Of a DNA stretch of 64,000 nt, positions 1 to 64,000 are shown piece by piece. A program made the position numbers and the translations under genes. The DNA comes from a virus. Below the pieces are notes generated by a model. That model made no database searches, was not told the origin of the DNA, and worked only from the letters and a program-made list of their open reading frames with translations. How positions within the stretch are numbered: the first letter of the stretch is position 1; each line of letters opens with the position of its first letter. The stretch lies in the IMG/VR virus record IMGVR_UViG_3300033233_000009, positions 1 through 64,000 of that record; one strand, given 5' to 3'.

Positions 1-230
1 TTGAACGTGCGCGTGCATTGCCGCCGAAGGATTCCTTTCTTATCCGCCATCGTCGAGAAGACCGGGAGCGACGGCGACAGGTACGAGTTCCCAGTCTTCT
101 TCGAGATCCGAATGCGCCGCGACACGACCGCAGGGTTCTTGCCGAAGAGGACCATCTTCTCGAAGCCGTTGCCCTCCTGGTGTTCGCTCCTTCCAAAGAC
201 TGCCGTGCAACCGTGCTTCATTTTGACCAC
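1..230 (-). CDS. Partial ORF running off the left edge; possibly a PAPS-reductase-like phage protein
   Basis: Manual translation from GTG at 230: MVKMKHGC...RISKKTGNSYLSPSLPVFSTMADKKGILRRQCTRTF, with no stop before position 1. The GxLRRQCT motif is recalled from phage PAPS-reductase-like proteins. Confidence 0.4.
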   Translation of the reverse strand, partial: MVKMKHGCTAVFGRSEHQEGNGFEKMVLFGKNPAVVSRRIRISKKTGNSYLSPSLPVFSTMADKKGILRRQCTRTF

Positions 231-244
231 CTATCCCTCTGCGC

Positions 245-514
245 TCACCTTGTACGGAAGAAGCCAACGGAGTGGACGCCGTTGTTCGGGTCTTCCCAGC
301 AGTAGTCCTGGGTGTGCCCCAGCTCCGTCACGAAGGCGCGAGCGCGATGCGGGCCCGAATGCCCCTCGTCCCCAAGGCACGTTTCGCCGCTGCGCAGCAC
401 GGCCGTACAGCGCGGCGGACGCGGCGGACGCGGCAACGAACTGATGAACGCCAAGAACAGCGTCGCGCCCACGCCACCCGCGAAGGCCACGATGAGCCAT
501 GCCCAGTGGATCAC
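245..514 (-). CDS. Small membrane protein with a Cys/His motif
   Basis: GTG at 514 overlaps the upstream stop (GTGA). N-terminal TM (WAWLIVAFAGGVGATLFLAFI), then C..C..H..H. Confidence 0.6.
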   Translation of the reverse strand: MIHWAWLIVAFAGGVGATLFLAFISSLPRPPRPPRCTAVLRSGETCLGDEGHSGPHRARAFVTELGHTQDYCWEDPNNGVHSVGFFRTR

Positions 515-717
515 GGGCTCACCTCCCGGGCAGCCGGCTCCGCTCCGATCGCGTCGAGCGCGTGGAGCCAATCCTCGCCCGCGATCAGCCCGGCGAGCGT
601 CACCGCGTCGCGCGGGTTGCGCGCGGCCGCGTACCGTCGCGCCAGCGCGACGATGGCCTCCGCCTTCCAGGGCGGCAGCTCGCGGAGCGCCCGGAGCACC
701 GTGTCGGTGGCCGTCAC
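511..717 (-). CDS. Hypothetical protein
   Basis: Part of a chain of overlapping start/stop codons; MTATDTVLRALRELPPWK... Confidence 0.55.
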   Translation of the reverse strand: MTATDTVLRALRELPPWKAEAIVALARRYAAARNPRDAVTLAGLIAGEDWLHALDAIGAEPAAREVSP

Positions 718-893
718 AGGCGCCTCCCGCACGACGGGCAGTAGTTCTGCCCGTTCTGCCCGTCGCTGGCCATCTTGGCGACCCGGGCACGCTCCGCGGT
801 CACCCCAGCCTCGGCGATGCCCAGGATGGCGATGCGCCCGCAGACCACTGCCAGGGCGCCCGCCAGCACTACCAGTACAGCGCCGCCGATCAT
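714..893 (-). CDS. Small membrane protein with C-terminal CPSCG
   Basis: ATGA overlap with the upstream gene; hydrophobic N-terminus MIGGAVLVVLAGALAVV. Confidence 0.5.
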   Translation of the reverse strand: MIGGAVLVVLAGALAVVCGRIAILGIAEAGVTAERARVAKMASDGQNGQNYCPSCGRRL

Positions 894-1279
894 TTCGTGC
901 TCCTGCCGCGGCGCCCGGCCGCCTTGTCGGTCACGCGCCGCTTCGGTCGCCGCTCCGCCTTCATCGTCCGCTGCACGGCGGCGATCTCCGCGTCCAGGGC
1001 CGCCTGGATCTGCTTCGGCGAGCGCCAGCCTGCGATCCACTCCTCGTCGGCTCGCATGCGCTGCAACGCTTCCAGGGCAGGCTCCAGGGAGGCCCCGCCG
1101 AGGATGTCCGTGCCCTGCGCGAGCAGGCGGATCTGGATGCCGACGCGCGCCATGGCGTAGTGTTTCTCCGCAGCGCTGCTCGTCTTGCTGTCGATGACCT
1201 TGTGGCAAGGCTCCAGCACCTGCACCACGAAGTCCGCCGCGGCGTCGTTCCCGAACGGTCCTTCACCCCATGCGCCCAT
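890..1279 (-). CDS. DUF4259-like protein
   Basis: The N-terminus MGAWGEGPFGNDAAADF matches the characteristic DUF4259 start. Confidence 0.75.
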   Translation of the reverse strand: MGAWGEGPFGNDAAADFVVQVLEPCHKVIDSKTSSAAEKHYAMARVGIQIRLLAQGTDILGGASLEPALEALQRMRADEEWIAGWRSPKQIQAALDAEIAAVQRTMKAERRPKRRVTDKAAGRRGRSTK

Positions 1280-1282
1280 GGC

Positions 1283-1465
1283 TTACACCGGCTCCGTTCT
1301 GTTCCGAGCGACGAGCCGATCGTAACACTCGATGGCCACCGAGAGGGCGCCTAGCTCGTCCTCCAGGTCCCGCAACCGTGCCTGCTCGCGAGGAACCAGC
1401 GCACTCAGCTCCCGCCAGCGCGCCGCGGCTAGCTCTCTCTCGAACCACTCGTACGGCCGACCCAT
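1283..1465 (-). CDS. Small coiled-coil hypothetical protein
   Basis: ATG at 1465 after an AGGAAAG RBS-like stretch; MGRPYEWFERELAAARWREL. Confidence 0.5.
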   Translation of the reverse strand: MGRPYEWFERELAAARWRELSALVPREQARLRDLEDELGALSVAIECYDRLVARNRTEPV

Positions 1466-1467
1466 GA

Positions 1468-1689
1468 CTACTTTCCTTTCGTGGCCCTCTGCGCGAGCCG
1501 TACCGCGATCTGCGTCGCGGCATCTTCCTTTGCCAGATCCCGATCGATCTCCTCGGGGGTGAACCCGTCCATGGCCAGGCCCTTCGCGTACGCCTCGCAC
1601 ACCTCGACGGCTTCGATGAAGGCGGCCCTCCGGCCCCGCTCAAAAGCCTCCGCCACCAGCCGCTCCGTGGCTTCCGTGAGCAGGCTCAT
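1468..1689 (-). CDS. Hypothetical protein
   Basis: ATGA overlap and GGAGG RBS; MSLLTEATERLVAEAFERG. Confidence 0.55.
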   Translation of the reverse strand: MSLLTEATERLVAEAFERGRRAAFIEAVEVCEAYAKGLAMDGFTPEEIDRDLAKEDAATQIAVRLAQRATKGK

Positions 1690-2096
1690 GGACGCCCCTC
1701 CCCGGGCGGGCGCGTCCCTGCGCCCGCGATCACCTGCCACAGCGCGACCTCGGCCGCCGTCGCGCGGCGCTCGTCGTTATCCGCGATCAGCCGCTCCCCG
1801 ATCACCACGAAGCTCAGCCCGTACCGGCGCGCCAGCGCGAACGCCTGGCACCGCAAGCCGAGGGCCTGCACCTCCTCGACCGTGGCGGCCTTGATCGTCT
1901 CCGCGTGCTTCGGGCAGAGGAACATCCGGGTATCGCCGAGGTTGACCCAGCCATGCCCAAGCGCAGCGCGCGACAGGAAGCTCGTCCTGGGGGCAGCGTT
2001 CGCTGCGGTTTCGTCGTCCTCGAACTCGAACACGCCCAGCGCGCCGCAGTGGGCACACGTGAGCCGCTGTCGGACCTTCATCAGGATCTTCGCCAT
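1686..2096 (-). CDS. Zn-finger hypothetical protein
   Basis: CAHC and CPKH motifs; translationally coupled to its neighbours. Confidence 0.6.
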   Translation of the reverse strand: MAKILMKVRQRLTCAHCGALGVFEFEDDETAANAAPRTSFLSRAALGHGWVNLGDTRMFLCPKHAETIKAATVEEVQALGLRCQAFALARRYGLSFVVIGERLIADNDERRATAAEVALWQVIAGAGTRPPGEGRP

Positions 2097-2296
2097 CAGG
2101 CAGGCTCCCCGCCTAGCCATCCAGCCAGGCGCCGCACATCCTCCACCGAGAGCACGATGCACCGGTCCGGGCTCCCGATGGTAGCCCAGACCGAAAGCGT
2201 GCCGTCGGGGTTCTTGCGCGCAACGAACTCGTGCTGCTCCCCAGGCGTGATGTTGACGGAGGTCGCGACGAAGCGTGGCTCGGTCACGACCATCAC
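2096..2296 (-). CDS. Hypothetical protein
   Basis: GTGA overlap with the upstream stop; MVVTEPRFVATSVNITPG. Confidence 0.5.
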   Translation of the reverse strand: MMVVTEPRFVATSVNITPGEQHEFVARKNPDGTLSVWATIGSPDRCIVLSVEDVRRLAGWLGGEPA

Positions 2297-2598
2297 CGTC
2301 CGAGCCACAGGCTCACGAGCCCTACCGTGAGCCCGACGACCGCGCCCCACAGGTAGTTCACGCCTTTCCGAAGCAGGCGCAGCTCCCGGTCGGTCTGCTC
2401 CAGCGCCCGGATGATCGCGTCCTCGCGCGCCTGCTGCTCGATCGCCGTCGTCTGGTAGCTGCCGAGCCCCGCGTCGCGCGCGATGGCCTCCGCGTCCTCG
2501 CCCCAGGCGGCCGGCTCCGTCGGATTCGGCGTCGGAACGCCGCCGCTCGGCGGCGCGAAGTAGCTCTCGTTCTTGGGGTCGCTTGCCATTTCGTTCAC
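2293..2598 (-). CDS. Small protein with coiled coil and C-terminal TM
   Basis: ORF track 101 aa, ending YLWGAVVGLTVGLVSLWLGR. Confidence 0.6.
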   Translation of the reverse strand: MNEMASDPKNESYFAPPSGGVPTPNPTEPAAWGEDAEAIARDAGLGSYQTTAIEQQAREDAIIRALEQTDRELRLLRKGVNYLWGAVVGLTVGLVSLWLGR

Positions 2599-2602
2599 CG
2601 TC

Positions 2603-2965
2603 CTATTCTGAAACCTGGGGATTCGCCACCGCGCCCCGCTTCGCTCTGCCCTCCGCGCGTACGGAGAGCCACATAGCCTGCTTCGGCTCGATGTTCGCCA
2701 GCGCGTCGCGCCCCACGAGCACGGGCAGCGGCAGCGCGAAGGTGCGACCGTCCACCTCGTCCTGGAGCACGAGCGTCTCGTCGAGCAGGAGCACTTCCTT
2801 CACGCGGCACCGGAGCCCGATCACCTCGTGCGTCACCGGCGGTGGCCGCTTCCGCCGCGCCCGGACGACCGGAGCGTGCGCCGCCTGCGGGCGCGCCCCG
2901 GCCTTGCGCCGCGTGGTCGCCCGCCCACGCGGCTTGCGTCGCTTCGCCTTCGCCAGGGCGCTCAC
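2603..2965 (-). CDS. Hypothetical protein with basic N-terminus
   Basis: ORF track 120 aa, in the coupled leftward operon. Confidence 0.55.
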   Translation of the reverse strand: MSALAKAKRRKPRGRATTRRKAGARPQAAHAPVVRARRKRPPPVTHEVIGLRCRVKEVLLLDETLVLQDEVDGRTFALPLPVLVGRDALANIEPKQAMWLSVRAEGRAKRGAVANPQVSE

Positions 2966-3414
2966 GCTGGCCCCGGCCCAGCAAGCGCGGTCACCGCAAC
3001 CTCCGCGCTCAGCTCCGCGAGCCGCTGCTTGCTCGCTTCCACGATGGCGTCACGGACCTTGCTCACGTCGTAGCTGCTCTTGCTGTTCAGCGCCCCCATC
3101 ATGTGCGCGTACAGCGCCTGCACCAGCGCCGCTTCCTGCTCGGGCGTGAGAACGAGCCGCCCATCGGCGACGACGCGGCCCAGCACGTGCCGCACGAGGT
3201 CCCCGACGTTCAGTTGCTGGATGTTCTGGCCGGCCCAGGTCACGATGCGGTCGGCGAGCACTCGCTTGGCGTCGTCGCTCGCCTTGTCCCACGCCTCGCG
3301 CAGCAGGTTCAGGATCCCCGTCGCCGCCAGGTGGTAGTGCAGTTGCGACAGCGCCGCCGTCGGATCGACGTGCGCCGGGTTCTGCGTCTTCGCAAACGCG
3401 TACTCCGTTTCCAT
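2962..3414 (-). CDS. Helical hypothetical protein
   Basis: ATG at 3414 (METEYAFAKTQNP) overlaps the upstream stop. Confidence 0.6.
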   Translation of the reverse strand: METEYAFAKTQNPAHVDPTAALSQLHYHLAATGILNLLREAWDKASDDAKRVLADRIVTWAGQNIQQLNVGDLVRHVLGRVVADGRLVLTPEQEAALVQALYAHMMGALNSKSSYDVSKVRDAIVEASKQRLAELSAEVAVTALAGPGPA

Positions 3415-3602
3415 CACTCGTCTCCGCTCGCGAGCCCCAGCAGGTGGTGCAGCCGCTCGACCTTCTGCACGAGGCGTGTGCTCAGCTCCGGGCCGAGCGC
3501 GATGGCGATCTGCACGAACGCGCGCTCCATCTCCGTGAGCGCCGGGCGCAGCACTCGCCTGGCGATCTTCTTTCGACCACGTCGCTTCACTTGGCTGGCC
3601 AT
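3414..3602 (-). CDS. Small basic hypothetical protein
   Basis: ORF track 62 aa with a GGAG RBS. Confidence 0.55.
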   Translation of the reverse strand: MASQVKRRGRKKIARRVLRPALTEMERAFVQIAIALGPELSTRLVQKVERLHHLLGLASGDE

Positions 3603-3720
3603 CGTGTCGTCTCCCGTTCGGTGAGTGGGGTTTTCGTGCGGCCGAGGCTCGCACCCTGACGCGGCACCCGAGGGGGGACCAGTGCAGCACAGGGTGCGAG
3701 GCTCCGCCGCGCGATTCGGT

Positions 3721-3978
3721 TCAGCGCAGGTGGACTCCCCCGAGCCCCGCGTCGGGCTCCGCTTGCACCATCACGACCGGCGGCCGGCGCTTGCCACGCA
3801 TCTGCGGACCGCGCAGGCGCAGCGCCTCCGCCTGCAACACGGCCGCGGCCTTCCCTCGGCCCGCGTTCGCCTCGCTCGTCGCGCGCTCGTCCAGGCGATC
3901 GGCCTGTCTGCACCGCGCGCAGCTCGCGCCGAACCCTCGGTGGCCGCACTTCGGAAATCTCGCTCGGGTCGCTGGCAT
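3721..3978 (-). CDS. Small Zn-finger protein
   Basis: CGH and CARC motifs; coupled to the upstream stop. Confidence 0.5.
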   Translation of the reverse strand: MPATRARFPKCGHRGFGASCARCRQADRLDERATSEANAGRGKAAAVLQAEALRLRGPQMRGKRRPPVVMVQAEPDAGLGGVHLR

Positions 3979-4331
3979 CAGTCGGTCTCTCCTCCGAACT
4001 CAGCGTCCGGGTCAGCATCGTCGTCCGCATCCGGGTCGCTGTCCATCGCGACCTTGACCCACTCGGTCGTGTGGGCGTCTTCCTCCAGGATTTCCACCGC
4101 GCGCTCCACGTCCGCATCGAACGCTGCGGGGAACTGCGCCAGGAGCACGTCCGCCGCGTCGTAGGGCGCGCTCGCGTCGAGGTACAGGTAGCCGCCCTCC
4201 GCACTCTCGTACGGCGTGTTCTCGGCCGGCGACTCGTAGTGCGCCCGGAACCAGCCGACCATCACCCGCACGGGCTCCTCCTCGGCACTCAGGTCGTGCC
4301 CGTCGAGGTCGGGGTCGGAGGCGTTGCTCAT
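3978..4331 (-). CDS. Acidic protein resembling a HEPN/RES-associated N-terminal domain
   Basis: MVGWFRAHYESPAENTPYESAEGGYLY..PYDAADVL motif and a D/E-rich tail. A TTGACG-16-TAGCGT promoter lies upstream on the minus strand. Confidence 0.55.
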   Translation of the reverse strand: MSNASDPDLDGHDLSAEEEPVRVMVGWFRAHYESPAENTPYESAEGGYLYLDASAPYDAADVLLAQFPAAFDADVERAVEILEEDAHTTEWVKVAMDSDPDADDDADPDAEFGGETD

Positions 4332-4487
4332 CGGTGGCTGCGACGCTACCATCGCTGCCGGAGGCGTCAAGCGGCTTTTCATTGGCGCAGGGCCCGCAGC
4401 CGAATTGCCGCGCCGTCGCGCGCGGTGTGACATATCCGGTCCGCGCTGTCCTTGCTTCGGTGCGCGAGCGGGAGCATACCGACGACC

Positions 4488-5480
4488 ATGCGCAACGCTG
4501 CATACGAGACGCTCGTGTCCGCCGACGCCAGCCGCGAAGCCTGGCTGCAAGCTCGTGCCGGGCTGATCACCGCCTCCGACGTGCCGGTCATCCTCGGCAT
4601 CGTGCCGGGCAAGCCCGCGCTCTGGTACGAGAAGGTCGGGATGCTGGAGCGGAAGCCGCCCGCCGAGCCGGAGGTGCTTCAGATGGGACACGACTCCGAG
4701 CCGTTCAACGCCGAGCAGTACGTCGCCAAGACCGGCCGCAAGGTGAAGCGCTGCCAGGAGCTGCTGCGCAGCAAGCGGTACCCGTGGCTCGGCGCCACGC
4801 TCGACTACTGGACCTGGATCCCGGGTGACAAGCAGCCCGGTCCCCTGGAGCTGAAGGTGACTGGCAACAAGGATCTCTGGCCCGAGGACGGCGCGCCCGC
4901 CATGAAGTTCCAGGCGCAGCTCCAGACGCAGATGCTCGTGACGGGCAGCACGTGGGGCTCCCTCTCCGCCCTCATCGGCAGCCCCTACCTGCACCATCGC
5001 TGGCTCGACTTCGAGCGCGACGACCCGGGGCTGTGCGATCTGATCCTGACCGAGACGCACGCCTTCGCCGAGTCGGTGCAGTCCGGCGTGAACCCGCCGG
5101 TGGACGGCGACGAGAGCACGAGCGACGCGCTTCGCAACCTCGTCGTCGAGGTGCTCGCCGGCACGACGGTCGTGCTCCCCGCCGACGCGGTCGAGTGGGA
5201 TCGGGAGCTGCAAGCCGCGAAGGAAGCGATCAAGACCTGGCAGGAGCGCCAGCGGTTCTACGAGAACTTGCTGATGACCGCGATCGGCGACCACGAGACG
5301 GGGGAGCTTCCGGGCGAGGCGGGGCGCTTCACGTTCAAGCGGCAGACGCGCAAGGCGTACTCCGTCGCCGAGACGAGCTTCCGCAAGCTCCACCGCGTCG
5401 CACCGAAGAAGCCGCGTGCGCCCACGGGCCCGAGTGGCCCGACGTTCGCCGACGCTACCGAAGATCCCCCGTCACCATGA
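4488..5480 (+). CDS. YqaJ-like viral recombinase / lambda-type exonuclease
   Basis: REAWLQARAGLITASDVPVILG, GHDSEP, YPWLGATLD, LELK and Q.Q.QM.VTG motifs; adjacent to recT. Confidence 0.9.
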   Translation: MRNAAYETLVSADASREAWLQARAGLITASDVPVILGIVPGKPALWYEKVGMLERKPPAEPEVLQMGHDSEPFNAEQYVAKTGRKVKRCQELLRSKRYPWLGATLDYWTWIPGDKQPGPLELKVTGNKDLWPEDGAPAMKFQAQLQTQMLVTGSTWGSLSALIGSPYLHHRWLDFERDDPGLCDLILTETHAFAESVQSGVNPPVDGDESTSDALRNLVVEVLAGTTVVLPADAVEWDRELQAAKEAIKTWQERQRFYENLLMTAIGDHETGELPGEAGRFTFKRQTRKAYSVAETSFRKLHRVAPKKPRAPTGPSGPTFADATEDPPSP

Positions 5481-5505
5481 CCCCGAAAGAAAAGGAACCG
5501 TCCCC

Positions 5506-6723
5506 ATGACCACCACTCCGAATCCCGCCGCCGCCCCGAAGGGCCTCACCACGAGCAACCGATCCGTTCAGGCGCGCGATCCCAGCACCGAGTTTCGCGA
5601 CTTGCTGACCAGGATGCGGCCGCAGATCGTCGCTGCGCTCCCCAAGCACCTCGACCCGGACCGCCTGCTCCGCATCGTGCTCACGACGGTGCGGCGCACG
5701 CCCGCGCTGCTCCAGTGCTCGCGGGAGAGCGTGCTCGCCGGCATCATGCAGGCCGCGCAGCTCGGTCTGGAGCCCGACTCGAATCTCGGGCTCGCGTACC
5801 TTCTGCCCTACGGAAACCAGTGCCAGCTCGTCGTCGGCTGGAAGGGGCTCATTGAGCTGGCACGGCGCTCGGGCCTCGTCGCGAACATCACCGCGCACTG
5901 CGTCCACTACGGGGACTTCTTCGAGTACGAGCTGGGCCTCGACACGAAGCTCCGGCACATTCCGGCCGACGTGCTGGACATGCCGCAGTACGCACGCGAG
6001 CAGGCCATCGCCGACGGGATGCGCGCGGAGCAGGTCGTGGGTGTGCTCGCCGACGGCAAGCGCAAGAGCGATCTGGTCGCCGCGTACGCCGTGGTGACCA
6101 TGAAGGACGGCTCGCGCAACTTCCGCGTCGTCACGGCGAAGTTCGTGCAGAAGATCCGCGCCATGAGCAAGGGCGGAAACCATCCGTCGAGCCCGTGGGT
6201 CGCGTGGGAGGAGCAGATGTGGGAGAAGACGGCCGTCAAGCAGGTGCTCCGGTTCGTGCCCCTGTCCCCCGAGGACAAGACGGTCATCGAGCACATGGCG
6301 ACCGACACGGGGCGCACCCTGTCGGGGATCGCCGACGTGCGGACGCGGGAGGCGCTCGCCGAGGAGCCGCTGCCCGCGGACGTCAACGCGGACGGGGAGG
6401 TCACGCCGAGCCCCGCTCCGGGCGACGGAGCGCCGGCCGCGCAGGCGCAGCCCGAGACGCCGCCGCCCGCCGCACGGCGCCCTGGCCGACCGCGCAAGGG
6501 GCCGCCGGAGACGGCCGCACCGGAGGATGCGATCTCAGCGCCACCGCCCCAGGCGCAGGCGCAGGCGCAGGCGCAGGTCCCCCGCCCGCCGTCGCAGCCG
6601 GTCGCGCCGCCGCCTGGTCCGCTGCCGCCGACGACGGCGGCGGACCCCCGACAGGCGGGCCTGTTCGGCGATGCGGAGACGGATGACCCGGGGCCGGGGC
6701 CCGACGAGCTGGACAACGTGTAG
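5506..6723 (+). CDS. recT: RecT-family single-strand annealing protein with a Pro/Ala-rich tail
   Basis: ALPKHLDPDRLLRIVLT, QAAQLGLEP, AYLLPY, GWKGLIELARRSG, SPW...EQMWEKT. Confidence 0.93.
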   Translation: MTTTPNPAAAPKGLTTSNRSVQARDPSTEFRDLLTRMRPQIVAALPKHLDPDRLLRIVLTTVRRTPALLQCSRESVLAGIMQAAQLGLEPDSNLGLAYLLPYGNQCQLVVGWKGLIELARRSGLVANITAHCVHYGDFFEYELGLDTKLRHIPADVLDMPQYAREQAIADGMRAEQVVGVLADGKRKSDLVAAYAVVTMKDGSRNFRVVTAKFVQKIRAMSKGGNHPSSPWVAWEEQMWEKTAVKQVLRFVPLSPEDKTVIEHMATDTGRTLSGIADVRTREALAEEPLPADVNADGEVTPSPAPGDGAPAAQAQPETPPPAARRPGRPRKGPPETAAPEDAISAPPPQAQAQAQAQVPRPPSQPVAPPPGPLPPTTAADPRQAGLFGDAETDDPGPGPDELDNV

Positions 6724-6794
6724 GCCCTGCGGCATGGTTCCGGTCGGCTGATCGTGCCCCGCCCAACACGCGGGACGGCGACCGCTGACGATCC

Positions 6795-6992
6795 ATGAAG
6801 CACCCTCGCACGCTCCGCGAACCGATCCTGCGCGCGTTCCTCTACTACCGCGCGAAGGGTCGGTGCGAGTGTTGCGGGGAGCCACTGGTGCGCTTCCACG
6901 CCGATCACGTGGTCCCGTGGCGCACCGCCAAACGCACCAACGTGTACGAAATGCAGGCGCTCTGCGCGGCCTGCAACCTGAAGAAAGGATGA
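6795..6992 (+). CDS. Small HNH endonuclease
   Basis: CECC...HADHVVPW...N...QALCAACNLKKG. Confidence 0.85.
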   Translation: MKHPRTLREPILRAFLYYRAKGRCECCGEPLVRFHADHVVPWRTAKRTNVYEMQALCAACNLKKG

Positions 6993-6996
6993 ACCG

Positions 6997-8931
6997 ATGG
7001 CCGCCGACTCAGAGAGACTTCGTCCAGGCTCCAAACAGGTCTACCTCACCTTGCAGAGAAGGCTTCTGGCTGGTGACCAGATACACGCCTTCGTGCTGCC
7101 ATGCCGCTACGGCAAGAGTGACCTCCAGCGCTTCTGCGCCATCGCCCTGCACGAGCAGGGCCTCATCGCGACGACGCTCTCCCTGACGCCGTCGAAGTTC
7201 CTGGCGCAGCAGCTTGTCAATCAGGATCACATCGCCGCGGCGCAGCGCCGCTACTCGCTCGGGGCCTTCCGGTTCGCCAACCTCGTGAAGATGCCGGAGT
7301 ACCTGAACCCGAACGGGGAAGTCTTCATGGCGATGACGAATCAGCTTGCGCTTGCGCAGGCAGCCGTCCTCGTGCAGTGGCTAGAAGCGGTACGGCACCA
7401 GACCGGTAAGCCAGTGCTCGTGTTCGTGGACGAGTGCCACACGGTGTCGGAGGAGAAGGCATGGGGTGGACTGATCCAGGCCATACGCGACGCTGGCGCC
7501 ATCATCGTCCTGCTCACCGCGACCGCCCACCGCGCGGACGGACGCAAGATTCCCGGTTTCTCCTACGACGAGGTCGGTCGCTCTGTGACCCAGGAGCGGC
7601 AATGGAAGCCGCACCCCACGGAGCTGGACAAGGCCATCATCGAGCTACGTGAGGTCGAGCGACTACAAGTCGTCCTCCGGGCTGACCACGAGGTCCCGTT
7701 CTCGCAGGCGTGGCATGAGCGCGTCCTGTGCGGCGTGACGCACAGCCGCTTCGACTGCGCGCTGGAGATTATTCGCGGGAAGACACTCGTGAAGCGGCTG
7801 GTGGACCTGACCCCAGAGGAGGCTCGTGAGCACCTCGGGCGGATCGTTCGGCAGCCGGAGACGGTAGAGGCGGGGGTCATCCGAATGTTGCAAGTGCTGG
7901 CTTGGTACAAAAGCATGAACCCGCAGTGCGCCGCGATGGTCTACTGCGGCAACGACTCGGACAGCGACAGCGACATCAACAGGCACGCCAAGGCAATCGA
8001 GAGCGCGATCCGTCAGTTAGCTCCGTTCGCTTGCCGCACACAGATCGTCACCAGCGCGGATGGCACCGACGGTCCCGATCGGCTGCGTGACTTCTGCAAC
8101 GGGGCCAATGACGTGCTCATCGTCAAACAGATGGCGGGGGTGGGGCTCGACGCGCCACGGGTGAAGGTGGTGCTCGACCTGTCTCCCGTTCGGACGTATG
8201 CCTCTTGCGTCCAGCGCTGGCTCCGCGCGTGCACGCCGTTCGAGACCCCTGGCGCCACACCGATCCGGGCTGCGGTGCTGATTACGCCCGAGGACACTCT
8301 CGCGTGCAAGTTCTTCGATGTGCTGACCCGCGGGATGGTCGGCGCGGACACCGTTCGCATCGCGGGCGACACGATCGAGATTACCGTGGTCCCGCGCAAC
8401 GACGAGCCGGTCACGGTGACGCACGTGACCGCCAGTGACTTCAGTGACGGCGCGTTCCACGACCATGCGCTGCGGTCGGAGGAAGCCACCGAGCTTGGCA
8501 TGGTGAAGCAGATCGGGGACGAGTTTCCTGAGATTCTACGGGAGCGTACATGGCCACAGGTCGTGCAAAGCGTACGGCGACTTTCGGCCATCATCACCGG
8601 AACGGCAACCGCTCAGGAGTCCGCCCTGATAGCCCCAGCCGAGGACACGTCCAAGATGGTTTCGGAGAGGAAGCGCCTCATCAACAGCTACATGCGGAGG
8701 GTGCGTCGTCTGCACTTCGGGCGCTACAACCCCGACACTGTGGAGAAGGAAATGCAGCAGGTCTGGCGGCACCTCTACCGGCGGGCTCGTGTGCCTGGGA
8801 AGTTCGAGGAGCTGAACGACCTGACCATGCTGGACAAGCTCATCGAGACAGCCAGGGGGTTCTTGGTGGCTGACACGCACCCGGGTCTGGTGCTCGACGA
8901 CGAAGGCGCGATCGTCACGGACACCCGATGA
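6997..8931 (+). CDS. Superfamily 2 helicase-like protein (ResIII/DEAD-like)
   Basis: Motif I LPCRYGKS, motif II VFVDECH, motif III LTATAHR, motif V GLDAP, degenerate motif VI QRWLR. Confidence 0.8.
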   Translation: MAADSERLRPGSKQVYLTLQRRLLAGDQIHAFVLPCRYGKSDLQRFCAIALHEQGLIATTLSLTPSKFLAQQLVNQDHIAAAQRRYSLGAFRFANLVKMPEYLNPNGEVFMAMTNQLALAQAAVLVQWLEAVRHQTGKPVLVFVDECHTVSEEKAWGGLIQAIRDAGAIIVLLTATAHRADGRKIPGFSYDEVGRSVTQERQWKPHPTELDKAIIELREVERLQVVLRADHEVPFSQAWHERVLCGVTHSRFDCALEIIRGKTLVKRLVDLTPEEAREHLGRIVRQPETVEAGVIRMLQVLAWYKSMNPQCAAMVYCGNDSDSDSDINRHAKAIESAIRQLAPFACRTQIVTSADGTDGPDRLRDFCNGANDVLIVKQMAGVGLDAPRVKVVLDLSPVRTYASCVQRWLRACTPFETPGATPIRAAVLITPEDTLACKFFDVLTRGMVGADTVRIAGDTIEITVVPRNDEPVTVTHVTASDFSDGAFHDHALRSEEATELGMVKQIGDEFPEILRERTWPQVVQSVRRLSAIITGTATAQESALIAPAEDTSKMVSERKRLINSYMRRVRRLHFGRYNPDTVEKEMQQVWRHLYRRARVPGKFEELNDLTMLDKLIETARGFLVADTHPGLVLDDEGAIVTDTR

Positions 8932-9578
8932 CCCCCGAGCAGATCCGCGAGCAGAAGCGCCAGTACGGCGCCACGCGGCCCGACATGGTGCCCGCCGGCA
9001 GTGTCGGGTGGTGCTGGACCAAGCTGAACCTGCTCAGCATCTACTACAAGACGACGGCGTCGAGCTTCAGCGACATCCAGCAGCTCTGGGACGATCTGGT
9101 TGGGCACAAGGCGTGGCTCGTGATTCCCGACGGGGCGCCCTACGGCACCCCCGAGGCGATGCTCCGCGGCGAGTTAGGGATCACGCTGCCGAAGTTCCGT
9201 GAGGAGCTGTCGCGCCGGGAGCGGGTGCTCCAGTTGGCCCGGGACGAGGCGGTTACGGCGCTCGGGCCGGCCGTACCAGCGAAGGGTGGACCATCACGCA
9301 ATCCCAGTGGAAGAAGCAAGGGTAGCAATACTACCCTTGGTAAGGAGCGTGGCGCCGAGTACCTCGTCCGCCGTCTGAAGCGGGACGCCCCCGAGCACGC
9401 CGCCCGGCTCGCTGCCGGCGAGTACCGGAGCGCCAGGGCAGCGGCGCTCGCCGCGGGGATCGTGAGGCAGCGCTCGCGGGTCGAGCAAGCGCTTGCGCTC
9501 GTCGCGAAGATGACGCCCACGGAGTGGGATGATTTCCTGCGGCTCGCGCGTGCTTCGCGCGCGCCGCGACTCAAATGA
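8928..9578 (+). CDS. Hypothetical protein coupled to the helicase
   Basis: ATGA overlap; basic C-terminal region GAEYLVRRLKRDAPE...SARAAALAAGI. Confidence 0.7.
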   Translation: MTPEQIREQKRQYGATRPDMVPAGSVGWCWTKLNLLSIYYKTTASSFSDIQQLWDDLVGHKAWLVIPDGAPYGTPEAMLRGELGITLPKFREELSRRERVLQLARDEAVTALGPAVPAKGGPSRNPSGRSKGSNTTLGKERGAEYLVRRLKRDAPEHAARLAAGEYRSARAAALAAGIVRQRSRVEQALALVAKMTPTEWDDFLRLARASRAPRLK

Positions 9579-9831
9579 GCCCGCTGCACACCTTCCGTGC
9601 AACGCCGTCTCGCGTTTCCTGCACTGTTGAACGCGCTCCCGGATCGCAACCAAAATCGGGCCCACGACCCTCGAAACTTTGTTCGCCCCCAGCAGCGTCC
9701 CGCCCTTCCCGTGTCGCAACGCGGGCTTGCGTGGTGACACCTGCCGTAGCGGGCGAAGCGGGCCGGCAGAATGCCCCTTGACGGTGCTACGTTGCTTTTA
9801 GTACCGGTATAGCCCGCTCGAAAGGGACACC

Positions 9832-10017
9832 GTGCCGACGACGAAGCCCAAACCCAAGCCCAAGCCGTACCACCTCATGGTCATCCTCGACGAGGAGGAC
9901 CGCCGCGCGCTGGAAGACGCCGCGGGCATCGAGAAGCTCTACAAGGCCGACACGGTACGGCGCGCGATCCGCGCCTACGCACGCAAGCTACGAGTACAGA
10001 CCGCCGCCGCCGGCTGA
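9832..10017 (+). CDS. Ribbon-helix-helix (CopG-like) regulator
   Basis: LMVILDEEDRRALEDAA..E...KADTVRRAIRAY pattern; 61 aa. Confidence 0.65.
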   Translation: MPTTKPKPKPKPYHLMVILDEEDRRALEDAAGIEKLYKADTVRRAIRAYARKLRVQTAAAG

Positions 10018-10099
10018 ACCGAAGGGGGCTTCTGTGGTCAACAGCGAAGGTATTGCTGTCGGTGCTGTCGTCTCCGCGTTCCAGCGGAGGGGCACCTGA

Positions 10100-10969
10100 A
10101 TGGCTTGGCTCATCGATCCGCGCATGTGGGACGACCCGTGGTACCGGGGCCTTCCGAGCGACGCGCGCGAGCTGTTCAAGTTCGTCCTGTTCGGGAACGT
10201 CCGAACGTCCATCCCGGGGCTGGCCAAGGGGGTGAGCGTCGTGGCGCTCTCCGACGCGGTGGCGTTCACGGTCGAGCAGACCGAGGCGGCCCTGAACCGG
10301 GCGCTCATGCCCGACCACGAGGGCAAGGCGCACATGCTGTTCGACGCGGTCGCCCGGGTCATCCGGGTCCCGAACGCCCCGAAGTACAACAAGTGCACGA
10401 ACCCGAACCAGCTCGTCGGGTGGTTCCGGGCCTGGCGGGACGTGCCCGACTGCGGGCTCAAGGTCGCCCACCTGGAGACCGTGCCGGCCGGGGTGAACCT
10501 AGCCAACGCCGAGATGCTCCGGGCCTGGAACCGGACCTTCGGCCCGGTCATCGCGGCCAGGCAGAACGGGGTACACCTGCACACCTACGCGGACCTCGAC
10601 TCACCGAGGGGACAGCAGCAGCTTTCGTTGGAAGCCTTGCCAAAGGCTTCCGAAAGCCTTTCCCCCTCTGAATGGGAAATGGGATCGGGATCGGGATCTG
10701 GATCTAAGGCTTTGGCAAGCCTTACCGAAGCCTCTCCGACGATCATAAAATCCTCCCCAGAGGGAAATCTTACAGCTCAGAGAGAAACAGGAGGCGAGCA
10801 TGGAGCGAGTGGGCATGGTGGCGGGTCTGGACGCGGAGGTACTCCTGACGGGTCGGGAAGCCGACCGGGAGGGGCTCCGAACGGCAGCGCGGGCGGCCGG
10901 GGGCCCGGAGTCACTCCTGCGGGAGCGGCACCCCCTGCTCGCCGCCGGCTGCCCCGCGGGCTGGACTGA
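10100..10969 (+). CDS. Phage replication initiator (replisome organiser-like)
   Basis: N-terminal IDPRMWDDPWYRGLPSDARELF typical of phage initiators; internal iteron-like repeats; lies upstream of DnaC/DnaB. Confidence 0.7.
   Translation: MAWLIDPRMWDDPWYRGLPSDARELFKFVLFGNVRTSIPGLAKGVSVVALSDAVAFTVEQTEAALNRALMPDHEGKAHMLFDAVARVIRVPNAPKYNKCTNPNQLVGWFRAWRDVPDCGLKVAHLETVPAGVNLANAEMLRAWNRTFGPVIAARQNGVHLHTYADLDSPRGQQQLSLEALPKASESLSPSEWEMGSGSGSGSKALASLTEASPTIIKSSPEGNLTAQRETGGEHGASGHGGGSGRGGTPDGSGSRPGGAPNGSAGGRGPGVTPAGAAPPARRRLPRGLD
10620..10790. repeat. Iteron-like repeats, candidate replication origin
   Basis: Several AAGCCT/AGGCTT copies, (GGGATC)x3, the inverted pair CTTGCCAAAG / CTTTGGCAAG, and a locally AT-richer tract inside the initiator gene. 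Confidence 0.55.
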
Positions 10970-11699
10970 ACCGGCGCTCGTGGCCGAGACGGCGGGCTGG
11001 TACGCCGACTCCGAGGCGCGGCTCGCCCTGTGCGCCGTCTGCCCCCCGGCAGGGGGCGCCTGCGACCGGGCGACCTCGCTGCTCCGCCCCGGCCAGCTTC
11101 CGGTGTGGCAGGGGGACCGCGTCGTGGCCGGGCGCTGCGAGCGGTACCGCGAGTGGCGGCTCTGCCAGCGGCTCGCGGTGAGCGACGTGCCGGAGCGGTA
11201 CCGCGGCGCGCGGCTGAGCGCGTTTCGGACCGACACCCCGGCGCAGCAGGAAGCGTTCGACGCGATCGGTGGGTTCTTCGAGGCGCTCCAGGGAACCGGC
11301 GAGCCGTGGCTCGTGCTCTCCGGTCCGCACGCGAGCGGCAAGACGCACCTCGCGTGCGGGATGCTGCGCGGCCTGCCGCGGACGATGCCGCGTAAGCGCT
11401 TCTGGTACTCCGACCTGAACGAGCTACGGGTCGCGATGAAGGGCTACAAGTTCGACTCGGACGACGAGGACCCGACCGAGCGCTTGCGCACGACCGACGT
11501 GCTCGTGCTCGACAACCTCGACACCGGCAAGCTCGCGAAAGAGGCGTGGCTGAAGGAGCGCGTCGAGGACGTGCTCTACCAGCGATGGAACCGGCAGCGC
11601 GCGACGTTGATCACGACGCACGGGACGCTTGCGGACCTCGTCGCCGCGTTCACGACGATCACCACCCTGAGCGAGGCGCCGTCATGCAGCCTGGCGTGA
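10800..11699 (+). CDS. DnaC/IstB-like AAA+ helicase loader
   Basis: VPERYRGARL, Walker A GPHASGKTHLA, Walker B VLVLDNL, RWN..RATLITT; GGAGG RBS. Confidence 0.85.
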   Translation: MERVGMVAGLDAEVLLTGREADREGLRTAARAAGGPESLLRERHPLLAAGCPAGWTEPALVAETAGWYADSEARLALCAVCPPAGGACDRATSLLRPGQLPVWQGDRVVAGRCERYREWRLCQRLAVSDVPERYRGARLSAFRTDTPAQQEAFDAIGGFFEALQGTGEPWLVLSGPHASGKTHLACGMLRGLPRTMPRKRFWYSDLNELRVAMKGYKFDSDDEDPTERLRTTDVLVLDNLDTGKLAKEAWLKERVEDVLYQRWNRQRATLITTHGTLADLVAAFTTITTLSEAPSCSLA

Positions 11700-13135
11700 A
11701 AAGCACCGCCGCTCCGGTGCAGCCGCTCCGCCCAACCCCCGGCAGGGTGCCGCCGCACAACACGGACGCGGAGGCGTCGGTGCTGAGCGCGATCCTGATG
11801 AAGCCCGACGAGTACGACGTTGTCGCCGGGGTGATCCAGACGGTGCACTTCTACGCGGACGCGAACCGGTGGATCTTCGAGGCCATGACGGCCCTGCGCG
11901 AGGTGGGTCAGCCGGTGGACGTGGTCACGGTCGCGACGTGGCTCCAGGGGCAGGGGCGGCTCCCGCAGGTCGGTGGCTCGCCGTACATCGCGCAGATCAT
12001 GGACGCGGTGCCGGCCGTCGCGAACGTCGCGGCCTACGCCGAGATCGTGCGCGACGCCTGGTAGAAGCGGCAGCTCATCGCGCAGTGCCAGACGTTCGCC
12101 GCGGAGGCGTACCACACGGCCACGCCCGCTCGGGAGCTGGTCCAGAACGCGGAGGCGTCGCTCGCGGAGCTGGGTTCGAGCGGCGCAATCGTCGCGTTCG
12201 CACGCGTCGGTCCAGTGGTGTCCGCCGAGGTCGAGCGGATGGAGGAAGCGCGTCGGCTCGGTCTGACCGGCGACGGTGTCTCGACCGGCTTCTCGCGCCT
12301 CGATAGCAAGACGGCTGGCCTGCACAAGGGCGACCTCACGATCATCGCGGCGCGCCCCGGCCACGGTAAGAGCAGCCTCGTGATGAATATTGCGGCGCAC
12401 GTCGCGCGGAAGGGCGTGGAGGGCGTCGGGGTCTTCTCGCTCGAAATGCCGAAGGAGCAGATCGCGATGCGCCTCGCGTGCGCGGAGCGCGGGATCGACA
12501 CGGGCGACGTGCGCCGCAACGTGCTGAAGGGCGAGCAGTGGGCGGAGCTGCAACAGGCGGCGCTCGACATCGCGCAGATGCCGCTCTGGATCGACGACAC
12601 CGCGGGCCTGTCGCTCATGGAGCTACGCTCGCGCGCACGGAAGCTCCAGCGGGATCTTGCTGCCGAGCGCATGGGGGTGCCGTGCAGGCACCTCGGCCTA
12701 GTCTGCGTAGACTACTTGCAGTTGATGCGCGGCATGCGGGAGCGCGGCGACTCGCGCGAGCAGGAAATCGGAACCATCACGCGCGGCCTGAAGCAGCTCG
12801 CCAAGGATCTGCAAGTTCCGGTCATCGCGCTCTCGCAGTTGAACCGCGACACCGAGAAGCACGGCAAGGACCACCGCCCCAAGCTTTCGTCGCTCCGCGA
12901 GTCGGGCAACATCGAGCAGGACGCCGACAGCGTGTGGTTCATCTTCCGCCCGGACCTGTACGACAAGGAAGTCGCCTCGGGGCAGGCGGAGCTGATCATC
13001 GCCAAGCAGCGCAACGGCCCGCTCGACACGATCGAGATGCAGTTCCGGGGCTCGACGATGCGGTTCTACGAGCGCGTCGGCGGCGTGGACATGGACCAGT
13101 TCGACGACTTTGACGACGCGGTCCGGTCGGTGTAG
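11684..13135 (+). pseudogene. dnaB: Replicative helicase DnaB with an in-frame TAG at 12062-12064
   Basis: The N-domain (PPHNTDAEASVLSAIL, HFY) and C-domain (STGFSRLD, AARPGHGKS, FSLEM, VDYLQL, LSQLNR, LRESGNIEQDAD, KQRNG) are in the same frame, joined as RDAW*KRQLI. Confidence 0.9.
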
Positions 13136-13258
13136 GCTCGGTCTTGCCATTGCGGACCCTCCCTGGGGTAAAGCCCGTCCCGCACGCTCCGCTGTCCTCC
13201 TTTCCGGCGTCGAGCGTGCGGGCGGGCGGGGCCTGAAGGAAGCCCGCCGACCGGTTTC

Positions 13259-13287
13259 TTGACGGCCCGCAGAGTGCCCCGTACCGT
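13259..13287 (+). promoter_or_regulatory. Sigma70-like promoter, probably leaderless
   Basis: TTGACG-17-TACCGT, then 7 nt to the GTG at 13295. Confidence 0.6.
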
Positions 13288-13294
13288 GTCCGAC

Positions 13295-13741
13295 GTGCTG
13301 CCCCTTCCCCGAATCGTTCCCCTCGCCGTCGTCGCGTTCGCTCTGTCCCAACCGGCATGCGGCGGCGCGACCACCGAGCAGGTCGCACTGAGCAGCGCGG
13401 TGGTTGCTGCCAACACCACTCGGCTCGCGGTGCAGTCCGCGGAGACCGGCGCCCTGGCGCTCTATCGGGCCGAGCAGGTCGCCGTCGTCGAGCGGGTCAA
13501 GGCGCAGAACGGGACGCGAGACATGGCCGTCGCCGCGGTCGAGGCGGTGCGCGCGAAGTGGAAGCCCGTGTGGTCCGTCATCGACGCCGCCGCCGCGGCG
13601 CACACGGCGCTCGTCGCTGCGATCGGTGCCTACGAGACCGGCAAGCGTACGGCCGCCGAGGTGGCCGGGGCGGTCACGGCGCTCGCCGCCGCCGAGCAGG
13701 AAGTGGTCGCCGCTGTTGCCCTGGTCCGAGGAGAACGCTGA
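13295..13741 (+). CDS. Putative lipoprotein
   Basis: Hydrophobic leader IVPLAVVAFALSQPA-C, followed by Ala-rich helices. Confidence 0.6.
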   Translation: MLPLPRIVPLAVVAFALSQPACGGATTEQVALSSAVVAANTTRLAVQSAETGALALYRAEQVAVVERVKAQNGTRDMAVAAVEAVRAKWKPVWSVIDAAAAAHTALVAAIGAYETGKRTAAEVAGAVTALAAAEQEVVAAVALVRGER

Positions 13742-13986
13742 TGCCCGCCGCGCTCGCCTTCGTCGCTTCCCTGCTCCGGTTCGTCGCCGAGGAGGCGCCA
13801 CACCTCGTGAACGAAGTGCGCTCGATCGTCTCCCTGTGGGCGGGTCGCAAGGGGATCCCGCACGCCGAGCTACTCGCCGCCCTCGGGCCGGTGGACGATC
13901 GCGTGAAGGCCGTGGACGCTGCCGTCGATCAGCACATCGCCGACCTCTGGGGCGACCAGACGCCGCCCGACCCGTCGCGGAAGTGA
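13741..13986 (+). CDS. Hypothetical protein
   Basis: TGATG coupling to the upstream gene; MPAALAFVASLLRFVAEE. Confidence 0.6.
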   Translation: MPAALAFVASLLRFVAEEAPHLVNEVRSIVSLWAGRKGIPHAELLAALGPVDDRVKAVDAAVDQHIADLWGDQTPPDPSRK

Positions 13987-13990
13987 AGCC

Positions 13991-14275
13991 ATGCGCGTCA
14001 ACGTCCCCCTCACCGTTGCGCTCGACGTGGGCACCCCAGCGGTCTGCGTGCCCGACCCGCTCGCGACGATCAAGAGCCAGCGCGTGCGGCTTCTCGACGT
14101 GGTGGTCATCGGGCCGCTGATGATCTGGGGCGGCGTGAAGGCGGGCGGCTGGGGTGGGGCCGCCCTCGCGTTCTTCGGCCTCACCACGATGGCCTACAAC
14201 GCGCGGAACTACGCGCGCGTTCGTGACATGGCGGCGCCGCCGCCAGTGGCAGCAAGCCCCCCCGGAGCCCAGTAG
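13991..14275 (+). CDS. Small 2-TM membrane protein
   Basis: KSQRVRLLDVVVIGPLMIWGG...LAFFGLTTMAYN. Confidence 0.65.
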   Translation: MRVNVPLTVALDVGTPAVCVPDPLATIKSQRVRLLDVVVIGPLMIWGGVKAGGWGGAALAFFGLTTMAYNARNYARVRDMAAPPPVAASPPGAQ

Positions 14276-14287
14276 GAGCCTCTCCCC

Positions 14288-14701
14288 ATGGCGGTCACGT
14301 TCAAGGATCTGGTCAACCACCCGTTCAGCTTCGCGATGGGTGTCGGCGTCGCGAACGGGCTGCTCGCGGTGGGACGGAACAAGAAGATCGACATGCCGAC
14401 CGCGCTCACGCTGAGTGCAATCCTCGGGCTTGGTGAGATGGCGCTGGTCATGTACGAGCCGGAGAGCGAGCGGTCCCACAGCTTGCAGGTGATCGGCGTC
14501 TACTCGGTGCTCGGTGTGCTCGCGGGCCTGCTGCCGTTCATCACGACGGTGCCCCAGCACGGCGGCGCGAGCGTGCCGATCGCATCGAAGGAACCGGCGA
14601 TGCCGATTCCGTTGTTCGCCAGCAACGCGCAGCCGGGCGGCGGGCAGGCAGTGAGCGGCTACTCACGCCGGCAGCCGGCGCGGCGGCGTCGGTACGGCTG
14701 A
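14288..14701 (+). CDS. 3-TM membrane protein with a basic tail
   Basis: Three hydrophobic segments; ends RRQPARRRRYG. Confidence 0.65.
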   Translation: MAVTFKDLVNHPFSFAMGVGVANGLLAVGRNKKIDMPTALTLSAILGLGEMALVMYEPESERSHSLQVIGVYSVLGVLAGLLPFITTVPQHGGASVPIASKEPAMPIPLFASNAQPGGGQAVSGYSRRQPARRRRYG

Positions 14702-14715
14702 AGGCGCCGCCCCGC

Positions 14716-15126
14716 ATGGCCTACGCGCTGATGGCGGCGGAGACTCCCGGCACGTCGGTGCCCGCATCGTCGGTCGAGTACTGGCGCGCGATCCACCGGC
14801 TGCGCCTGACCATGCAGGGGGTCGAGAGCTGGAACCTGGCCCAGCTCGACGCGGACGCGCAGCTCTACCTGAAGGCGCTCGCCGCCAATCCGCCGACCGC
14901 GGCGACCCCGGCGGAGGCCGCTGAGAACGCGAAGCTCACGGCCTACGCCCGCCACGTCATCGAGCAGGCGACCCGCGCTCGTTCGGAGGGCCGCTCCCTC
15001 ACCGGGCCGCCGAAGTGGCTGGTGTTCGTGGCGGTGCTCGCGGCCATCCCGCTCGCGTGGCTGGTGCTCAGGAAGGGCACCGGCGAGTGGCGGCACACGA
15101 CCACCGTGCGTCGGGAGTGGCCGTAG
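14716..15126 (+). CDS. Protein with a C-terminal TM
   Basis: WLVFVAVLAAIPLAWLVLRK. Confidence 0.6.
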   Translation: MAYALMAAETPGTSVPASSVEYWRAIHRLRLTMQGVESWNLAQLDADAQLYLKALAANPPTAATPAEAAENAKLTAYARHVIEQATRARSEGRSLTGPPKWLVFVAVLAAIPLAWLVLRKGTGEWRHTTTVRREWP

Positions 15127-15172
15127 GGTTGCGCGACCCCTGTACTTGCGTGTACGCTGCGCGTCTGACCAC

Positions 15173-15670
15173 GTGATAGCGCTCGGAATCGCGCCGGGGC
15201 TTCGTGCCCTCGGATACGCGGTGCTGCACTTCAACGGAGCACCCCGGGCGGAGCTTTTGGACAGCGACGTGCTCCACGCGGGCCGCGGGATCAGCGTCCG
15301 GGACGCGGTGGACGCGGCTCGGCGCATCCACGCGCACCGGCTGATCCTCGACGTGGTGCTGGCCCGGAACCCCCCGGCGGTGATGGTGCTCGGCCCGCAG
15401 GCGGAACCATCCGAGCCCCCCGAGCACGTAGCTGTGGTACGACTCGGCCTGATGGCGCTCGGGCAGGCGTTCAACGTCCGCGTCGTGGACCTGCACGACC
15501 ACGCTGCGCTCTACGCCGCGCTCGGCATCGACGGGGCCAAGGCGCTCGCGCCCTGCCTCCGCGAGTCGGTGTCGGGGCCCGGGGCGGTCGTGCGGGACCG
15601 CCGCATTCTGTTCGCGACAGCGGCAGCAGTGGCAGGGCGGGTTTCACGCAATCCGGCCGGCAGGCCGTGA
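15173..15670 (+). CDS. RuvC-like resolvase fold with degenerate catalytic residues
   Basis: LGIAPGLRALGYAVL, where the canonical motif is LGIDPG..GY; the expected second acidic residue position reads VMVLG. Confidence 0.6.
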   Translation: MIALGIAPGLRALGYAVLHFNGAPRAELLDSDVLHAGRGISVRDAVDAARRIHAHRLILDVVLARNPPAVMVLGPQAEPSEPPEHVAVVRLGLMALGQAFNVRVVDLHDHAALYAALGIDGAKALAPCLRESVSGPGAVVRDRRILFATAAAVAGRVSRNPAGRP

Positions 15671-15689
15671 AACAGTTTCACGACGCACC

Positions 15690-16184
15690 ATGACGCCCCG
15701 GCGCACAAAAAGCGAGATTGCGGCTGGTTTCCAGTTTCCGCTGCCCGACGACAAGTTCTGCGGTGGATGCCGCCGCTGGCTTCCGCTGGACCAGTTCGCG
15801 AAAGCTGCCCGCGCCTCGGACGGACGACAGTCCCGTTGCGCCGAGTGCCACCGGCTGGCCATGCGCGAGTGGAGGGCGCGGAAGCGCGATTCGGAGCGAC
15901 AAACGGAGCGTTACCGTACGGACCCGGAGCAGGCGCGGCGCGTGCGGGCCCGCCAGCGGGTAAACCAGCAAGTGCAGCGTGGCACGTTGCAGCGGCAGTC
16001 GTGCGAGCGATGCGGTGTGCCGAACGCGCAGACACACCATCCCGACTACCAGAAACCCACCGAAATCCGGTGGCTATGCCCGAAGTGCCACGGCGCGGAG
16101 CACTACCCGAAAGCGCAGCCTGAGCACCGGCAAATGATCAGCGACGGCCTCTCCCGACTCGCCGAGAAGTACGCCAACCGCTGA
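15690..16184 (+). CDS. Zn-finger / HNH-like protein
   Basis: CGGC...CAEC and CERC..HHPDY..P..IRWLCPKCH. Confidence 0.75.
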   Translation: MTPRRTKSEIAAGFQFPLPDDKFCGGCRRWLPLDQFAKAARASDGRQSRCAECHRLAMREWRARKRDSERQTERYRTDPEQARRVRARQRVNQQVQRGTLQRQSCERCGVPNAQTHHPDYQKPTEIRWLCPKCHGAEHYPKAQPEHRQMISDGLSRLAEKYANR

Positions 16185-16226
16185 GCCCCCTTGCGCCGGG
16201 CCCCGGGCCGACCGATTCTGGCAGCC

Positions 16227-16742
16227 ATGCTGTCTCACCCGGTCGTGGTCGCCCTCGTGTCGCTCTGCATCGGCGTCGTCCTCGGTGTGCTCGGCCGGCG
16301 CCGCCGCGTGACCCAGCACGGTGCCGCGGCGCTCCGGTCGCTCGACCAGCTCGCCGCCTCGCTTGCGGGGCTGGAGCGAGACCTGGCCACGCAGTGTGCC
16401 GAGACGGAGCGGGCTCGGGCGGAGCGCGACGAGCAAGCCCGGAAGGCGCGCGAGTACTTCGCGAAGATCGACGGGTGCGTAACCGAGGCGACCGAGTCCC
16501 GGCGCCTCCTGGTCCGCACGGGCGCGGAACACGGCAGCGCGCAGTCCATGATGCTGGCCGAAATCGAGAGCCTGGCCCACCAGTACCGGGCGCTCGTGCA
16601 GCAGTATCGCGAGGCCACGGGCAAAGCGCCGCCGCGCGCCGAGCCTCGGCTGAACCCGACCATCCAGATCGTGGCCGACGAGTTCCGGGAGAATCACGTG
16701 GCGCCCTACCAGGCCCCCCCCGTCCCGGGGCCCGTCGCATAG
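16227..16742 (+). CDS. N-terminal TM plus coiled-coil protein
   Basis: TM VVVALVSLCIGVVLGVLG followed by RRRR; promoter TTGCGC-17-GATTCT ends 7 nt upstream of the ATG. Confidence 0.65.
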   Translation: MLSHPVVVALVSLCIGVVLGVLGRRRRVTQHGAAALRSLDQLAASLAGLERDLATQCAETERARAERDEQARKAREYFAKIDGCVTEATESRRLLVRTGAEHGSAQSMMLAEIESLAHQYRALVQQYREATGKAPPRAEPRLNPTIQIVADEFRENHVAPYQAPPVPGPVA

Positions 16743-16797
16743 CAGTTGCCAGCGGGGGGTTGATAGCAGGCGCGGGAGGACTTACCCTCCGCGCCTG

Positions 16798-17475
16798 ATG
16801 ACGACGACCAAAGAGGGGCCGAGCGCGGCCTCTGCGGTGCGCCATGAGGCCGAGGGCCCGCGCATCACCGACGCGCTCTACCAGGCGTTCCCGAACGAGA
16901 TCACCCCGATGGCGGTGGATCCGATGGATGGGCTGCCGCGGCCGCTCCTGTCGCAGGCGTGGAAGGACGCGCAGGCCCCCGACCTGGACCCGGCGCGCTT
17001 CGTGTGCATGAGCGACTGCTCCGCGTTCGTCGAGCGCGACGAGTGGGGCTTCGAGACGGCGCGCTACGCGCCGAGCGCGGTGCAGCGCAGCCCGGACGGA
17101 TCCTGGTTCGTGGAGCGCCGGGTCGGCTTCGCGTTCTGGCGACGGACGGTCCGCATCGAGGTCGAGCCGCTCCGGCCGCAGTGCCACCACTACGCGCGCC
17201 AGCTCGTGCCGTTCCCGGAGGAGCAGGACCACCAGCTCGCGGTGCGCCTCTGCACGGCACGGAGAACCGACGAGGGGGAGTTCCTCGACCTGGGCAACCA
17301 GCAGGTGCTCGCGTGCGAGCTGCGCACCCCCGTGATCGGAAGCGAGCGCGCGCAGATCGACGCGCACGACGACCGCACGATCGCGGCGCAGCAGGCGCGC
17401 AAGGCCAACGAGGTTGCAGACGACTTTGACGTAGACGCGGCGCTCGGCGCCCAGACGACGACGAAAGGAAACTGA
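16798..17475 (+). CDS. Hypothetical protein with conserved-looking Cys residues
   Basis: ORF track 225 aa; GC3-rich codons; operon context. Confidence 0.7.
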   Translation: MTTTKEGPSAASAVRHEAEGPRITDALYQAFPNEITPMAVDPMDGLPRPLLSQAWKDAQAPDLDPARFVCMSDCSAFVERDEWGFETARYAPSAVQRSPDGSWFVERRVGFAFWRRTVRIEVEPLRPQCHHYARQLVPFPEEQDHQLAVRLCTARRTDEGEFLDLGNQQVLACELRTPVIGSERAQIDAHDDRTIAAQQARKANEVADDFDVDAALGAQTTTKGN

Positions 17476-17477
17476 CC

Positions 17478-17999
17478 ATGGCCGACAACCTGGAACGACT
17501 GAACGCGGTGCTCACTGAAATCGAAGCGCACGCCGTCCGCCTGGCGCGGCAGGCGAAGCTGAACAGCGCGACGCCTGCGACGATCATGCAGGAGATCGCC
17601 GAGACGGTCATGCCCCTGCTCAAGGACTTCGCGATCCTGAGCTTCAAGGAGAGCGTCACGGTGCGCGAGTACCTCCACTCGGAAATCGAGCCGCTACTCC
17701 AGGAGGTGGCGGGCCAGGGCGACTCCGCGCTGCAACCGGAGGACGCTGCGATGATCATGCAGCGGCTGCTCGCGTACCGTTCGCTGCTCGACGGTGCGAA
17801 GGAGCGCGTCGTGGGCGACGAGAAGGCGAAGGTCGAGTCGGAGCTGGCCGAGCTGGACAGGGCGCTGGCGCGCGTCGCGGAGATCACCGTGGAAGAAGGG
17901 GAGGACGGCGAGGGGGAGGACGACGACGGGGAAGACGATGGAGGCGACGACGACGAGGAGGGCGGCGAGGACGAGAGCCCCGCCGCCGCCAAGCAGTGA
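17478..17999 (+). CDS. Helical protein with an acidic tail
   Basis: 173 aa; AAGGA RBS; D/E/G-rich C-terminus. Confidence 0.75.
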   Translation: MADNLERLNAVLTEIEAHAVRLARQAKLNSATPATIMQEIAETVMPLLKDFAILSFKESVTVREYLHSEIEPLLQEVAGQGDSALQPEDAAMIMQRLLAYRSLLDGAKERVVGDEKAKVESELAELDRALARVAEITVEEGEDGEGEDDDGEDDGGDDDEEGGEDESPAAAKQ

Positions 18000-20845
18000 G
18001 CGACCCTGAGGCCAGGGACGGCGCGCCGAAGGAACCGAAGCCGAAGCGCCCGATGAACGACGCGCAGCGCGCGGCGCTGGCGAAGGGCCAGGCCGCCCTG
18101 GCCGCCCGGCGTGCGGAGCGCAAGGCGAACGGCCTGGTGCAGACGACCTCGGCGGAGCTGCGAGAGGTGCGCGCCGCACGGGAGGCGCCGCCGACCGTCG
18201 CCGCCGCGCCGGAGCCCGAGCGCGACGATGACGATCCGCCGGAGTCCCGCCGCGGCGCCACGGTCACGCCGATCCGCACCATCGACGACGTGATCCGGCG
18301 CCACGCGGAGGACGAGCCGCCGCCCATCGAGCAGGTCGCGCGCGAGACGCGGCTCTACACGGTCGGGTCCGATCCGCTGCCGCCACCGGAGGACAACCCG
18401 TACCTGAACGACGGCGTGGTGGCATCGAGCGCAGGCGAGGTCGAGGATCTGGCCGGCGTGCAGCCGCCGAAGAACCTTGCGGACCTGATGAACCAGTGCC
18501 CGACGATCGGCGACGGGCAGTACTACATCGAAGTGATCCGGCGCGCGCCGCAGCAGTACGGCGGCGTGATCTGCAAGGGTACGCAGCGCCCGATCCAGCA
18601 GTACATGACCGATCGCGACTTCGTGAGCAGCTACGGAGGCGGCGACTACACGCTCGTTCTCTACGGCCCACCGAAGCGGGGCGGCGTCGTGGATCCGCGC
18701 ACGGGCCGCATGCGGCACAAGGCGCTGTCGCCGCCCGTGAAGATCGAAATCTCTCCCTCGGTGTACCCACCGAACCTCCAGGCGGCCGTGCTGCACGACG
18801 ACGAACAAGGCGAAAGTGAAGGCGACGACATGCGATACATTCAGCCAGGTTTCTCCCCGAGCGTGCCGATGCGACCTACCACGACGGCCGACGCGCGCAT
18901 GCTGGAGGTGCAGCTAGAGCACGAGGAAAAGATGCGGGCCCGCGAGGAGGCGAAGGAACGCGAGCTGCGCGAGCAGCAGGCCGGCGTGAGCGCCTCGCTC
19001 GGGCCGATGCTCGACGTCGTGCACCGCAACAGCATCGAGAGCGTGAAGGCGCTGGAGCGGCAGGCCGAGCACCGTGCACGCCAGGCCGAAGCGCAAGCCG
19101 AACGCGCCGAGGAGGAGAAGCGACGGGCCGAGGCCAGGGCCGAGCTGGCGCAGCGCGAGGCGCGGGAGCGCGAGGAGCGCGAGCGGAACCGCCCGACCGA
19201 CGCGGCCCAGATGGTGTCGAGCTTCGTGCAGATGGCGGAGGTGATGAAGCCGACCGACACCACGTCGGCTCCGTTGCTCGCCGCCGCGCAGGCGGAGGCC
19301 AAGGCGGCGAACCACGCGCTCGACCAGACGCGCCAGGAGATTCAGCGCCTCACGCAGCACCACAGCGCGGAGGTGCAGCGGATCCAGGACAAGGCCGCCG
19401 CGGATCTGAAGCGCGTGCAGGACGACTACCGCGAGGACGCGACCCGGCGCGCCGAGCAGGCGCGGAACGAAGCGGAGCGCCTCGACCGGCAGAACCGCGA
19501 CGAGATGAAGCGGCAGGAGGAGCGGCTGAAGGAGAACATCGAGCGGGCCGAGCGGCGCGCCGAGGATGCGGAGCGGAAGGCCGAGGCGCGCGTGCTGGAG
19601 GCCGAGACGCGCTCGGAGCGGCGCGTGCAGGAGGTGCGCGAGGAGATGCGGCGCGCGCTCGACGACCTGCGCGCGCAGAACCAGACCCGCCTCGACGACG
19701 AGCGCCGGCAGCACGACCGCGACATGAAGTCGCAGGCCGCGACCTACGAGACGCGGCTCGCCGGCCAGAAGGATATGTTCGAGAACCGGATCAGCACGGT
19801 CGGTCAGGAAATCGTCCGTCTCACGGCGGAGACCGAGCGCTGGCGCAAGGAGGCCGAGGACAACAAGGACATCGGCAAGCACATCGAGCGCGCGCAGGAA
19901 GCCGCCTCCGCGCTCGGGTGGGGCCCGTCGAACGGCGCGCCGGAGGGCCCGGAGCCGCCGCGTGACTGGAAGGAAATGATCGGTCGCATCGGGATGGATC
20001 TGGTGCAGAAGCTCCCGGAGATCGTCCAGTCCGCGGGCGAGACGGTCACGAAGATGCGCGGCACGCCGGGCCCGACGCCGGAGCAGGTGCAGGCGATGCA
20101 GTACCAGGCGATGATGGTCGGCGCGCAGAACACGATGGCGCGGCAGATGGCGGGCGTCGCGCCGACGGGACTCCCCCCGCCGCTCCGCGGGCGCGACGGC
20201 AGCGTCTTCCAGCCGACCGCGCTCCGGTTCGGGACGGAGGACGCTTCCGGGCCGCTGGACCCCGGGGCTCCGTCGCCGCGCCCGTCGTTCGATCAGTTCG
20301 GGATGGCTGCGCCGCCGCCCCCGCCGCCCCAGCAGGCGTACGCGCCGCCGGTCTACCAGCCGGGACCGGAGGCGTACGCGCCGCAGCAGACCTACCAACC
20401 GCAGGCTGCGCCGCCGCCGATGGCGCCGCAGCAGACGTACCAGCCACAAGCCGCGCCACCGATGCCGCCGCAGCAGACCTACCAGCCGCAGGCCGCGATG
20501 CCGCAGGCGCCGCAGCTACAGCAGCCGCCGGCTGCTCCGACGATGCAGGCGCCGCCGGGGTCGGTGCCCGCGGTGATCCCGCCGGAGATGATCGTCCAGT
20601 TCGCGCCGGTGCTGGAGCAGGCGCTGGCGTCCGGCGAGCCGGTGGAAAGCATCGCGCGCGAGCTGCTGCCACTCCTCGGTCGCGACAACCTGATCGCGGT
20701 CGTGCGCGGACTGAAGACGGAGCGCGTCGTGGCCGAGTTGCAGAAGGCCGGTATGAGCGCGAGCCCCCTGGTCCGCCGTCAGGGGCAGCAGTTCCTGCGT
20801 GACCTGTGGGCCGCTGCGAACGTGGTGCTCGGGCAGGGCGGATGA
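17996..20845 (+). CDS. Large coiled-coil protein with a Pro/Gln-rich repeat tail
   Basis: 949 aa; long E/R/A heptad region; PQQTYQPQAA repeats at about 20380-20500. Confidence 0.85.
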   Translation: MSDPEARDGAPKEPKPKRPMNDAQRAALAKGQAALAARRAERKANGLVQTTSAELREVRAAREAPPTVAAAPEPERDDDDPPESRRGATVTPIRTIDDVIRRHAEDEPPPIEQVARETRLYTVGSDPLPPPEDNPYLNDGVVASSAGEVEDLAGVQPPKNLADLMNQCPTIGDGQYYIEVIRRAPQQYGGVICKGTQRPIQQYMTDRDFVSSYGGGDYTLVLYGPPKRGGVVDPRTGRMRHKALSPPVKIEISPSVYPPNLQAAVLHDDEQGESEGDDMRYIQPGFSPSVPMRPTTTADARMLEVQLEHEEKMRAREEAKERELREQQAGVSASLGPMLDVVHRNSIESVKALERQAEHRARQAEAQAERAEEEKRRAEARAELAQREAREREERERNRPTDAAQMVSSFVQMAEVMKPTDTTSAPLLAAAQAEAKAANHALDQTRQEIQRLTQHHSAEVQRIQDKAAADLKRVQDDYREDATRRAEQARNEAERLDRQNRDEMKRQEERLKENIERAERRAEDAERKAEARVLEAETRSERRVQEVREEMRRALDDLRAQNQTRLDDERRQHDRDMKSQAATYETRLAGQKDMFENRISTVGQEIVRLTAETERWRKEAEDNKDIGKHIERAQEAASALGWGPSNGAPEGPEPPRDWKEMIGRIGMDLVQKLPEIVQSAGETVTKMRGTPGPTPEQVQAMQYQAMMVGAQNTMARQMAGVAPTGLPPPLRGRDGSVFQPTALRFGTEDASGPLDPGAPSPRPSFDQFGMAAPPPPPPQQAYAPPVYQPGPEAYAPQQTYQPQAAPPPMAPQQTYQPQAAPPMPPQQTYQPQAAMPQAPQLQQPPAAPTMQAPPGSVPAVIPPEMIVQFAPVLEQALASGEPVESIARELLPLLGRDNLIAVVRGLKTERVVAELQKAGMSASPLVRRQGQQFLRDLWAAANVVLGQGG

Positions 20846-21174
20846 GCTTCGCCGACGAGCGCGACCCGGACCCGCCCGCTGGCACCGCGAGCGCGAGCGT
20901 GATCACGGTCGAGCCCGTCGGGCAGGGGGTCTCGGTGAGCTTCACCCGCGGCGGGGTGATGCTGATGCGGGTCTGGATGGCCAGCACCGTCGCGCGTCGC
21001 ATGGAGGGCGACCTCGACGCAGTGACCCCGCTCATGCAGGCCGCGGAGAACGCCGCCGCGTACGCGCGCGTCGTCCATCTGTTTCGCGACGTGGTGCGCA
21101 GCGGCGGCACCGGCGGCGCGGTGGAGTTACCCGACGATCTGCCTGGACAGCTATTCCTCCGCCTACTCCACTGA
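20842..21174 (+). CDS. Hypothetical protein
   Basis: ATGA overlap; MSFADERDPDPP. Confidence 0.55.
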   Translation: MSFADERDPDPPAGTASASVITVEPVGQGVSVSFTRGGVMLMRVWMASTVARRMEGDLDAVTPLMQAAENAAAYARVVHLFRDVVRSGGTGGAVELPDDLPGQLFLRLLH

Positions 21175-21184
21175 GGGACCACCG

Positions 21185-21514
21185 ATGAATCGCAAGGAAC
21201 GACGCGCCGCCAAGGCACAGGACCGGGTGAACGGAAGCGGCGTGCCGCTGGTGCCGCTGGTGATGCTCGACCTGGCGTGCGCCGGCTCGATGTCGGAGCC
21301 CCGGCAGGAGTGCATGCGGCGCCTCACGGTGCCCATGCCGTTCGACCTGGAGGGCCTCCGCATGGAGGGGAACCGGTACGGCTGGTTCGTGACCGTCGTG
21401 ACGCCGCCCGGGACGAGCCCCCTGGCCGTGACCGTGCTCTGCCCGACCTGCGCCGAGGCCCTGATCCCCGAGCTGGCCGCTGTGGCCCGCCGGGTGCGGC
21501 CCGGCAGCGCCTAG
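21185..21514 (+). CDS. Hypothetical Zn-binding protein
   Basis: Start MNRKERRA; C...C and CPTC motifs. Confidence 0.65.
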   Translation: MNRKERRAAKAQDRVNGSGVPLVPLVMLDLACAGSMSEPRQECMRRLTVPMPFDLEGLRMEGNRYGWFVTVVTPPGTSPLAVTVLCPTCAEALIPELAAVARRVRPGSA

Positions 21515-21579
21515 CCCGGGGTTCTGGCCCCGGCGGTGGCAGCCTTGACGCCAGTGGCAGCATGTGCCAGGGTGGGGGC

Positions 21580-22138
21580 ATGACCGACGCCGAAGCGGAA
21601 CGCATGGTCGAGGAACTACGGGAGTCCGTCGAGACGACGCTGCGCGCGTTGCTCGTGCGGGCGCCGCGGACGACTCCGGCCTGCGTGGGGATCGTCGCGC
21701 GCGACGGCGTCGCCGCGCAGGTGAAGGCGACGAGCGCGGCGGGGTACGCCGCGGTCCCGATGCCGGCTGCCGAGGACCCGGGGCGACCGCTCTACGACGC
21801 GGTCGGTGCGGCACTGCGGCGACCGAGGACCGCGGATCAGGAGTGGATCGTGCTCGTGCACCACGACACGGCCGGCGTGCGCGTCGCGGTGCTCACGTTT
21901 GCGTTCGCGACCAAGGTGCGCCGGAGCCTCGCCGAGGTGCTCCCGGAGCCGCGTGCGGAGGACGAACGGCGCGCGGAGGAGCTGGGCAGCGCGCTGTTCA
22001 TGCCGGACCAGCAACTCGGCTCGGTGGGCGAGTGCGTGGAGCAGGTGGACGGCGCCATGCGCGCGTTCGCCGACATGGTCGCCGAGGGGCGCGCCCTGGG
22101 AGTCGCGCTGACGACGTACGGGCGCGGGATGATCAACT
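21580..22138 (+). pseudogene. 5' part of a viral gene interrupted by the IS1595 element
   Basis: MTDAEAERMV...GRGMIN joins in frame to 26114 once the element and one TSD copy are removed; promoter TTGACG-17-CAGGGT upstream. Confidence 0.8.
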
Positions 22139-22204
22139 GGCGATTATGCACTTAACAAATAGGCGACTTTGCAGCCGCGACGGAAATTCCGGCCCCCGCC
22201 AGCC

Positions 22205-22381
22205 CTACTTGCTCCGGTCGCCCTCGGGCTGACTGGCGCTCGCCGAGCGCTTCTTAGGCACCTTCTCACCACCCTTTGGTGGGACCGCCAAAGCCCGCCC
22301 CATCATGGCGTCGAAGTTCGACGAGTCCAAGTGGATGTCAGGCTCTCTCGCCTTCGATGCTGCCTTCGACTTCGGATTCAT
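22205..22381 (-). CDS. 58-aa IS passenger peptide (not in the ORF track)
   Basis: Manual translation MNPKSKAASKAREPDIHLDSSNFDAMMGRALAVPPKGG...; the ATG overlaps the toxin stop (ATGA). Confidence 0.5.
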   Translation of the reverse strand: MNPKSKAASKAREPDIHLDSSNFDAMMGRALAVPPKGGEKVPKKRSASASQPEGDRSK

Positions 22382-22656
22382 TTATACACGTCCTTTCTGT
22401 CGTCTATGTCGAGCACTATCACCTCGGTTGGTTTCTCTCGGACCACGTACAGGATGCGGTAGTCACCCGACCGTTCCCGGTAGATCGGTTCACCGGTCGC
22501 AGCGGTTTCACCGCACAGTTTTTTCGATCCGGGAGGGTGGGGGTCATGTTGCAGCGCCCTTGCCTTTCGTGTGACCTGTCTACGGAGTTTGTGCTGTTGG
22601 ATATTTGTCAGGTATTTCAGCGCCACCCTGGTGAACGCGAATCCGATAAGTGCCAT
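22378..22656 (-). CDS. RelE/ParE-family toxin
   Basis: FTRVALKYL...L..DPHPPGSKKL...YRERSGDYRILY.V....VIVLDIDDRKDVYK. Confidence 0.88.
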   Translation of the reverse strand: MALIGFAFTRVALKYLTNIQQHKLRRQVTRKARALQHDPHPPGSKKLCGETAATGEPIYRERSGDYRILYVVREKPTEVIVLDIDDRKDVYK

Positions 22657-22665
22657 CCGCGTTAC

Positions 22666-25086
22666 CTACAATTCCAACCGATTCAGCTCTTGTTCTAGTT
22701 CCTTTCCTCGCACGAGCTGGTCCTGGTCGCGCCCTATCTCGACGAGGCGCGTTCGCGCAACGCTAACATCATCCGCCTCTTCTGCGTTCGACAAAGCTAG
22801 GCGTTTTATTTGCTCGGCGTTTTCTATCGACAATCGCACCCGGCCCAGTAGTGCAGCGTTGGTTGGAAGTCGGAAGCGAGCGATACGGGAGGGGGTCACC
22901 TTCCGGCCGTAATTGAACCGCCAGCGCTCCATACGAGCTATGGCCGCTGCCACGTAGAGCAACGCCGGATCTGCTCCCTTCTTAGAGACCAGGATGAGCG
23001 CATCGTCGGCCACGCCGCATGGCCATTCTTGAACATGGGCTTCCCCGATGCTCCCGGTGCTGGGGACAGTAACAAACGGGGGCACTAGCAAGGCTTCAAA
23101 GTCGAAGAAGCCGTAACAACCATTGTCCGTACCGCTGGACGAAACGACCGGCACAAGTCCTGGGGCGAGCATACTCTTGTCATGCAGGGCTTTCGTTCCG
23201 TAACCGATATGGAAATAAGCCCCAATAGTGTCCGAAGCGTCGTCAAGCGCGCGGCTCCTCTTGGGGGCTGTTGGGATCAGTTCTTTGCGGGCGACAGCTC
23301 TTTCTAAGCGGCACAACTCGTGGGCATGTAAGGCGGCGAACGCTCCCTGACTCCGAGCTAGCCCTGCAACTTCTTCCTCGATCTGTGCCTCGGTGAAAAT
23401 CTCTGCTGGGATGTATGCGCCCGGTTCCCAGCCATCGTCATGCACAACAGTAGCCCACCCACAGTACCCCGGGATGACATCGTGATTGCGGTACGCTGCG
23501 AGTGTTTGCGTTAGTTGCTCCCCTGTCCTTGGCACACGCATGTTCTTCTTTCGCTTGAGTCCGTCGTTCTCGATTCGCGCGAAAAACACCTTCTTACCTG
23601 CCGGATGCGGCGTACCCTTCGTAAGAACTAGGATCGCCGGATACACCGATGCGTATGGTTGAAATAATTGGTCGGGCAGCTTGATTACGGCGGTGAGCGT
23701 ATGGTGTTTGAGGATGCCCTCGCGCCATGCCTGCTTCTGCTTCTTCACGGCGAGAGACCTAGGCACGATCATCGCGAGCGTGCCGCCGTGTTTGAGGCCC
23801 TCAAGAGCGCGCTCGACGAACCTCTCGGGCGGCGTGTCCGTTTTCTTATGAGGGAATGGCGGGTTCATCAGAACGACGTTGGCCTTGCCGACCGGGTAGT
23901 CCCCGGCCGTGAAGCAGTCGTCCTTGCGAATGCCCGTCGAACCGTCACCGCGCAAGATCATATTCGCGACGCACAGCGCGGCGGTCACCGGCTCTTGGTC
24001 GAACCCGATGAGGTTCTTCTTCACCATCGCGACCATCTGCACGCGCGAGAGTTTGTGCTCACGCACGACGCGATTCATGGAAGCGATGAGGAACCCTCCA
24101 GTGCCGCACGCAGGATCGAGAACTACGTCGTTCAGGCTGATATTCGTCAGGTCGGTCATAAACGCGGCGATGTGACGCGGCGTGAAATACTGACCGATGG
24201 TGTTCCCTCCTGTGTAATGGAAGAACGTCTCGTAGAGCTGGCCGAGGTAGTCGTGCTCGGCGGTGAGCACGGTTACGTTGAGGCGCTCCAAGATCGTCGT
24301 GATCCGACGCGCCTTGACGGCGAGCACGTCGTTCGCCTCGTCTACCCGTAGGCTCGCGGCGAGATCAGGCTTCCTCGCCTTCCAGAACGCCTTGCGGCAC
24401 GCCTCGTTTATGTCGCCGAGGATGTTCTCGGCGTCTCTGCGAATCGCGCCCTTCGACTGCCATAACGCCAACATTGTAGCGCCCACCACAGCGGGCCGCG
24501 CGGCGTCCGTAATCCCGGCTTCGCGAAGCAGACGGTTGATCTCGTCCGCCCGATCCGCGAGCACCTCGACGGGTGGGATCGACGGGCGCATTTCGGCGGT
24601 CGTGTTGGGCGCAAGAAGACGCTCCACGTCTTCGCGGTTTGGCATCCACGTAATCGGATTGCCGTCGTAGGTGACCGGAACCCACTTCTTGCCGTTCCAC
24701 TTGAATGCACGAACGGCGAAGTCGTCCTCAGACGTGCCCGCAACAGCGATGGCAATAGGAGTAGCGCCCGCATCGACCATCGCCATCCCGTAATCGCGGG
24801 TGACTTCCTTCTCGGCCAGCGCGAGACCAGCAAGCGTACCTTTGGCCTCGATCACCACAAGCGGTTGCAACGCGCGGTCAACGAGGATGGCTTCCGGTAG
24901 CCCTGCGCCCCCACCGCCAGACTTGCTCCGACCCTTGAAAATGTCGAGTAGGTGCGTGTGATCCTTGTACTCGTGTTGACGGAGCATCGCGCCGTTCGGC
25001 GGGCGGCGTGTGTCCCAACCTTGCGCTGCGAGTAGCTCCGTCAGGAGTACCTCTGTACGGACTTCAGCGACGCGCATGGGGCTCAT
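22666..25086 (-). CDS. Single-chain restriction-modification enzyme (nuclease-like domain + N6-adenine MTase + TRD; Type IIG/BcgI-like) with an antitoxin-like tail
   Basis: LPE...IEAK nuclease-like motif; GQYFTPRH, VLDPACGTGGFL, MNPPF; TRD-like PVVSSSGTDNG...RFNYGRK. Confidence 0.85.
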   Translation of the reverse strand: MSPMRVAEVRTEVLLTELLAAQGWDTRRPPNGAMLRQHEYKDHTHLLDIFKGRSKSGGGGAGLPEAILVDRALQPLVVIEAKGTLAGLALAEKEVTRDYGMAMVDAGATPIAIAVAGTSEDDFAVRAFKWNGKKWVPVTYDGNPITWMPNREDVERLLAPNTTAEMRPSIPPVEVLADRADEINRLLREAGITDAARPAVVGATMLALWQSKGAIRRDAENILGDINEACRKAFWKARKPDLAASLRVDEANDVLAVKARRITTILERLNVTVLTAEHDYLGQLYETFFHYTGGNTIGQYFTPRHIAAFMTDLTNISLNDVVLDPACGTGGFLIASMNRVVREHKLSRVQMVAMVKKNLIGFDQEPVTAALCVANMILRGDGSTGIRKDDCFTAGDYPVGKANVVLMNPPFPHKKTDTPPERFVERALEGLKHGGTLAMIVPRSLAVKKQKQAWREGILKHHTLTAVIKLPDQLFQPYASVYPAILVLTKGTPHPAGKKVFFARIENDGLKRKKNMRVPRTGEQLTQTLAAYRNHDVIPGYCGWATVVHDDGWEPGAYIPAEIFTEAQIEEEVAGLARSQGAFAALHAHELCRLERAVARKELIPTAPKRSRALDDASDTIGAYFHIGYGTKALHDKSMLAPGLVPVVSSSGTDNGCYGFFDFEALLVPPFVTVPSTGSIGEAHVQEWPCGVADDALILVSKKGADPALLYVAAAIARMERWRFNYGRKVTPSRIARFRLPTNAALLGRVRLSIENAEQIKRLALSNAEEADDVSVARTRLVEIGRDQDQLVRGKELEQELNRLEL

Positions 25087-26057
25087 TCCCCGCCCGCCTT
25101 CGGCGGCTTGAGCATGAGCCGCTTGCCTTCGATGAGTCGGATCGCTTCCACCGACCGTTCCCCGTCCGTGACCTTGCGGGTGTTGTACTTGAAGTCCAAC
25201 TCCGCGAAGTAGAGATCCGTGTGCTCGCGGCTGATGTTGTGGTGAGTCCCGTCGATGCTCCGCTTCGAGTTTCCGAAGAAGCCCTCCACTGTGTTCGTCG
25301 TCGCCTTGCGTCCTGTAGCCGCATCGTCCCGAGCGTACTCTTCCCGGCTGTGGTTCACCGTGTCATGGGACGCGAAGTCCTGGCCTACAGCCTTGTAGAC
25401 CGATGACTCGTCCGTGTTGAGGCGCGCGGTGCGAGCGATCTGCCTTCGGAGGAGCTTGCCCATCTCGTCTCCGTTGACCATCGTGGCGACCTGGGATCGG
25501 ACTCGGCCGCCGCGCTCGACGAGAGACACCACCGGAGTCTTGTTGCCGACGTAGCCGCGTCCCTTGCGCCGCACCTTGCCGCCCATGTACGTCTCGTCAG
25601 CTTCTACGGTCCCGTCGAGTTGGTCGTCTGGAAACGAATCCTTGAGGGCGTACCGGATGCGGTGACACATGAACAGAGCAGAGCGGTAGGAGCCAAGCTC
25701 AAGCTGGCGCTGAAGTTGGAGCGCTGACACCTGGGTCTTGGAGGCGCACATCATGTAGAAGGCGATCAGCCACTTGTTGAGCGGAATGTGAGAATCCTCA
25801 CAGACAGTGCCAACCGTGACCGTGAATTGCTGGGCGCAGGCGGCGCAGCGATACAGCCCTGCTCGAATCTTGGCTTTGGGGTTCGCGGTGATCTTGCTGA
25901 TGCACGCCTGATCGATGTTGCCGCAGTGGGGGCAGGACGGACCGTTCGGCCACCGGACCGACTCCATGTAGGCGCGAGCTGCCGCCTCAGTGGAAAACCG
26001 CTGACAGACGGAAATCAGTGTCAGGTCGCGGCCTTCCGGGTCCCAGTTCGTCGTCAT
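25083..26057 (-). CDS. IS1595-family (ISXO2-like) transposase
   Basis: Zn ribbon RWPNGPSCPHCG...CAAC; VEADETYMGG, LNTDE, TVNHS..EY, TNTVEGFF, Y.AE.DFKYN. Confidence 0.95.
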   Translation of the reverse strand: MTTNWDPEGRDLTLISVCQRFSTEAAARAYMESVRWPNGPSCPHCGNIDQACISKITANPKAKIRAGLYRCAACAQQFTVTVGTVCEDSHIPLNKWLIAFYMMCASKTQVSALQLQRQLELGSYRSALFMCHRIRYALKDSFPDDQLDGTVEADETYMGGKVRRKGRGYVGNKTPVVSLVERGGRVRSQVATMVNGDEMGKLLRRQIARTARLNTDESSVYKAVGQDFASHDTVNHSREEYARDDAATGRKATTNTVEGFFGNSKRSIDGTHHNISREHTDLYFAELDFKYNTRKVTDGERSVEAIRLIEGKRLMLKPPKAGGE

Positions 26058-26063
26058 CCGTCA

Positions 26064-26092
26064 AGAATAGGGGGCGGCGGGGTGTTTGTCAA
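26064..26092 (-). promoter_or_regulatory. Transposase promoter with its -35 inside the TIR; leaderless
   Basis: TTGACA-17-TATTCT, 6 nt before the ATG at 26057. Confidence 0.7.
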
Positions 26093-26113
26093 GTGCATAA
26101 TCGCCGATCAACT

Positions 26114-27144
26114 GGGTCGTGCAACGTGGTCCCCGTGCGCGCTGCGCGACACGCCAGTCGCTCATGCTGCGCACGCTGCTCGCATGGGGGTTCGAGGAGG
26201 AGGCGCGTTGGCTCCAGCACGTGGCGGCGGTCGCCGCGGATCTGGTGCTTCCGCCGCCGACCTCCGCGCAGAACACCGAGGTGCTCGGCATGAGCGCGGC
26301 GGTGCTGTTCGGGACGTTCGACCCGGACCTGCCGACCGAGGAGGCGTACGAGCAGGCGAGCCTCGCGGAGCACCTCTGCGACGCGGCGTTCCCGCACTTC
26401 CTGCGGGCCGGTCTGCTGGAGGTCGAGCTGGACGACCGGGGCCTGCGCGTGGTGCTGCCCGGCATCCAGAAGTTCCTGGGGGCGTGGCGCGAGGGCGCCT
26501 TCCCTCGCCTGGAGGTCTCCCACAAACTCGCCGCAGCGCTCTGCCTCACCGAGATACCGGACGCGGACACGCTGCACTCGCCCTGGCGGGCATGGTCGCT
26601 GCTCGTACCGAACGGGCTACTCGGGGACGCCCAGCCGCAGCGCGTGTGGTGCGTCGGCGCGGAGCCACGCTACCTCGTGAGCAAGACCGGCGCGGTCACG
26701 GGCTGGTCGGAGGAGCACGCGGGCGGCGCGGTCGCGGCGGACATGCTGCGCTCGCTCGTGCGCGGCGCGTGCGTCGTGCTGAGTGACCCCGAGCGGAAGC
26801 GTACGGAGGGCCGCTGGGGTACGCCTGCGGCGGCGCCGCACACGCGAGCGAAGCGCCCGACCGGCACGGCGCCCGAGGGCGCGCGCTACGTTCTCGCGCA
26901 GCCCGTCACGATCGACCTGCGCGACACCGTGACCGAGGCGATCACCGGCAAGCGACGCGGTGGAAGTCCCAAGGTGCAGTTCCTGGTGCGCGGGCACCTC
27001 ACCCATCAGGCGCACGGCCCGCGGCATTCGCTCCGCCGGGTGCAGTGGATCGAACCCTTCTGGAAGGGCGATCCCGCAGCCCGGGTGCTGCTCCGCGGCC
27101 ACCGCGTGCAGGACGCCGCGACGCCGGAAAAGCCCGGCACCTGA
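26114..27144 (+). pseudogene. 3' part of the IS-interrupted gene
   Basis: Continues (W)VVQRGPRARC...; the C-terminal motif VRGHLTHQAHGPRHSLRRVQWIEPFWKG is recalled from uncharacterised phage proteins. Confidence 0.8.
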
Positions 27145-27234
27145 GCGCGGTCGCACGTTTCTTGCGGGGCTCGCCGGGTAGCGAGTAAGCTCCGGGCTGG
27201 TTCGGATTTTCGGGTCGGACTGCCAGGCACCGCC

Positions 27235-27990
27235 ATGCCCTACGCCTCTCCCAAAGACCCCCGCCGCGTCGTCTCTCAGCATCGCTACAACACGAGCGAG
27301 AAGGGGCGCAAGGCCATGCTCGCGTGGCGCAACGCCCACCGCGGGCGACTTGCTCAGTATTACAGCACCGACAAAGCGAAGGAGTGGATGCGGACCTCGC
27401 GTCAACGGATGCAGGCGGACCCGGAGCGGAAGCGCAAGAACGCCGAGGCGCAGCGTCGGTACAACCAGAGCGAGAAGGGTCGTCTCGCTTTCAAGCGAAG
27501 GGAGGCGAGCAACCGAGTGAAGTTGGGGCTCGGGCCGCCACGGCAGAAGCTCAGTCCAGAGGAGAAGAAGCAACGCCGTAAGGAATCACTGTTACGCTAC
27601 CGCGAATCCGGCAAAGCCAAGGTGTGTCAGGATCGTTTCTACGCAACCGAGTACGGTAAGCAGGCCAGCCTGGTTCGCGTCGAGCGGCGCCGATGCCTGC
27701 TGATGAGCGTTGGCGGTACGTTCACGTCCGACGAGTGGCGCGCGATGCTCCGGGCCTTCGGTTATCGCTGCACCTACTGCGGATGCGGAGGCAAGATGAC
27801 GATCGACCACGTTGTTCCGATCAGCAGCAACGGGCGTCACGAGCGTGCGAACATCGTGCCCTCCTGCCTGCGCTGCAACATCAAGAAACACAAGCACGAC
27901 CTGGCAGTAGCCTGCGCCAGACTGACGATCGATCTGCCTGCCTTTAACCAGCGGCGCGCCGCTGGCCTCGCGCGACTGGATGCCGCATGA
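27235..27990 (+). CDS. HNH (homing-type) endonuclease
   Basis: Basic helical repeats, then CTYCG...TIDHVVP.....H...NIVPSCLRCNIKK. Confidence 0.88.
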   Translation: MPYASPKDPRRVVSQHRYNTSEKGRKAMLAWRNAHRGRLAQYYSTDKAKEWMRTSRQRMQADPERKRKNAEAQRRYNQSEKGRLAFKRREASNRVKLGLGPPRQKLSPEEKKQRRKESLLRYRESGKAKVCQDRFYATEYGKQASLVRVERRRCLLMSVGGTFTSDEWRAMLRAFGYRCTYCGCGGKMTIDHVVPISSNGRHERANIVPSCLRCNIKKHKHDLAVACARLTIDLPAFNQRRAAGLARLDAA

Positions 27991-28532
27991 GCGCAACGCT
28001 ACCATTCCCTTCAGCCGCGCCGCCGCCGTTCACCGTCGGCCGGTTCTTCGGTCCACAAACCACGATCGACAAGATGCGGGAGCTGTGTCTCGGCGCGCGG
28101 GGTGAGCGGTCGATCGTGCTCTACCAGCTCACCGAGCACGTGGTGCGCTGGCTGCAACCCAAGGACTACCTCTCCGAGATTCTCGCGGTCCGCAACTTCG
28201 TCGCCGAGAAGGTCCGCTACAAGAACGACCCGCTCGCGATGGAGACGATCTCCGACCCGCAGCGGCTCGCGGAGCAGATTCTCCAGTACGGCCAGGCGAC
28301 AGCCGACTGTGACGACATCGCGCTTTTGGTCGCCACGATGGCGCGGCAGCTCGGGCGCGAAGCGGAGTTCGTCACCGTAGGCTTCGGCGCGCCCAACAAC
28401 TTCAGCCACGTGTTCGCGCGCGTGAAGGAGCCGAAGTCCGCCCGCTGGCTAGTGACCGACAGCGTTGCGGGGACAAGAGAAGCCGCGATGCTCGCGCGTG
28501 TCACGACCTGGAAGTCTTGGAAAATCGACTGA
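27987..28532 (+). CDS. Transglutaminase-like cysteine protease (candidate virion maturation enzyme)
   Basis: Cys-His-Asp triad: ADCDDIALL, FSHVFARV, WLVTD; also VRYKNDP...E. Confidence 0.8.
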   Translation: MSATLPFPSAAPPPFTVGRFFGPQTTIDKMRELCLGARGERSIVLYQLTEHVVRWLQPKDYLSEILAVRNFVAEKVRYKNDPLAMETISDPQRLAEQILQYGQATADCDDIALLVATMARQLGREAEFVTVGFGAPNNFSHVFARVKEPKSARWLVTDSVAGTREAAMLARVTTWKSWKID

Positions 28533-28560
28533 GACCGCAACCGCGAGGAACCCCATCACC

Positions 28561-29310
28561 ATGAGCTACGTCGCTTCCCTCGGACAGGATTACGATCGCC
28601 GCCCCCCGAGCGATCCGAAGCAGTACTCCGCCTGCGCGACCAAGGCGCAGCACGACGCGGCGCACGCGGCCTGCAAGCCGTACGAGCTGCGCGGGCTCGG
28701 GCTGCTCGACCTCGCCACGGCGAATCCGTGCTGGGTCGAGACGCTTCCGATCTGTCCGCCGCCCGTGCTGCACGCCGCGCCGATGCCCACGCGCCCCACC
28801 GTGGACTGGGCGGCGCTCGCCAAGTACGCCGCCGCGGTGAAGGCCGCGAACGACAAGCGGGCTTCCGACCTGCTCGCGTACGCGCAGGCGGTGCGCGACG
28901 TGAAGGCCCGTGCCGACCTCCTCGCCTACGTGGCCGCGGTGAAGGCCGCGAACGACAAGCGCGCCGCGGATCTGCGCGCGTACGCGGCGGCCGTCCAGGC
29001 GCGAGCCGCCCTGCCGCCCGCGGTGAAGGCCAAGACGCCTCCGCCCCCGCCGCCGCCCAAGACCCCGCCCCCGCCCGCGAAGCCCCCGGCGCTGACCAAG
29101 CCCCCGCCGGGTGCGCCCCCGCCCCCGAAGCAGACGCCGCCGCCCGCGCCGCCCCCGGGAGCACCCCCGGAAGTGGTCGCGCCTTCCGAGGAGGACGAGC
29201 CGGCGCCCGTCGCCCAGGCGGGCTTCGGCACGGGCGGGCTGCTTGCCGCCGCGGCGGTGCTCGCCGTCGGTGGGTGGCTGATCTTCGGCCGAAAGAAGAA
29301 GGCCGCGTGA
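28561..29310 (+). CDS. Tail-anchored membrane protein with Ala-rich repeats and a Pro-rich stalk
   Basis: GLG; PPVLHAA..DWAALAKYAAAVKAANDKR repeats; TM followed by RKKKAA. Confidence 0.8.
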   Translation: MSYVASLGQDYDRRPPSDPKQYSACATKAQHDAAHAACKPYELRGLGLLDLATANPCWVETLPICPPPVLHAAPMPTRPTVDWAALAKYAAAVKAANDKRASDLLAYAQAVRDVKARADLLAYVAAVKAANDKRAADLRAYAAAVQARAALPPAVKAKTPPPPPPPKTPPPPAKPPALTKPPPGAPPPPKQTPPPAPPPGAPPEVVAPSEEDEPAPVAQAGFGTGGLLAAAAVLAVGGWLIFGRKKKAA

Positions 29311-29362
29311 GGCTCCCTGCACGAAAGTCGCAGCGTTCCGCGAAGCAAGGTAGGTTCCAGCC

Positions 29363-30130
29363 ATGAGCAGGTATCCCACGTACCCCAGCCAGCCGTTTAC
29401 TGGGGCGCCGCCGTCGATGTGGTCGGACGTGAACCGGGCGAGCGACACGCGCTACTCGTCCAGCACGGCGCCCTACTACCAGGCGCTCATCGACAAGGCG
29501 CATGGCCGCCACCTGGCTGGCACCGACGACGAGGTGCAGGACGAGAAGCAGGAGTCGGGCTACGCGCTCAACGAGCTGCGGCTCATGGCCGAGATGGACG
29601 ACGTGCAGAACAACGGGGTGTTCGACAACCCCGAGGCGACGCCGCCGAACATCCACAGCGACGCGGGCGTGTTCTCGGTGCGCTTCAGCCTGCCGGGCTA
29701 CCTCGCCCGGGAGCGCATGTTCCACCCGAGCGAGGTGCGCGACGTGACCACGGGGCGCCCCATCGTGGTCGTGCCGAACAGCCCGATCGCGTACGACACG
29801 AGCGCGCAGGTCGCATTCATCGAGCGCGGGCTGAACCAGCCGTTCGGCCCGGTGGTGCAGCAGACCTCGCGCGGCGACATGCCGTACCAGTCGATCGTGA
29901 ACGTCATCCAGAACCCCGAGCCGATCAAGACGGGGCCCCCGGCGTCGGGCTTCGGGCTCGACCTCACCTCGGTGCTGCCGATGGTGACGGACGGGAAGAA
30001 GGCGGCGCTGCTCGCAGGTGGCGCGGCGGTGGTCGCCGGTGCGCTCTGGTACTTCCTGAAGGGACCGGGTAGCCGCAAGACGATGGTGAGCAACCGCAGT
30101 CACCGCGGGACGTCGCGGAGGAAGCGCTGA
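29363..30130 (+). CDS. Tail-anchored putative virion protein
   Basis: GFG, C-terminal TM, then the basic tail MVSNRSHRGTSRRKR; TAGGTT 6 nt before the ATG. Confidence 0.8.
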   Translation: MSRYPTYPSQPFTGAPPSMWSDVNRASDTRYSSSTAPYYQALIDKAHGRHLAGTDDEVQDEKQESGYALNELRLMAEMDDVQNNGVFDNPEATPPNIHSDAGVFSVRFSLPGYLARERMFHPSEVRDVTTGRPIVVVPNSPIAYDTSAQVAFIERGLNQPFGPVVQQTSRGDMPYQSIVNVIQNPEPIKTGPPASGFGLDLTSVLPMVTDGKKAALLAGGAAVVAGALWYFLKGPGSRKTMVSNRSHRGTSRRKR

Positions 30131-30132
30131 AC

Positions 30133-30669
30133 ATGACGAACGGACTCGGCGAATACTTCGGACCGCAGATGCAGCAGGCCGCTGCTGGCTCGCCCGCGCT
30201 CGACCCGTATCCGACGCGCACTTCCGTCCGGCAGCGGCCCGAGGCGCTGCCACCGACGAACGGGACCGGCGAGTACTTCGCGCAGAACGGCATGGGCGCG
30301 TTCGGCCCCGGCGTGATGGGAGGCATGGGCGCCTACAACATGGGCCCTGTCGGGCCGCGGCCGCGTGGCGCGTTCCGCAAGGTCGCGAGCAAGGTGTCGC
30401 CGCTCGCGGGCGCGCTCGGGGACGCTTCCGACGTGATCAGCGACGCGAAGGCGGGCGTCGTGACCGGCGTGGCCGCTGCCACGACGCTGACGGCGCTGCT
30501 GCTCGGGATGGGACTCCGGTTCGGTGCGGGCTGGATCGTCGGCAAGGCGCTCGCGCCGAGCCGTGCCGAGGAGCGCGCCTACACCTGGGGCGGCGCCATC
30601 GCGAGCGTGGTCTTCGGAAGCGTGGGGCTCGGCGTCGAGGCACTCGTCGCCCAGAACATGAAGAAGTGA
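30133..30669 (+). CDS. Membrane protein with GEYF/GLG motifs
   Basis: MTNGLGEYF, NGTGEYFAQNGMGA; C-terminal hydrophobic segments. Confidence 0.8.
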   Translation: MTNGLGEYFGPQMQQAAAGSPALDPYPTRTSVRQRPEALPPTNGTGEYFAQNGMGAFGPGVMGGMGAYNMGPVGPRPRGAFRKVASKVSPLAGALGDASDVISDAKAGVVTGVAAATTLTALLLGMGLRFGAGWIVGKALAPSRAEERAYTWGGAIASVVFGSVGLGVEALVAQNMKK

Positions 30670-30675
30670 CTACCC

Positions 30676-33600
30676 ATGCGTCTCGGTCCGCTCTCCTACC
30701 AGTCGGCGTTCGATCTGCTCAGGGCGAAGGGCTACCAGCCCGTGCCCGGTAGCTCGCGCTTCGAGGACGCCGCGGGGCGCACCGGCCGCATCGTCGAGGC
30801 CGAGGGCCGTGGCGACACGTGGTACGCCGAGGCGGAGGAGGGCGACGCGGACCTGGCGCGCGTGGGCCAGCCCTGCCCGGAGTGCGGCACGGCGATGATC
30901 GACTACGGCGCGCACGGGACGACGTGCCCCCGGTGCGCGGAGGCGGAGGAGCGCGTGCTCGCGGGCGAGTTCGACCCGGCGGTCGTGCCGGGGTACGAGG
31001 AGAACGCCGGAGGGACGTTCGCCGAGGGCTTCGCAGCGGGCCGGCGGGACCGCGAAGCGAGTCACGTCCGGCAGCTTTGCACGACGGGCACGGGCGAGCG
31101 GCCGCCCGTCGTGAAGCGCCAGGGCCGCGACTACTACCACGGGTACAAGGCAGCGGCCGAGGGCGCCACGAGCGAGCCGTCGGCCTACCTCGCGTACCGC
31201 GCGAAGCACAGAGGGATGAGCGGCATGGCGGCGAACGGACAGCCGGGCGACGAGTACGAGTCGAACGCGCGGCGCGGCGCCCAGGCCAGTAAACCTGGGC
31301 GTCACGGCACGCTGTATCTCTGGAGAGTCACCTATCGCGACACCATTGACCCCGGCTTCGGCGAAAGCTCGGTTCTCAAATGGGCGTACGACAAGCAGCA
31401 CGTGTGGGACGTGTTCAACGAACAGGTCAACGCAGAAGGCGAGTCGTGGGAGATCGTCAAGATCGATCCTGCCGCTGCGAAGGAGTACGAGGCGAACGCC
31501 TCGCGCCGCGATCCGGTCGAGACTCTGACCGACCCGGAAGCCGTGAAGGCTGTCCTGCGGAGCCTGCGCGTCAAAAGCGGCCTGACAAGCACCAGTGCGT
31601 CGCTCGGCGGAAAGTGGTCTATCCGGTTCGGGTACAACCGGGACCACTCGCAGTTCACGACGACGCTGACGCACTTCGGAGCAAGCAAGTCCATGACCGT
31701 CGGGCTGCTGCCGGAGGACGTGGAGACGCGCAGCAAAGGCCAGTGGATGACGAGCAATACCTACAGGTTGACGGAGCCGGCGATCGAACGGCTGGCCGAG
31801 CAACTGGTCCCCGCGATGCGGAACTTCGACGCGAAGTACGCGGCGGGCATGGCGGCGAACCCGGAGCGCGGGACGACCATCACAGCGGCAGAGGTCAGCG
31901 CTCTGCCGGTCGGATCGATCCTGTGGGCGGACCATCGAGGCTGGGTCGTGGTGCCCGGCGGAATCGCACCGATCAGCCTCCTCACTGAACGGGCAGGTGG
32001 GCGGGTGCCGGACGGTGAACCGGCTGGAACCATCAGCCCGAACTTCGAGGTGGTGCGCGAGGGCAACGGTAAGGTGCCGACCTACGGCACGGCGCAGCGG
32101 CACGTGATCGCCTGGTACCAGGGCCGGCGTGCGACCCCGAACCCCGTGCACCTCGCGCTCGATGGCAACTTCTCGTTCGGAATCGGAACGAAGGACGACA
32201 CGCACATGAAGAAGAACGCGGCAGCCAAGGGCGAAGTGATCTGGGAGGACAACCTGCTGACGTGGACCTCCGCCGGAGTGGACAAGCTCGGCAATCCGCG
32301 CGGTCTCAACATGACCGCGACCCCCGAGGGCCGCGTGCTCGCGCAGGACATGCTGGCGGAGCGCCAGACCGGACGCCGCCGCGGTATCCTCGCCGAGCAG
32401 GCGGACTTCTTCGACGTCGCCATGGGCAACGGCTGGCAGTACGTCCCGCCGGAGGGCATCGGTGCGCTGACCGACGCGACCATCGTCAGCATGGACGGCT
32501 TCATCGGCGACGACGGCAAGTGGTACCCGCATCCCGACGTGGAGGAGCCCGTCGTGTACGCCCACATGAACTACGAGGTCGAGGACCCGATCGAGTCGTG
32601 GGCGGAGGGCAAGCCGGTGTTCTGGCAGGCCGAGACGATCGAAATGACACCGGAGGGCCGGGCCGCTGCCCTGGAGGAGCTGGCGAGCGCCACGGGGGAG
32701 GCGTACGAGCCGAACGCGCGCAAGAACGTGACCGCGGTGATCAACGCCTTCATGGAAGGGCGCCGCCTCGGCGGGACGACCGTCAGCACGGACGGGCAGC
32801 AGATTTTCTCCTACGCGATGCCGATCGCGGGCTGGGGTGCGGGCGGCGTGGTCGTGCTGGACGCGAAGGCCGCGCCGAGCCGAACGACCGCGAGCCACAT
32901 TCGCGCGGTCCAGTCAGCGATGCCGGAGGCGCGCGTCGTGGCGGCGCTCGATCCGCCCGCCGAAGGGCATTCTGCCGGGCGAAGGCCCCTCGGCTGGGAG
33001 CCGATGCGGGCGAACGCTGCAATCGACGCTGACAAGATCAAGGCCGCGCTCAGGATGGTGCACCACGCCGAGCGTACGTCCACCAACCCTGGCGGAAAGG
33101 ACCGGGCCGTCGCCTATCGGCAGGCCGTGCGGGACTACGGGCTGAACGACGCGGAGGCCGACATCCTTGGGAACGCGCTGCATGTGTCCGCGCACGAGCG
33201 GAACGCGCGTGGCAGCAAGCCGTGGTTCGGACAGGACCAAGGCAACGTCGGGCACTGGGCCTACGCGATCAAGATCGACGGCATCGAGAACGACTTTCCG
33301 CTCAAGCCCCTGGGGCGCCAGGAGGAGTGGCCAGCGGTACGAGCCTTCCAGGCGTCCGCGCGTACCACGTGGATCAATGCCAAGCACGACCGCTCCGGCG
33401 GGATGAACAGCGTCAAGCGATTCGTCAAGTCGGAGCCACGTCCAGACCAGTTCTACGCGAAGTGGTCACCGGGCGATGACAGCTTCCAGATTTGGTACAC
33501 CGTCGGTGAGGCCGCAGAGAGTCACACCCCCAACTGGGGCCTGATGCTCGATCTGGGCGGTGTGGAACGCCGCCTCGGCGCCGACCATGTGGCCGCGGTG

Positions 33601-33759
33601 CTCGGGAGCGTCACGCCGCACGCGGTCGCGCTCGGTCTGGCGAACGACGCCCTGGACGCGAACGACGTGAAGCGGCACGAGGCGTACACGTCGCTCGCGC
33701 GCATGATCGACGACGGTGACCTCGACGACCTGATCGCGTCGGCGCGAGGGCGGGCCTGA
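30676..33759 (+). CDS. 1027-aa multidomain polyprotein-like protein punctuated by [YHM]xxN motifs
   Basis: About 11 recurrences (YEENA, MAANG, YESNA, YEANA, MAANP, ATPNP, MKKNA, YEPNA, MRANA, HERNA, HTPNW) separating dissimilar segments. Confidence 0.85.
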   Translation: MRLGPLSYQSAFDLLRAKGYQPVPGSSRFEDAAGRTGRIVEAEGRGDTWYAEAEEGDADLARVGQPCPECGTAMIDYGAHGTTCPRCAEAEERVLAGEFDPAVVPGYEENAGGTFAEGFAAGRRDREASHVRQLCTTGTGERPPVVKRQGRDYYHGYKAAAEGATSEPSAYLAYRAKHRGMSGMAANGQPGDEYESNARRGAQASKPGRHGTLYLWRVTYRDTIDPGFGESSVLKWAYDKQHVWDVFNEQVNAEGESWEIVKIDPAAAKEYEANASRRDPVETLTDPEAVKAVLRSLRVKSGLTSTSASLGGKWSIRFGYNRDHSQFTTTLTHFGASKSMTVGLLPEDVETRSKGQWMTSNTYRLTEPAIERLAEQLVPAMRNFDAKYAAGMAANPERGTTITAAEVSALPVGSILWADHRGWVVVPGGIAPISLLTERAGGRVPDGEPAGTISPNFEVVREGNGKVPTYGTAQRHVIAWYQGRRATPNPVHLALDGNFSFGIGTKDDTHMKKNAAAKGEVIWEDNLLTWTSAGVDKLGNPRGLNMTATPEGRVLAQDMLAERQTGRRRGILAEQADFFDVAMGNGWQYVPPEGIGALTDATIVSMDGFIGDDGKWYPHPDVEEPVVYAHMNYEVEDPIESWAEGKPVFWQAETIEMTPEGRAAALEELASATGEAYEPNARKNVTAVINAFMEGRRLGGTTVSTDGQQIFSYAMPIAGWGAGGVVVLDAKAAPSRTTASHIRAVQSAMPEARVVAALDPPAEGHSAGRRPLGWEPMRANAAIDADKIKAALRMVHHAERTSTNPGGKDRAVAYRQAVRDYGLNDAEADILGNALHVSAHERNARGSKPWFGQDQGNVGHWAYAIKIDGIENDFPLKPLGRQEEWPAVRAFQASARTTWINAKHDRSGGMNSVKRFVKSEPRPDQFYAKWSPGDDSFQIWYTVGEAAESHTPNWGLMLDLGGVERRLGADHVAAVLGSVTPHAVALGLANDALDANDVKRHEAYTSLARMIDDGDLDDLIASARGRA

Positions 33760-35405
33760 TGGCGCGCAGGAAGGCTGCTACTCCGCGTCGTGCGGCCCAC
33801 TCCGGCACGACGGTGTCCGGCGTGCTGTACCGCGGGCTCGAACCCGTGCTCGTTCCGATCGCCGTAACGGTCGATCCGGGGCCGCCCGGCTTGCGCGTCG
33901 CCGGCCTCACCGAGTCGCACGCGCGGGAGGCGCGGGTGCGCGTGCTGAGCGCGCTCACCGGGGTGGGCTTTGCGCCCGAGGCGCAGATCACGGTGCAGGT
34001 GCCCCAGGAAGCCGCGACCGCCGCCCGCGCGGCGGGCTACCCCGGACTCGACCTTCCGATCGCACTCGGTGTCCTGGCCAGTCACGGGCTGATCCCGGCG
34101 GAGTCGCTGACGGGCACGCTGGCGGTCGGCGAGCTGGGCCTCGACGGCGGTCTGCGCGCCGTGCGCGGTGCGGCCGTGGCCGCAGTCGGCGCCGACGAGC
34201 ACGGCGCGGAGGTGCTTCTCGTCCCCGCCTGGAACGAACCGGAGGCAACCTTTTCCGGGCACGTGCCGGTTCAGCCGCTCCGCGACCTCGCGGAAGCCGT
34301 GGCCTACATGCAGGAGCGACCCGTCCCGCGCATGCGTGTGCATCGCGAGTTCGCGCCGTGCGGCGGGCAGCCAGTGGCCAGCGATCCGGGTCTGCCTCCC
34401 GAAGCGCTGGTGGCGGTCGAGGAAGGCCGCAACATTCTGCTCGTCGGGCCACCCGGTTCGGGGAAGACAATGGCCGCGCGGTACATCCTCGGGCTGCTAC
34501 CGCCGCTGTCCGCGGACGAGGCGACGGACCTGACGCTGATCTACAGCGTCGCCGGGCTGCTTCAAGGTAACTACGCCTGCGCGCGGCCGTTCCGTGCGCC
34601 GCACCACTCGGTAAGCGAGGCGGGGCTGGTCGGTGGCGGCAACCCGCCGCGGCCCGGCGAGGTGACGCTGGCGCACCGCGGGGTGCTGCTGCTGGACGAG
34701 CTGTCGGAGTTCAGCCGAACCAGCATCGAATCGCTCGCGGGCGCGCTGCGCCACGAGCAGGTGACGCGGGTGAAGTACCCGGCGGCCCCCCTGGTGGTCG
34801 TGGGCGCGGCCAACCCGTGCCCGTGCGGGTACCTCGGCAGCACGCGGGCGTGCCGGTGCAGCGACCGGGCTCGGGCGCTGCACGACGAACGGCTCAACGC
34901 GCTGGCCGAAGCCCTGGGCATGGAGCGGTTCGACATTGGGGCGCTCACCGTCAAGGGAATGCTGGGCGTGCACGCGCCGAACGCGCGGCCCGAGTCAGCC
35001 ATTGCGAAGCGGTGGATGCGGGACAGCCTTGCGAACGACATCCACCACGAGTTCGTGGACGGCATCACCGGCGAGGTCAACCTGACCAAGCTGGCGGAGG
35101 AGTGCGCCATCGCGCTCGGGCACACCGAGTGGCTCGACGACGAGACGCATCCGGTGTGGGACTGGGCCATCGAGGTGACGGACGCGGGCGGCTACGCGCG
35201 CAACGCGAGCGCGCGCTTCGTGAACTGGGACCTCTCGCGGACGCCATCCGGTCTGCTCGAAATCTCCTTGGCCAACGGCGCCGTGCTCTACTACGAGGTG
35301 GGGCCGGCGGACTGGCGCAACACGGGCGGCAGCCGAGTGAGCCCCGCGGAGGAGACGACGATCGACCGCTTCCTGGCGTACGCGCTGGCGCAGGGGGCGG
35401 GCTGA
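33759..35405 (+). CDS. YifB/ComM-like (Mg-chelatase-related) AAA+ ATPase, C-terminally replaced
   Basis: DLPIALGVL, GELGLDG.LR.VRG, GPPGSGKTM, RPFRAPHHS, PGEVTLAHRGVLLLDE, ANPCPCGY; then HAPNA- and YARNA-delimited extra domains. Confidence 0.88.
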   Translation: MARRKAATPRRAAHSGTTVSGVLYRGLEPVLVPIAVTVDPGPPGLRVAGLTESHAREARVRVLSALTGVGFAPEAQITVQVPQEAATAARAAGYPGLDLPIALGVLASHGLIPAESLTGTLAVGELGLDGGLRAVRGAAVAAVGADEHGAEVLLVPAWNEPEATFSGHVPVQPLRDLAEAVAYMQERPVPRMRVHREFAPCGGQPVASDPGLPPEALVAVEEGRNILLVGPPGSGKTMAARYILGLLPPLSADEATDLTLIYSVAGLLQGNYACARPFRAPHHSVSEAGLVGGGNPPRPGEVTLAHRGVLLLDELSEFSRTSIESLAGALRHEQVTRVKYPAAPLVVVGAANPCPCGYLGSTRACRCSDRARALHDERLNALAEALGMERFDIGALTVKGMLGVHAPNARPESAIAKRWMRDSLANDIHHEFVDGITGEVNLTKLAEECAIALGHTEWLDDETHPVWDWAIEVTDAGGYARNASARFVNWDLSRTPSGLLEISLANGAVLYYEVGPADWRNTGGSRVSPAEETTIDRFLAYALAQGAG

Positions 35406-35407
35406 AG

Positions 35408-36295
35408 ATGCCGCGCGTTCGCGTCAATCTGGCGGGGCAACGGTTCGGCAAATGGACCGTCCAGACGTATACCGGCGGCGGCCGGTGGACCTGTCTATGC
35501 GACTGCGGGCAGACGAGAGCCCTCGCGAGTACAACACTCAGCCAAGGGCGCTCCAAGTCCTGTGGCTGCCGCAGGGGCGAGCTGACGAGGCTGCGGAACC
35601 TGACGGCGAACCCAGCGCGGCGTACTCCGCTGGAGAGCCTCGTGGGACGGAGTTTCGCGCGACTCACCGTTATTGGATACGTGAAGGGGGCGAAGTGGCG
35701 GTGCGTCTGCAAATGCGGACGCGAGAGCGTCGTACGCGGTGTTCATTTGAAGAACGGTGCGGTGCGAAGCTGCGGTTGTTACATGATGGAGGTTGCCCTC
35801 GCGAGGGGCGAGCGGCTGCGTGTACCGGAGACGATCAGGAAGCAGCGTGATAAAACGCGCGGAGAGAGGTACCGCGCCACGCAGAGGTTTGCCAAGACTC
35901 GGGCCGAGTACGAGGCGTCGGAGCAAGGAAAGGCCAACCGCAGGAGAGGGTATCTGTCGCCGAAGGCAAAAGAAGCGGCGCGCCGTCGCCGCGCTTTGCT
36001 GGCGGGTTCCGACTCTTGCCTGACAGAGGCGCAGTGGCAGGCCATCGTTGGTCTGTGGGGCTGCTGTGCCTACTGCCTGGAACAAACGAAAGTGACCCAG
36101 GATCACATCGTACCGATCAGCAAACAAGGCTCCGGTGACGCTTGGAATGTGGTCCCCGCGTGCCCCCGCTGCAACAGCGCGAAGCACGTATCGGACGTGG
36201 AAGTGTTCCTGAGACGCAAAGGGCGTGACTCTGTGCAGTTCTGGGACCGCGTCCGAGAAGTTGCTCACGCTATCGAAATGATGGAGGCTGCGTAG
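35408..36295 (+). CDS. HNH homing endonuclease with two Cys-rich N-terminal repeats
   Basis: Two copies of (L.G..F..(W/L)TV...C.C.CG...SCGC); CAYC..TQDHIVP...NVVPACPRCN; lower GC. Confidence 0.88.
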   Translation: MPRVRVNLAGQRFGKWTVQTYTGGGRWTCLCDCGQTRALASTTLSQGRSKSCGCRRGELTRLRNLTANPARRTPLESLVGRSFARLTVIGYVKGAKWRCVCKCGRESVVRGVHLKNGAVRSCGCYMMEVALARGERLRVPETIRKQRDKTRGERYRATQRFAKTRAEYEASEQGKANRRRGYLSPKAKEAARRRRALLAGSDSCLTEAQWQAIVGLWGCCAYCLEQTKVTQDHIVPISKQGSGDAWNVVPACPRCNSAKHVSDVEVFLRRKGRDSVQFWDRVREVAHAIEMMEAA

Positions 36296-36298
36296 CTC

Positions 36299-37339
36299 AT
36301 GTCCTACGGAATCCCGAATCCATACGTCGCGACAACGCACCCGTACCCCTCTCCCGCCACAGGCGGAAAGGGTGGTAGCTGGATCCGCCCCGTACACACG
36401 TTTCCTTACATGCGGTCCGTCCAGAGCGTATTCCTCCCCAGTCATTTCAACGACGGCAACCCGGCGCTCCGCGGGCTCGGTGACGTGAACGCCGCGAACG
36501 GCGTGTTCGGCACGTCGCAGGGTGGCGGCGGCGTGTTCGGGCCGTCGCTGTACGGGCTCGGGGACACAGGCGAGGACATCGACGCCATCGCGGCGTTCAT
36601 CCTGAACAGTCGCACCACCTCGCCGGCTGCCTTCGACGTCCAGACCCACTTCCGCGCCTGGTACAACGGGCTGTACTTCTGGCAGAAGGACGACGACGCG
36701 AAGGCGAAAGCAGAGAACTACAGGAGACAGTTCATCGACGCGAACGCGGTCGTCAGCAAGGCTACGGCGCCGACCAGCACCGCCCCGGCGCCGTCGTTCA
36801 TGCCGATGATCAACGACCCCAACGCGCCGGTCGCGACGAAGGGCCCGACTGCGCCTGCGCTCACGGGCCAGGCCAGTGGCCAGAGTGGCGACCCGCGCGT
36901 GAGCGAGCTTCAGGGCTACCTGAACCGTGTGCTCAAGACGGCGGGGCTGACCGCGCTTGACCAGGATGGCAAGCTCGGCGCGAAGGGCTGCGGCGCCATC
37001 GCGTGGTACCGCGGGCCGGGACGCTCCCTGGCAAGCGCGAGCACCGCGGCGGCGATCGACGCGAACCTCGGTGCGATGGGCGCGATCTACGCCTCGGTCT
37101 GCGCGGTCAAGGGCTCGACCGCGCCGGGCGGCGGGGGCGCCACGACGGTGAAGGCGCCTTCCGTGTACGTGGCGACGCCTCCGGTGGCGACGCCTCCGGT
37201 GGCGACGCCGCCCGTGGCACCTCCGCCGGAGGAGCCCGCGAAGGCGAGCGCCATGGGCGCGGGCACGTGGGCGATGATCGGTGGCGGATTGCTTGCCGTC
37301 GGGCTCGCGGTCGTGGGAAAGAAGAAGGGCTGGTTCTGA
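36299..37339 (+). CDS. Tail-anchored protein with a peptidoglycan-binding-like domain
   Basis: GLGD x2; VSELQGYLN...DGKLGAKGCGA; VATPP repeats; TM followed by KKKGWF. Confidence 0.8.
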   Translation: MSYGIPNPYVATTHPYPSPATGGKGGSWIRPVHTFPYMRSVQSVFLPSHFNDGNPALRGLGDVNAANGVFGTSQGGGGVFGPSLYGLGDTGEDIDAIAAFILNSRTTSPAAFDVQTHFRAWYNGLYFWQKDDDAKAKAENYRRQFIDANAVVSKATAPTSTAPAPSFMPMINDPNAPVATKGPTAPALTGQASGQSGDPRVSELQGYLNRVLKTAGLTALDQDGKLGAKGCGAIAWYRGPGRSLASASTAAAIDANLGAMGAIYASVCAVKGSTAPGGGGATTVKAPSVYVATPPVATPPVATPPVAPPPEEPAKASAMGAGTWAMIGGGLLAVGLAVVGKKKGWF

Positions 37340-37343
37340 TCCC

Positions 37344-39047
37344 ATGTCCCTCGGTTCACTCGGCAGCAGCAGGCGGCGGTCCAGCACGAACGGCGTGCTG
37401 GGCGGTCACCTCGGTGCCGTGCCGAGCCAGTGGACCGCGGATTCGCGCGTCAAGGCGCTGCAAGCCGCGCTGAACACGCAGATGGCGGCGGCGGGCTGCA
37501 CCACCGCGCTGACGGCCGACGGGCTGATCGGGCCCGGGACGTGCGGCGCCCTCGCCTGGTCGAAGGCGACCGGCGCGCCCCCGAGCGCGTACCAGACCTA
37601 CGCGGCGGACTTCGACGGGGGCTGCAAGGCGTTCACGCCCAAGGCGCCGGCCTGCCCGGCGGTCACTGCCACGGCGCCTGCCACCACCACCACCACCACC
37701 ACGGCGACGGCACCGGCGGGCACGTACGGCCTGCCCTTCGCGCTCGGAGTGAAGGACCCGACGGTGCTGAAGTGGCAGTACATGCTGAACACCGAGCTGG
37801 ACGCGCGCGGGATCCCGACCGTGCCGGAGGACGGGGTGTTCAGTCTGGCGACGTGCGCGGGCTTCGGGGCGTTCGGGCGCTCTTACAACGAGGCGCCGAA
37901 CGAGCCGACGCCGGACGATACCTTCGCGGGCATCGTGGCGCAGTACCAGAAGGGCATCGTCGCCGCCTGCGCAGCCCTGGCGCAGCCCGCGACGACGACC
38001 GCGCCGCCGGCCACCACGACCACGACCACGACCGCGCCGCCTCCCGCTACCACGCCGTCGGCGAGCGCGAGCGACCTGATGCGCCAGCAGCAGACGATGC
38101 TCAACGCCTGGCTCGCGAGCGTCGGGTATCTACCGATCCCGGTGAGCGGCGTGTGGGACGGGCGGACCTGCGGCGCGGGGCAGCTACTCGCCAAGACCCT
38201 GCCCGACACCGACCCGACGAAGATCGCGCTGGCCGGCGTGCTGGCGAAGATCAAGCCGCTGCTCGGGATGCCGTGCGGCGTGACCGTGCAGCCGATCGCG
38301 CCCTCGCGACCGGCGGTCGCTCCGCCGTCGAGCGCGCAGATCCTCCAGATGCAGAAGCTGCTCAACGCCGAGGTGCTCCGGCCCGGCAGCTACCGGCTGC
38401 TCGCGGAGGACGGGAAGCTCTCGGCGGCGACATGCGGCGCGGCGAGCGACACCGCGGCGGCGGCGAGCATCGGCCGGATCCGCGTGTCGGCGACGCTCCA
38501 GGCCCTGCTCGACCACACGGGGCTGCTCCCGGGCTGCCTGCCGCTGAAGCCCTGGCAGTTCCCGCAGACGGCGACGCCGATCGTGGCGAGCCGTTCCGCG
38601 TCGCTGCCGCCGCTGAACCGCGACGGCGAGTGCGTGATCAACTTCGGGCAGAAGTACGCCGAGATCGGCCTGCTGCAACAGCAGATGAACGCCACGCTCG
38701 CGAGCAACGGCTACAAGCCGATCCCCGTCACGAGCGCGTGGGACGCGGCGACCTGCGGCGCGCTGTTCGAGCTGGGAGGGAAGTTCTCGCCGCGCTCGTC
38801 GAGCGGGTGCCCGCACGCCTACTCGGTGCCGCTCACGTGCCCGACGGTGGCGCGACCGGCCAAGGTGGTGGTGGCGCCGCCGCCCACGAAGCTGCCGGTG
38901 CCGCCTCCCCCTCCGCTCGCTCCGGTGAAGCGGGCCAGCATGGCGCTCCCGCTCGGCATCGCCGCCCTGGTCGGCATCGGAGCGCTCGTCTACGCGAAGA
39001 AGAAGGGCCTCATCATGGCTGCGAAGAAGGCAACGGTGAAAGCATGA
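37344..39047 (+). CDS. Tail-anchored protein with five Cys-containing PG-binding-like repeats
   Basis: Five Q..(L/M)N...TC(G/A) units with Thr-rich linkers; C-terminal TM followed by KKK. Confidence 0.8.
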   Translation: MSLGSLGSSRRRSSTNGVLGGHLGAVPSQWTADSRVKALQAALNTQMAAAGCTTALTADGLIGPGTCGALAWSKATGAPPSAYQTYAADFDGGCKAFTPKAPACPAVTATAPATTTTTTTATAPAGTYGLPFALGVKDPTVLKWQYMLNTELDARGIPTVPEDGVFSLATCAGFGAFGRSYNEAPNEPTPDDTFAGIVAQYQKGIVAACAALAQPATTTAPPATTTTTTTAPPPATTPSASASDLMRQQQTMLNAWLASVGYLPIPVSGVWDGRTCGAGQLLAKTLPDTDPTKIALAGVLAKIKPLLGMPCGVTVQPIAPSRPAVAPPSSAQILQMQKLLNAEVLRPGSYRLLAEDGKLSAATCGAASDTAAAASIGRIRVSATLQALLDHTGLLPGCLPLKPWQFPQTATPIVASRSASLPPLNRDGECVINFGQKYAEIGLLQQQMNATLASNGYKPIPVTSAWDAATCGALFELGGKFSPRSSSGCPHAYSVPLTCPTVARPAKVVVAPPPTKLPVPPPPPLAPVKRASMALPLGIAALVGIGALVYAKKKGLIMAAKKATVKA

Positions 39048-40003
39048 ACGGCATCCTCGGTAGCCCTACGGGGCTCGGCGTGTTCGCGGGCAGGCAGGGG
39101 CTCGGTGCGACCTACCCGTTCGGCAAGTACTCGGACGACACCAAGGCGTTGCAGCGCCAGGTGAACGCCTGGCTTGCGGCCACCGGCCTGGCCGTGGTCG
39201 CGGAGGACGGGCTGCTCGGGCAGCGCACGTGCGGCGCGCTTCGCAAGGCGAAGATGGAGGTCCCGAGCACGTGCAGTGGCTTCGTGGAGCCGACCCCGGG
39301 CTACTACCCCTGGAACAACTACAGCGCGGACACCAAGGCGTTGCAGGCCGTGCTCGCCGCCCGGTTCCCGAGCGTGAAGGTGGACGGTATCCTCGGGCCG
39401 CTGACGTGCGGCGCCGGCAAGGCTGCGGGGCGGTACCCCGCGACCTGCGAGAGCTTCACCCTCCCGGAGGGCGCGGTCGTCTCGGCCGGGCCGTCGGTGG
39501 CCCCCGCTCCCGCGGCGGCGCCCGGGAAGGCCGTGGACTGGGTGGCGCTGGCGGCGTACGCGGCGGCGGTCAAGGCGCAGAACGACAAGCGCGCGGCCGA
39601 CCTGCTCGCGTACGCGGCGGCGGTGAAGGCGGACAAGGACCGGCAGAACCTGCTCGCGTACGCGGCGGCGGTGAAGGCCGCGAACGACAAGAAGGCTGCC
39701 GACCTGCTCGCGTACGTGGCCGCGGTGAAGGCCGCGCAGGCTGCCAAGAAGCCCGCGCCGCGCCCGCCCGCTGCACGCGCGGTGACGGTGGCCAAGCCGA
39801 AGGTCAGCGCGGCCACGCCTGTCCCGCCGCCGCCGGCTCCTCCGCCGCCCGCGCCGGATCCGGCGCTGGAGCCCGCGCACGCCTCCGCGGAGATCGCGGA
39901 GGCCGGCATGAGCATGACCACCAAGCTCGCCCTCGGCGTAGGCGTCGTCGCGGTGGTAGGCTACATGGTGTTCTTCAGGAAGCCGTCGCCGAAGGCCGCG
40001 TGA
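39044..40003 (+). CDS. Tail-anchored protein with two PG-binding-like repeats and Ala-rich repeats
   Basis: GLG x2; YS.DTKALQ...DG.LG..TCGA x2; DWVALAAYAAAVKA repeats; TM. Confidence 0.8.
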   Translation: MNGILGSPTGLGVFAGRQGLGATYPFGKYSDDTKALQRQVNAWLAATGLAVVAEDGLLGQRTCGALRKAKMEVPSTCSGFVEPTPGYYPWNNYSADTKALQAVLAARFPSVKVDGILGPLTCGAGKAAGRYPATCESFTLPEGAVVSAGPSVAPAPAAAPGKAVDWVALAAYAAAVKAQNDKRAADLLAYAAAVKADKDRQNLLAYAAAVKAANDKKAADLLAYVAAVKAAQAAKKPAPRPPAARAVTVAKPKVSAATPVPPPPAPPPPAPDPALEPAHASAEIAEAGMSMTTKLALGVGVVAVVGYMVFFRKPSPKAA

Positions 40004-40023
40004 TGCCGCGATAGGATCCCAAG

Positions 40024-40341
40024 ATGCGTAGAATTTATACCTCGACAGCGCACTTCCGCGCTCCGTACGACACCGCGAACATCAGCTTCGCCGGACTCGG
40101 CGTGCTCGGTTCGGATCACCGCGCGTACGACGCGAACCGATGGCCCGCGCGGCGGAGCTACTTCGACGTCTCGCAGTACCGCGCTCCGCTGCGTGCCGGC
40201 TACTACCAGTCGGGCGCGCTCCGCGGCGCCGAGGCACCGGAGGCGCAGGCAAGCATGACTGGCGCGCAGAAGTGGACGATCGTGGCGGTCATCCTCGGCT
40301 CCATCGCGCTCGGCGTCCTGGGCGACAAGCTGAAGGCGTGA
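40024..40341 (+). CDS. Small tail-anchored protein
   Basis: FAGLGVLG; C-terminal TM; TAGGAT 6 nt before the ATG. Confidence 0.7.
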   Translation: MRRIYTSTAHFRAPYDTANISFAGLGVLGSDHRAYDANRWPARRSYFDVSQYRAPLRAGYYQSGALRGAEAPEAQASMTGAQKWTIVAVILGSIALGVLGDKLKA

Positions 40342-40345
40342 GCCG

Positions 40346-40567
40346 GTGACGGCGCAGCTACCGAGCACCGCGGTCGTGGCGCCGGCCGACAGCGCCATGC
40401 CGCCTGCCGTACGGCGCTACGCCCTGACCGGGGTGGTGCCGAGCGCGTTCCGGCGGGATCTGGTCACGGCGACCAACCAGATCCCCCGCTGGGGCTACGT
40501 GGCGCTCGCGCTCGTGTCGGCGTGGCTCGCAGCGCGGGCCTACGGCGAGGACCGACCGAAAACTTGA
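40346..40567 (+). CDS. Small membrane protein
   Basis: C-terminal TM WGYVALALVSAWLAA. Confidence 0.6.
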   Translation: MTAQLPSTAVVAPADSAMPPAVRRYALTGVVPSAFRRDLVTATNQIPRWGYVALALVSAWLAARAYGEDRPKT

Positions 40568-40593
40568 CCCTCGGGGGCTCGCAGCGGGAAGCT
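40556..40593 (+). promoter_or_regulatory. Recurrent viral promoter CCGAAAAC-TTGACC-18-GAAGCT
   Basis: Similar architecture at about 44579, 45746, 53901, 54407 and 57283; ATG 6 nt downstream. Confidence 0.65.
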
Positions 40594-40599
40594 AACCCG

Positions 40600-41145
40600 A
40601 TGCGAAGGCAAACAAGCGGGCTCGGTGTGCTGGGCGGGCCTGACGTGCTCGGTGGCGCGCTGGGCGACCAGGCGGAGGACATCGACACCATCGCGAAGTA
40701 TATGTCCGGTACGCCGTACCGGACGGAAGCCGCGCGGAAGATTCAGGACGAGTGGAAGGTCTGGCTCGACGGCGTGAGCTGGTGGGACAAGAACTACGAC
40801 CGGCCGACATACGACCACGCTCGGAACCTCCGCAACTCCTTCAACAAGGCCAACGCGACGACCGCAGCGGAGGCGGCGGCGGCGGAGCACGTCATCAAGA
40901 CCGGCATGACCACCGAGACGATGACGGGCGGCGCCTCGCGGATCACGTCGGGGGGCACCTTCTCGGAAAAGGACGGCGGCACCGTGGCGCTGCCGCTGTG
41001 GGCGAAGTTCGGCATCGGCGTGGCGATTGCCGGGCTCGGGATCTATGCGCTGCGCGAGCTGCGCCTGTTCGCCACGCTGTTCAAGAAGGCGCCGAAGACC
41101 GGGCACACGCCGAACCGCCGGTCACGCCGGAGGGCTCGCGCGTGA
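40600..41145 (+). CDS. Tail-anchored protein sharing a domain with 36299-37339
   Basis: LGD..EDID.IA...W..G..W.K segment shared with 36299; TM; tail HTPNRRSRRRARA. Confidence 0.8.
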   Translation: MRRQTSGLGVLGGPDVLGGALGDQAEDIDTIAKYMSGTPYRTEAARKIQDEWKVWLDGVSWWDKNYDRPTYDHARNLRNSFNKANATTAAEAAAAEHVIKTGMTTETMTGGASRITSGGTFSEKDGGTVALPLWAKFGIGVAIAGLGIYALRELRLFATLFKKAPKTGHTPNRRSRRRARA

Positions 41146-41585
41146 TCTACTCCCGCTGGCGCCCGGACACGGGCGGCTACGACTACTTCCAGTCCGCGGA
41201 ACGCCGTGGGCTCGGCGACGATCTGCCCGTGCCGAAGCTCTACGGGGGCACGGCCATCGGCGTGGCCAGCACCGACATCGGGCGCCCTGCGCCGGGTGCG
41301 CTGCGCCCCGCCGGCAGCGGGCCGGTGGCGAAGGGGTCAATTCTGCCGCTGTCGCGGCAGGGGCTGAGCAGCATCGACTGGATGGGGAGCGGCGGCGTGG
41401 TCGCGGGCGTGCTGTTCTTCGGGGCGCTGGCGGCGTTCGTCGCGGTGCCGGGTGCGGTCGGTGGGTACCTGACGGCCGCGGCGCTCAAGAAGGACAAGAA
41501 GAAGTGGGCGATCTACGGCGCGGTCGGCGCGCCCGTGGCGCTGTTCGGCTGGAACGCGGTCGAGAAGCTGCGGTTGCGGAAATGA
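41142..41585 (+). CDS. Membrane protein
   Basis: GTGA overlap; MIYSRW..GGYDYF, GLGDD; two hydrophobic segments. Confidence 0.75.
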   Translation: MIYSRWRPDTGGYDYFQSAERRGLGDDLPVPKLYGGTAIGVASTDIGRPAPGALRPAGSGPVAKGSILPLSRQGLSSIDWMGSGGVVAGVLFFGALAAFVAVPGAVGGYLTAAALKKDKKKWAIYGAVGAPVALFGWNAVEKLRLRK

Positions 41586-42163
41586 GACGCTACGAGCGCA
41601 ACTTCGACGCGCGCCGCGCGGCCACGTCGCTTCGGGAGAAGTTCATCGACGCGCCTGCCACGAAGGAGCAGGTGATGCGGTGGGAGTGGCCGAAGGAAAT
41701 GCAGGAGGTCGGGCGCTGGGATGCGGGCGAGGGTGCGGTGATGTACGCATCCTCAAAGTGGCAGAAAAACCCCAGCAAGGTGATCGACTACAAGCACCTC
41801 GCCGAGGGCCCGCAGCGCCTGCTCGTACTGCCGGGTTTCCTGCGTGACTACCACCGGCCGGGGTCGAAGATCCCGGTCACGGGACCGATGGTCGAGCTGG
41901 ACGGGCCGCTGCCCGAAGCGTTCGCGGTGCTCGCGCCCATCCTCGGGATCCAGGCACGCCTGTACGACGGCGGCACCGAGGGGGAACCGGAGCTGTCGGA
42001 TGACAGCCTGTACCAGATCAACATCGCGAACGCGACGCTCGCCGCGGCGAAGCATCCGCGTACCGGGCAGACGTTCCTGTTCGTCTACACCGAGAAGGAA
42101 GGGCCGCTCTGCGTCATCACGGGCGACATCCTCGACGTGGAGAAGGACGGGATCGTAGGGTAG
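41582..42163 (+). CDS. Soluble hypothetical protein of the virion module
   Basis: ATGA overlap; starts MRRYERNF and ends LDVEKDGIVG. Confidence 0.75.
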   Translation: MRRYERNFDARRAATSLREKFIDAPATKEQVMRWEWPKEMQEVGRWDAGEGAVMYASSKWQKNPSKVIDYKHLAEGPQRLLVLPGFLRDYHRPGSKIPVTGPMVELDGPLPEAFAVLAPILGIQARLYDGGTEGEPELSDDSLYQINIANATLAAAKHPRTGQTFLFVYTEKEGPLCVITGDILDVEKDGIVG

Positions 42164-42166
42164 GTC

Positions 42167-44590
42167 ATGGCGTACGCGAGCACGCGCGGGTTCGGCCTGG
42201 GCGCCGAGGCATCGGCCGGCGCGTCGCTGGCGACGCCCGGATTGCCCACGGTCGCGTGGGCGCCGCCGCAGGTGCGGTTCAACGCGGCCGACTACCAGCC
42301 CCAGACATTCGCGCAGGCGCAGTTTGCGAAGTGGTCGCACTCGTCGATGCAGGCGGACATCGAGAAGGGCCGCGCGCAGCTTTCCGCCAAGCTCGGTGTG
42401 ACGCTCCCGAAGCTGCCGGCGATGGGGCAATCGGAGGTCACGAGCTGGACGGCGGCGTACGCGCTGGCGCACGGCGTCCCCACGAACTTCGAGGACGGGG
42501 CGAAGATGGTGACCGCGTTCGCGCACGCGCAGGCTGCGAAGCTGGGCGTGCCGCCGGAGTGGATCGCGGCGGCCGACGTGCTGATGCACCCGCCGACGAC
42601 GACGGCAGAAGCCACCGCGCTCGTCGCGGACGTCGGCAAGGCGTATTTCGCGAAGTACGGCATCGCGCTCCTCCAGAACGAGCTGATGAGCGTCAGCACG
42701 AACCTCGCGATGGTGACGCAGGCGATCCCGGTGGAGTTCGCGGTCGCCGGGTTCGACGCGCTGAAGGACGGCAAGCTGACGGGCGAGGAAATCGCCGGCA
42801 TCGCCGTGCAGGCGGCGGCGTACGCCTGCGGCATGCTCCTCCAGGGGATCGGGATCCCGGCGCCGCTCGGGGCGCTCATTGGAGGGGTGATTGCGGGGCA
42901 GCTCTCGGCGGTCGCGGACAACGTGATTCACGCGGACGACGCGGATACGCGCGCGCGCAAGGCCGCGTACGCCGCGCTCGACAAGCAGCGCGAGGCGCTG
43001 ATGACGGAATGCGCGAGCGCCGCCCAGGAGACGTGGAACAAGACGCAGGAGTACTGGGATCAGGTGCTCGGGCGCATCCAGGCGCTCCTCGACGTGCCGG
43101 CCATTGCCGCGCGGATCCGCGCGGCGGGAGGGATCCGGTACTACGGCCGCAACGTGGTCCAGCTCCCGGCCGGGGTCGTGCTGCCCGAGACCAGCAGCGT
43201 CGTGGCCAAGCGGTTTCGGGAGCCGGGCGACTGGGAGGCGTGGGCAAAGCAGGCCGAGGCGGACGCGAAGGCCGCAGAAGCAATCGCAAAGAAGCACTAC
43301 GGATCCAGAGACGCCGGCCCCTACATCGCCAAGGCGGGAGCGGCACGCAAGCGCGCAACCGATCTGGCCAAGAAGGCCGCGGAGCAGCCCAGGCTGCCGC
43401 TGTACGAGTACGGCTTCGACTGCCTGTGGTGGGAGGGACAGCTCGACCACCGGCAGGGCCAGCCGGTGCTGCCGCGGAACGCGCGCCCGTTTCCCGACGG
43501 CTGCCTCTACTACGGGCGCGTCCGACCCACCGGCGTGTGGGTGGGGAGTGAGCAGAAGCTCGACCCGGCGCAGTGGATGCAGGGCCCCTACTGGGTGGAT
43601 CCGAGCCGAGTCTGGGAGCGCTGCGCTGCGCGATCCTCCATGCGGTGGTACCCGTCGTTCCGGGCAGGGGACACCGACGAGTCGTGCAGCGCGGCGATGA
43701 AGGTCGCGGCCGAGTTCCGCTTCGACTTCACGCCCGATTATGAGACGCGCAAGATGAACGTGCGGCTCACTCCGTACACCGACCACCAGAGTGCGGTACG
43801 GACGAAGATCGTCACGATCACGCGGGGCGCGCTCGTGGACGGCGCGCCGAACGCACAGGCCGCGCTCCAGTTCTGGGGCGCGAAGCGGCCGACCTCGCCG
43901 GTGCTCTACTCGGACGGCTCCGATGCGTCGCAGTGGAAGCAGTTTGCCTACATCGACCCGGGCGCGATGGAGGTGCACAAGGTCGCCGGGAGCCTCACGG
44001 CGAAGCTGAACCTGCCGTTCGACTACTGCGACGTGAACCAGTGGATGGCGGCGGTGCAGACCGCGGCGGCGGCGTCGGCGCTCGTGGAGCAGGACATCGT
44101 CCGCACGGTGGCGTGGCAGGCCGGCGCGGAGGAGGCCCGGAGGGTCGCAGCCGACTGGCAGAAGCTCGCGGCGCTGACACCCGACCAGCAGCAGCAGCTC
44201 GTCGCCTACGCGAAGGCGGCGCAGACGGAGAAGGAGAACTGGGCGAAGCTCGCGGCGCTGACGCCGGAGCAGCAACGCCAGCTCGTCGCGTACGCTGCGC
44301 AGCAGGCCGAGCAGCGGCGCCAGCTCCTCGCCTACGCGGCGGCGCTGAAGGCCAAGCAGCAGTCGGACATGATCGCCGCGCGGGCCAACCGGGCCCTGCT
44401 CCAGGCGAAGGCGCTCGGGGCGGCGCGGGCGGCGTCGGGCGCGTACGCCGTGGCGCTGAAGGCCCGGCTCGGCTACCAGGCGGCGCAGATGAGCCAGCGG
44501 ACGACGCTACTCCTGGGCGGCCTGGCGATCGGGGCCTTCCTGCTGTGGAAGGTCGCTACGGGCAGCAAGCGGGCCCGACCGAAAACTTGA
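42167..44590 (+). CDS. 807-aa tail-anchored putative virion protein
   Basis: N-terminal GFGLG; internal Gly-rich hydrophobic segment; W.KLAALTP.QQ.QLVAYA repeats; C-terminal TM. Confidence 0.85.
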   Translation: MAYASTRGFGLGAEASAGASLATPGLPTVAWAPPQVRFNAADYQPQTFAQAQFAKWSHSSMQADIEKGRAQLSAKLGVTLPKLPAMGQSEVTSWTAAYALAHGVPTNFEDGAKMVTAFAHAQAAKLGVPPEWIAAADVLMHPPTTTAEATALVADVGKAYFAKYGIALLQNELMSVSTNLAMVTQAIPVEFAVAGFDALKDGKLTGEEIAGIAVQAAAYACGMLLQGIGIPAPLGALIGGVIAGQLSAVADNVIHADDADTRARKAAYAALDKQREALMTECASAAQETWNKTQEYWDQVLGRIQALLDVPAIAARIRAAGGIRYYGRNVVQLPAGVVLPETSSVVAKRFREPGDWEAWAKQAEADAKAAEAIAKKHYGSRDAGPYIAKAGAARKRATDLAKKAAEQPRLPLYEYGFDCLWWEGQLDHRQGQPVLPRNARPFPDGCLYYGRVRPTGVWVGSEQKLDPAQWMQGPYWVDPSRVWERCAARSSMRWYPSFRAGDTDESCSAAMKVAAEFRFDFTPDYETRKMNVRLTPYTDHQSAVRTKIVTITRGALVDGAPNAQAALQFWGAKRPTSPVLYSDGSDASQWKQFAYIDPGAMEVHKVAGSLTAKLNLPFDYCDVNQWMAAVQTAAAASALVEQDIVRTVAWQAGAEEARRVAADWQKLAALTPDQQQQLVAYAKAAQTEKENWAKLAALTPEQQRQLVAYAAQQAEQRRQLLAYAAALKAKQQSDMIAARANRALLQAKALGAARAASGAYAVALKARLGYQAAQMSQRTTLLLGGLAIGAFLLWKVATGSKRARPKT

Positions 44591-44616
44591 CGGTGGCGTG
44601 GGCGGCGCGGGAAGCT
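44579..44616 (+). promoter_or_regulatory. Recurrent viral promoter
   Basis: CCGAAAAC-TTGACG-18-GAAGCT; ATG 7 nt downstream. Confidence 0.65.
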
Positions 44617-44623
44617 ATCGACC

Positions 44624-45217
44624 ATGAGCTACCACGTGAACCCGATCGCCCGGAGCCTGCCTCGCCTCGGCGCTCGGTCCGTCGGAGGGCTCGGTACGGT
44701 GGCCCCGCCTCCGGTGCTCCACGCGGCGCCGCGCCCGCTCACCGCCGCGGACTGGGCGAACATCGCGGCCTACGCGAAGGCGGTCAAGGCGGCCGAGGCA
44801 GCGAAGGTGACCGCGCCGCCCCCGCCCACGACCGTGCCGGTGGTGTCGCTCGCGACGCTGGTCAGCAAGCTCCAAGCGAAGGGCGCGACCCCCGACGAGG
44901 TCGGCTACTTCCAGGCGTGCATGACCGACAAGCTCGGCGACAAGCCGCCCACGGCGTGCGAAACGGAGGCTCGGAGCCTGGCAAAGCTCTCGGCGGAGGG
45001 GCTCGCGTTCTACAAGTCGTGCGCGAGCCAGCGCGCCGCGGACATGCCGGTCCGCACGCAGCACTCCGCGTGCTACGGCGAGGCGCTCAAGATCGCGAGC
45101 GGCGGCGCGGCGCCGGATGGCGGTGGCGCGACGACGACCGCCGGCATGGGCACCACGAAGTGGCTGCTGATCGGCGGCGTCGCGGTGGCGCTCTACTTCC
45201 TCGTGATCCGCAGGTAG
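44624..45217 (+). CDS. Tail-anchored protein
   Basis: GGLG; PPVLHAA..DWANIAAYAKAVK; four Cys; AGMG followed by TM. Confidence 0.8.
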   Translation: MSYHVNPIARSLPRLGARSVGGLGTVAPPPVLHAAPRPLTAADWANIAAYAKAVKAAEAAKVTAPPPPTTVPVVSLATLVSKLQAKGATPDEVGYFQACMTDKLGDKPPTACETEARSLAKLSAEGLAFYKSCASQRAADMPVRTQHSACYGEALKIASGGAAPDGGGATTTAGMGTTKWLLIGGVAVALYFLVIRR

Positions 45218-45227
45218 GAGGCTTCCG

Positions 45228-45452
45228 ATGGCCTTTGCGACCAGCGCCGACGCCGTGCAGAGCGGCGTGTTCCGTGCTCGGACCCGAGCGGTCGCGCCGG
45301 CACCCGTGCCGCAGCCGGTGGCCCTGGTGCTGGCCCCCGCTCCCGCAACGCCGCCGCCCGCCCCCGCCGCGGGGGGCTTCCGCTCCTGGTGGTGGCTCGC
45401 CCTGCTTGCAGCAGGTGGCTACCTCGTCTGGCGCCAGCGAACGAAGCGGTAA
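45228..45452 (+). CDS. Small tail-anchored protein
   Basis: GGAGG RBS; Pro-rich; WWWLALLAAGGYLVWRQR. Confidence 0.65.
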   Translation: MAFATSADAVQSGVFRARTRAVAPAPVPQPVALVLAPAPATPPPAPAAGGFRSWWWLALLAAGGYLVWRQRTKR

Positions 45453-45708
45453 CCGTTCAGGCCGCCGGCCCCGGCCGGGAGCGTCTGCGCAGCAACCCAG
45501 GTGAGCGCGAACACCTCGATGAGACCCGCCGCGACGAGCGCCTGCAACGCGACGTTCCGTCGGCCGCCCGCGAGATAAATGCCGGTGGCGACGAGGGATG
45601 CGCGGAGGAGGGCGGTCCCCATGACGCCCCAGAAGGCCCCGGGGACGCCGTCCACGAACTGGATGGCGGCACGGGAGGACGGAAGCTCACGCGGGTCCGG
45701 TCCGGCAT
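45419..45708 (-). pseudogene. Antisense 2-TM membrane protein, possibly frameshifted by a 5-bp duplication
   Basis: ORF 45419-45655 extends upstream as ELPSSRAAIQF; the ATG at 45708 comes into frame if one CCGGA copy (45696-45705) is removed. Confidence 0.4.
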
Positions 45709-45745
45709 TGGCCCCCCAAGATTAGCCGGCCACCATTTTTCGGTG

Positions 45746-45782
45746 CAGAAAAGTTGACGGGCTGTTTTCTCCTGGGTAGCTT
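45746..45782 (+). promoter_or_regulatory. Promoter of the core/capsid operon
   Basis: CAGAAAAG-TTGACG-17-TAGCTT. Confidence 0.6.
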
Positions 45783-45860
45783 CACCATCGACCCGTAGGA
45801 GCCAGCCGTACTTTCGAGGCCGCTGGGCACACCGCGCTAAGCGCGGAGGTATGCCCGAAG

Positions 45861-47891
45861 ATGGCCAGAACAATCGGCAAGGCGTTCAAGATCGGCAAGA
45901 AGGACGTGAAGTCCTACGGCTACGCCACGCCGAACCGCCGCGCGGGTGGCCGCATGACGGCGAACGCCGGGGTGACGGCCATCGCGGCCATCAACGGCCC
46001 CGGGGCACACGCTCGGCACCACCGGGGCGTGAGCGCGCGGGCGGCCATGAACGGTCTGTCGCGCGAGGAGCGCCTCGCGCGGGCTCGCAAGATCACCGGC
46101 GCTGACCGGGCGGCGTTCGCGCGCCGCATGGGTGCCGCCACGAAAACCAGAGGAACAACCATGCGAACGAACGCCAGTCCAGCGCAGATCGCGGCCGCAC
46201 GCCGCAACATCAAGAAGGCCATCGCTGCCCGTCGGGCAGGCGGTCATCGCCCGAACCTGCGTCCGATGCGGTTCGGTCGCCCGCTGGGCCGGCCCGGGCT
46301 GCGTCCGAACACCTGGCCCGGCGAGGTCCGTCGGCACGAGCACGCCGCGGCGCGCGGCTGGGCTCTGCGTACCGGGTCCCGTCCGCCGTTCGCCTCGACG
46401 CTGGGCACGGCGGCCAGGCGACGGAAGAAGAAGAAGCACACGGCCAACAGCCGGAGGAAGAAGACCATGAGAACCCATCGCCGGAACTTCAGCGCGAAGC
46501 AGCGGGCTGCCGCGCTCCGCAACCTCCGCAAGGCACGTGCCGCGCGGAAGCACCGCCCGAACGCCCGGAAGACGCGGAGCCGCCGGAAGGCGCACCGCCG
46601 CAACGGGCTGGTGTCGAACAAGCGGCGCGTCGCGCGGCGCAGGAGCCACCGCAAGAACTTCAGCGCGAAGCAGCGGGCCGCCGCGCTCCGCAACCTGCGC
46701 AAGGCGCGCGCGGCGCGGAAGCACCGCCCGAACGCCAAGCGGCGTACGGCTCGCCGGAGCCACCGTCGCAACGGCCTGGTCTCGAACAAGCGGCGCACGC
46801 ACCGCCGGAACTTCAGCGCGAAGCAGCGGGCTGCCGCGCTCCGCAACCTCCGCAAGGCACGTGCCGCGCGGAAGCACCGCCCGAACCGGAAGCACCGCCG
46901 GAACACGCACCGCAAGGCGCACCGCCGGAGCCACCGCCGCAACGGCCTGGTCTCGAACGGAGCATTCCGTCGCAACCAGTTCCTCGCGACGGCCAAGGCG
47001 GTCCTCAAGATCGGCGCGATCACCACGGCGGGCTTCGTGGCGCACAAGGCCGTCACCAAGGTCTTCACCGACCAGATCCTCGACCGCATCCTCGGGTCGA
47101 GCGGCGCGGCCTCCCCGGCCAAGCCGGCGGCGGCGAGCGGGCTCGAAGCGCTCCAGCCCTACCGGAGCATCATCGGCGGCGCCGCAGTCGCGGCGGCCGG
47201 CGTGTTCCTGGCCAACAAGGTGGTCAAGGACACGCAGACCAAGATGTTCCTCACGGCCGGCATCGCGACCTCGCTCGTTCACTCGATCGCGGTCGTCGCG
47301 CTGGCGAAGCTCGCTCCGTCGTACTCCGGCTACCTGTCCGGCGACGGAACGGCAGCCAACATCTCGGCCATGTACGGCTTCGGTGCGGGCGCGAGCATCA
47401 TGCCCGAGTACCACCCGATCAACGGCCTGGGCGAGTACTTCGCGCAGAACGGCCTGGGCGAGTACTTCGCGCAGAACGGCCTGGGCGAGTACTTCGCGCA
47501 GAACGGCCTGGGCGCGTACACGAGCAACCCCGACCTGATGCAGGCGGCGGCGGGCTACGGCGTGGTCGAGAACCAGAACAGCAACATCGTGGACCCCGGT
47601 GGTGACCTCGACGCGCAGCTTTCGATCGCGGAAGCGGCGGCGGGCGTCGGCGCGGTGCCCTACGAGGCGGCAGCCGGCTTCGGCCGGGTGCAGCCGTTCG
47701 AGGCGAGCGCGGGCTACGGCGGCTTCGGTGCGGTGAGCACCGTGCCGCCCACGGCCGACACCTGGATCCCCGGCTCGTCGCACGGCCAGCTCTGGGCAGG
47801 CACCCGCGACATCACCGCGGGCCAGTCGGCCCACGAGATGGTGAGCGCCGGGATCATGGAGACCGGCGGCAACCAGGGGGTCTTCGGCTGA
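45861..47891 (+). CDS. Arg/Lys-rich membrane-anchored putative genome-condensing (core) protein
   Basis: Extremely basic N-terminal half with long repeats, three hydrophobic helices, and an acidic/Gly-rich C-terminus with NGLGEYFAQ repeats; directly upstream of the candidate MCP. Confidence 0.85.
   Translation: MARTIGKAFKIGKKDVKSYGYATPNRRAGGRMTANAGVTAIAAINGPGAHARHHRGVSARAAMNGLSREERLARARKITGADRAAFARRMGAATKTRGTTMRTNASPAQIAAARRNIKKAIAARRAGGHRPNLRPMRFGRPLGRPGLRPNTWPGEVRRHEHAAARGWALRTGSRPPFASTLGTAARRRKKKKHTANSRRKKTMRTHRRNFSAKQRAAALRNLRKARAARKHRPNARKTRSRRKAHRRNGLVSNKRRVARRRSHRKNFSAKQRAAALRNLRKARAARKHRPNAKRRTARRSHRRNGLVSNKRRTHRRNFSAKQRAAALRNLRKARAARKHRPNRKHRRNTHRKAHRRSHRRNGLVSNGAFRRNQFLATAKAVLKIGAITTAGFVAHKAVTKVFTDQILDRILGSSGAASPAKPAAASGLEALQPYRSIIGGAAVAAAGVFLANKVVKDTQTKMFLTAGIATSLVHSIAVVALAKLAPSYSGYLSGDGTAANISAMYGFGAGASIMPEYHPINGLGEYFAQNGLGEYFAQNGLGEYFAQNGLGAYTSNPDLMQAAAGYGVVENQNSNIVDPGGDLDAQLSIAEAAAGVGAVPYEAAAGFGRVQPFEASAGYGGFGAVSTVPPTADTWIPGSSHGQLWAGTRDITAGQSAHEMVSAGIMETGGNQGVFG
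46476..46960 (+). repeat. Three imperfect coding repeats (periods 171 and 153 bp)
   Basis: HR(R/K)NFSAKQRAAALRNLRKARAARKHRPN...HRRNGLVSN starting at 46476, 46647 and 46800. Confidence 0.9.
47421..47514 (+). repeat. Perfect 27-bp coding tandem repeat, about 3.5 copies
   Basis: AACGGCCTGGGCGAGTACTTCGCGCAG (NGLGEYFAQ). Confidence 0.95.
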
Positions 47892-47899
47892 GCTAGCCG

Positions 47900-48095
47900 A
47901 TTCCCTCGCGCTCCAGGCGCGGTGTCCTCCGGCAACGGAGGCCCGCGCCTTGGGCGCGTAGAGAGCACCCGTTCCCTTCCCCAGCTCCGCCCAGGAGGTT
48001 CCGCAACAGCGGTTCCCTGGGCTTCGGCCGTTGAGAGCCCAAGAGGGAATTTCCCCTCGAACGAGGAACGTAGCCTCGCAAAAAACGGTAAGGCT
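47900..48095 (+). ncRNA. Candidate structured RNA in the leader of the capsid gene
   Basis: Long hairpin 47907-47958 capped by CTCCG-GCAA-CGGAG; further stems TTCCCT/GGGCT...AGCCC/AGGGAA, CCTCG-AA-CGAGG and CGTTCC...GGAACG. Confidence 0.4.
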
Positions 48096-48109
48096 CATAC
48101 GGAGTTACC

Positions 48110-48868
48110 ATGGCAAAGGTCGTTTCCATTCGCGAGCGAGTGCACCAGCCCTTCTGGGACAGTCTCGTTCGCACTGCCGGCTTGACCGCCGGTGCCCTCA
48201 ACGACACCACGTCGCTGTTCACCTCGAACGGCGCGCGGTCCGAGGCCACCACCAACCTGATCAACGGCAGCACGCTGCCGTCCGACCAGTCGCACGTGGT
48301 GCTCGCGCTCCGCGTGTTCACGTGGTTCCGCAACCCGATCCTCCGGGTCCCGGGCGGCGCGCCCGGCTCGGGCGAAGTCTCCGAGAACGGCGACTACGGC
48401 ACGCTCACCCCGTGGCTCGTCGGCGGTCCCGGCTTCGGCCAGGCTCCGGCGAACATCGAGGACATCTACCGCCTGCACTGGCAGACGGAGGAGCAGCTCC
48501 ACTGGAGCTTCGGAACGGGCCTCAAGAACAGCATCGACAATGTTCCGACGTGGTACTTCCCGACGGGAGGGGGCATCTCGGGCGACATGGGCGCCGCAAC
48601 CGACCTCATTCACTGGCAGAACAGTGGATGGGACGGGCACAGCGGGATCCTGCGGCTCGCCCGCGCGATCCTGATTCCGCCCCGCCAGAACATCCTCTGC
48701 CAGGCCAAGATTTTCGCCCTCCCCGACGCGGGGCAGGCGCAGACCTTCCTGACGTCGCAGGGGTCGCGGAACATGCTGTCCCTCAAGGACAACCTGAACG
48801 CGGTGGACGCGGCGCAGAAGTGCATCACGTTCGTGTTCGACGGTCTGTTCTCCCGAGACGTTCAGTAG
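48110..48868 (+). CDS. Candidate major capsid protein (single jelly-roll type)
   Basis: Soluble, beta-rich, 252 aa; QPFWDS..LF..TNL..G.TLP...VLALRV and LARAILIPPRQN patterns; GGAG RBS; flanked by hairpins. Confidence 0.55.
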   Translation: MAKVVSIRERVHQPFWDSLVRTAGLTAGALNDTTSLFTSNGARSEATTNLINGSTLPSDQSHVVLALRVFTWFRNPILRVPGGAPGSGEVSENGDYGTLTPWLVGGPGFGQAPANIEDIYRLHWQTEEQLHWSFGTGLKNSIDNVPTWYFPTGGGISGDMGAATDLIHWQNSGWDGHSGILRLARAILIPPRQNILCQAKIFALPDAGQAQTFLTSQGSRNMLSLKDNLNAVDAAQKCITFVFDGLFSRDVQ

Positions 48869-48901
48869 CCAAGTACTGCGCGGCACGGAAGGGACACGGG
48901 A

Positions 48902-48938
48902 AGTGGTCGCGGGGCCTTCGACGGGCCTCGCGACCACT
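48902..48938 (+). terminator. Strong hairpin after the candidate MCP (attenuator or mRNA stabiliser; no U-tract)
   Basis: AGTGGTCGCGGGGCC...GGCCTCGCGACCACT. Confidence 0.5.
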
Positions 48939-49009
48939 CGCTCCCGAGCGGGGGCAGGTCTGATGCGTACGGCGCGCTCCGCCGGTACTCCCTTGTGGAG
49001 GTAGCTACG

Positions 49010-49972
49010 ATGAATCCCATGCTTCAGCAGTTGATGGACAGCGCGGGCCTCGCGATCAAGCAGTCGCGTGACGCGCTGGCGGCCTCGCAGCAGATCGGCA
49101 ATCAGGTCAGCGGGGTGCGCCAGGAAATGGCGCGGCTCGCGCAGAACGCAGCCGATCTCCAGTCGGCGATCGGTCGCTTGCAGGTACAGCGGGCGAACGG
49201 CGACCCGGGCATCCAGCGGGTCGAGAACATCCCCGGGCGGCGGGTGCCGTTCGACCTGTTCGTGGACATCCCCATCGGGGACAACGTGACGAGCGTCCAG
49301 CAGGGCACGATCACGATCAGCCAGGAGGGGCCGTTCGTGGCCGTCTCCCGGATGGCGGTCTTCCTCTCGACCTACCAGTTCCAGGTGGTCACGGACCCGA
49401 ACCAGCCGAACAGCAAGGCGACGTTCGCCGGGCGGAGCTTCGGAAGGCAGCGGCCGATCCACAGCGTGTGGGACCTGAACGACGGGCTGCCGCGCACGCA
49501 GGTCGTGATGGCCGTCGCGATGCCGGGCACGGGCGCCCCGCAGGTGATCAGCCCGTCGAACGCGAGCCCGTTCCGCACGATGGAGGCGGACTACCGGATC
49601 CGGTTCGAGAACGCGGGGTCGAGCTTCCCGCGGTCGAACATCGAAATCCCGAGCGCGTTCTGGACGCGGGGGATGAACGATCCGTTCGAGCTGGCGGCGC
49701 TCGACGTGTTCGAGCGGGGCGAGGTGATGACCTTCCAGGTGCTCCCGCTCCACCCGAACAACCCGCCCTTCGGCAACGTCGCCGGCTTCGGCGCTCCGAA
49801 CCCGGCCTACCCGTTCGTGCAGAGCGGCTGGGATGCGGTGGAAGGCGTCGTGGACGCGAACAACCCCGCTGCCGGCACCACCGATCCGGTGACGCGCGTG
49901 GCGAGCGGCATCCTCACGATCGGCTTCCACGGCTACCGGATCGTCCAGCCTGCGGGCGCGGGCCCGTACTGA
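49010..49972 (+). CDS. Candidate second capsid protein (N-terminal coiled coil plus beta-rich domain)
   Basis: GGAGG RBS; GTITISQEGPFVAV, LDVFERGEVMTFQV, LTIGFHGYRI strands. Confidence 0.55.
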   Translation: MNPMLQQLMDSAGLAIKQSRDALAASQQIGNQVSGVRQEMARLAQNAADLQSAIGRLQVQRANGDPGIQRVENIPGRRVPFDLFVDIPIGDNVTSVQQGTITISQEGPFVAVSRMAVFLSTYQFQVVTDPNQPNSKATFAGRSFGRQRPIHSVWDLNDGLPRTQVVMAVAMPGTGAPQVISPSNASPFRTMEADYRIRFENAGSSFPRSNIEIPSAFWTRGMNDPFELAALDVFERGEVMTFQVLPLHPNNPPFGNVAGFGAPNPAYPFVQSGWDAVEGVVDANNPAAGTTDPVTRVASGILTIGFHGYRIVQPAGAGPY

Positions 49973-49986
49973 GAAAGGGCCCCACG

Positions 49987-50625
49987 ATGTCGTACCGCGC
50001 AACGGGTGCTGTTCCTCCGGTTCTCCACGCGGCGCAGCGGCCGCTCACCGCCCAGGACTGGGCGAACATTTCGCTGTACGCCAAGGCCGTGAAGGACGCG
50101 CAGCGGCAGCGCCGCATGGGCGGCGAGCGGGCGATGCACGGCATGGGCGACCTGGGGCTTGGGCTCCTCCCCGCCCCCGCGCCCGTTCCGATGCCGATGC
50201 CGACGCCGACGCCGGTGGCCACCTCCGTGGCCGACTGCGTGCGGCACAACACGCAGAAACTGGCCACGCTTCCGACCCTCCGGCTGGGAGCGCGCGGCGA
50301 GGCGGTGGGCGGCTGGCAGGAGGAGCTGCGACACCTCGGGGCCGCCATCCGGGTGGACAGCGTGTTCGGTCCGGCCACCCGGGCGGTGACGGTGGCCTGG
50401 CAGCGCAAGCACGGTCTGGTACCGGACGGCGTGGTCGGCCCGCGGAGCTGGGCCACGATGATCCAGGTGCACTGCGCCCGGCGGGCACAGATGGATGCCA
50501 TGCGGGCGACGCACGGCATGGGCGCCGAGGCGGAGCTGTCCAAGCCTTCCGTCGTGCTGCCCGCCTTCGTCTACGGGGCCGCGGTGGGTCTCGGGCTGGG
50601 GTACGTCTTCTTCGCGTCGAGGTAG
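49987..50625 (+). CDS. Peptidoglycan-binding domain protein, tail-anchored
   Basis: PTLRLGARGEAV..WQ..L...VDSVFGPAT..V.AWQRKHGL.PDGVVGPRSW; HGMG motifs; TM. Confidence 0.88.
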   Translation: MSYRATGAVPPVLHAAQRPLTAQDWANISLYAKAVKDAQRQRRMGGERAMHGMGDLGLGLLPAPAPVPMPMPTPTPVATSVADCVRHNTQKLATLPTLRLGARGEAVGGWQEELRHLGAAIRVDSVFGPATRAVTVAWQRKHGLVPDGVVGPRSWATMIQVHCARRAQMDAMRATHGMGAEAELSKPSVVLPAFVYGAAVGLGLGYVFFASR

Positions 50626-50637
50626 GAGCACACCGAG

Positions 50638-51381
50638 ATGGACGCGCAGAAATTCGTCGAGCAGTGCGTCGCCAAGGTGCAGCGGCAGCCGGCGATCCGG
50701 CTCGGTGCCCGAGGCGACGCGGTGCGCGTGTGGCAGACCCTGCTGAACCGGGAAATCGGCCAGGCGCTTCGGGTCGATGGGGTGTTCGGTCCGAACACCC
50801 ACCACGGGACGGTGGCATTTCAGCGCAAGGCCGGCCTGCGCCCGGACGGCGTGGTCGGATCGAAAACGTGGGCGGCCGCATCGGTGGCTCCCTGCTACGC
50901 CCAGGCGGTCGTGCAGCAGCGCGGCGCGGCGGCAGGCAAGGGCGGGGGCCAGGCGGCGCGTCAGGCCGCGCAGGGCCTCGGCCGCGGCGGCGGTGGGCAT
51001 CACGGCGGTGGCGGTCACCACGGCGGCGGCGGTCATGGCGGTGGGGGACACCACGGCGGCGGCGGTCGCTTCTGGGGTGGGGGCGGCGGCGGCGCGTACT
51101 TCGCCCCGGGCGGCGGCTACCCGTACATCGTCGAGGACTACGGGCCGACGCTGCTCGTGGTGGGCGACGACTGCGCGAACCGCGTGCGGAACTCCTGCTA
51201 CCAGCAGTTCAGCCAGAACCCCGCTCAGCAGGCGGGCTGCACGCAGGCCGGTCTGGCCCGGTGCGGCACGGCGGGCCTCGGGGCGATGGACTTCACCTTC
51301 TCGGTGCTCGACCCGAAAAGCATGGTTCTCGGGGCCGTGCTCGGCCTCACGGTCGGGGCCGTGCTTTTCGGGCGGAAGTGA
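50638..51381 (+). CDS. Peptidoglycan-binding domain protein with a Gly/His-rich segment, tail-anchored
   Basis: IRLGARGDAVRVWQ...DGVFGPNT...FQ..AGL.PDGVVGSKTW; GGGGHH repeats; GLGA followed by TM. Confidence 0.88.
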   Translation: MDAQKFVEQCVAKVQRQPAIRLGARGDAVRVWQTLLNREIGQALRVDGVFGPNTHHGTVAFQRKAGLRPDGVVGSKTWAAASVAPCYAQAVVQQRGAAAGKGGGQAARQAAQGLGRGGGGHHGGGGHHGGGGHGGGGHHGGGGRFWGGGGGGAYFAPGGGYPYIVEDYGPTLLVVGDDCANRVRNSCYQQFSQNPAQQAGCTQAGLARCGTAGLGAMDFTFSVLDPKSMVLGAVLGLTVGAVLFGRK

Positions 51382-51396
51382 GCGAAGATCAGGCGC

Positions 51397-52275
51397 ATGC
51401 AGCCCAGCTTCCGCGAACAGATGCTCGCCTCGTTCCAGGCGGTGAATCCCCACATGGCGCTGGGCGCTGCGCCGCCGCAGCCGGAGCCGGCCGCGAGCTT
51501 CAAGGAGACGAGCATCAACAAGGTGGTCCAGGCGGGCGGCGAGGTTGCGGCGCGCTTCATGCACCCGACGTTCCTGCCGTTCGAGAAGCTGTACCGGAAG
51601 TTCCCGCAGCAGGGCGTGTTCACGGCGACGCCACAAAACAACTTCGTGCTGGAGCTGGGGTCGTTCCGGGTGCCGCAGCAGATGGCGTTCGCCCTGGTGG
51701 ACTACCGCTTCGACCTGTACCGGCTGTCAGGGGCGGCAGCGGGCGACTGGGTGCCGCTGGAGGAGCGGCGCCTGTCGGGCCAGATCGGCTACGACGTGCT
51801 GATCGCTGACTACCGCAAGGCAAACCTGTCGTACGAGCTGGACCCGACGGAAATCCAGGCGGCGAAGGAGGCGAGCGAGCAGCCGCCGAGCCCCGGCATC
51901 ATCGCGGCGGGCGCGGAGTTCAACAACAATTTCCCGCCGCAGATCGGCAACCCGCTGTTCCCGCCGAGCGCGGCGCCGTTCGGCGCGAGCCTCACCGACT
52001 TCGCGAACGCGCGCGCGGCCGCTGCGTCGTCGCCGGGTGGCCCCGGGCTGTCGCTCATGCCGCAGCGCCACGAGCGGCTCGGGCCGCTGCCGCTGCCCTT
52101 CACGCTGATGGTGCGCGAGAACCAGCGCGTGACGTTCAAGGCCGTCGTGTTCCGGCCGGTGCCGATCCCGCTGGCGTTCTTCGAGGTGGACGTGACCGGC
52201 GTGCTCATGCCGGCGAACGTCGCCGATTCGCTGCTCGCCGCGATGGCGCCCTACGTGCCGCAGGGGAGGCACTGA
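51397..52275 (+). CDS. Candidate third capsid/penton-like beta-rich protein
   Basis: LELGSFRVPQQMAFALVDYRF and FTLMVRENQRVTFKAVV strands. Confidence 0.5.
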   Translation: MQPSFREQMLASFQAVNPHMALGAAPPQPEPAASFKETSINKVVQAGGEVAARFMHPTFLPFEKLYRKFPQQGVFTATPQNNFVLELGSFRVPQQMAFALVDYRFDLYRLSGAAAGDWVPLEERRLSGQIGYDVLIADYRKANLSYELDPTEIQAAKEASEQPPSPGIIAAGAEFNNNFPPQIGNPLFPPSAAPFGASLTDFANARAAAASSPGGPGLSLMPQRHERLGPLPLPFTLMVRENQRVTFKAVVFRPVPIPLAFFEVDVTGVLMPANVADSLLAAMAPYVPQGRH

Positions 52276-52447
52276 TGCCGAGCGGGCTCCAGTCTACGGG
52301 CGGCGACGCTCTCGGGTGCTTTCTTCTTCGTCGTCGGCAGCACCGTGACGCCTCGTGCGCTCCCGCAACTCAAAAAGTGGGAGTCAGCGAGATCGTCCTC
52401 GAAACGAGGGTGTCGCCTCCCGTTCTATTCCGGCGGGAGGTGCGACC

Positions 52448-53215
52448 GTGAACGGCAGCCCCGCGTACTACCGTCCGCAGGCGGCACTGGCGCTGGCAAC
52501 CGACAGCGGCGACGCCGCGCTCGGCAAGGGGCAGAGCCTCGCGGTCGAGACGATGCTGCGCACCGTGCGATCGAGCCATGCGTTCGATCCGCTCGGCGTC
52601 TACGTGCCGTGGGCACGGCAGAAGGGCGGTGTCACCTGGGAGACGATCGCGGAGCCGGACCACGACCTCGTGCTCTACCCGATCAGCGCCGCGACGGTCG
52701 ATCGGGTGAACGCGGCGTCCTACGGCCACGAGCTGCCGTGGGTCGGCGTGGTCGCCGAGGCACCGACGAACAGCCGGACGGCTGACGAGGTGTGGGACGC
52801 GACGCGGTACGATCTGTTCGCGGTCGAGGGGCTGTACGACGTGAACGATGCGCGGCCGGCGCCGCGGATCTGTTTCCTCTACTGGGCAAAGCTCCACGAT
52901 GACGTGGGCGGCGGGCGAGCGTCGCTCGATGCGGTCGCGCAGCGGCTTGGAGGGCGACTCGTGTTCCCGATGCACGTGCCGGTCACCGATCCGCGCCGGC
53001 CGCCGTCGCTACCCTTCCAGATGGTGCTGAACGCGCAGCTTGCCGGCCCGGAGGCGTTGCCCGAGCTGGCAGGCTTCGGCGCGGAGGCGAGCGCAGCAGC
53101 GGCAGCCGCGGCACCGCCCGCGACCCGGAGCGCGCTGCCGTGGCTGGCGCTCGCCGCCGCGGCAGGCGGCGCCGTGTGGCTCGCGCTGCGCGGCGGGAAG
53201 CGAAGGAAGCGGTGA
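52448..53215 (+). CDS. Tail-anchored protein
   Basis: GTG after GGAGG; LAGFGA followed by TM and KRRKR. Confidence 0.75.
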   Translation: MNGSPAYYRPQAALALATDSGDAALGKGQSLAVETMLRTVRSSHAFDPLGVYVPWARQKGGVTWETIAEPDHDLVLYPISAATVDRVNAASYGHELPWVGVVAEAPTNSRTADEVWDATRYDLFAVEGLYDVNDARPAPRICFLYWAKLHDDVGGGRASLDAVAQRLGGRLVFPMHVPVTDPRRPPSLPFQMVLNAQLAGPEALPELAGFGAEASAAAAAAAPPATRSALPWLALAAAAGGAVWLALRGGKRRKR

Positions 53216-53218
53216 GCG

Positions 53219-53449
53219 ATGCCGACCTTCATGGCGACGCCGACCGACGTGCTGAAGCTGGTGCACACCGCACGGAAGCTCGACGCGAATCCGTTTTCGC
53301 TCGCGGGCAAGCTCGTGGGGCTCGGCGCGGACGAGCAGCGGGCGGGCATCCCGGCGTGGGCCTGGGTGCTCGCGGGAGTGGGGGTCGGGGTGGCACTCGG
53401 CTGGAAGCTCGCGCCGACCGCGCGGGCGCGACTCAAGGCGTTCTCCTGA
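53219..53449 (+). CDS. Small membrane protein
   Basis: VGLGA; TM WAWVLAGVGVGVALGW. Confidence 0.7.
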   Translation: MPTFMATPTDVLKLVHTARKLDANPFSLAGKLVGLGADEQRAGIPAWAWVLAGVGVGVALGWKLAPTARARLKAFS

Positions 53450-53467
53450 ACCAAAGGACAAGTAACC

Positions 53468-53878
53468 ATGGCATTTGCACTCGCAGTCGGTGACCTCGTG
53501 TCCCCCCTCGCCGTCGCGGCCTTCGCGTCCAGCACCGAGCCGCCGCTCCTCGGCGTCGTCACGAAGATCAGCCCCACGACCGTGGTGTGGCAGGATGGGC
53601 GCGAGGTGACCTACACGCCCTCGACGGGCGCCTCGGTGGACGAGGGGCTGTCGAAATTCGAGCCGACCCTCGGCACACCCTTCCAGAACGCGAAGGTGCG
53701 GCCGAACGGGACGATTCCGTTCCCGAACCCTGCCGGTCGCGCGGAGGGCTTCGTGGTGCTCGTCGGCAACGTCACCAACGCCCTCGTGACGGCACTACCG
53801 ACGGCGATCATCCGCTTCGGCAACGGCCTCTACACGGCGGTGCCCGTCTCCGGCATCGAGGTGATCCCGGGCGCCTGA
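53468..53878 (+). CDS. Beta-rich hypothetical protein
   Basis: AAGGA RBS; 136 aa. Confidence 0.7.
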   Translation: MAFALAVGDLVSPLAVAAFASSTEPPLLGVVTKISPTTVVWQDGREVTYTPSTGASVDEGLSKFEPTLGTPFQNAKVRPNGTIPFPNPAGRAEGFVVLVGNVTNALVTALPTAIIRFGNGLYTAVPVSGIEVIPGA

Positions 53879-53900
53879 GAGGCCCGCCGCTCTCCCGATA

Positions 53901-53938
53901 CCGAAAACTTGACGGCGAGCCGGGCAGCCGGCGAGCAT
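53901..53938 (+). promoter_or_regulatory. Recurrent viral promoter
   Basis: CCGAAAAC-TTGACG-18-GAGCAT. Confidence 0.6.
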
Positions 53939-53955
53939 GAAGGAACAGGCAAACC

Positions 53956-54360
53956 ATGTCGCTCAATCAGATGGCGTACCAGTCCGGCGTGCTCGGGGCC
54001 CTGCCCCCGGCTCCCGCCTTCCGCTCGGGCTCGCTCGGCGTGCTCGGCTTCGTGCCGCCGGTGTCCGGTGCGGTGCGCTCGGGCTCGCTCGGCATCCTGG
54101 GGGCGCCCCCACCGAGCGGCGCCGTGAAGTCCGGCGTGCTCGGCACGCTCGGTGGCGGCCCGCCTCCCTCCGGTGCGGTGCGCTCCGGCTCGCTCGGTGT
54201 ACTCGGCGAGTACTTCGCGCAGAACGGCCTCGGTGCCGATGCGGTCGTGATGCCCACCGCGGTGGGGCCGAAGCCCGCCATGGCGACCCTCACCATGGCC
54301 ATCGCTGGCCTGGGCGCGGTCGCCGCGATCTGGTGGGCCATGACCCGCCGGCACGCCTGA
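53956..54360 (+). CDS. Tail-anchored repeat protein
   Basis: Repeated SG(S/V)LG.LG..PP.SGAV; GEYFAQNGLGA; TM. Confidence 0.75.
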   Translation: MSLNQMAYQSGVLGALPPAPAFRSGSLGVLGFVPPVSGAVRSGSLGILGAPPPSGAVKSGVLGTLGGGPPPSGAVRSGSLGVLGEYFAQNGLGADAVVMPTAVGPKPAMATLTMAIAGLGAVAAIWWAMTRRHA

Positions 54361-54456
54361 GCCCGGCATCGGAGGGCTGCCCGGGAGAGCCCTTCGGAGC
54401 GGACGCCCGAAAACTGGCGTGAGGGTTGGACCCAGGTGTAGCCTGCGAGGCACAGC

Positions 54457-55077
54457 ATGGCGGACCTGCTCGAAACCCTCGGCCGCGTCGTCCTGACCTT
54501 CCAGTCCGCTCCGCAGGGCGTGCCGGGCAGGATCTGGGACGAGCTGCGTCCGTGGTTCGGGCGGCTCGTGGTGAGCGCGGCGCCGAAGTGGCTACCGCGC
54601 CTGTCGTTCGGCTTCGCGTGCTCGGTGCCGCATCCGAACGGCGCGGCCTGTCCGCGGCCCGCCATCGCGGCCTGCGATGTGTGCGGCCAGCCCTGCTGCC
54701 TCGACCACGCGCGCATCGACCAGTACGGCGACGCGATCTGCTACCTCTGCTGCATCGAGGCGATCCGGCGGAAGCAGGCCGAGCGCGCCGGGGAGCCAGC
54801 GCCGGGGCACGGTCACGCCCAGGGGGGCCATGCCGGGCACGGGCATGGGCCGCAGCCGACCCCTGAAAAGGAGCTGGCCTGGGCCCGCAAGACGCTCGGC
54901 GTGAAGAAGGGCGCGGACTGGGAAGAAGTGCGCGCGGCGCACCGTAGACTCTCCGCGAAGTGGCACCCCGATCGCCATCAGGGCGCGGGCTACCAGGCAG
55001 CCGAGGACCGGTTCAAGCAGGTACAGAGAGCGTTCGACTTGCTCACGAAGGAACGTGAGCGAAAGGAAGCGGCGTGA
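54457..55077 (+). CDS. J-domain (DnaJ-like) protein with a Cys-rich Zn module
   Basis: LGV....WEEVRAAHRRLSAKWHPDR...FKQVQRAFDLL; CDVCGQPCCLDH...CYLC. Confidence 0.85.
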   Translation: MADLLETLGRVVLTFQSAPQGVPGRIWDELRPWFGRLVVSAAPKWLPRLSFGFACSVPHPNGAACPRPAIAACDVCGQPCCLDHARIDQYGDAICYLCCIEAIRRKQAERAGEPAPGHGHAQGGHAGHGHGPQPTPEKELAWARKTLGVKKGADWEEVRAAHRRLSAKWHPDRHQGAGYQAAEDRFKQVQRAFDLLTKERERKEAA

Positions 55078-55798
55078 TGGCGAAGCGAGCAACCAAGGCG
55101 AAGCGGGCCCCCGCTGACTTCGACGACGAGGACGCGGTGCTCAAGGAAGTTGCGAAAGACCTCGGCGAGGACGCCGACGATCTGAAGATCAAGGAGGACG
55201 GTGGCCTCGGGAGTTTCGGCGAGGGCACGGTCTACCGGATCAGCACGCCACGCGGCGGCCGCGAGTGGTGCGTCGTGCAGGACCACGACACCGCCTACAA
55301 GCTGGCCGTCGCAGTGGTCACTCAGGATCTGGAGAGCGAGCCGGAAATCTTCAACAAGGACTTTCTCGAATCGCACATCGACAAGATGAAGCTCGCTCGC
55401 GAGCTGGAATCGGACCTGCGCAGCATGGCCGAAGACGACGTGCGCGAATGGACGCGGACGACTTCTGGCGCGAGGCGGGGCGCGAGGGCATGGAGGTGCC
55501 GGAAGCCGAGGTGGACGAGGACGGCAACGAGGAGGATCTGCGCGACCCGACCGAGAACGAGCTGAGCGAGCTGGCCGAGAAGCGCGTCGAGGACCAGCTA
55601 CGCGATCCGATGCAGTACCTCTCCGACATTTACGGCGACAAGGAAGCGGTCGAGCAGGCGATCAAGATCGCGGGCATCGACGTGGACGCTGCCGCCGAGG
55701 ACGCCGTGGACACCGACGGCTGGGAGCACTTCCTGTCGCGCTACGACGGGCACAGCCACGAGACGGCGAGCGGGTTCGTCTACTGGCGGGAGAACTGA
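55077..55798 (+). pseudogene. Acidic hypothetical protein with an apparent 1-nt deletion at about 55447
   Basis: The frame ending ...AEDDVRE joins the frame starting MDADDFW if one A is inserted (GAATG to GAAATG); C-terminus DGWEHFLSRYDG. Confidence 0.65.
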
Positions 55799-55801
55799 GC
55801 C

Positions 55802-56581
55802 ATGGCCGCCCAGAAGTGGACGCTGAAGTTCCGTGAGCTTGCCGAGGGTGCATCGCTCGTCGAGGCGAAGCCACCCAAGAGCCGCCGAACGCTGAAGGGC
55901 GGCGAGAGTCCGCGCTACGTCCAGGCGTACGTCCAGGCCACCGGGATGCAGGAGCGCGCCCAGAAGCTGATGAGCTACAGCGGCGACGACGTGCAGTACA
56001 TGGAGGCCGTGATCGAGGAGGAGCACATGGCGAACGCTAAAAGCAAGACGAGCGACAAGCTCAACACGGACCAGATCGCCAAGCTGTTCGACCTCGACAC
56101 GTACGAGGATCTGAACGAGCGGAACATCGACTACATCGCCGAGCAGGGCCACTACGCCTACAAGGCCGCGATCGAGGACGGCGCCTCGGAGGAGGAAGCC
56201 GACGAAGCGAACATGAAGGGCCAGGAGGAGGCCGACGGCGAGCTGTTCCGTCAGTGGCACGACGGCGTGATGGCGGCCGCCGAGGATCTGTTCGGGAAGC
56301 ACGGGCTCACGCTGGTGCCGGTGGGCAAGCAGGGCAGCGCCGCCTACCCCTACGAGTACAAGGTCGTGCCCGAGGAGTCGTGGGACAAGGCCGTCGTCGC
56401 GATCATCGAGACGATCAACGGCGTTGGCGACTACCACTTCAGCAGCGTCCGTGAGTTTCTGGACTCCGGGCCGTACACGGCACGCTCGGGCGTGCTGGAG
56501 CACCTGGGCTACATCGCGAGCTACCCCGAGGTCTACGGGGACACGAGCGCGCGGCGCATCTACGAAGGTCACTTCCGCTGA
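55802..56581 (+). CDS. Acidic hypothetical protein
   Basis: 259 aa with strong GC3 codon bias. Confidence 0.75.
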   Translation: MAAQKWTLKFRELAEGASLVEAKPPKSRRTLKGGESPRYVQAYVQATGMQERAQKLMSYSGDDVQYMEAVIEEEHMANAKSKTSDKLNTDQIAKLFDLDTYEDLNERNIDYIAEQGHYAYKAAIEDGASEEEADEANMKGQEEADGELFRQWHDGVMAAAEDLFGKHGLTLVPVGKQGSAAYPYEYKVVPEESWDKAVVAIIETINGVGDYHFSSVREFLDSGPYTARSGVLEHLGYIASYPEVYGDTSARRIYEGHFR

Positions 56582-56604
56582 GAGGCGGGAAGGCAAGCAA
56601 CCCC

Positions 56605-57276
56605 ATGTCATACGATCGCGTGAACCCGACCTACTACCAGACGTTCCAGCAGGACACGCCCTTCCACGCCGGATCGGAGGGCTGGACGAGGTCGCCCTGG
56701 CCGACCTGGGGCGACAACCCGAACCTCGCGGGTCGGCGCACGCTCGCGACCGACGGGCTCGGTGGCTGCGGGTGCGCGGGAGCGTCCGGGCTCGGCACCG
56801 TCCTGGCAATCTCGGGGCTCGGCACCGTCGCGGTGACCAAGCCGGCGCCGTACTCCGCGCCCGCTCGGGCGACCATGGGCAACCCGGCGTCGGAGAACTG
56901 CGTCGCGAAGGGCGGCACGGTCCAGGTCGTCGAGACGCCAGCGGGGCAGAGCGGGATCTGCGTGTTGCCGAACGGCACCCGGTGCGAGGAGTGGGCGCTG
57001 TTCCGCGGCCAGTGCGGCCCGGCGGCGGCGAGCATGTTCCCTCCCATCCCCGAGCAGCCTGCCTGGAAGAAGGCGCTCAGCATGGCGGCGGGGGCCGCCT
57101 GCGCCTACCACGGCTTCAAGCGGAACGAGTCGGCAGGCTGGGCGGTCGCGTGGGCCGCGTTCGGCAGCACGATCCCCCTTCTGGCGCTCCCCATTGCGCT
57201 CGCGCAGGGCTTCGGGAAGCCGGCGCGGAAGCCCGCGATGGCAGCGAACAGGCGGCGCGGTCGCGCCCGGCGCTGA
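56605..57276 (+). CDS. DUF333-like domain membrane protein
   Basis: MGNPASENCVAKGG...GICVLPNGTRCEEWALFRG; GLG x3; tail MAANRRRGRARR. Confidence 0.8.
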   Translation: MSYDRVNPTYYQTFQQDTPFHAGSEGWTRSPWPTWGDNPNLAGRRTLATDGLGGCGCAGASGLGTVLAISGLGTVAVTKPAPYSAPARATMGNPASENCVAKGGTVQVVETPAGQSGICVLPNGTRCEEWALFRGQCGPAAASMFPPIPEQPAWKKALSMAAGAACAYHGFKRNESAGWAVAWAAFGSTIPLLALPIALAQGFGKPARKPAMAANRRRGRARR

Positions 57277-57282
57277 GCCCGA

Positions 57283-57320
57283 CCGGAAACTTGCCGGCCC
57301 CCGACCGGGGGGCGTAGCCT
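57283..57320 (+). promoter_or_regulatory. Recurrent viral promoter, leaderless
   Basis: CCGGAAAC-TTGCCG-18-TAGCCT, 6 nt to the ATG at 57327. Confidence 0.6.
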
Positions 57321-57326
57321 CGGGGC

Positions 57327-58490
57327 ATGGACTACTACCGCGTCGGCTACGCACAGTCCCCGCTCGTTCCCATGGGGATGGGCTCCTCGCCCGACGGCCT
57401 CGGCGCGTACTTCCAGACGACGTACCAGCAGCCGATCCGCGCGGTGCACGGCGGCACGAGCACGGTGGCGGCCTACCAGCCGATCGATGGGCTCGGCGCG
57501 TACTTCGCGACGACGTACCAGCAGCCGATCCGTCCGGCGCAAGGCGGCGCGAGCATCATCGCGGACTACAAGCCGATCGACGGGCTCGGGGAGCTGACGC
57601 CCGCCCAGCGCAGCGCAGTCGCCTGGGCCTCGCTCCTCGGCTTCGTCGGGTGGGGCAGCGGGCTCCTGGCGCGGGGCCCCGTCTACGCCCGCAAGCGCGG
57701 CCCGTGGGTACCGCTGGCCGGCGCGGCGGCCGGCGTGGCGGTGGGCTACGCGATCGGCACGCGGCGGGCTACCGCCCCGCCTGCGCCCACGGCTGGCCTT
57801 GGCGCGTGCCTCCCGTGCATGGCAGCGGCCGCGGGCCTCGGTGCGGATGCGGTGCCGGCGGCGACGCCCTCCGCACTCAGCAAGCCATGGGTCAAGGTCG
57901 CGCTCGGTGTCGGCGCCGTCACGCTCGCCTGGTACACCGTGCCGGCGTTCCGCAAGCTGTGGGGTCCCGGTGGCGCGCTCGCGAAGAACAAGCGGCACCG
58001 GCGGAACGCGCACACGGGCGGACCCGACGATCACGTTTACGCGCCAAGCGGGATGCGTGGCTGGGATGCCTGCGCGAGGTGCGGTTACGCCCGCGGACAG
58101 CACCTCACTGCTGCCGAGCTAAAGCGACTCCGCTCGCTCACGCCGAACCGCCGCCGCAGGCACCGGAAGAACGCGAAGTGGTCGGGCAAGGCGAAGCGGA
58201 GCCTGCCGGACACCAGCTTCCTCTACGTTGCGCCCGGCGGCCACGCGCGCATCGAGGGCGGCAAGAAGGTCACCATCCCGCGGAGCCTGCGGAAGTTCCC
58301 GTACCGCACGGCGGCGGGCAACATCGACCTGCCGCACCTGCGGAACGCCATCGCGCGCATCCCGCAGTCGAACCTGCCGGAGAGCCAGCGCACGCTGCTC
58401 CAGGCGAAGGCCCGCGCCATCCTCGCCGAGCACGGCGGGTACAAGCGCGCGCGCAAGGCGGCGGGCGGCGTGCTCCGACAGGCGGCGTGA
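57327..58490 (+). CDS. 3-TM protein with DGLGAYF repeats and a basic C-terminal domain
   Basis: DGLG x3; TMs; HRRN/HRKN motifs; the segment LPDTSF...RKFPY...IDLPHLRNAIARI is recalled from phage head-associated small domains. Confidence 0.8.
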   Translation: MDYYRVGYAQSPLVPMGMGSSPDGLGAYFQTTYQQPIRAVHGGTSTVAAYQPIDGLGAYFATTYQQPIRPAQGGASIIADYKPIDGLGELTPAQRSAVAWASLLGFVGWGSGLLARGPVYARKRGPWVPLAGAAAGVAVGYAIGTRRATAPPAPTAGLGACLPCMAAAAGLGADAVPAATPSALSKPWVKVALGVGAVTLAWYTVPAFRKLWGPGGALAKNKRHRRNAHTGGPDDHVYAPSGMRGWDACARCGYARGQHLTAAELKRLRSLTPNRRRRHRKNAKWSGKAKRSLPDTSFLYVAPGGHARIEGGKKVTIPRSLRKFPYRTAAGNIDLPHLRNAIARIPQSNLPESQRTLLQAKARAILAEHGGYKRARKAAGGVLRQAA

Positions 58491-58552
58491 TGGCCAGGAG
58501 ACGCCCGAAGCCCGAGAGGCCCGACTCGGATCAAACGCTGGCCAAGGCGTAA

Positions 58553-59359
58553 GTGTCCTACGCCGCCGCCCTGCCGCTCGCCCGCTCCCAGCGCCGCCCG
58601 CTCGGGGCTGGCGCAGGCGTAGGCGAGTTCTACCTCCGGCAGTGGCCGATCATGGTGGCGCCGCGGGTGCGGGCGTACCGGCTCGCGCGCGCGATGGCCG
58701 GCTCGCTCGGAGCGACGGTACTGGGCGGCACACGGATCCCCGACAAGCTGACGCCGCTGACGCCGGAGCAGGCCGCGCAGGCGCTGGCGACGGCGTACCA
58801 GCGCGTGACGGGCAAGGTGGCCGACCAGCGGGTGCTCGGGCTCCTGATCGGGCAGACCGCGCTCGAAACCGGCAACTGGAAGTCGCTGCACAACTACGGG
58901 TTCGGAAACGTCAAGGCCACGGCGAGCGACCCGTACTACGCCGGCTTCCGGTGCTGGGAAGTGGTGAACGGCGAGAAGGTCTGGTACGAAGCCGACCACC
59001 CGGCGTGTCAGTTCGCGGCGCACCTCACCGCGGCCGACGGCGCGGAGCACTATGTACGAATCCTTCAGCGCCGTCCCCACTGGTGGGCGGGCCTGGAGTC
59101 GCGCACGGTACCAGGGTTCGTCGCGGGGCTCACGACGCGCCCCGCCTACTTCACGGCCGACCCGGGCACGTACGAGCGGGTGCTCTCCGAGCGGATGGGG
59201 CAGTACGCCGACCAGGCCGTGAAGTACGCCGGGCAGGCGGTGGAGTTCGCGGGCAAGCACAAGGTCGCGGTGGGAGGCACGGTCGTGGGCGTGTTCGCCC
59301 TCACGTTCGGATCCTGGTATCTCTACAACGCGATGACCAGCAAGCGGAAGGCGGCCTGA
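58553..59359 (+). CDS. Glucosaminidase/FlgJ-like muramidase with a C-terminal TM
   Basis: GQTALETGNW..LHNYGFGNVK, F..H.T..DGA..Y, YFTADP.TY. Confidence 0.75.
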   Translation: MSYAAALPLARSQRRPLGAGAGVGEFYLRQWPIMVAPRVRAYRLARAMAGSLGATVLGGTRIPDKLTPLTPEQAAQALATAYQRVTGKVADQRVLGLLIGQTALETGNWKSLHNYGFGNVKATASDPYYAGFRCWEVVNGEKVWYEADHPACQFAAHLTAADGAEHYVRILQRRPHWWAGLESRTVPGFVAGLTTRPAYFTADPGTYERVLSERMGQYADQAVKYAGQAVEFAGKHKVAVGGTVVGVFALTFGSWYLYNAMTSKRKAA

Positions 59360-59484
59360 CCATGGCCAAGGCATTGAGTAAGGCGGCACGCGAGGTCGCG
59401 GCCGAGACACTCTGGACGAGGCAATCAAAATGCTGGCGCGTGCGCGAGGCGCTATGATGCACGCTCGCAGGAGACTGCGCTGAC

Positions 59485-60078
59485 GTGAAGCTCGACCCGA
59501 CCATCATCCTGCTCGGTGTCGGTGGCGCGCTCGTCGGCTACGGCGTCTACCACGCACTCGCGAAGCGCGGCACCGTGCCGGCGCCGCCGTGGGTCCAGCC
59601 GGATGGGAAGCCGGAAGTGACCGGGCCACCGCCGCCTGGCCTGCTGAAGTCCGAGCCGCTGATCCAGCAACTGCTCCCGAGCCTCCAGCCGATGGCGCGC
59701 GAGACGCTCCAGCGCGCGTTCAACATCGGCATCCCGCTCGTGGTGACGCAGGGCTACCGCAGCCCGGCGACGCAGGCGGCGCTCTACGCGCAGGGACGCA
59801 CCGCGCCGGGCGCGGTCGTGACCAACGCGCCGCCGGGGTGGTCGTGGCACGAGTACCGGCGCGCGTTCGACGTGGCCGTGCTGGACGCCCGCGGGAACCC
59901 GACCTGGCCAAACGACGTGGCGCTGTGGAGCCGCATCGGGCAGTGCGGGAAGGAGGCCGGCCTGGAGTGGGGAGGGGACTGGACGGGCATCATCGACCGG
60001 CCGCACTTCCAGCACACGGGCGGGATGACCATGGCGCAGGCCCGCGCGGGGCAGAGCCCCGCGTCGCTGGTGGCGTGA
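59485..60078 (+). CDS. M15-family L-Ala-D-Glu peptidase (CwlK-like endolysin) with an N-terminal TM
   Basis: QGYRS..Q..LYAQGRT.PG.VVTNA..G.SWH.Y..AFD, EWGGDW, DRPHFQ. Confidence 0.9.
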   Translation: MKLDPTIILLGVGGALVGYGVYHALAKRGTVPAPPWVQPDGKPEVTGPPPPGLLKSEPLIQQLLPSLQPMARETLQRAFNIGIPLVVTQGYRSPATQAALYAQGRTAPGAVVTNAPPGWSWHEYRRAFDVAVLDARGNPTWPNDVALWSRIGQCGKEAGLEWGGDWTGIIDRPHFQHTGGMTMAQARAGQSPASLVA

Positions 60079-60155
60079 GCGCTGGACGGCGGCTGCCGCG
60101 GAGGGGCCAGAGGCCCCTTGACCGGGGCGTGGCGGCGGTGCTACCACTGGCGCCA

Positions 60156-60755
60156 ATGGCAGACGACGACGTGCCGGCCAAGCCGGCGGCTTCCGAGCGC
60201 ATCCAGGCCCCCATGATCTTCGTGAAGGGCGGGACCACGACCGCCGCGCACGACGCCATGATGGCGAAGCAGCGCGCCGACACGGACCAGCGCCGCGCGA
60301 TTCAGGATGCGAAGTACGCTGCCACGCAGCGCGACCCCCTCGGGGCACGGATGCACAGCATGAAGCTCGGCGGGCAGGACGACCCGAAGATCGTGCTCGC
60401 GGTCAAGCACCCGAAGGACACGCTGTTCCTTGACTGGATCGTGTGCGAGATCATCCAGCACGGGCCCGACGAGCTGGTGCTCAACATGGCGTGTCCGAAG
60501 TGCCACGCGAAGAACCCTGGCCACGAACCGGACTTCAAGATCCATCAGAGCAACCGGAAGTGGTGGCTCGACCCGAACCCCCCGAAGTGGATGCGGGAGG
60601 TGGGGGCGGATCGGATCTGGCTGAACCCGCGGGACCAGAGCACGGTCGTGGTGGCGGGCAGCGTCACTACCGAGGACTGGATCCGGTGCCCCGGGCTCGG
60701 CTGCACATGGGTGTTCAAGATCGACGACTCGGTGGTTCACACCCGGGGGCCCTGA
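60156..60755 (+). CDS. Zn-binding hypothetical protein
   Basis: CPKC and CPGLGC motifs; TTGACC -35-like element upstream. Confidence 0.7.
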   Translation: MADDDVPAKPAASERIQAPMIFVKGGTTTAAHDAMMAKQRADTDQRRAIQDAKYAATQRDPLGARMHSMKLGGQDDPKIVLAVKHPKDTLFLDWIVCEIIQHGPDELVLNMACPKCHAKNPGHEPDFKIHQSNRKWWLDPNPPKWMREVGADRIWLNPRDQSTVVVAGSVTTEDWIRCPGLGCTWVFKIDDSVVHTRGP

Positions 60756-61135
60756 TGGCGGGCATCTTCGACCACGAGACCGAGCAGGCCACCGACGCGG
60801 CCGCGCAGGAAGCTGACAGCCAATCGGCGGACCTGATCCAGCAGGCGGTGCAGACGATGCAGGCCGTGCAGGCGAGCCTGCCGCGCGATCAGGGCATGGG
60901 CGTGTTCGCGTACGGCGCCCCGAGTGCGCCGGGCTGGCCGGCTGCGCCCCAGCCGTTCGTGCCGGCCACCCCCGTGCAGCCGATCCCAGTCCCATCGCTC
61001 TGGATGGACCCGCCGCCGCCGCACGCCGATGCGGAGTTCGCGGCGCTGGGCAAGATCCTGGACGCCCTGGCTGGCCTTCCGCCCGAGGCGCAGAAGCGGC
61101 TCGTGCGCTACCTCGCGTCGAGGTACGAGCCGTGA
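60755..61135 (+). CDS. Hypothetical protein
   Basis: TGATG coupling; MAGIFDHETEQ. Confidence 0.6.
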   Translation: MAGIFDHETEQATDAAAQEADSQSADLIQQAVQTMQAVQASLPRDQGMGVFAYGAPSAPGWPAAPQPFVPATPVQPIPVPSLWMDPPPPHADAEFAALGKILDALAGLPPEAQKRLVRYLASRYEP

Positions 61136-61259
61136 CGGCTTGTGCTACCTTGCTCTGCAAGGCGTGGCGGCTCAATGGGTCCCCCCCCTCCTGTTGCCTG
61201 TCGCGCCCAGCCTGTCCGTCGGGGAACCCCTGGCGGGCAGGCGCTTTGGGGGGAAGACG

Positions 61260-61502
61260 GTGAGCGCGCGGGAGCCGCCTGCGTGGCTGGAGGCGCTGGA
61301 CACCGTGTTCTTCGGCATCGACTGGGCGGTGCTACTCGCGACGGTGGCCTTCGTGGTGCACGCGCTCGGCTGGAAGTCGCTGCCGGTCGTGTTCCTGCCG
61401 CTGTTCTGCGCGTACTCGGTGGGCAAGCGGCTTGCGACCGACAAGTGGATGCGGGCGATGGACGCGAAGGTCGCCGAGCTGAAGAAGCGGGAGGAGCGGT
61501 GA
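61260..61502 (+). CDS. Small 2-TM membrane protein
   Basis: Two hydrophobic segments and a charged tail. Confidence 0.55.
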   Translation: MSAREPPAWLEALDTVFFGIDWAVLLATVAFVVHALGWKSLPVVFLPLFCAYSVGKRLATDKWMRAMDAKVAELKKREER

Positions 61503-61738
61503 TTGCGCGCAAGCGCAAGAAGGCGCCGCGAGCGCGCCTCGTGGTGAAGACGCCGGTGCGGTTCCGGGTGCACGCGATCATCAGCGAGAAGGTCGAGCAG
61601 GGTGTGCGCTACGGGTACAGCCGCGCGCACAAGCACACGAACACGCCGAACGCGGAGGCGTTCACCGAAGCCATCGAGCAGGCCGTCATGGACGCGCTGT
61701 CGGAGGTGATCGACTTCGAGCCGGAGTTCGACGAGTGA
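61499..61738 (+). CDS. Hypothetical protein
   Basis: GTGA overlap; VEQGVRYGYSRAHKHT. Confidence 0.65.
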   Translation: MIARKRKKAPRARLVVKTPVRFRVHAIISEKVEQGVRYGYSRAHKHTNTPNAEAFTEAIEQAVMDALSEVIDFEPEFDE

Positions 61739-61797
61739 AGACATCCGCGCGGCAGGCCCTTGCGTGCCCACCGAGCAGGTGTTATAGCGTCTGTACG

Positions 61798-62004
61798 ATG
61801 AAACAACGGTGGACGGCCGCGCGCGTACAGGCGGCCCGGAAGCGCCTGGCGCTGACGCAGGAGCAGTTTGCAGGGCTGCTCGGGGTCACGTTCGCGACGG
61901 TCAATCGCTGGGAAGCCGGCCACTCCTCGCCGAGGGGGCTGTCCGTGCGGGCGCTGGATGCGCTGGCGATGCCGGGCGACGCCGGCAGCGGGAAGGGGCG
62001 GTAG
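61798..62004 (+). CDS. Cro/CI (XRE) HTH regulator
   Basis: RKRLALTQEQFAGLLGVTFATVNRWEAG..P. Confidence 0.9.
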   Translation: MKQRWTAARVQAARKRLALTQEQFAGLLGVTFATVNRWEAGHSSPRGLSVRALDALAMPGDAGSGKGR

Positions 62005-62055
62005 GGGCAGTGCGGGCGACCCACGAGGCCGTGCAAGGGGCGCCGCCGAACTGAC

Positions 62056-62442
62056 ATGACGGACTTCGGAGGCATGGGCGGCGTGCAGGGCGGCCGACCG
62101 CGGAACCCGGACGACCCGTTCGAGGCGGCGGTGGAGCGGGCGCTCGGCGAGCGGCTGCGCAAGGAACATGTCGGAGTGCCGCGCCTCGGCTGGTACGAGG
62201 GCAGGGCCATCGGCAATCGCCTGTGGGGCTCGCTCGCGAACGTGGACTGGACGCACGAGAACGGCGACACGGCGAGCTACTCGTTGCGGGCGGCCGGCGA
62301 CCTGATCGCGGCCATCGTCGGCGAGGGCGACTACATGACCTACTACTGCTCCGCGGAGCACGGCGTCATCGACGAGGAGATCGCCGATGCGATGGCGCGC
62401 GAGGGCTGGACGGCGAGCGTGATGGAGGCGGAGGGAACATGA
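62056..62442 (+). CDS. Hypothetical protein
   Basis: LWGSLANVDW...SYSLRAAGDLIA...GDYMTYYCS. Confidence 0.7.
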   Translation: MTDFGGMGGVQGGRPRNPDDPFEAAVERALGERLRKEHVGVPRLGWYEGRAIGNRLWGSLANVDWTHENGDTASYSLRAAGDLIAAIVGEGDYMTYYCSAEHGVIDEEIADAMAREGWTASVMEAEGT

Positions 62443-62720
62443 GCGTCACGACGATCACTGGGCTGTTGCTCGCTGCCGCGTGGGGTTGGTTGGGCTACCG
62501 CCACGGGCGACGGAGCGGCATCCGGGCCGAGCGGCTGCGCGTGCTCTACGGCATGGACGTCGCCTTGAACCTCCTGTCGAGCCCGGCGCTCCACTACCTG
62601 AACGGCTGGATTCGCGGGGACATCGACGAGGACTATCTCCGCGCCGGGGTCCGCGACTACGCGAAGCGGAAGCAGGAGAAGCACGAGGCGGAGCGCAAGC
62701 AGTGGAGGGGGCCACTATGA
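62439..62720 (+). CDS. Small protein with an N-terminal TM
   Basis: ATGA coupling; MSVTTITGLLLAAAWGWLGY. Confidence 0.6.
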   Translation: MSVTTITGLLLAAAWGWLGYRHGRRSGIRAERLRVLYGMDVALNLLSSPALHYLNGWIRGDIDEDYLRAGVRDYAKRKQEKHEAERKQWRGPL

Positions 62721-63112
62721 GCCCGACTGCTGCCGCTGAGGCCGCGGAGCTACGCGCCGCCGAGCTAGCGCTCGGGAACCTGCCCGAGCGAGCGCTCACG
62801 CTGCTGTACCGCTCGCTCGTGCAGAACCGCCACCTGAGCCCGCTGGAGCACCCGGCCCGGCCGATGACCGAGTGGGAGCTGGACGCCTTCCGTCAGGTCG
62901 AGGCGGAGTTCTTCACGCCGGACGGCACGCGCACGCTGCGCGTTGCCCCGGCCTTCGTGGACGCGGTGAACGCCGGGAACGTCCCTGTGCGACTGACGGG
63001 CACGCCTCGGGATGTCTACTACTGCGGAAATTACAACGGCTGGGTCCAGCTACGGAAGCTGATCCCCGGCGAAGCGGTGTACGTGGACACGGAAAGAAAG
63101 GATCGAACATGA
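62717..63112 (+). CDS. Hypothetical protein
   Basis: ATGA coupling at both ends. Confidence 0.6.
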   Translation: MSPTAAAEAAELRAAELALGNLPERALTLLYRSLVQNRHLSPLEHPARPMTEWELDAFRQVEAEFFTPDGTRTLRVAPAFVDAVNAGNVPVRLTGTPRDVYYCGNYNGWVQLRKLIPGEAVYVDTERKDRT

Positions 63113-64000
63113 AACGTCGAACGTCCCAAGCATTGGTCGGTATCTGGACTGGATTCGCACGGCCGCCCGTGGAGGGGGCCGCTCTGGTGCGGCGAGAGCT
63201 GGAGAAGGCGCACGACTACTACAACCAGATCGTGCAGTTGGAGCTGGACAGGCGGACCCTGTACCGCGCTGCGCGCGGGACGGTCGGGGAGACCCTCACC
63301 GCCCTCCAGGCGGAGATGGACGCGCTGAACGAGAAGATCACGGCGGAGGTCGGCGGCCTGCGCGCAGTGCGCCAGGCGGCGCGGACGCGCGTCGAGGATC
63401 CCGCGGCGAGTGCCAGGATCAAGGCGGTGAAGGAGGAGCGGCGGGCGCTCGCCGAGCGGCTCAAGGCGGCGCGCGCGGAGGCCGAGAAGGTCTACGGGCC
63501 GGGCAACGAGGAGCTGAGCCAGCGGAGCGCCCGTCTGGCGGAGGGGAACACGGCGTCGCGCATCCGGGAGAAGACGAACCGCGCGGCGCTGGAGGAAATG
63601 CTCACGGAGCCGGAGTGGGCTGACGAGTGGAAGATGGTCGCGCGGATCAATCACGACGCGAACGAGGTGAAGAAGCAGATCCGGGCCGCCTGTGGCCTCA
63701 CCCCCGGCACGTACCTGCTGGTCGAGAAAGCGGTCGAGGCTGCGTTCGCGCCGCCGCCGAAGGGGCGGCCGCCGCGGCCCGACCCGCGCCCGAAGGAGCG
63801 GTTCATCGGCGAGGGGCGCCTCGGTGTGCAGGTGCACCGGCTGCCGGTGGCAGACCTGCTGGCGGGTCGCAACGGGCAGATCGCCCTGCGCATGAGCGAC
63901 CGGCTCCCGAACGGAGCGAAGGCGGCGCAGCGGTACGGCACGCTGCGCATGCGGGTCACCACCGACGGTCAGTACGCCGAGTTCCCGGTGAAGCTCCACC
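63109..64000 (+). CDS. Partial Cas12m-like / TnpB-derived RNA-guided effector (N-terminal 297 aa)
   Basis: Manual translation, open to the window end: PPVEGAALVRRELEKAHDYYNQIVQLE, a long coiled coil, RAACGLTPGTYLLVE, RFIGEGRLGVQ, GTLRMRVTTDGQYAEFPVKLH; AAGGA RBS and ATGA overlap. Confidence 0.7.
   Translation, partial: MKRRTSQALVGIWTGFARPPVEGAALVRRELEKAHDYYNQIVQLELDRRTLYRAARGTVGETLTALQAEMDALNEKITAEVGGLRAVRQAARTRVEDPAASARIKAVKEERRALAERLKAARAEAEKVYGPGNEELSQRSARLAEGNTASRIREKTNRAALEEMLTEPEWADEWKMVARINHDANEVKKQIRAACGLTPGTYLLVEKAVEAAFAPPPKGRPPRPDPRPKERFIGEGRLGVQVHRLPVADLLAGRNGQIALRMSDRLPNGAKAAQRYGTLRMRVTTDGQYAEFPVKLH

Follow-up and report, generated by a model that had tools for sequence, protein, structure and literature searches.

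In a large uncultured bacterial virus, two consecutive genes appear to encode a hypervariable cargo polyprotein that is cut after asparagine residues, a reading to which we assign a probability of about 0.6. The genes, ORF1 (30676-33759, + strand, 1027 aa, 113 kDa) and ORF2 (33759-35405, + strand, 548 aa), are found in a window of 64,000 nucleotides, positions 1 to 64,000 of the IMG/VR record IMGVR_UViG_3300033233_000009, and the stop codon of the first shares 1 nt with the start codon of the second (TGATG). Their products are divided into cassettes, each of which ends in a tag of its own, [Y/H/M]-x-x-N, with A, G, S or P as the usual next residue. In the mechanism that we favor, about a dozen unrelated small cassettes (25-166 aa, or ~410 aa in the case of a ComM-like ATPase) would be translated as one chain, and conserved end domains or a universal 25-aa mini-cassette would direct the entire chain to where it is processed. 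A site-specific endopeptidase would then cut after Asn, probably during particle assembly, and free the cassettes with N-termini that match those of free-standing homologues. The same endopeptidase would cut up a basic core-like protein (45861-47891), yielding short peptides that bind DNA, and new cargo would be gained by in-frame insertion of a domain ending in the tag.

A sequence-only reading of the window had listed 13 motif positions in ORF1 and ORF2, and all 13 are present. A regular expression for [YHM]xxN recovered ten of them in ORF1 (starting at 30994, 31225, 31255, 31486, 31849, 32206, 32704, 33004, 33193 and 33523) and the two claimed for ORF2 (34971 and 35193). The other one, at 32131, is a degenerate site, ATPN489|P, that falls outside the regular expression; all 18 relatives compared have both N489 and P490. 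Two ORF1 matches had gone unlisted, MTSN at 31747 and YGLN at 33136, and since both are located inside cassettes that are spanned by free-standing homologues, they are not junctions. The expectation of dissimilar, motif-bounded segments in the 1027-aa ORF was correct: there are 12 of them, of 10-166 aa (in order, 110, 77, 10, 77, 121, 94, 25, 166, 100, 63, 110 and 74 aa), and three more in ORF2. The patchy codon usage that had also been described is real but only mild, with GC3 values per cassette of 0.78-0.955.

When the residue following the Asn was included ([YHM]xxN[AGSP]), nine motifs were counted in ORF1 against 0.94±0.95 in 5000 composition-preserving shuffles, none of which reached nine. 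Throughout the 124.6-kb genome the motif accumulates in four ORFs only, namely ORF1 (9 observed vs 0.97 expected), ORF2 (2 vs 0.34), 45861-47891 (10 vs 1.1) and 57327-58490 (3 vs 0.19). Together they have 24 motifs in 2638 aa (0.91 per 100 aa), while the other 120 ORFs have 17 in 26,685 aa (0.064 per 100 aa). The latter count is at chance level (12.3±3.4 expected); those proteins thus show no avoidance of the motif, and the tetrapeptide by itself is not enough to define a site. In the related genome G001 the motif is likewise shared among several ORFs of the late gene block, as it is in this virus (G000).

The residues around the Asn (P1) are also biased. Among 18 relatives, P4 is enriched in M (6.1x), H (3.1x) and Y (2.0x), and P1' in A (2.2x). 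Of 160 motif sites from 25 proteins, all of which have Asn at P1 by construction of the regular expression, 82 have A at P1', 19 have G, 17 have P and 8 have S. No positions are better conserved in the 18 relatives than the junction Asn residues, with N489 and N680-A681 invariant and N514 conserved in at least 90%, and BLAST homology blocks begin and finish at motif Asn residues. No conserved motif was found in the DNA at the junctions beyond the codons themselves, which indicates that the constraint acts on the protein.

The first half of ORF1 consists of five cassettes and two short units (these and all features below are on the + strand). Cassette 1 (aa 1-110, 30676-31005), ending in YEEN110, combines a conserved N-terminal domain (aa 1-58, family B, common to 12 relatives; AlphaFold pLDDT 83-89 over aa 1-40) and a Zn-ribbon (aa 64-89) with a weak Pfam match to zf-FPG_IleRS, below the cut-off. 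Cassette 2 (aa 111-187, 31006-31236; FAEGF..YYHGYKAA) ends in MAAN187 and belongs to family F, which is present in nine proteins and whose BLAST blocks begin at aa 106-115. It is followed by a spacer of 10 aa that separates two motifs (aa 188-197, 31237-31266, ending in YESN197). Cassette 3 (aa 198-274, 31267-31497; KPGRHGTLYLW..), ending in YEAN274, has at least five free-standing homologues, 68-106 aa long. In other viral lineages some of these cassettes are linked via V-x-E|[A/S/T] (Glu-type), and cassette 3 is also found within such polyproteins (P0022, P0038 and P0040). Cassette 4 (aa 275-395, 31498-31860; LRVKSGL..ETRSKGQW..) ends in MAAN395, and its free-standing homologues, at least 15 of ~110 aa, run across the internal non-junction MTSN361. 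Cassette 5 (aa 396-489, 31861-32142; LPVGSILWAD..), which ends in the degenerate ATPN489, has at least seven free-standing homologues and is also found as a fused part of long, unrelated proteins. The universal 25-aa mini-cassette (aa 490-514, 32143-32217; PVHLALDGNFSFGIGTKDDTHMKKN) has a junction on both sides and is the most conserved part of the family, with N489, P490, H492, L495, G497, S500 and G504 invariant in 18 of 18 relatives. A pattern search located it in 23 of 25 family members, some of which have tandem copies; in G000 and G001 it is confined to the polyprotein.

The second half of ORF1 begins with cassette 7 (aa 515-680, 32218-32715; GNGW..VPPEDIGALTDA..VYAHMNY), a member of family G (nine proteins) that ends here in YEPN680 and always in YE[SPA]N or YSPN. 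It has at least 21 free-standing homologues, and a profile search of PDB sequences returned no relative. Cassette 8 (aa 681-780, 32716-33015; ARKNVTAVINAF..) ends in MRAN780 and is modeled with a pLDDT of 86-90, after a dip at aa 677-683; in its free-standing homologues Met takes the place of the P1' Ala. Cassette 9 (aa 781-843, 33016-33204), ending in HERN843 and containing the non-junction YGLN824, is also found in P0009, P0026 and P0049. Cassette 10 (aa 844-953, 33205-33534; ARGSKPWFG..), ending in HTPN953, has at least eight free-standing homologues and is present within the Glu-type polyproteins P0021, P0033, P0034 and P0050, where it is preceded by ..E|AR. A conserved C-terminal helical domain (aa 954-1027, 33535-33759; family A, 14 proteins; pLDDT ~92) leads to the stop codon.

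ORF2 starts with a predicted ComM/YifB-like ATPase (cassette 1, aa 1-408, 33759-34982) that ends in HAPN408. Its sequence assigns it to this class by a Lon-like N-domain (Pfam ChlI PF13541, 6.8e-18, aa 35-159) followed by a Mg-chelatase AAA+ domain (Mg_chelatase PF01078, 7.9e-50, aa 218-393) that bears a Walker A motif, GPPGSGKT, at 230. By inspection against Lon motifs, the positions expected for the Lon Ser-Lys dyad read D and R. Cassette 2 (aa 409-482, 34983-35204; AIAKRWMRD..THPVWDWAIE), ending in YARN482, is also found within polyproteins P0007, P0011, P0026 and P0058, and cassette 3 (aa 483-548, 35205-35405) runs to the stop codon. For ORF1, Pfam yielded only the sub-threshold Zn-ribbon and PHROGs nothing, and neither database revealed an embedded peptidase or a known effector domain. 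Tested representatives of seven ORF1 cassettes had no Pfam family and those of six had no PHROG. Since no cassette matched a known function, the term effector is a guess.

In 25 relatives, cassettes have been gained, lost and reordered exactly at the Asn motif. Cutting their sequences at [YHM]xxN produced 25 recurrent cassette families and 44 singletons, and all 25 cassette architectures differ, while each family retains its own end tag (such as YE[SPA]N, MALN or MTGN). At least 7 of the 12 ORF1 cassettes have free-standing homologues, of ~68-170 aa, among the best 150 of 396 matches. Within these best 150, the 73 small (up to 170 aa) single-stretch matches all map to one cassette by their midpoint; 68 stay within the cassette bounds and five extend more than 3 aa past a cut. 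For cassette 8, the 15 free-standing homologues that were aligned all begin with MRKN, exactly at P1' after the Asn. Gene boundaries coincide with junctions as well. The ComM-like ATPase, a separate ORF here (M-ARRK..), is in frame between two motifs in P0008, P0012, P0013 and P0020 (..N|ARRRG..) and absent from L038-L042; cassette O is a separate ORF in L042, and ORF2 cassette 2 is a second ORF behind the polyprotein in L038-L041. Shuffling at the motif, free-standing genes and gene boundaries on junctions thus lend strong support to the plug-in arrangement proposed from the sequence alone. As the relatives shuffle their pieces exactly at these marks, the marks are probably cut sites.

The AlphaFold model of ORF1 is poor (mean pLDDT 56.9), with low-confidence stretches making up 41% of the chain. 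Ten of the 12 [YHM]xxN Asn residues are in stretches of pLDDT below 50, and narrow dips are seen at 97-112, 391-399 and 677-683. Several model helices start directly after an Asn (such as H684-693 after N680), as would also be expected if the chain were never cut and constituted one multi-domain "polyvalent" protein with [YHM]xxN-A as the preferred inter-domain joint, for example a helix N-cap or a hinge that tolerates in-frame domain swaps. Phages commonly encode polyvalent proteins of 2-15 unrelated domains, some of which, such as N4 vRNAP, are packaged unprocessed, according to the text of the paper that describes them (PMC5512222). The chance frequency of the motif in other proteins and the failure of Pfam scans of ~60 G000 ORFs to find an Asn-specific protease fit an uncut chain too. 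However, a passive hinge leaves unexplained the preference for M, H or Y at P4, the ten copies of the tetrapeptide in an unrelated basic protein of two genomes, the 10-aa and 25-aa units with motifs at both ends and the exact P1' start of the free-standing homologues. We consider an uncut chain unlikely.

The unrelated basic protein is the 676-aa "core-like" product of 45861-47891 (10 motifs vs 1.1 expected). It has ~380 basic residues broken up by HRRN, HRPN and HRKN, followed by three hydrophobic segments and by NGLGEYFAQ repeats. It had been described as saturated with the motif, which is correct, and its G001 orthologue also has ten. The fourth motif-rich ORF (57327-58490) encodes a 387-aa membrane protein with three motifs against 0.19 expected, HRRN|A and HRKN|A in its basic C-terminal part and HLRNAI, apparently part of a folded domain. 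The limitation of the motif to a small number of late-block proteins could also reflect a repeated docking or loading signal for a capsid, membrane or DNA-associated partner, several copies of which would increase avidity for particle incorporation, in the manner of the T4 capsid-targeting sequences, short peptides by which unrelated proteins are brought into the head (PMC9026906). Docking tags, however, need neither mark every domain boundary nor travel with the C-terminus of each cassette, and the parallel Glu-type lineages use a motif proven as a cut site in T4 and SPN3US, as far as the papers on these phages describe it. A docking signal is improbable. The constant Asn at P1 and the presence of P, G, A and S at P1' would suit an autocatalytic or spontaneous cleavage without a protease, in which the Asn side chain attacks its own carbonyl via a succinimide, as in asparagine peptide lyases, and the scanned G000 ORFs include no recognizable Asn-specific protease. 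Self-cleaving viral coat proteins and FlhB/YscU proteins are cut at Asn-X bonds. The known Asn lyases, though, require a folded catalytic environment around a single site; the sites here are predicted to be in low-confidence linkers between unrelated domains, and P4 may be Met, which has no catalytic side chain, making self-cleavage improbable as well. Chance or compositional bias in a GC-rich gene, for which the abundance of Ala, Arg and Gly at 70% GC might speak, is already refuted by the 5000 composition-preserving shuffles, none of which attained the observed count, and by motif Asn residues that are invariant across relatives and bound the homology blocks.

If the polyprotein is cut by a protease, a tentative candidate is encoded four genes upstream (27987-28532, + strand, 181 aa), a linkage found in all five related loci that extend that far. 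The product matches Pfam Transglut_core (PF01841, 1.3e-7), all 30 homologues compared retain C108, H141 and D158, and its AlphaFold model (pLDDT 89.6) predicts a papain-like core with the Cys-His-Asp triad of transglutaminase-like cysteine peptidases. Foldseek retrieved 3isr, 3kd4, 4u65_E and 2f4o at E values of 4e-5 to 3e-4, the fold neighbours being putative Cys proteases, LapG, PNGase and the pseudomurein endoisopeptidases PeiW/PeiP. Of these, LapG cleaves proteins internally at specific sites. LapG-type proteinases (PDB 4fgq, 4u65) resemble the candidate in size, fold and triad, but the identity is only ~17% and the TM-score ~0.46-0.55 (Foldseek). PNGase and PeiW/PeiP score like LapG, and the substrate could therefore be the cell wall instead of the polyprotein. 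The Asn-type relative G001 has a close orthologue (E 7.9e-89), and none of four Glu-type genomes has a strong match (best 9e-5, in G002). The only other protease-like gene found encodes a DUF2201_N metallopeptidase. That the upstream enzyme processes the polyprotein is possible but doubtful.

The gene block that includes the polyprotein is judged from context to be a putative virion block. An hmmscan of ~60 ORFs of G000, which is 69% complete, detected no S77/S78 (assemblin-fold) protease or HK97-capsid family, and divergent versions are possible. The S77 prohead protease (PF03420) had no match in G001, a complete genome, and the HK97 capsid (PF05065) and Terminase_6N (PF03237) had none in either genome. 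Packaging of the cassettes in the virion and delivery into the host are conceivable, with odds a little short of even.

Several known systems share features with this one. Adenovirus core precursors are cut by a viral cysteine protease, and basic core proteins are trimmed to peptides. African swine fever virus is a large dsDNA virus with an internal membrane. Its pp220 and pp62 are polyproteins (PMC10308890). In both viruses, structural and core components are made as polyproteins or precursors, which a virus-coded cysteine protease cuts at a short motif inside the particle; however, they are eukaryotic viruses with Gly-Gly-X sites, clan CE proteases and fixed structural products, whereas the polyprotein described here is hypervariable and has Asn at P1.

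The polyvalent proteins of phages and conjugative elements (Iyer, Burroughs, Anand, de Souza, Aravind 2017, PMC5512222) are closer. As the text of that paper presents them, they too are single polypeptides of mobile elements in which many unrelated domains are combined, with extensive mosaicism in relatives, and the 12 units of ORF1 and three of ORF2 fall within the 2-15 unrelated domains per phage polypeptide given there. The paper predicts delivery with the invading DNA and also processing into separate domains, for which it mainly credits zincin-like metallopeptidase domains within the polypeptide itself. Most of the domains are known enzymes, and the supplement names 40 novel domains. The hub domains that the text lists (zincin-like metallopeptidase, SNF2-methylase, ArdC-N, MuF and others) were not found in ORF1 by Pfam or PHROGs and, unlike the proteins described in that text, ORF1 has joints with one uniform Asn-ending tetrapeptide that is common to the core-like protein of the virus.

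The second relevant model is the processed head cargo of T4 (gp21, IPI-III and Alt) and SPN3US (gp245). T4 gp21 cuts L/I-X-E (PMC9026906), SPN3US gp245 cuts A-X-E (PMC10052503), and T4 IPI is an anti-restriction protein ejected with the DNA (PMC9026906, PMC10052503). In the accounts that these papers give, a three- or four-residue motif is common to core, scaffold and cargo proteins, and unrelated small proteins, differing between relatives, are packaged in the head and released by cleavage. One motif is likewise shared by the four late-block ORFs here, and also in G001. In those phages P1 is Glu and the cargo proteins are separate genes with one propeptide each, whereas this virus has Asn at P1 and links as many as 12 cargo units in one chain. 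Glu-type joints are found only in other lineages, where V-x-E|[A/S/T] is the type of site cut by gp21 and gp245 according to the same accounts. The system had been put forward as undescribed; it is instead a variant of polyvalent proteins and protease-processed head cargo in which Asn replaces Glu at P1.

The record analyzed is linear, 124,597 bp long and 69% complete by the CheckV estimate; its first 64 kb form the window, in which the G+C content is about 70%. Two plus-strand genes, ORF1 (30676-33759, 1027 aa) and ORF2 (33759-35405, 548 aa), overlap in the sequence TGATG, where the start of ORF2 shares the last base of the ORF1 stop codon. ORF1 had no match in PHROGs and no Pfam family above the cut-off, with a Zn-ribbon at aa 64-89 just under it. 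ORF2 is a ComM/YifB-like ATPase in which the Pfam domains ChlI (aa 35-159) and Mg_chelatase (aa 218-393) are followed by about 140 more residues. The sequence-only reading had described the products as dissimilar domains strung together by [YHM]xxN linkers, and all the motif positions that it named are present in the sequence, the one at 32131 in the degenerate form ATPN489|P. Two additional matches to the regular expression, MTSN361 and YGLN824, were absent from its list and are internal to cassettes (segments ending in the motif) that free-standing homologues span. The patchy codon usage that it mentioned is real, although the variation in GC3 across cassettes is mild (0.78 to 0.955).

Relatives of ORF1 were collected by a word-indexed search, which returned 19 proteins of 585-1231 aa, and by phmmer run exhaustively against 1.84 billion representatives, which returned 396 matches at E<=1e-3. 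The motifs are the start and end points of the BLAST blocks against ORF1, and cutting the relatives at [YHM]xxN generated recurring units of 25, 74-84, 93-100, 110, 145-151, 158-166 and 403-413 aa. Clustering of the cassettes from 25 proteins at 70% mutual coverage defined 25 recurrent families and 44 singletons; single-linkage at 50% merged too many cassettes. The architectures of the 25 proteins are all different. A uniform Asn-ended tag is found at every cassette boundary and the cassettes move as units with their tag, each family retaining its own version (YE[SPA]N, MALN, MTGN, M[KR][KR]N or H.PN). Among all Asn residues (P1) of 18 relatives, Met, His and Tyr are enriched 6.1-, 3.1- and 2.0-fold at P4, and Ala 2.2-fold at P1'. 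In annotated collections, neither 50,697 phage records nor 72,556 plasmids contained a tblastn match to ORF1, a scan of genome contigs with ORF1 found no relative, and a scan of viral contigs found none with ORF1 alone and one locus (L004) with alignment A2.

A 25-residue unit, PVHLALDGNFSFGIGTKDDTHMKKN, is located between N489 and N514 with a junction on either side. It is the best-conserved part of the family and is confined to the polyprotein in the genome under study and in its complete relative G001 (179,401 bp). By a pattern search, 23 of the 25 family members have it, and a variant missed by the pattern is present in one more. Several members do not have the N-terminal domain, which leaves this unit as the sole constant element, and we infer that it acts as a loading signal or as an enzyme-docking or cofactor peptide. 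Outside it, the invariant residues of the family alignment are the junction pair N680-A681.

Homologues of the kind expected from a plug-in arrangement were found: 7 of the 12 ORF1 cassettes have stand-alone versions, and the relatives are reshuffled at the motif. The best 150 of the 396 matches include 73 proteins no longer than 170 aa, each aligning in a single stretch and assigned by its midpoint to one cassette, and together they cover those seven cassettes. Five of the 73 extend more than 3 aa beyond a cut, and these resemble fragments of polyprotein genes. For cassette 8 (aa 681-780), the 15 free-standing homologues that were aligned all start M-R-K-N, with the start codon in place of the P1' Ala (..YEPN|ARKN..). 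One of them, P0090, is on a 137,047-bp NCBI contig, and the polyprotein P0018, which has no cassette 8, is also on a 137,047-bp contig; going by the equal size alone, the two are probably on the same contig.

Gene boundaries follow the same joints. The ComM cassette, which in the window is a separate ORF starting M-ARRKAA, lies in frame between two motifs in P0008, P0012, P0013, P0020 and G001 (..N|ARRRG ... MRRN|AKGD..). Five related loci (L038-L042) have no ComM cassette; in L038-L041 the polyprotein is followed by a second ORF made of motif-delimited cassettes, and in L042 cassette O is an ORF of its own behind the polyprotein. ORF2 can be divided into cassettes 1-408, 409-482 and 483-548, the middle one of which is also found inside P0007, P0011, P0026 and P0058. 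Because gene boundaries fall on junctions in the window and in the relatives, ORF2 is itself a polyprotein, with three cassettes. The surrounding genes are constant: the order of a transglutaminase-fold gene, three small membrane-protein genes, the polyprotein and PG-binding membrane proteins was conserved in all five related loci reaching far enough upstream (two more end too early). ComM cassettes inside polyproteins (G001, L004:3278-6553; P0008, P0012, P0013) have the Walker A sequence GPPGAGKM, the final Met standing in for the Thr of the window copy, and may be inactive as ATPases. Immediately behind ORF2 is an HNH endonuclease gene (35408-36295, plus strand) with a GC3 of 0.73, compared with about 0.9 for the neighboring genes; the copies in relatives are just 31% identical and located elsewhere in the module (L038:10725-11495, L004:10079-10783). 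The gene has the look of a mobile insertion of the homing type.

The AlphaFold2 model of ORF1, built with an 18-row alignment, had a mean pLDDT of 56.9 and a pTM of 0.27. Folded blocks were predicted at aa 1-50, 113-178, 286-393, 520-676, 684-755 and 957-1027. Ten of the 12 [YHM]xxN Asn residues are in stretches of pLDDT <50 separating these blocks, and narrow dips at 97-112, 391-399 and 677-683 coincide with motifs. As 41% of the chain is of low confidence, the model is supportive and not decisive, and Foldseek with this poor whole-chain model found nothing in the PDB at E<=1e-3. The searches for cassette functions were similarly unproductive. Pfam had no family in 10 matching proteins, seven of them free-standing cassette homologues, PHROGs had no match for 10 free-standing homologues, and no relative emerged from PDB sequences when these were searched with profiles built from the alignments for cassettes 7 (aa 515-680) and 8. 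The ESM Atlas gave no usable match for cassette 7 and only small viral hypothetical proteins for cassette 8 (0.89; mark 0.9), one cluster of which carries DUF8033 on 11% of its members.

The cassettes at aa 198-274 and 844-953 are also found in multi-cassette proteins of other uncultured viruses (P0021, P0022, P0033, P0034, P0038, P0040, P0050 and 13 IMG/VR loci, L014-L026), where the joints are V-x-E|[A/S/T]-R. These Glu-type joints are of the same type as the sites of T4 gp21, which cleaves after L/I-X-E, and SPN3US gp245, which cleaves after A-X-E and has V at P4 and S at P1', as described in parts of PMC9026906 and PMC10052503. In P0051, P0052 and P0060 the joints are R-x-x-N|P; a contig scan for such proteins (alignment A8) found none. 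The presence of the same cassettes with different joints in each lineage indicates one cargo format with lineage-specific punctuation, and suggests that the joint motif tracks the processing enzyme of each lineage. The four complete Glu-type genomes (G002-G005; 109-125 kb) had no match to the Pfam S77, HK97-capsid and Terminase_6N models and no homologue of the window's basic core protein or of its 325-aa conserved protein; all four have other Transglut_core proteins in open frames of 262-545 aa. Terminase_6N and HK97-capsid models also had no match in the genome under study or in G001. The two most conserved proteins between these two genomes (48110-48868 and 48995-49972, plus strand; 93% and 89% identity), neither of which has a Pfam or PHROG family, are candidate capsid proteins of this virus group. 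A 163-aa protein (55074-55565, plus strand) is about 50% identical to ORFs of six Glu-type loci (L020-L025) and is thus among the few genes common to these virus groups; the gene before it (54457-55077, plus strand) encodes a C-terminal DnaJ domain (Pfam 7.9e-14).

Genome-wide, motifs cluster in four ORFs: ORF1 (9 observed, 0.97 expected), ORF2 (2, 0.34), a basic 676-aa protein (45861-47891, plus strand; 10, 1.1) and a membrane protein (57327-58490; 3, 0.19). The other 133 ORFs contain 17 motifs for 12.3±3.4 expected, which is the chance level, with no avoidance. The basic protein has near-exact repeats (HRRNFSAKQRAAALRNLRKARAARKHRPN..HRRNGLVSNKRR), then three hydrophobic segments and four NGLGEYFAQ repeats, and its GLGEYF peptide is found again in 30133-30669 and 57327-58490. 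Two tail-anchored membrane proteins (36299-37339 and 44624-45217, plus strand) begin with MSYGIPN|P and MSYHVN|P; to judge from these two N-termini, the only cases, such starts may be very short Asn-ended propeptides.

We hypothesize that the polyprotein would be processed by endoproteolysis after the motif Asn, with a probability of about 0.65. At the 160 sites of 25 proteins, Ala occupies P1' in 82, Gly in 19, Pro in 17 and Ser in 8, and these are residues behind which the initiator Met is removed, according to part of PMC10052503; a cut product and its free-standing counterpart would thus share one mature N-terminus. That processing takes place within the assembling particle, and that the products are delivered along with the DNA, is plausible at somewhat less than even odds. 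An uncut polyvalent protein, in which the motif would be a conventional joint, is unlikely; the Asn-ended tag is common to the cassettes and the basic core-like protein. Little weight is given to the motif as a docking tag, and slightly less to self-cleavage at Asn. Chance is hardly credible: ORF1 has nine [YHM]xxN[AGSP] motifs compared with 0.94±0.95 in composition-preserving shuffles, none of 5000 reaching nine. A DNA-level recombination site at the joints was rejected, as conservation stops at AAC-GCN, and so was 2A-like ribosome skipping at N|P joints, which do not have the NPGP core of that mechanism; such skipping is not known from bacteria.

The late block of the window contains one protease-like gene (27987-28532), a candidate for cutting the joints, which encodes a 181-aa protein with a Transglut_core domain (Pfam 1.3e-7). 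It has 295 homologues, the 120 among the matches listed being at least 55% identical, and C108, H141 and D158 are invariant in 30 of 30. Its model (pLDDT 89.6) has as neighbors putative cysteine proteases (3isr, 3kd4), LapG (4u65_E, 4fgq), PNGase and the pseudomurein endoisopeptidases PeiW/PeiP, and phmmer against PDB sequences gave no match. G001 has a close orthologue (E 7.9e-89), and the four Glu-type genomes have no strong match (best, 9e-5). The complex predicted with ORF1 residues 476-525 scored 0.01 (mark 0.32), which is evidence for neither side. The cell-wall enzymes among its fold relatives count against a role in polyprotein cleavage, and that it is the enzyme cutting the joints is less likely than not. 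A second candidate is an 841-aa DUF2201_N metallopeptidase-VWA protein beyond the window (118508-121033 of the genome, minus strand; L003:14508-17033), which holds LAGLIDADG and intein-splicing domains; its G001 orthologue, of 453 aa, apparently has no intein. The adjoining gene (121795-123060) encodes a P-loop ATPase (Walker A GGVGEGKT) with no Pfam family, which we would guess to be MoxR-like. The Lon-like domain of ComM was rejected as the protease because the cassette is dispensable, the five loci without it retaining the motif; its dyad positions presumably hold residues other than Ser and Lys, as read against the Lon motifs.

A fuller interpretation, unlikely to be correct in all its parts at once, would be as follows. 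These would be an undescribed lineage of large bacterial viruses (125-180 kb), probably tailless and membrane-containing, with a particle-maturing protease, possibly the LapG-like transglutaminase-fold cysteine enzyme, whose preference for Asn at P1 and Met, His or Tyr at P4 would be unreported for phages. The protease would break a hypervariable polyprotein down into a dozen or so small effectors that are injected, and the basic core protein into DNA-condensing peptides, and the universal 25-aa peptide, freed by two cuts, would be a loading signal or protease cofactor. In the open-access papers searched, no Asn-delimited cassette polyprotein and no Asn-specific phage maturation protease is described.

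The anatomy of the cassette polyprotein is well documented. If cutting at the joints does take place, a bacterial dsDNA virus would be expressing its proteins as a polyprotein, with a protease of new specificity; expression of this type is normally linked to RNA viruses and a few large DNA viruses of eukaryotes. The arrangement would also be a natural plug-in format by which arbitrary small proteins could be loaded. The cassettes already amount to a catalogue of some 25 or more families of viral proteins that are small and evolve fast, the kind of pool that usually yields anti-defence proteins. Should the joint motif track the enzyme of each lineage, the sequence alone would suffice to predict enzyme-site pairs. 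Like the T4 capsid-targeting sequence before them, the tag and the 25-aa unit could be turned into tools with which foreign proteins are packaged.

ORF1 works like the polyvalent proteins (Iyer et al. 2017), from which it differs in that no hub or peptidase domain was found in it. It also works like the internal or ejection proteins that a protease processes in T4 and SPN3US, although P1 is Glu there and Asn here, and the searches detected neither an assemblin-type protease nor an HK97 capsid here. The polyproteins of African swine fever virus are similar, but they are fixed structural precursors cut at Gly-Gly (part of PMC10308890). The cutting of a basic core protein into DNA-condensing peptides, as proposed here, would resemble that of adenovirus.

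Follow-up and report, generated by a model that had tools for sequence, protein, structure and literature searches.

Cas12m is a naturally "dead" CRISPR effector that is in use for base and epigenome editing, and a virus-borne Cas12m shows a natural use of such a silencer. The archaeal portogloboviruses SPV1 and SPV2 carry mini-arrays that are not known to have an effector of their own and that depend on the host system, and they deploy these arrays in conflict between related viruses. They resemble the element described here in having viral arrays that lack adaptation genes and spacers that match close relatives, but the present element brings its own effector. Where Cas12m proteins with D-E-D, H-D-D, and N-D-D active sites have been characterized, all of them bound DNA and none cut it, according to the available part of that report (PMC11013384). 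Cas12m2 targeted to a promoter or a 3′ UTR silences transcription, as described in the accessible portion of PMC10442227. In the available parts of the published work, Cas12m PAMs are given as TTN or YTN, or described as T- or C-rich, and Cas12m crRNAs consist of a stem plus pseudoknot. Myxophage MV-1 encodes MvCas12m, for which the accessible text of the preprint proposes action against competing elements (bioRxiv 10.64898/2026.09.14.751636). Because a virus-carried Cas12m with an array is already known from this 2026 preprint, the gain here is incremental. The present locus contributes a clade of long-form proteins (about 700 aa, D-E-D) whose viral array, at 22 spacers, is unusually long, indications that spacers turn over among sibling elements although adaptation genes are absent, and one sibling match alongside one perfect self-match. 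Jointly, these features make a concrete testable case of PAM-based self/non-self discrimination in a non-cutting system.

The DNA analyzed here (the window) comprises 64,000 nucleotides, positions 1 to 64,000 of the IMG/VR virus record IMGVR_UViG_3300033233_000009; coordinates on the complete contig (G000:C1) continue the window numbering. A reading made from the sequence alone had noted a 297-codon open frame without a stop at the right edge, and this frame is present as described, with its ATG at 63109–63111 and no stop through base 63999 (63109..64000, + strand, codons 1–297). Followed rightward into the rest of the 124,597-bp contig, it closes at 65226, for a whole gene of 705 codons (705 aa, P0001) that occurs only once in the contig. 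The proposed coupling to upstream genes behind an XRE regulator is also borne out. The cas12m ATG overlaps the TGA of the preceding ORF (ATGA), with AAAGGA a few bases 5′. That ORF (62717..63112, + strand, 131 aa) has no Pfam family, and its last 36 aa resemble the end of thyX in the relative L012 (tblastx, 50% over 36 aa). An XRE-family HTH gene (61735..62004, + strand; Pfam HTH_3 E 2.3e-9, HTH_31 E 3.4e-7) heads the co-directional gene string. The antisense frame at 63031–63999 is likewise stop-free over 322 codons. Because G+C is 69.7%, the open frame by itself carries little weight. We consider the frame real because its third-position G+C is 0.85, because codon differences across five relatives concentrate at position 3 (141/112/246 for the comparison with L012), and because it has homologues.

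The open frame covers codons 1–297 of a cas12m gene whose 705-aa product is the effector of a subtype V-M locus. The identification came from a sequence search of the PDB, in which phmmer gave a Cas12m, 23vw_A, as the best match (E 7.5e-37) in three stretches that jointly span query residues 19–638, followed by Cas12m2 (1.7e-12), UnCas12m4a (4.7e-9), and TnpB/Cas12f at about 0.01 or weaker. Profile searches with the full protein were less informative; Pfam Cas12f1-like_TNB reached 22.8 bits, under its 26.3 cut-off, and NCBIfam TnpB gave E 0.0015 and 0.15, far under the cut-offs, so that of the expected Cas12m/TnpB similarity the profiles yielded only sub-threshold TNB/TnpB scores while the PDB search found Cas12m. 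An AF2 model of the 705-aa protein (pLDDT 80, pTM 0.60) was compared with the PDB by Foldseek, and the top four matches were all Cas12m (8hhl, 8pm4, 8hio, and 8hhm; E 1.3e-24 to 4.4e-21), with TM 0.48–0.65 and rmsd 6.7–10.6 over 676–698 alignment columns; Cas12f and TnpB came after them, at E 4e-9 or weaker. Sequence and structure searches thus both rank Cas12m first, well above Cas12f/TnpB, in agreement with the Cas12m-like effector of the sequence-only reading. The motifs on which that reading relied were found (KAHDYYNQIVQLE, GLTPGTYLLV, RFIGEGRLGVQV, and LRMRVTTDGQYAEFPVKLH), its long coiled region corresponds to helices at 24–212 of the model, and the RuvC domain that it placed past the window edge lies within the next 408 codons, with a D-E-D triad at D348/E540/D628 and a CxxC...CxxC zinc finger at C598/C601/C618/C621. 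Of 16 aligned homologues, 13 or 14 conserve the triad positions. The closest homologues are located on long contigs (P0006, 184,950 bp; P0009, 97,405 bp; P0011, 133,938 bp).

Compared with subtype V-M systems (MmCas12m2, 8hhl/8hio; GoCas12m, 8pm4; PmCas12m; 23vw), the protein is homologous over nearly its full length and has the same fold order of WED, helical REC, RuvC, and zinc-finger TNB. The locus likewise consists of a single effector with a same-strand downstream array of 36-nt stem-plus-pseudoknot repeats and has no adaptation genes. No tracrRNA-like anti-repeat was found near it. However, the protein is about 100 residues longer than the solved Cas12m chains (577–614 aa). The extra length resides in the helical REC, at residues of about 124–190 that are missing in shorter aligned homologues, and in a 63-residue disordered C-terminal tail. 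Its triad is D-E-D, whereas MmCas12m2 has H-D-D and PmCas12m has N-D-D as given in the available text on those proteins, and its carrier is classed as a virus, unlike those of bacterial subtype V-M systems. With MvCas12m, as described in the accessible part of the preprint, it has in common that it is encoded by a virus (here a virus-classed element), adjoins an array, lacks cas1/cas2/cas4, has D-E-D, and has no recognized tracrRNA. In this comparison by description, MvCas12m has 610 aa and 8 spacers with no protospacer found, against 705 aa and 22 spacers here. The present element also has one spacer that matches its own DNA perfectly, a cross-match with a sibling, a repeat outside the array, and a second, smaller array.

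The guide locus had been predicted to lie next door, and a CRISPR array does follow cas12m directly (65230–66886, + strand), its first repeat starting 4 nt past the stop. Its 23 repeats are identical and 36 nt long (GTCGCCAAGGCAGCGCGGGGCCTTCGACGCCGCGAC), and its 22 spacers measure 35–42 nt. All five close relatives (58–66% identity, tblastn) have a matching layout and related repeats. Across 11 repeats from 9 loci, every cell of the repeat stem is paired (100%) and 5/5 pairs show compensatory changes; the pseudoknot is 75% paired compared with 33–38% in slid controls. The sequence-only reading saw no array, cas1/cas2, or tnpA upstream; for the genes this absence extends further, as no Cas1, Cas2, Cas4, or Y1 transposase (TnpA) family was found in the whole 124.6-kb contig, while the array is there, on the 3′ side of cas12m. 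A search of the contig for a tracrRNA-like anti-repeat returned no exact reverse complement of the repeat, and with up to 6 mismatches only an opposite-strand mini-array 40 kb off. Rfam had no match in 9.5 kb around cas12m, ARAGORN found no tRNA, a consensus promoter scan returned 0 sites, and terminator-like sites numbered 2 against 2.2 expected. Logan contigs barely cover the array, and several of their joints (e.g., L001 10949 to 15525) have 20–40-letter sides at repeats.

Taken together, we find it probable that this is a complete V-M locus (705-aa Cas12m and 22 spacers, no adaptation genes) whose most likely use would be conflict between related elements. Its carrier would be a large element that bears an integrase, is classified as viral, and comes from a high-G+C host. 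IMG/VR lists the contig as a virus record, and CheckV rates it as about 69% complete. It encodes RecT (phrog_148, E 9.5e-71), an integrase, endolysin-type PG-binding and M15 peptidase genes, and DUF3310, together with methyltransferases, a restriction-type helicase, and a MoxR-type ATPase. However, TerL_ATPase and Phage_capsid are absent across the whole contig, and among 49 ORFs scanned (PHROGs for 30, Pfam for 29, and both for 10), no capsid, portal, tail, or terminase family was found; the sole structural lead was a weak "head protein" line (E 8e-4). For the virus-borne origin proposed from the sequence, which stays putative, the IMG/VR label and the RecT, integrase, and endolysin-type matches speak in favor, and no capsid or terminase family was found. 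The contig could instead be of plasmid, integrative-element, or host-chromosomal origin and misclassed as viral, in which case the locus would be an ordinary cellular or plasmid V-M system. Most of the larger scanned ORFs have no PHROG family, the integrase, methyltransferases, helicase, and MoxR-type ATPase are common on non-viral elements too, and distant Cas12m relatives are located in bacterial and archaeal MAG contigs. We nevertheless regard a non-viral carrier as somewhat unlikely, given the virus record and its completeness estimate, the RecT, endolysin-type, M15 peptidase, and DUF3310 genes, an ORF at 48995–49969 whose nearest ESM Atlas clusters consist of 82–96% viral records, and two further, more distant Cas12m-plus-array loci on IMG/VR records. 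Structural genes may also sit in the missing third of the element.

For a virus-carried locus of this kind, the most likely use would be RNA-guided silencing of competing sibling elements. By analogy with characterized Cas12m proteins, cas12m and the array would be transcribed in the + direction, and the transcript would be cut by Cas12m into crRNAs composed of the 3′ part of the repeat and a spacer. The crRNA complex would then bind PAM-flanked double-stranded DNA and block transcription or replication without cutting. We favor conflict because the sibling arrays differ, because a spacer of the sibling L015 hits the replication-loader gene of this element beside a TTG, and because the self-match lacks a T-rich PAM. 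No spacer is common to the arrays of L011, L014, L015, and the present contig. The L013 array is that of L012/L014 minus only the gene-proximal spacer, a difference that would be expected from spacer gain beside cas12m. Spacer 2 of L015 matches the contig at 11490..11527 (− strand) over 31/38 positions, with a block of 30/32, within a gene at 10800–11699 for an IstB/DnaC-like ATPase (Pfam E 2e-4, under the cut-off). On the spacer-sense strand the 5′ flank of this site ends in TTG, and the first three PAM-proximal bases mismatch; from this single imperfect match, TTG may be taken as a candidate PAM. An ungapped scan of 65 distinct spacers (those of this element and of the relatives) against the contig gave only 2 matches of at least 75% identity and shuffled spacers gave 1, the best shuffled spacer reaching 29/38 compared with 31/38 for L015 spacer 2. 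The sequence-only reading had offered a regulator or an anti-competitor system, and the leads that bear on this choice are two only: this sibling spacer and a perfect self-match without a T-rich PAM.

Twenty-one of the 22 spacers had no target in phage and plasmid collections, two IMG/VR relatives, or 401 Myxococcota genomes. In blastn searches with the array, a 52-nt, 83% match among phages (E 1e-3) and a 73-nt, 77% match among plasmids (E 3e-3) were taken as chance. The relatives G001 and G002 gave only matches of E 0.09 or weaker, and, among candidate hosts, the one 33-nt match in two Polyangiaceae MAGs overlaps a repeat. Twenty of the 401 Myxococcota genomes had matches at E 1e-4 or better; those listed are partial and G+C-rich (30–88 nt, 74–97%) with no clean full-length spacer among them, and those that were mapped cross repeat-spacer junctions. 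Exact scans of IMG/VR for a degenerate repeat pattern and for the leading 24 nt of each of spacers 19 and 21 returned 0 each, and a megablast query with the 19 kb surrounding the locus had no match among the phage or plasmid sequences.

The silencing proposed here would need an effector that binds and does not cut. Most Cas12 proteins do cut, and a long-form D-E-D Cas12m might do the same to competitor or host DNA. The triad is intact and its positions are widely conserved among the homologues, as noted above, and the MvCas12m preprint suggests, in its available text, possible nuclease activity from the same triad (bioRxiv 10.64898/2026.09.14.751636). However, the tested D-E-D Cas12m orthologues left double-stranded DNA uncut in the accessible part of that study (PMC11013384), and a cutting enzyme would endanger its own genome at the perfectly matched self-site, PAM permitting. 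We consequently think an active nuclease unlikely.

The self-match itself involves spacer 5, which is identical over 36/36 positions to a site at 54153..54188 (+ strand; 5′ flank ...GCTCGG, 3′ flank CTCGCT...). The self-protospacer lies in a 134-aa gene (53956..54360, + strand) that has SG.LG internal repeats and a hydrophobic C-terminal segment and no Pfam family. A partial second match of 17 nt at 54064–54080 is explained by the internal repeat of this gene. The self-protospacer and cas12m are joined on one independent 11,116-nt Logan contig (run X1). A search of IMG/VR for relatives of the targeted gene, made with its DnaJ-domain neighbor, found no relative, and the related loci analyzed do not extend to its homologue. 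One use of such a guide could be self-regulation, in which the spacer-5 crRNA and Cas12m repress the element's own gene, for example to keep a virion or membrane protein gene silent in lysogeny or to time late expression. The match is perfect, it lies in an upstream co-directional module on the same molecule as cas12m, and the gene's template strand is the one to which the crRNA would anneal; Cas12m2, moreover, silences even from sites within or after a transcription unit, according to the available portion of PMC10442227. Against this, the site is preceded by CGG and lacks a T-rich PAM, where the accessible literature gives TTN/YTN or T- or C-rich PAMs; it is mid-gene, not at a promoter; and spacer 5 is the only one of the 22 with a match in its own element. 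We thus hold self-regulation to be quite unlikely. Since it lacks a T-rich PAM, the self-match is probably tolerated and left alone by Cas12m.

The least tenable alternative, a TnpB with omega RNA on a transposon, is refuted by the 23-repeat array 3′ of the gene, a lead of Cas12m over TnpB of more than 30 orders of magnitude in E-value, and the lack of a TnpA in the contig and of Rfam matches around the gene, and it is almost certainly wrong despite the weak NCBIfam TnpB matches and the TNB zinc-finger domain common to Cas12f/TnpB. The likeness to TnpB/Cas12f (IS200/IS605) amounts to the RuvC and TNB zinc-finger core, with weak sequence matches and second-tier structural ones; in place of an omega RNA and TnpA, the present locus has a CRISPR array and a much larger REC.

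Within the preferred reading of conflict between related elements, a bolder and rather improbable extension is that the locus serves as a kin-discrimination device, with spacer 5 directed at siblings. A sibling whose copy of this membrane-protein gene has a PAM would be silenced, and the resident copy would be spared by its CGG flank. Alternatively, a long-form Cas12m might accept a G/C-rich PAM, and its own guide would then repress its own gene. The same proposal, held with the same reserve, treats the cas12m-array block as mobile within the element, that is, as a self-contained silencing cassette. The block may have moved as a unit and left a terminal repeat at the promoter of the next operon. 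The 4.6-kb segment 3′ of the array (66887–71521, + strand) contains a ThyX-like ORF (68199–69764; Pfam Thy1 E 6.9e-14) and a DUF3310 ORF (69888–71519; E 4.8e-12), and synteny also supports the segment. An orphan repeat with 5/36 mismatches (71522–71557, + strand) begins 2 nt past the DUF3310 stop, just before a TTGACA promoter-like site. We considered this repeat as a solitary anti-CRISPR-type decoy and rejected the idea, as it aligns with the terminal repeat of a sibling array. The opposite-strand mini-array is degenerate and has three repeat-like units (106172–106330, − strand). Neither the sequence past the orphan repeat nor that within the mini-array has a second match in the contig, and the sole match for these sequences is a promoter-like sequence common with L014.

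The frame that the sequence-only reading had described as a Cas12m-like effector running off the window edge belongs to a genuine subtype V-M CRISPR–Cas12m locus on a virus-classed element. The locus is distinctive for its long-form effector, the length of its array, a match to its own element that is perfect yet probably PAM-less, and signs of conflict between siblings and of rearrangement flanking the cassette. The contig is a single sequence of 124,597 bp with 69.7% G+C, the window being its bases 1–64000. As first reported, the frame runs stop-free for 297 codons from an ATG at 63109 to the window end and lies downstream of an XRE-type HTH gene (61735–62004); its ATG overlaps the TGA of an upstream ORF (62717–63112). 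In the full contig, the gene stops at 65226 and encodes 705 aa. Openness alone is no proof of coding, since such a G+C content makes long open frames frequent and the antisense strand is also open. The case for coding rests on a G+C of 0.85 at third codon positions, on codon differences between relatives that are concentrated at position 3, and on the existence of homologues. The gene is single copy in the contig, and Rfam gave no match around it.

Pfam and NCBIfam returned only sub-threshold TNB/TnpB matches for the 705-aa protein. In a Protein Data Bank sequence search, the best match was Cas12m 23vw_A (E 7.5e-37), in three stretches jointly spanning query residues 19–638, followed by Cas12m2 (E 1.7e-12) and UnCas12m4a (E 4.7e-9), with TnpB/Cas12f at about 0.01. 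An AlphaFold2 model built from 16 homologues had a mean pLDDT of 80 and a pTM of 0.60, with residues 643–705 disordered. With this model, the top four Foldseek matches were all Cas12m (8hhl, 8pm4, 8hio, and 8hhm; E 1.3e-24 to 4.4e-21), and Cas12f and TnpB formed a second tier from E 4e-9. The RuvC domain expected beyond the window was found in the extended frame (D348, E540, and D628), together with four zinc cysteines (C598, C601, C618, and C621). Given these residues and the Cas12m matches, neither observation that would have spoken against the assignment, a missing RuvC domain or a lack of Cas12/TnpB similarity, was made.

The guide locus was likewise where it had been anticipated. A CRISPR array of 23 identical 36-nt repeats and 22 spacers of 35–42 nt (65230–66886) starts 4 bases after the cas12m stop, and a related array occupies the same place in all five close relatives found on metagenome contigs (L011–L015; 58–66% identity by tblastn). 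Among these arrays, the 3′ part of the repeat is kept and the first 4–6 nt vary. Arrays also occur at more distant Cas12m loci, including two IMG/VR records (L005 and L006). When 11 repeats from nine loci were compared under one common structure, pairing in the stem (columns 14–18 with 30–34) held in 100% of cells, and each of its 5 pairs showed compensatory changes; in the pseudoknot (columns 7–10 with 21–24), 75% of cells were paired, and two-sided changes occurred in three of four pairs. Slid controls gave 33–38%. This covariation fits the stem-plus-pseudoknot scaffold described for Cas12m crRNAs (PMC10442227, PMC11013384). The reported lack of cas1, cas2, and tnpA held across the whole contig, where profile searches found no Cas1, Cas2, Cas4, or Y1 transposase family; control searches with these profiles were positive in 9–10 of 14 known genomes. 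In L005, a 182-kb relative whose Cas12m is 32% identical, a 3-repeat array follows the gene and five reverse-complement repeat-like units, only 46–50 nt apart, lie upstream of it (L005 8486–8706 and 11968–12157). In an archaeal MAG contig (L009), Cas12m-type repeat arrays flank both sides of a cas12m-like gene (L009 1–1510 and 3678–4630), with at least 44 repeat copies in all, many degenerate.

Spacer 5 matches its own contig at 36/36 positions (54153–54188), within a gene (53956–54360) whose 134-aa product has a hydrophobic C terminus and SG.LG repeats in its interior; a second, 17-nt match arises from the internal repeat of this gene. In a public run, possibly of the same sample, an 11,116-nt Logan contig starts at the first repeat, spans cas12m, and terminates exactly at the self-site. 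It thus places spacer 5 and its protospacer on one molecule, with the assembly breaking at the shared 36-mer. The published Cas12m PAMs considered here are TTN (MmCas12m2, GoCas12m), YTN (PmCas12m), or described as T- or C-rich (PMC11013384, bioRxiv 10.64898/2026.03.26.714355, PMC10442227). Because its 5′ flank (...CTCGG) is unlike these, the self-site probably lacks a PAM, judged by the PAMs of other Cas12m proteins, which may not be those of this clade. Most simply, the self-match reflects DNA sampled from the element itself or from a near-identical sibling and tolerated at a PAM-less site. Spacer 2 of L015 matches our contig at 31/38 positions, with a 30/32 block, inside an IstB/DnaC-like ATPase gene; the 5′ flank ends in TTG and the first three bases are mismatched. 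One shuffled spacer reached 29/38 in the same scan. All remaining spacer searches gave no match or chance-level matches only.

By analogy with characterized systems, the gene and array would be transcribed in the + direction, and the transcript processed into crRNAs consisting of the 3′ part of the repeat plus the spacer. PAM-dependent binding of double-stranded DNA would then silence targets without cutting; Cas12m orthologues with D-E-D residues did not cut when assayed (PMC11013384). Array divergence among siblings and the L015 cross-match point to a function in conflict between related elements. A phage-encoded Cas12m with an array has already been reported: a myxophage protein of 610 aa with D-E-D, accompanied by eight spacers, no targets, and no adaptation genes, which its authors call the first in a bacteriophage (bioRxiv 10.64898/2026.09.14.751636). 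In PMC12607003, Cas12m appears just as a reference clade and an example. A limited search of the Cas12m literature found no description of a virus-borne Cas12m array that carries self-matching spacers, which does not prove that none exists.

The arrays of L011, L014, L015, and our contig have no spacer in common. Spacers are common to L012, L013, and L014, and L013 is missing the cas12m-adjacent one, consistent with polarized gain at the gene-proximal end. The L011 array is irregular and degenerate. In the disordered Cas12m tail (about residues 641–705), changes at codon positions 1/2/3 are even (22/16/22, compared with 141/112/246 in the body), and a few small islands are conserved. This evenness suggests that the 3′ end of cas12m may double as an array leader. 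In the tail-coding DNA (contig 65035–65226, L001 9035–9226; residues 643–705), the start of a repeat is partly present as GTCGCCAAGG, and a GGGCCC...GGGCCC hairpin immediately precedes the first repeat.

An orphan repeat-like unit on the + strand (contig 71522–71557, L001 15522–15557) lies 2 nt past the DUF3310 stop, just before a TTGACA promoter-like site. It aligns with the truncated final repeat of the L014 array; directly after that repeat, L014 shows the same promoter-like sequence, leading into the same gene start. In our contig, 4.6 kb with thyX and DUF3310 (66887–71521) separate the array from this unit; in L012 and L013, a thyX homologue is upstream of cas12m (L012 5858–6785), and the last 36 aa of ORF 62717–63112 resemble the end of the L012 thyX product (50% identity), a remnant just upstream of our cas12m. 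On this synteny, intervening segment, and remnant, the orphan is best read as the array's former terminal repeat, split off when a rearrangement displaced either cas12m with its array or the thyX block. The position of thyX and DUF3310 differs, after the array here and before cas12m in L012 and L013. In run X1, a public sequencing run, one Logan contig joins contig 66949 to 71525 (L001 10949 to 15525), skipping the 4,575 nt between a point 63 nt past the array and the orphan repeat. The joint, at depth 17.4 with a 30-letter side, may come from a variant that lacks the 4.6-kb segment or from an artefact of the repeats. A degenerate three-unit mini-array lies intergenically on the − strand (contig 106172–106330, L003 11172–11330), and its intervening sequences (36 and 16 nt) match nothing elsewhere. 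In L011, a similar copy on the opposite strand precedes cas12m (L011 about 8740–8932).

The claim that the locus is virus-borne stood in part. The contig is a linear IMG/VR virus record (CheckV completeness about 69%) with RecT (phrog_148, E 9.5e-71), an integrase (phrog_1, E 9e-19), an M15 peptidase, and an endolysin-type PG-binding domain, but no TerL_ATPase or Phage_capsid family was found across it, so we grade the carrier only as likely a virus. Among 49 ORFs scanned (30 against PHROGs, 29 against Pfam, 10 against both), there was no capsid, portal, tail, or terminase family except for one weak "head protein" line (E 8e-4). The 27 ORFs scanned at 26–60 kb yielded no structural PHROG/Pfam family, the domains recognized there being limited to M15 peptidase, PG-binding, and DnaJ (window 28000–60000). 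If the element is a virus, its structural genes may be unrecognized or in the missing third. No tRNA genes were found, and the ESM Atlas clusters nearest one unannotated ORF are 82–96% viral records. The contig also encodes a helicase, a ComM/Mg-chelatase-type ATPase, methyltransferases, ThyX, DUF3310, a MoxR-type ATPase, and an intein-bearing DUF2201 protein. The last, a DUF2201/VWA-like metallopeptidase protein of 841 aa (L004 13511–16033; contig 118508–121033, − strand), is split by an intein that contains a LAGLIDADG domain, and the MoxR-type ATPase gene (121795–123060) adjoins it.
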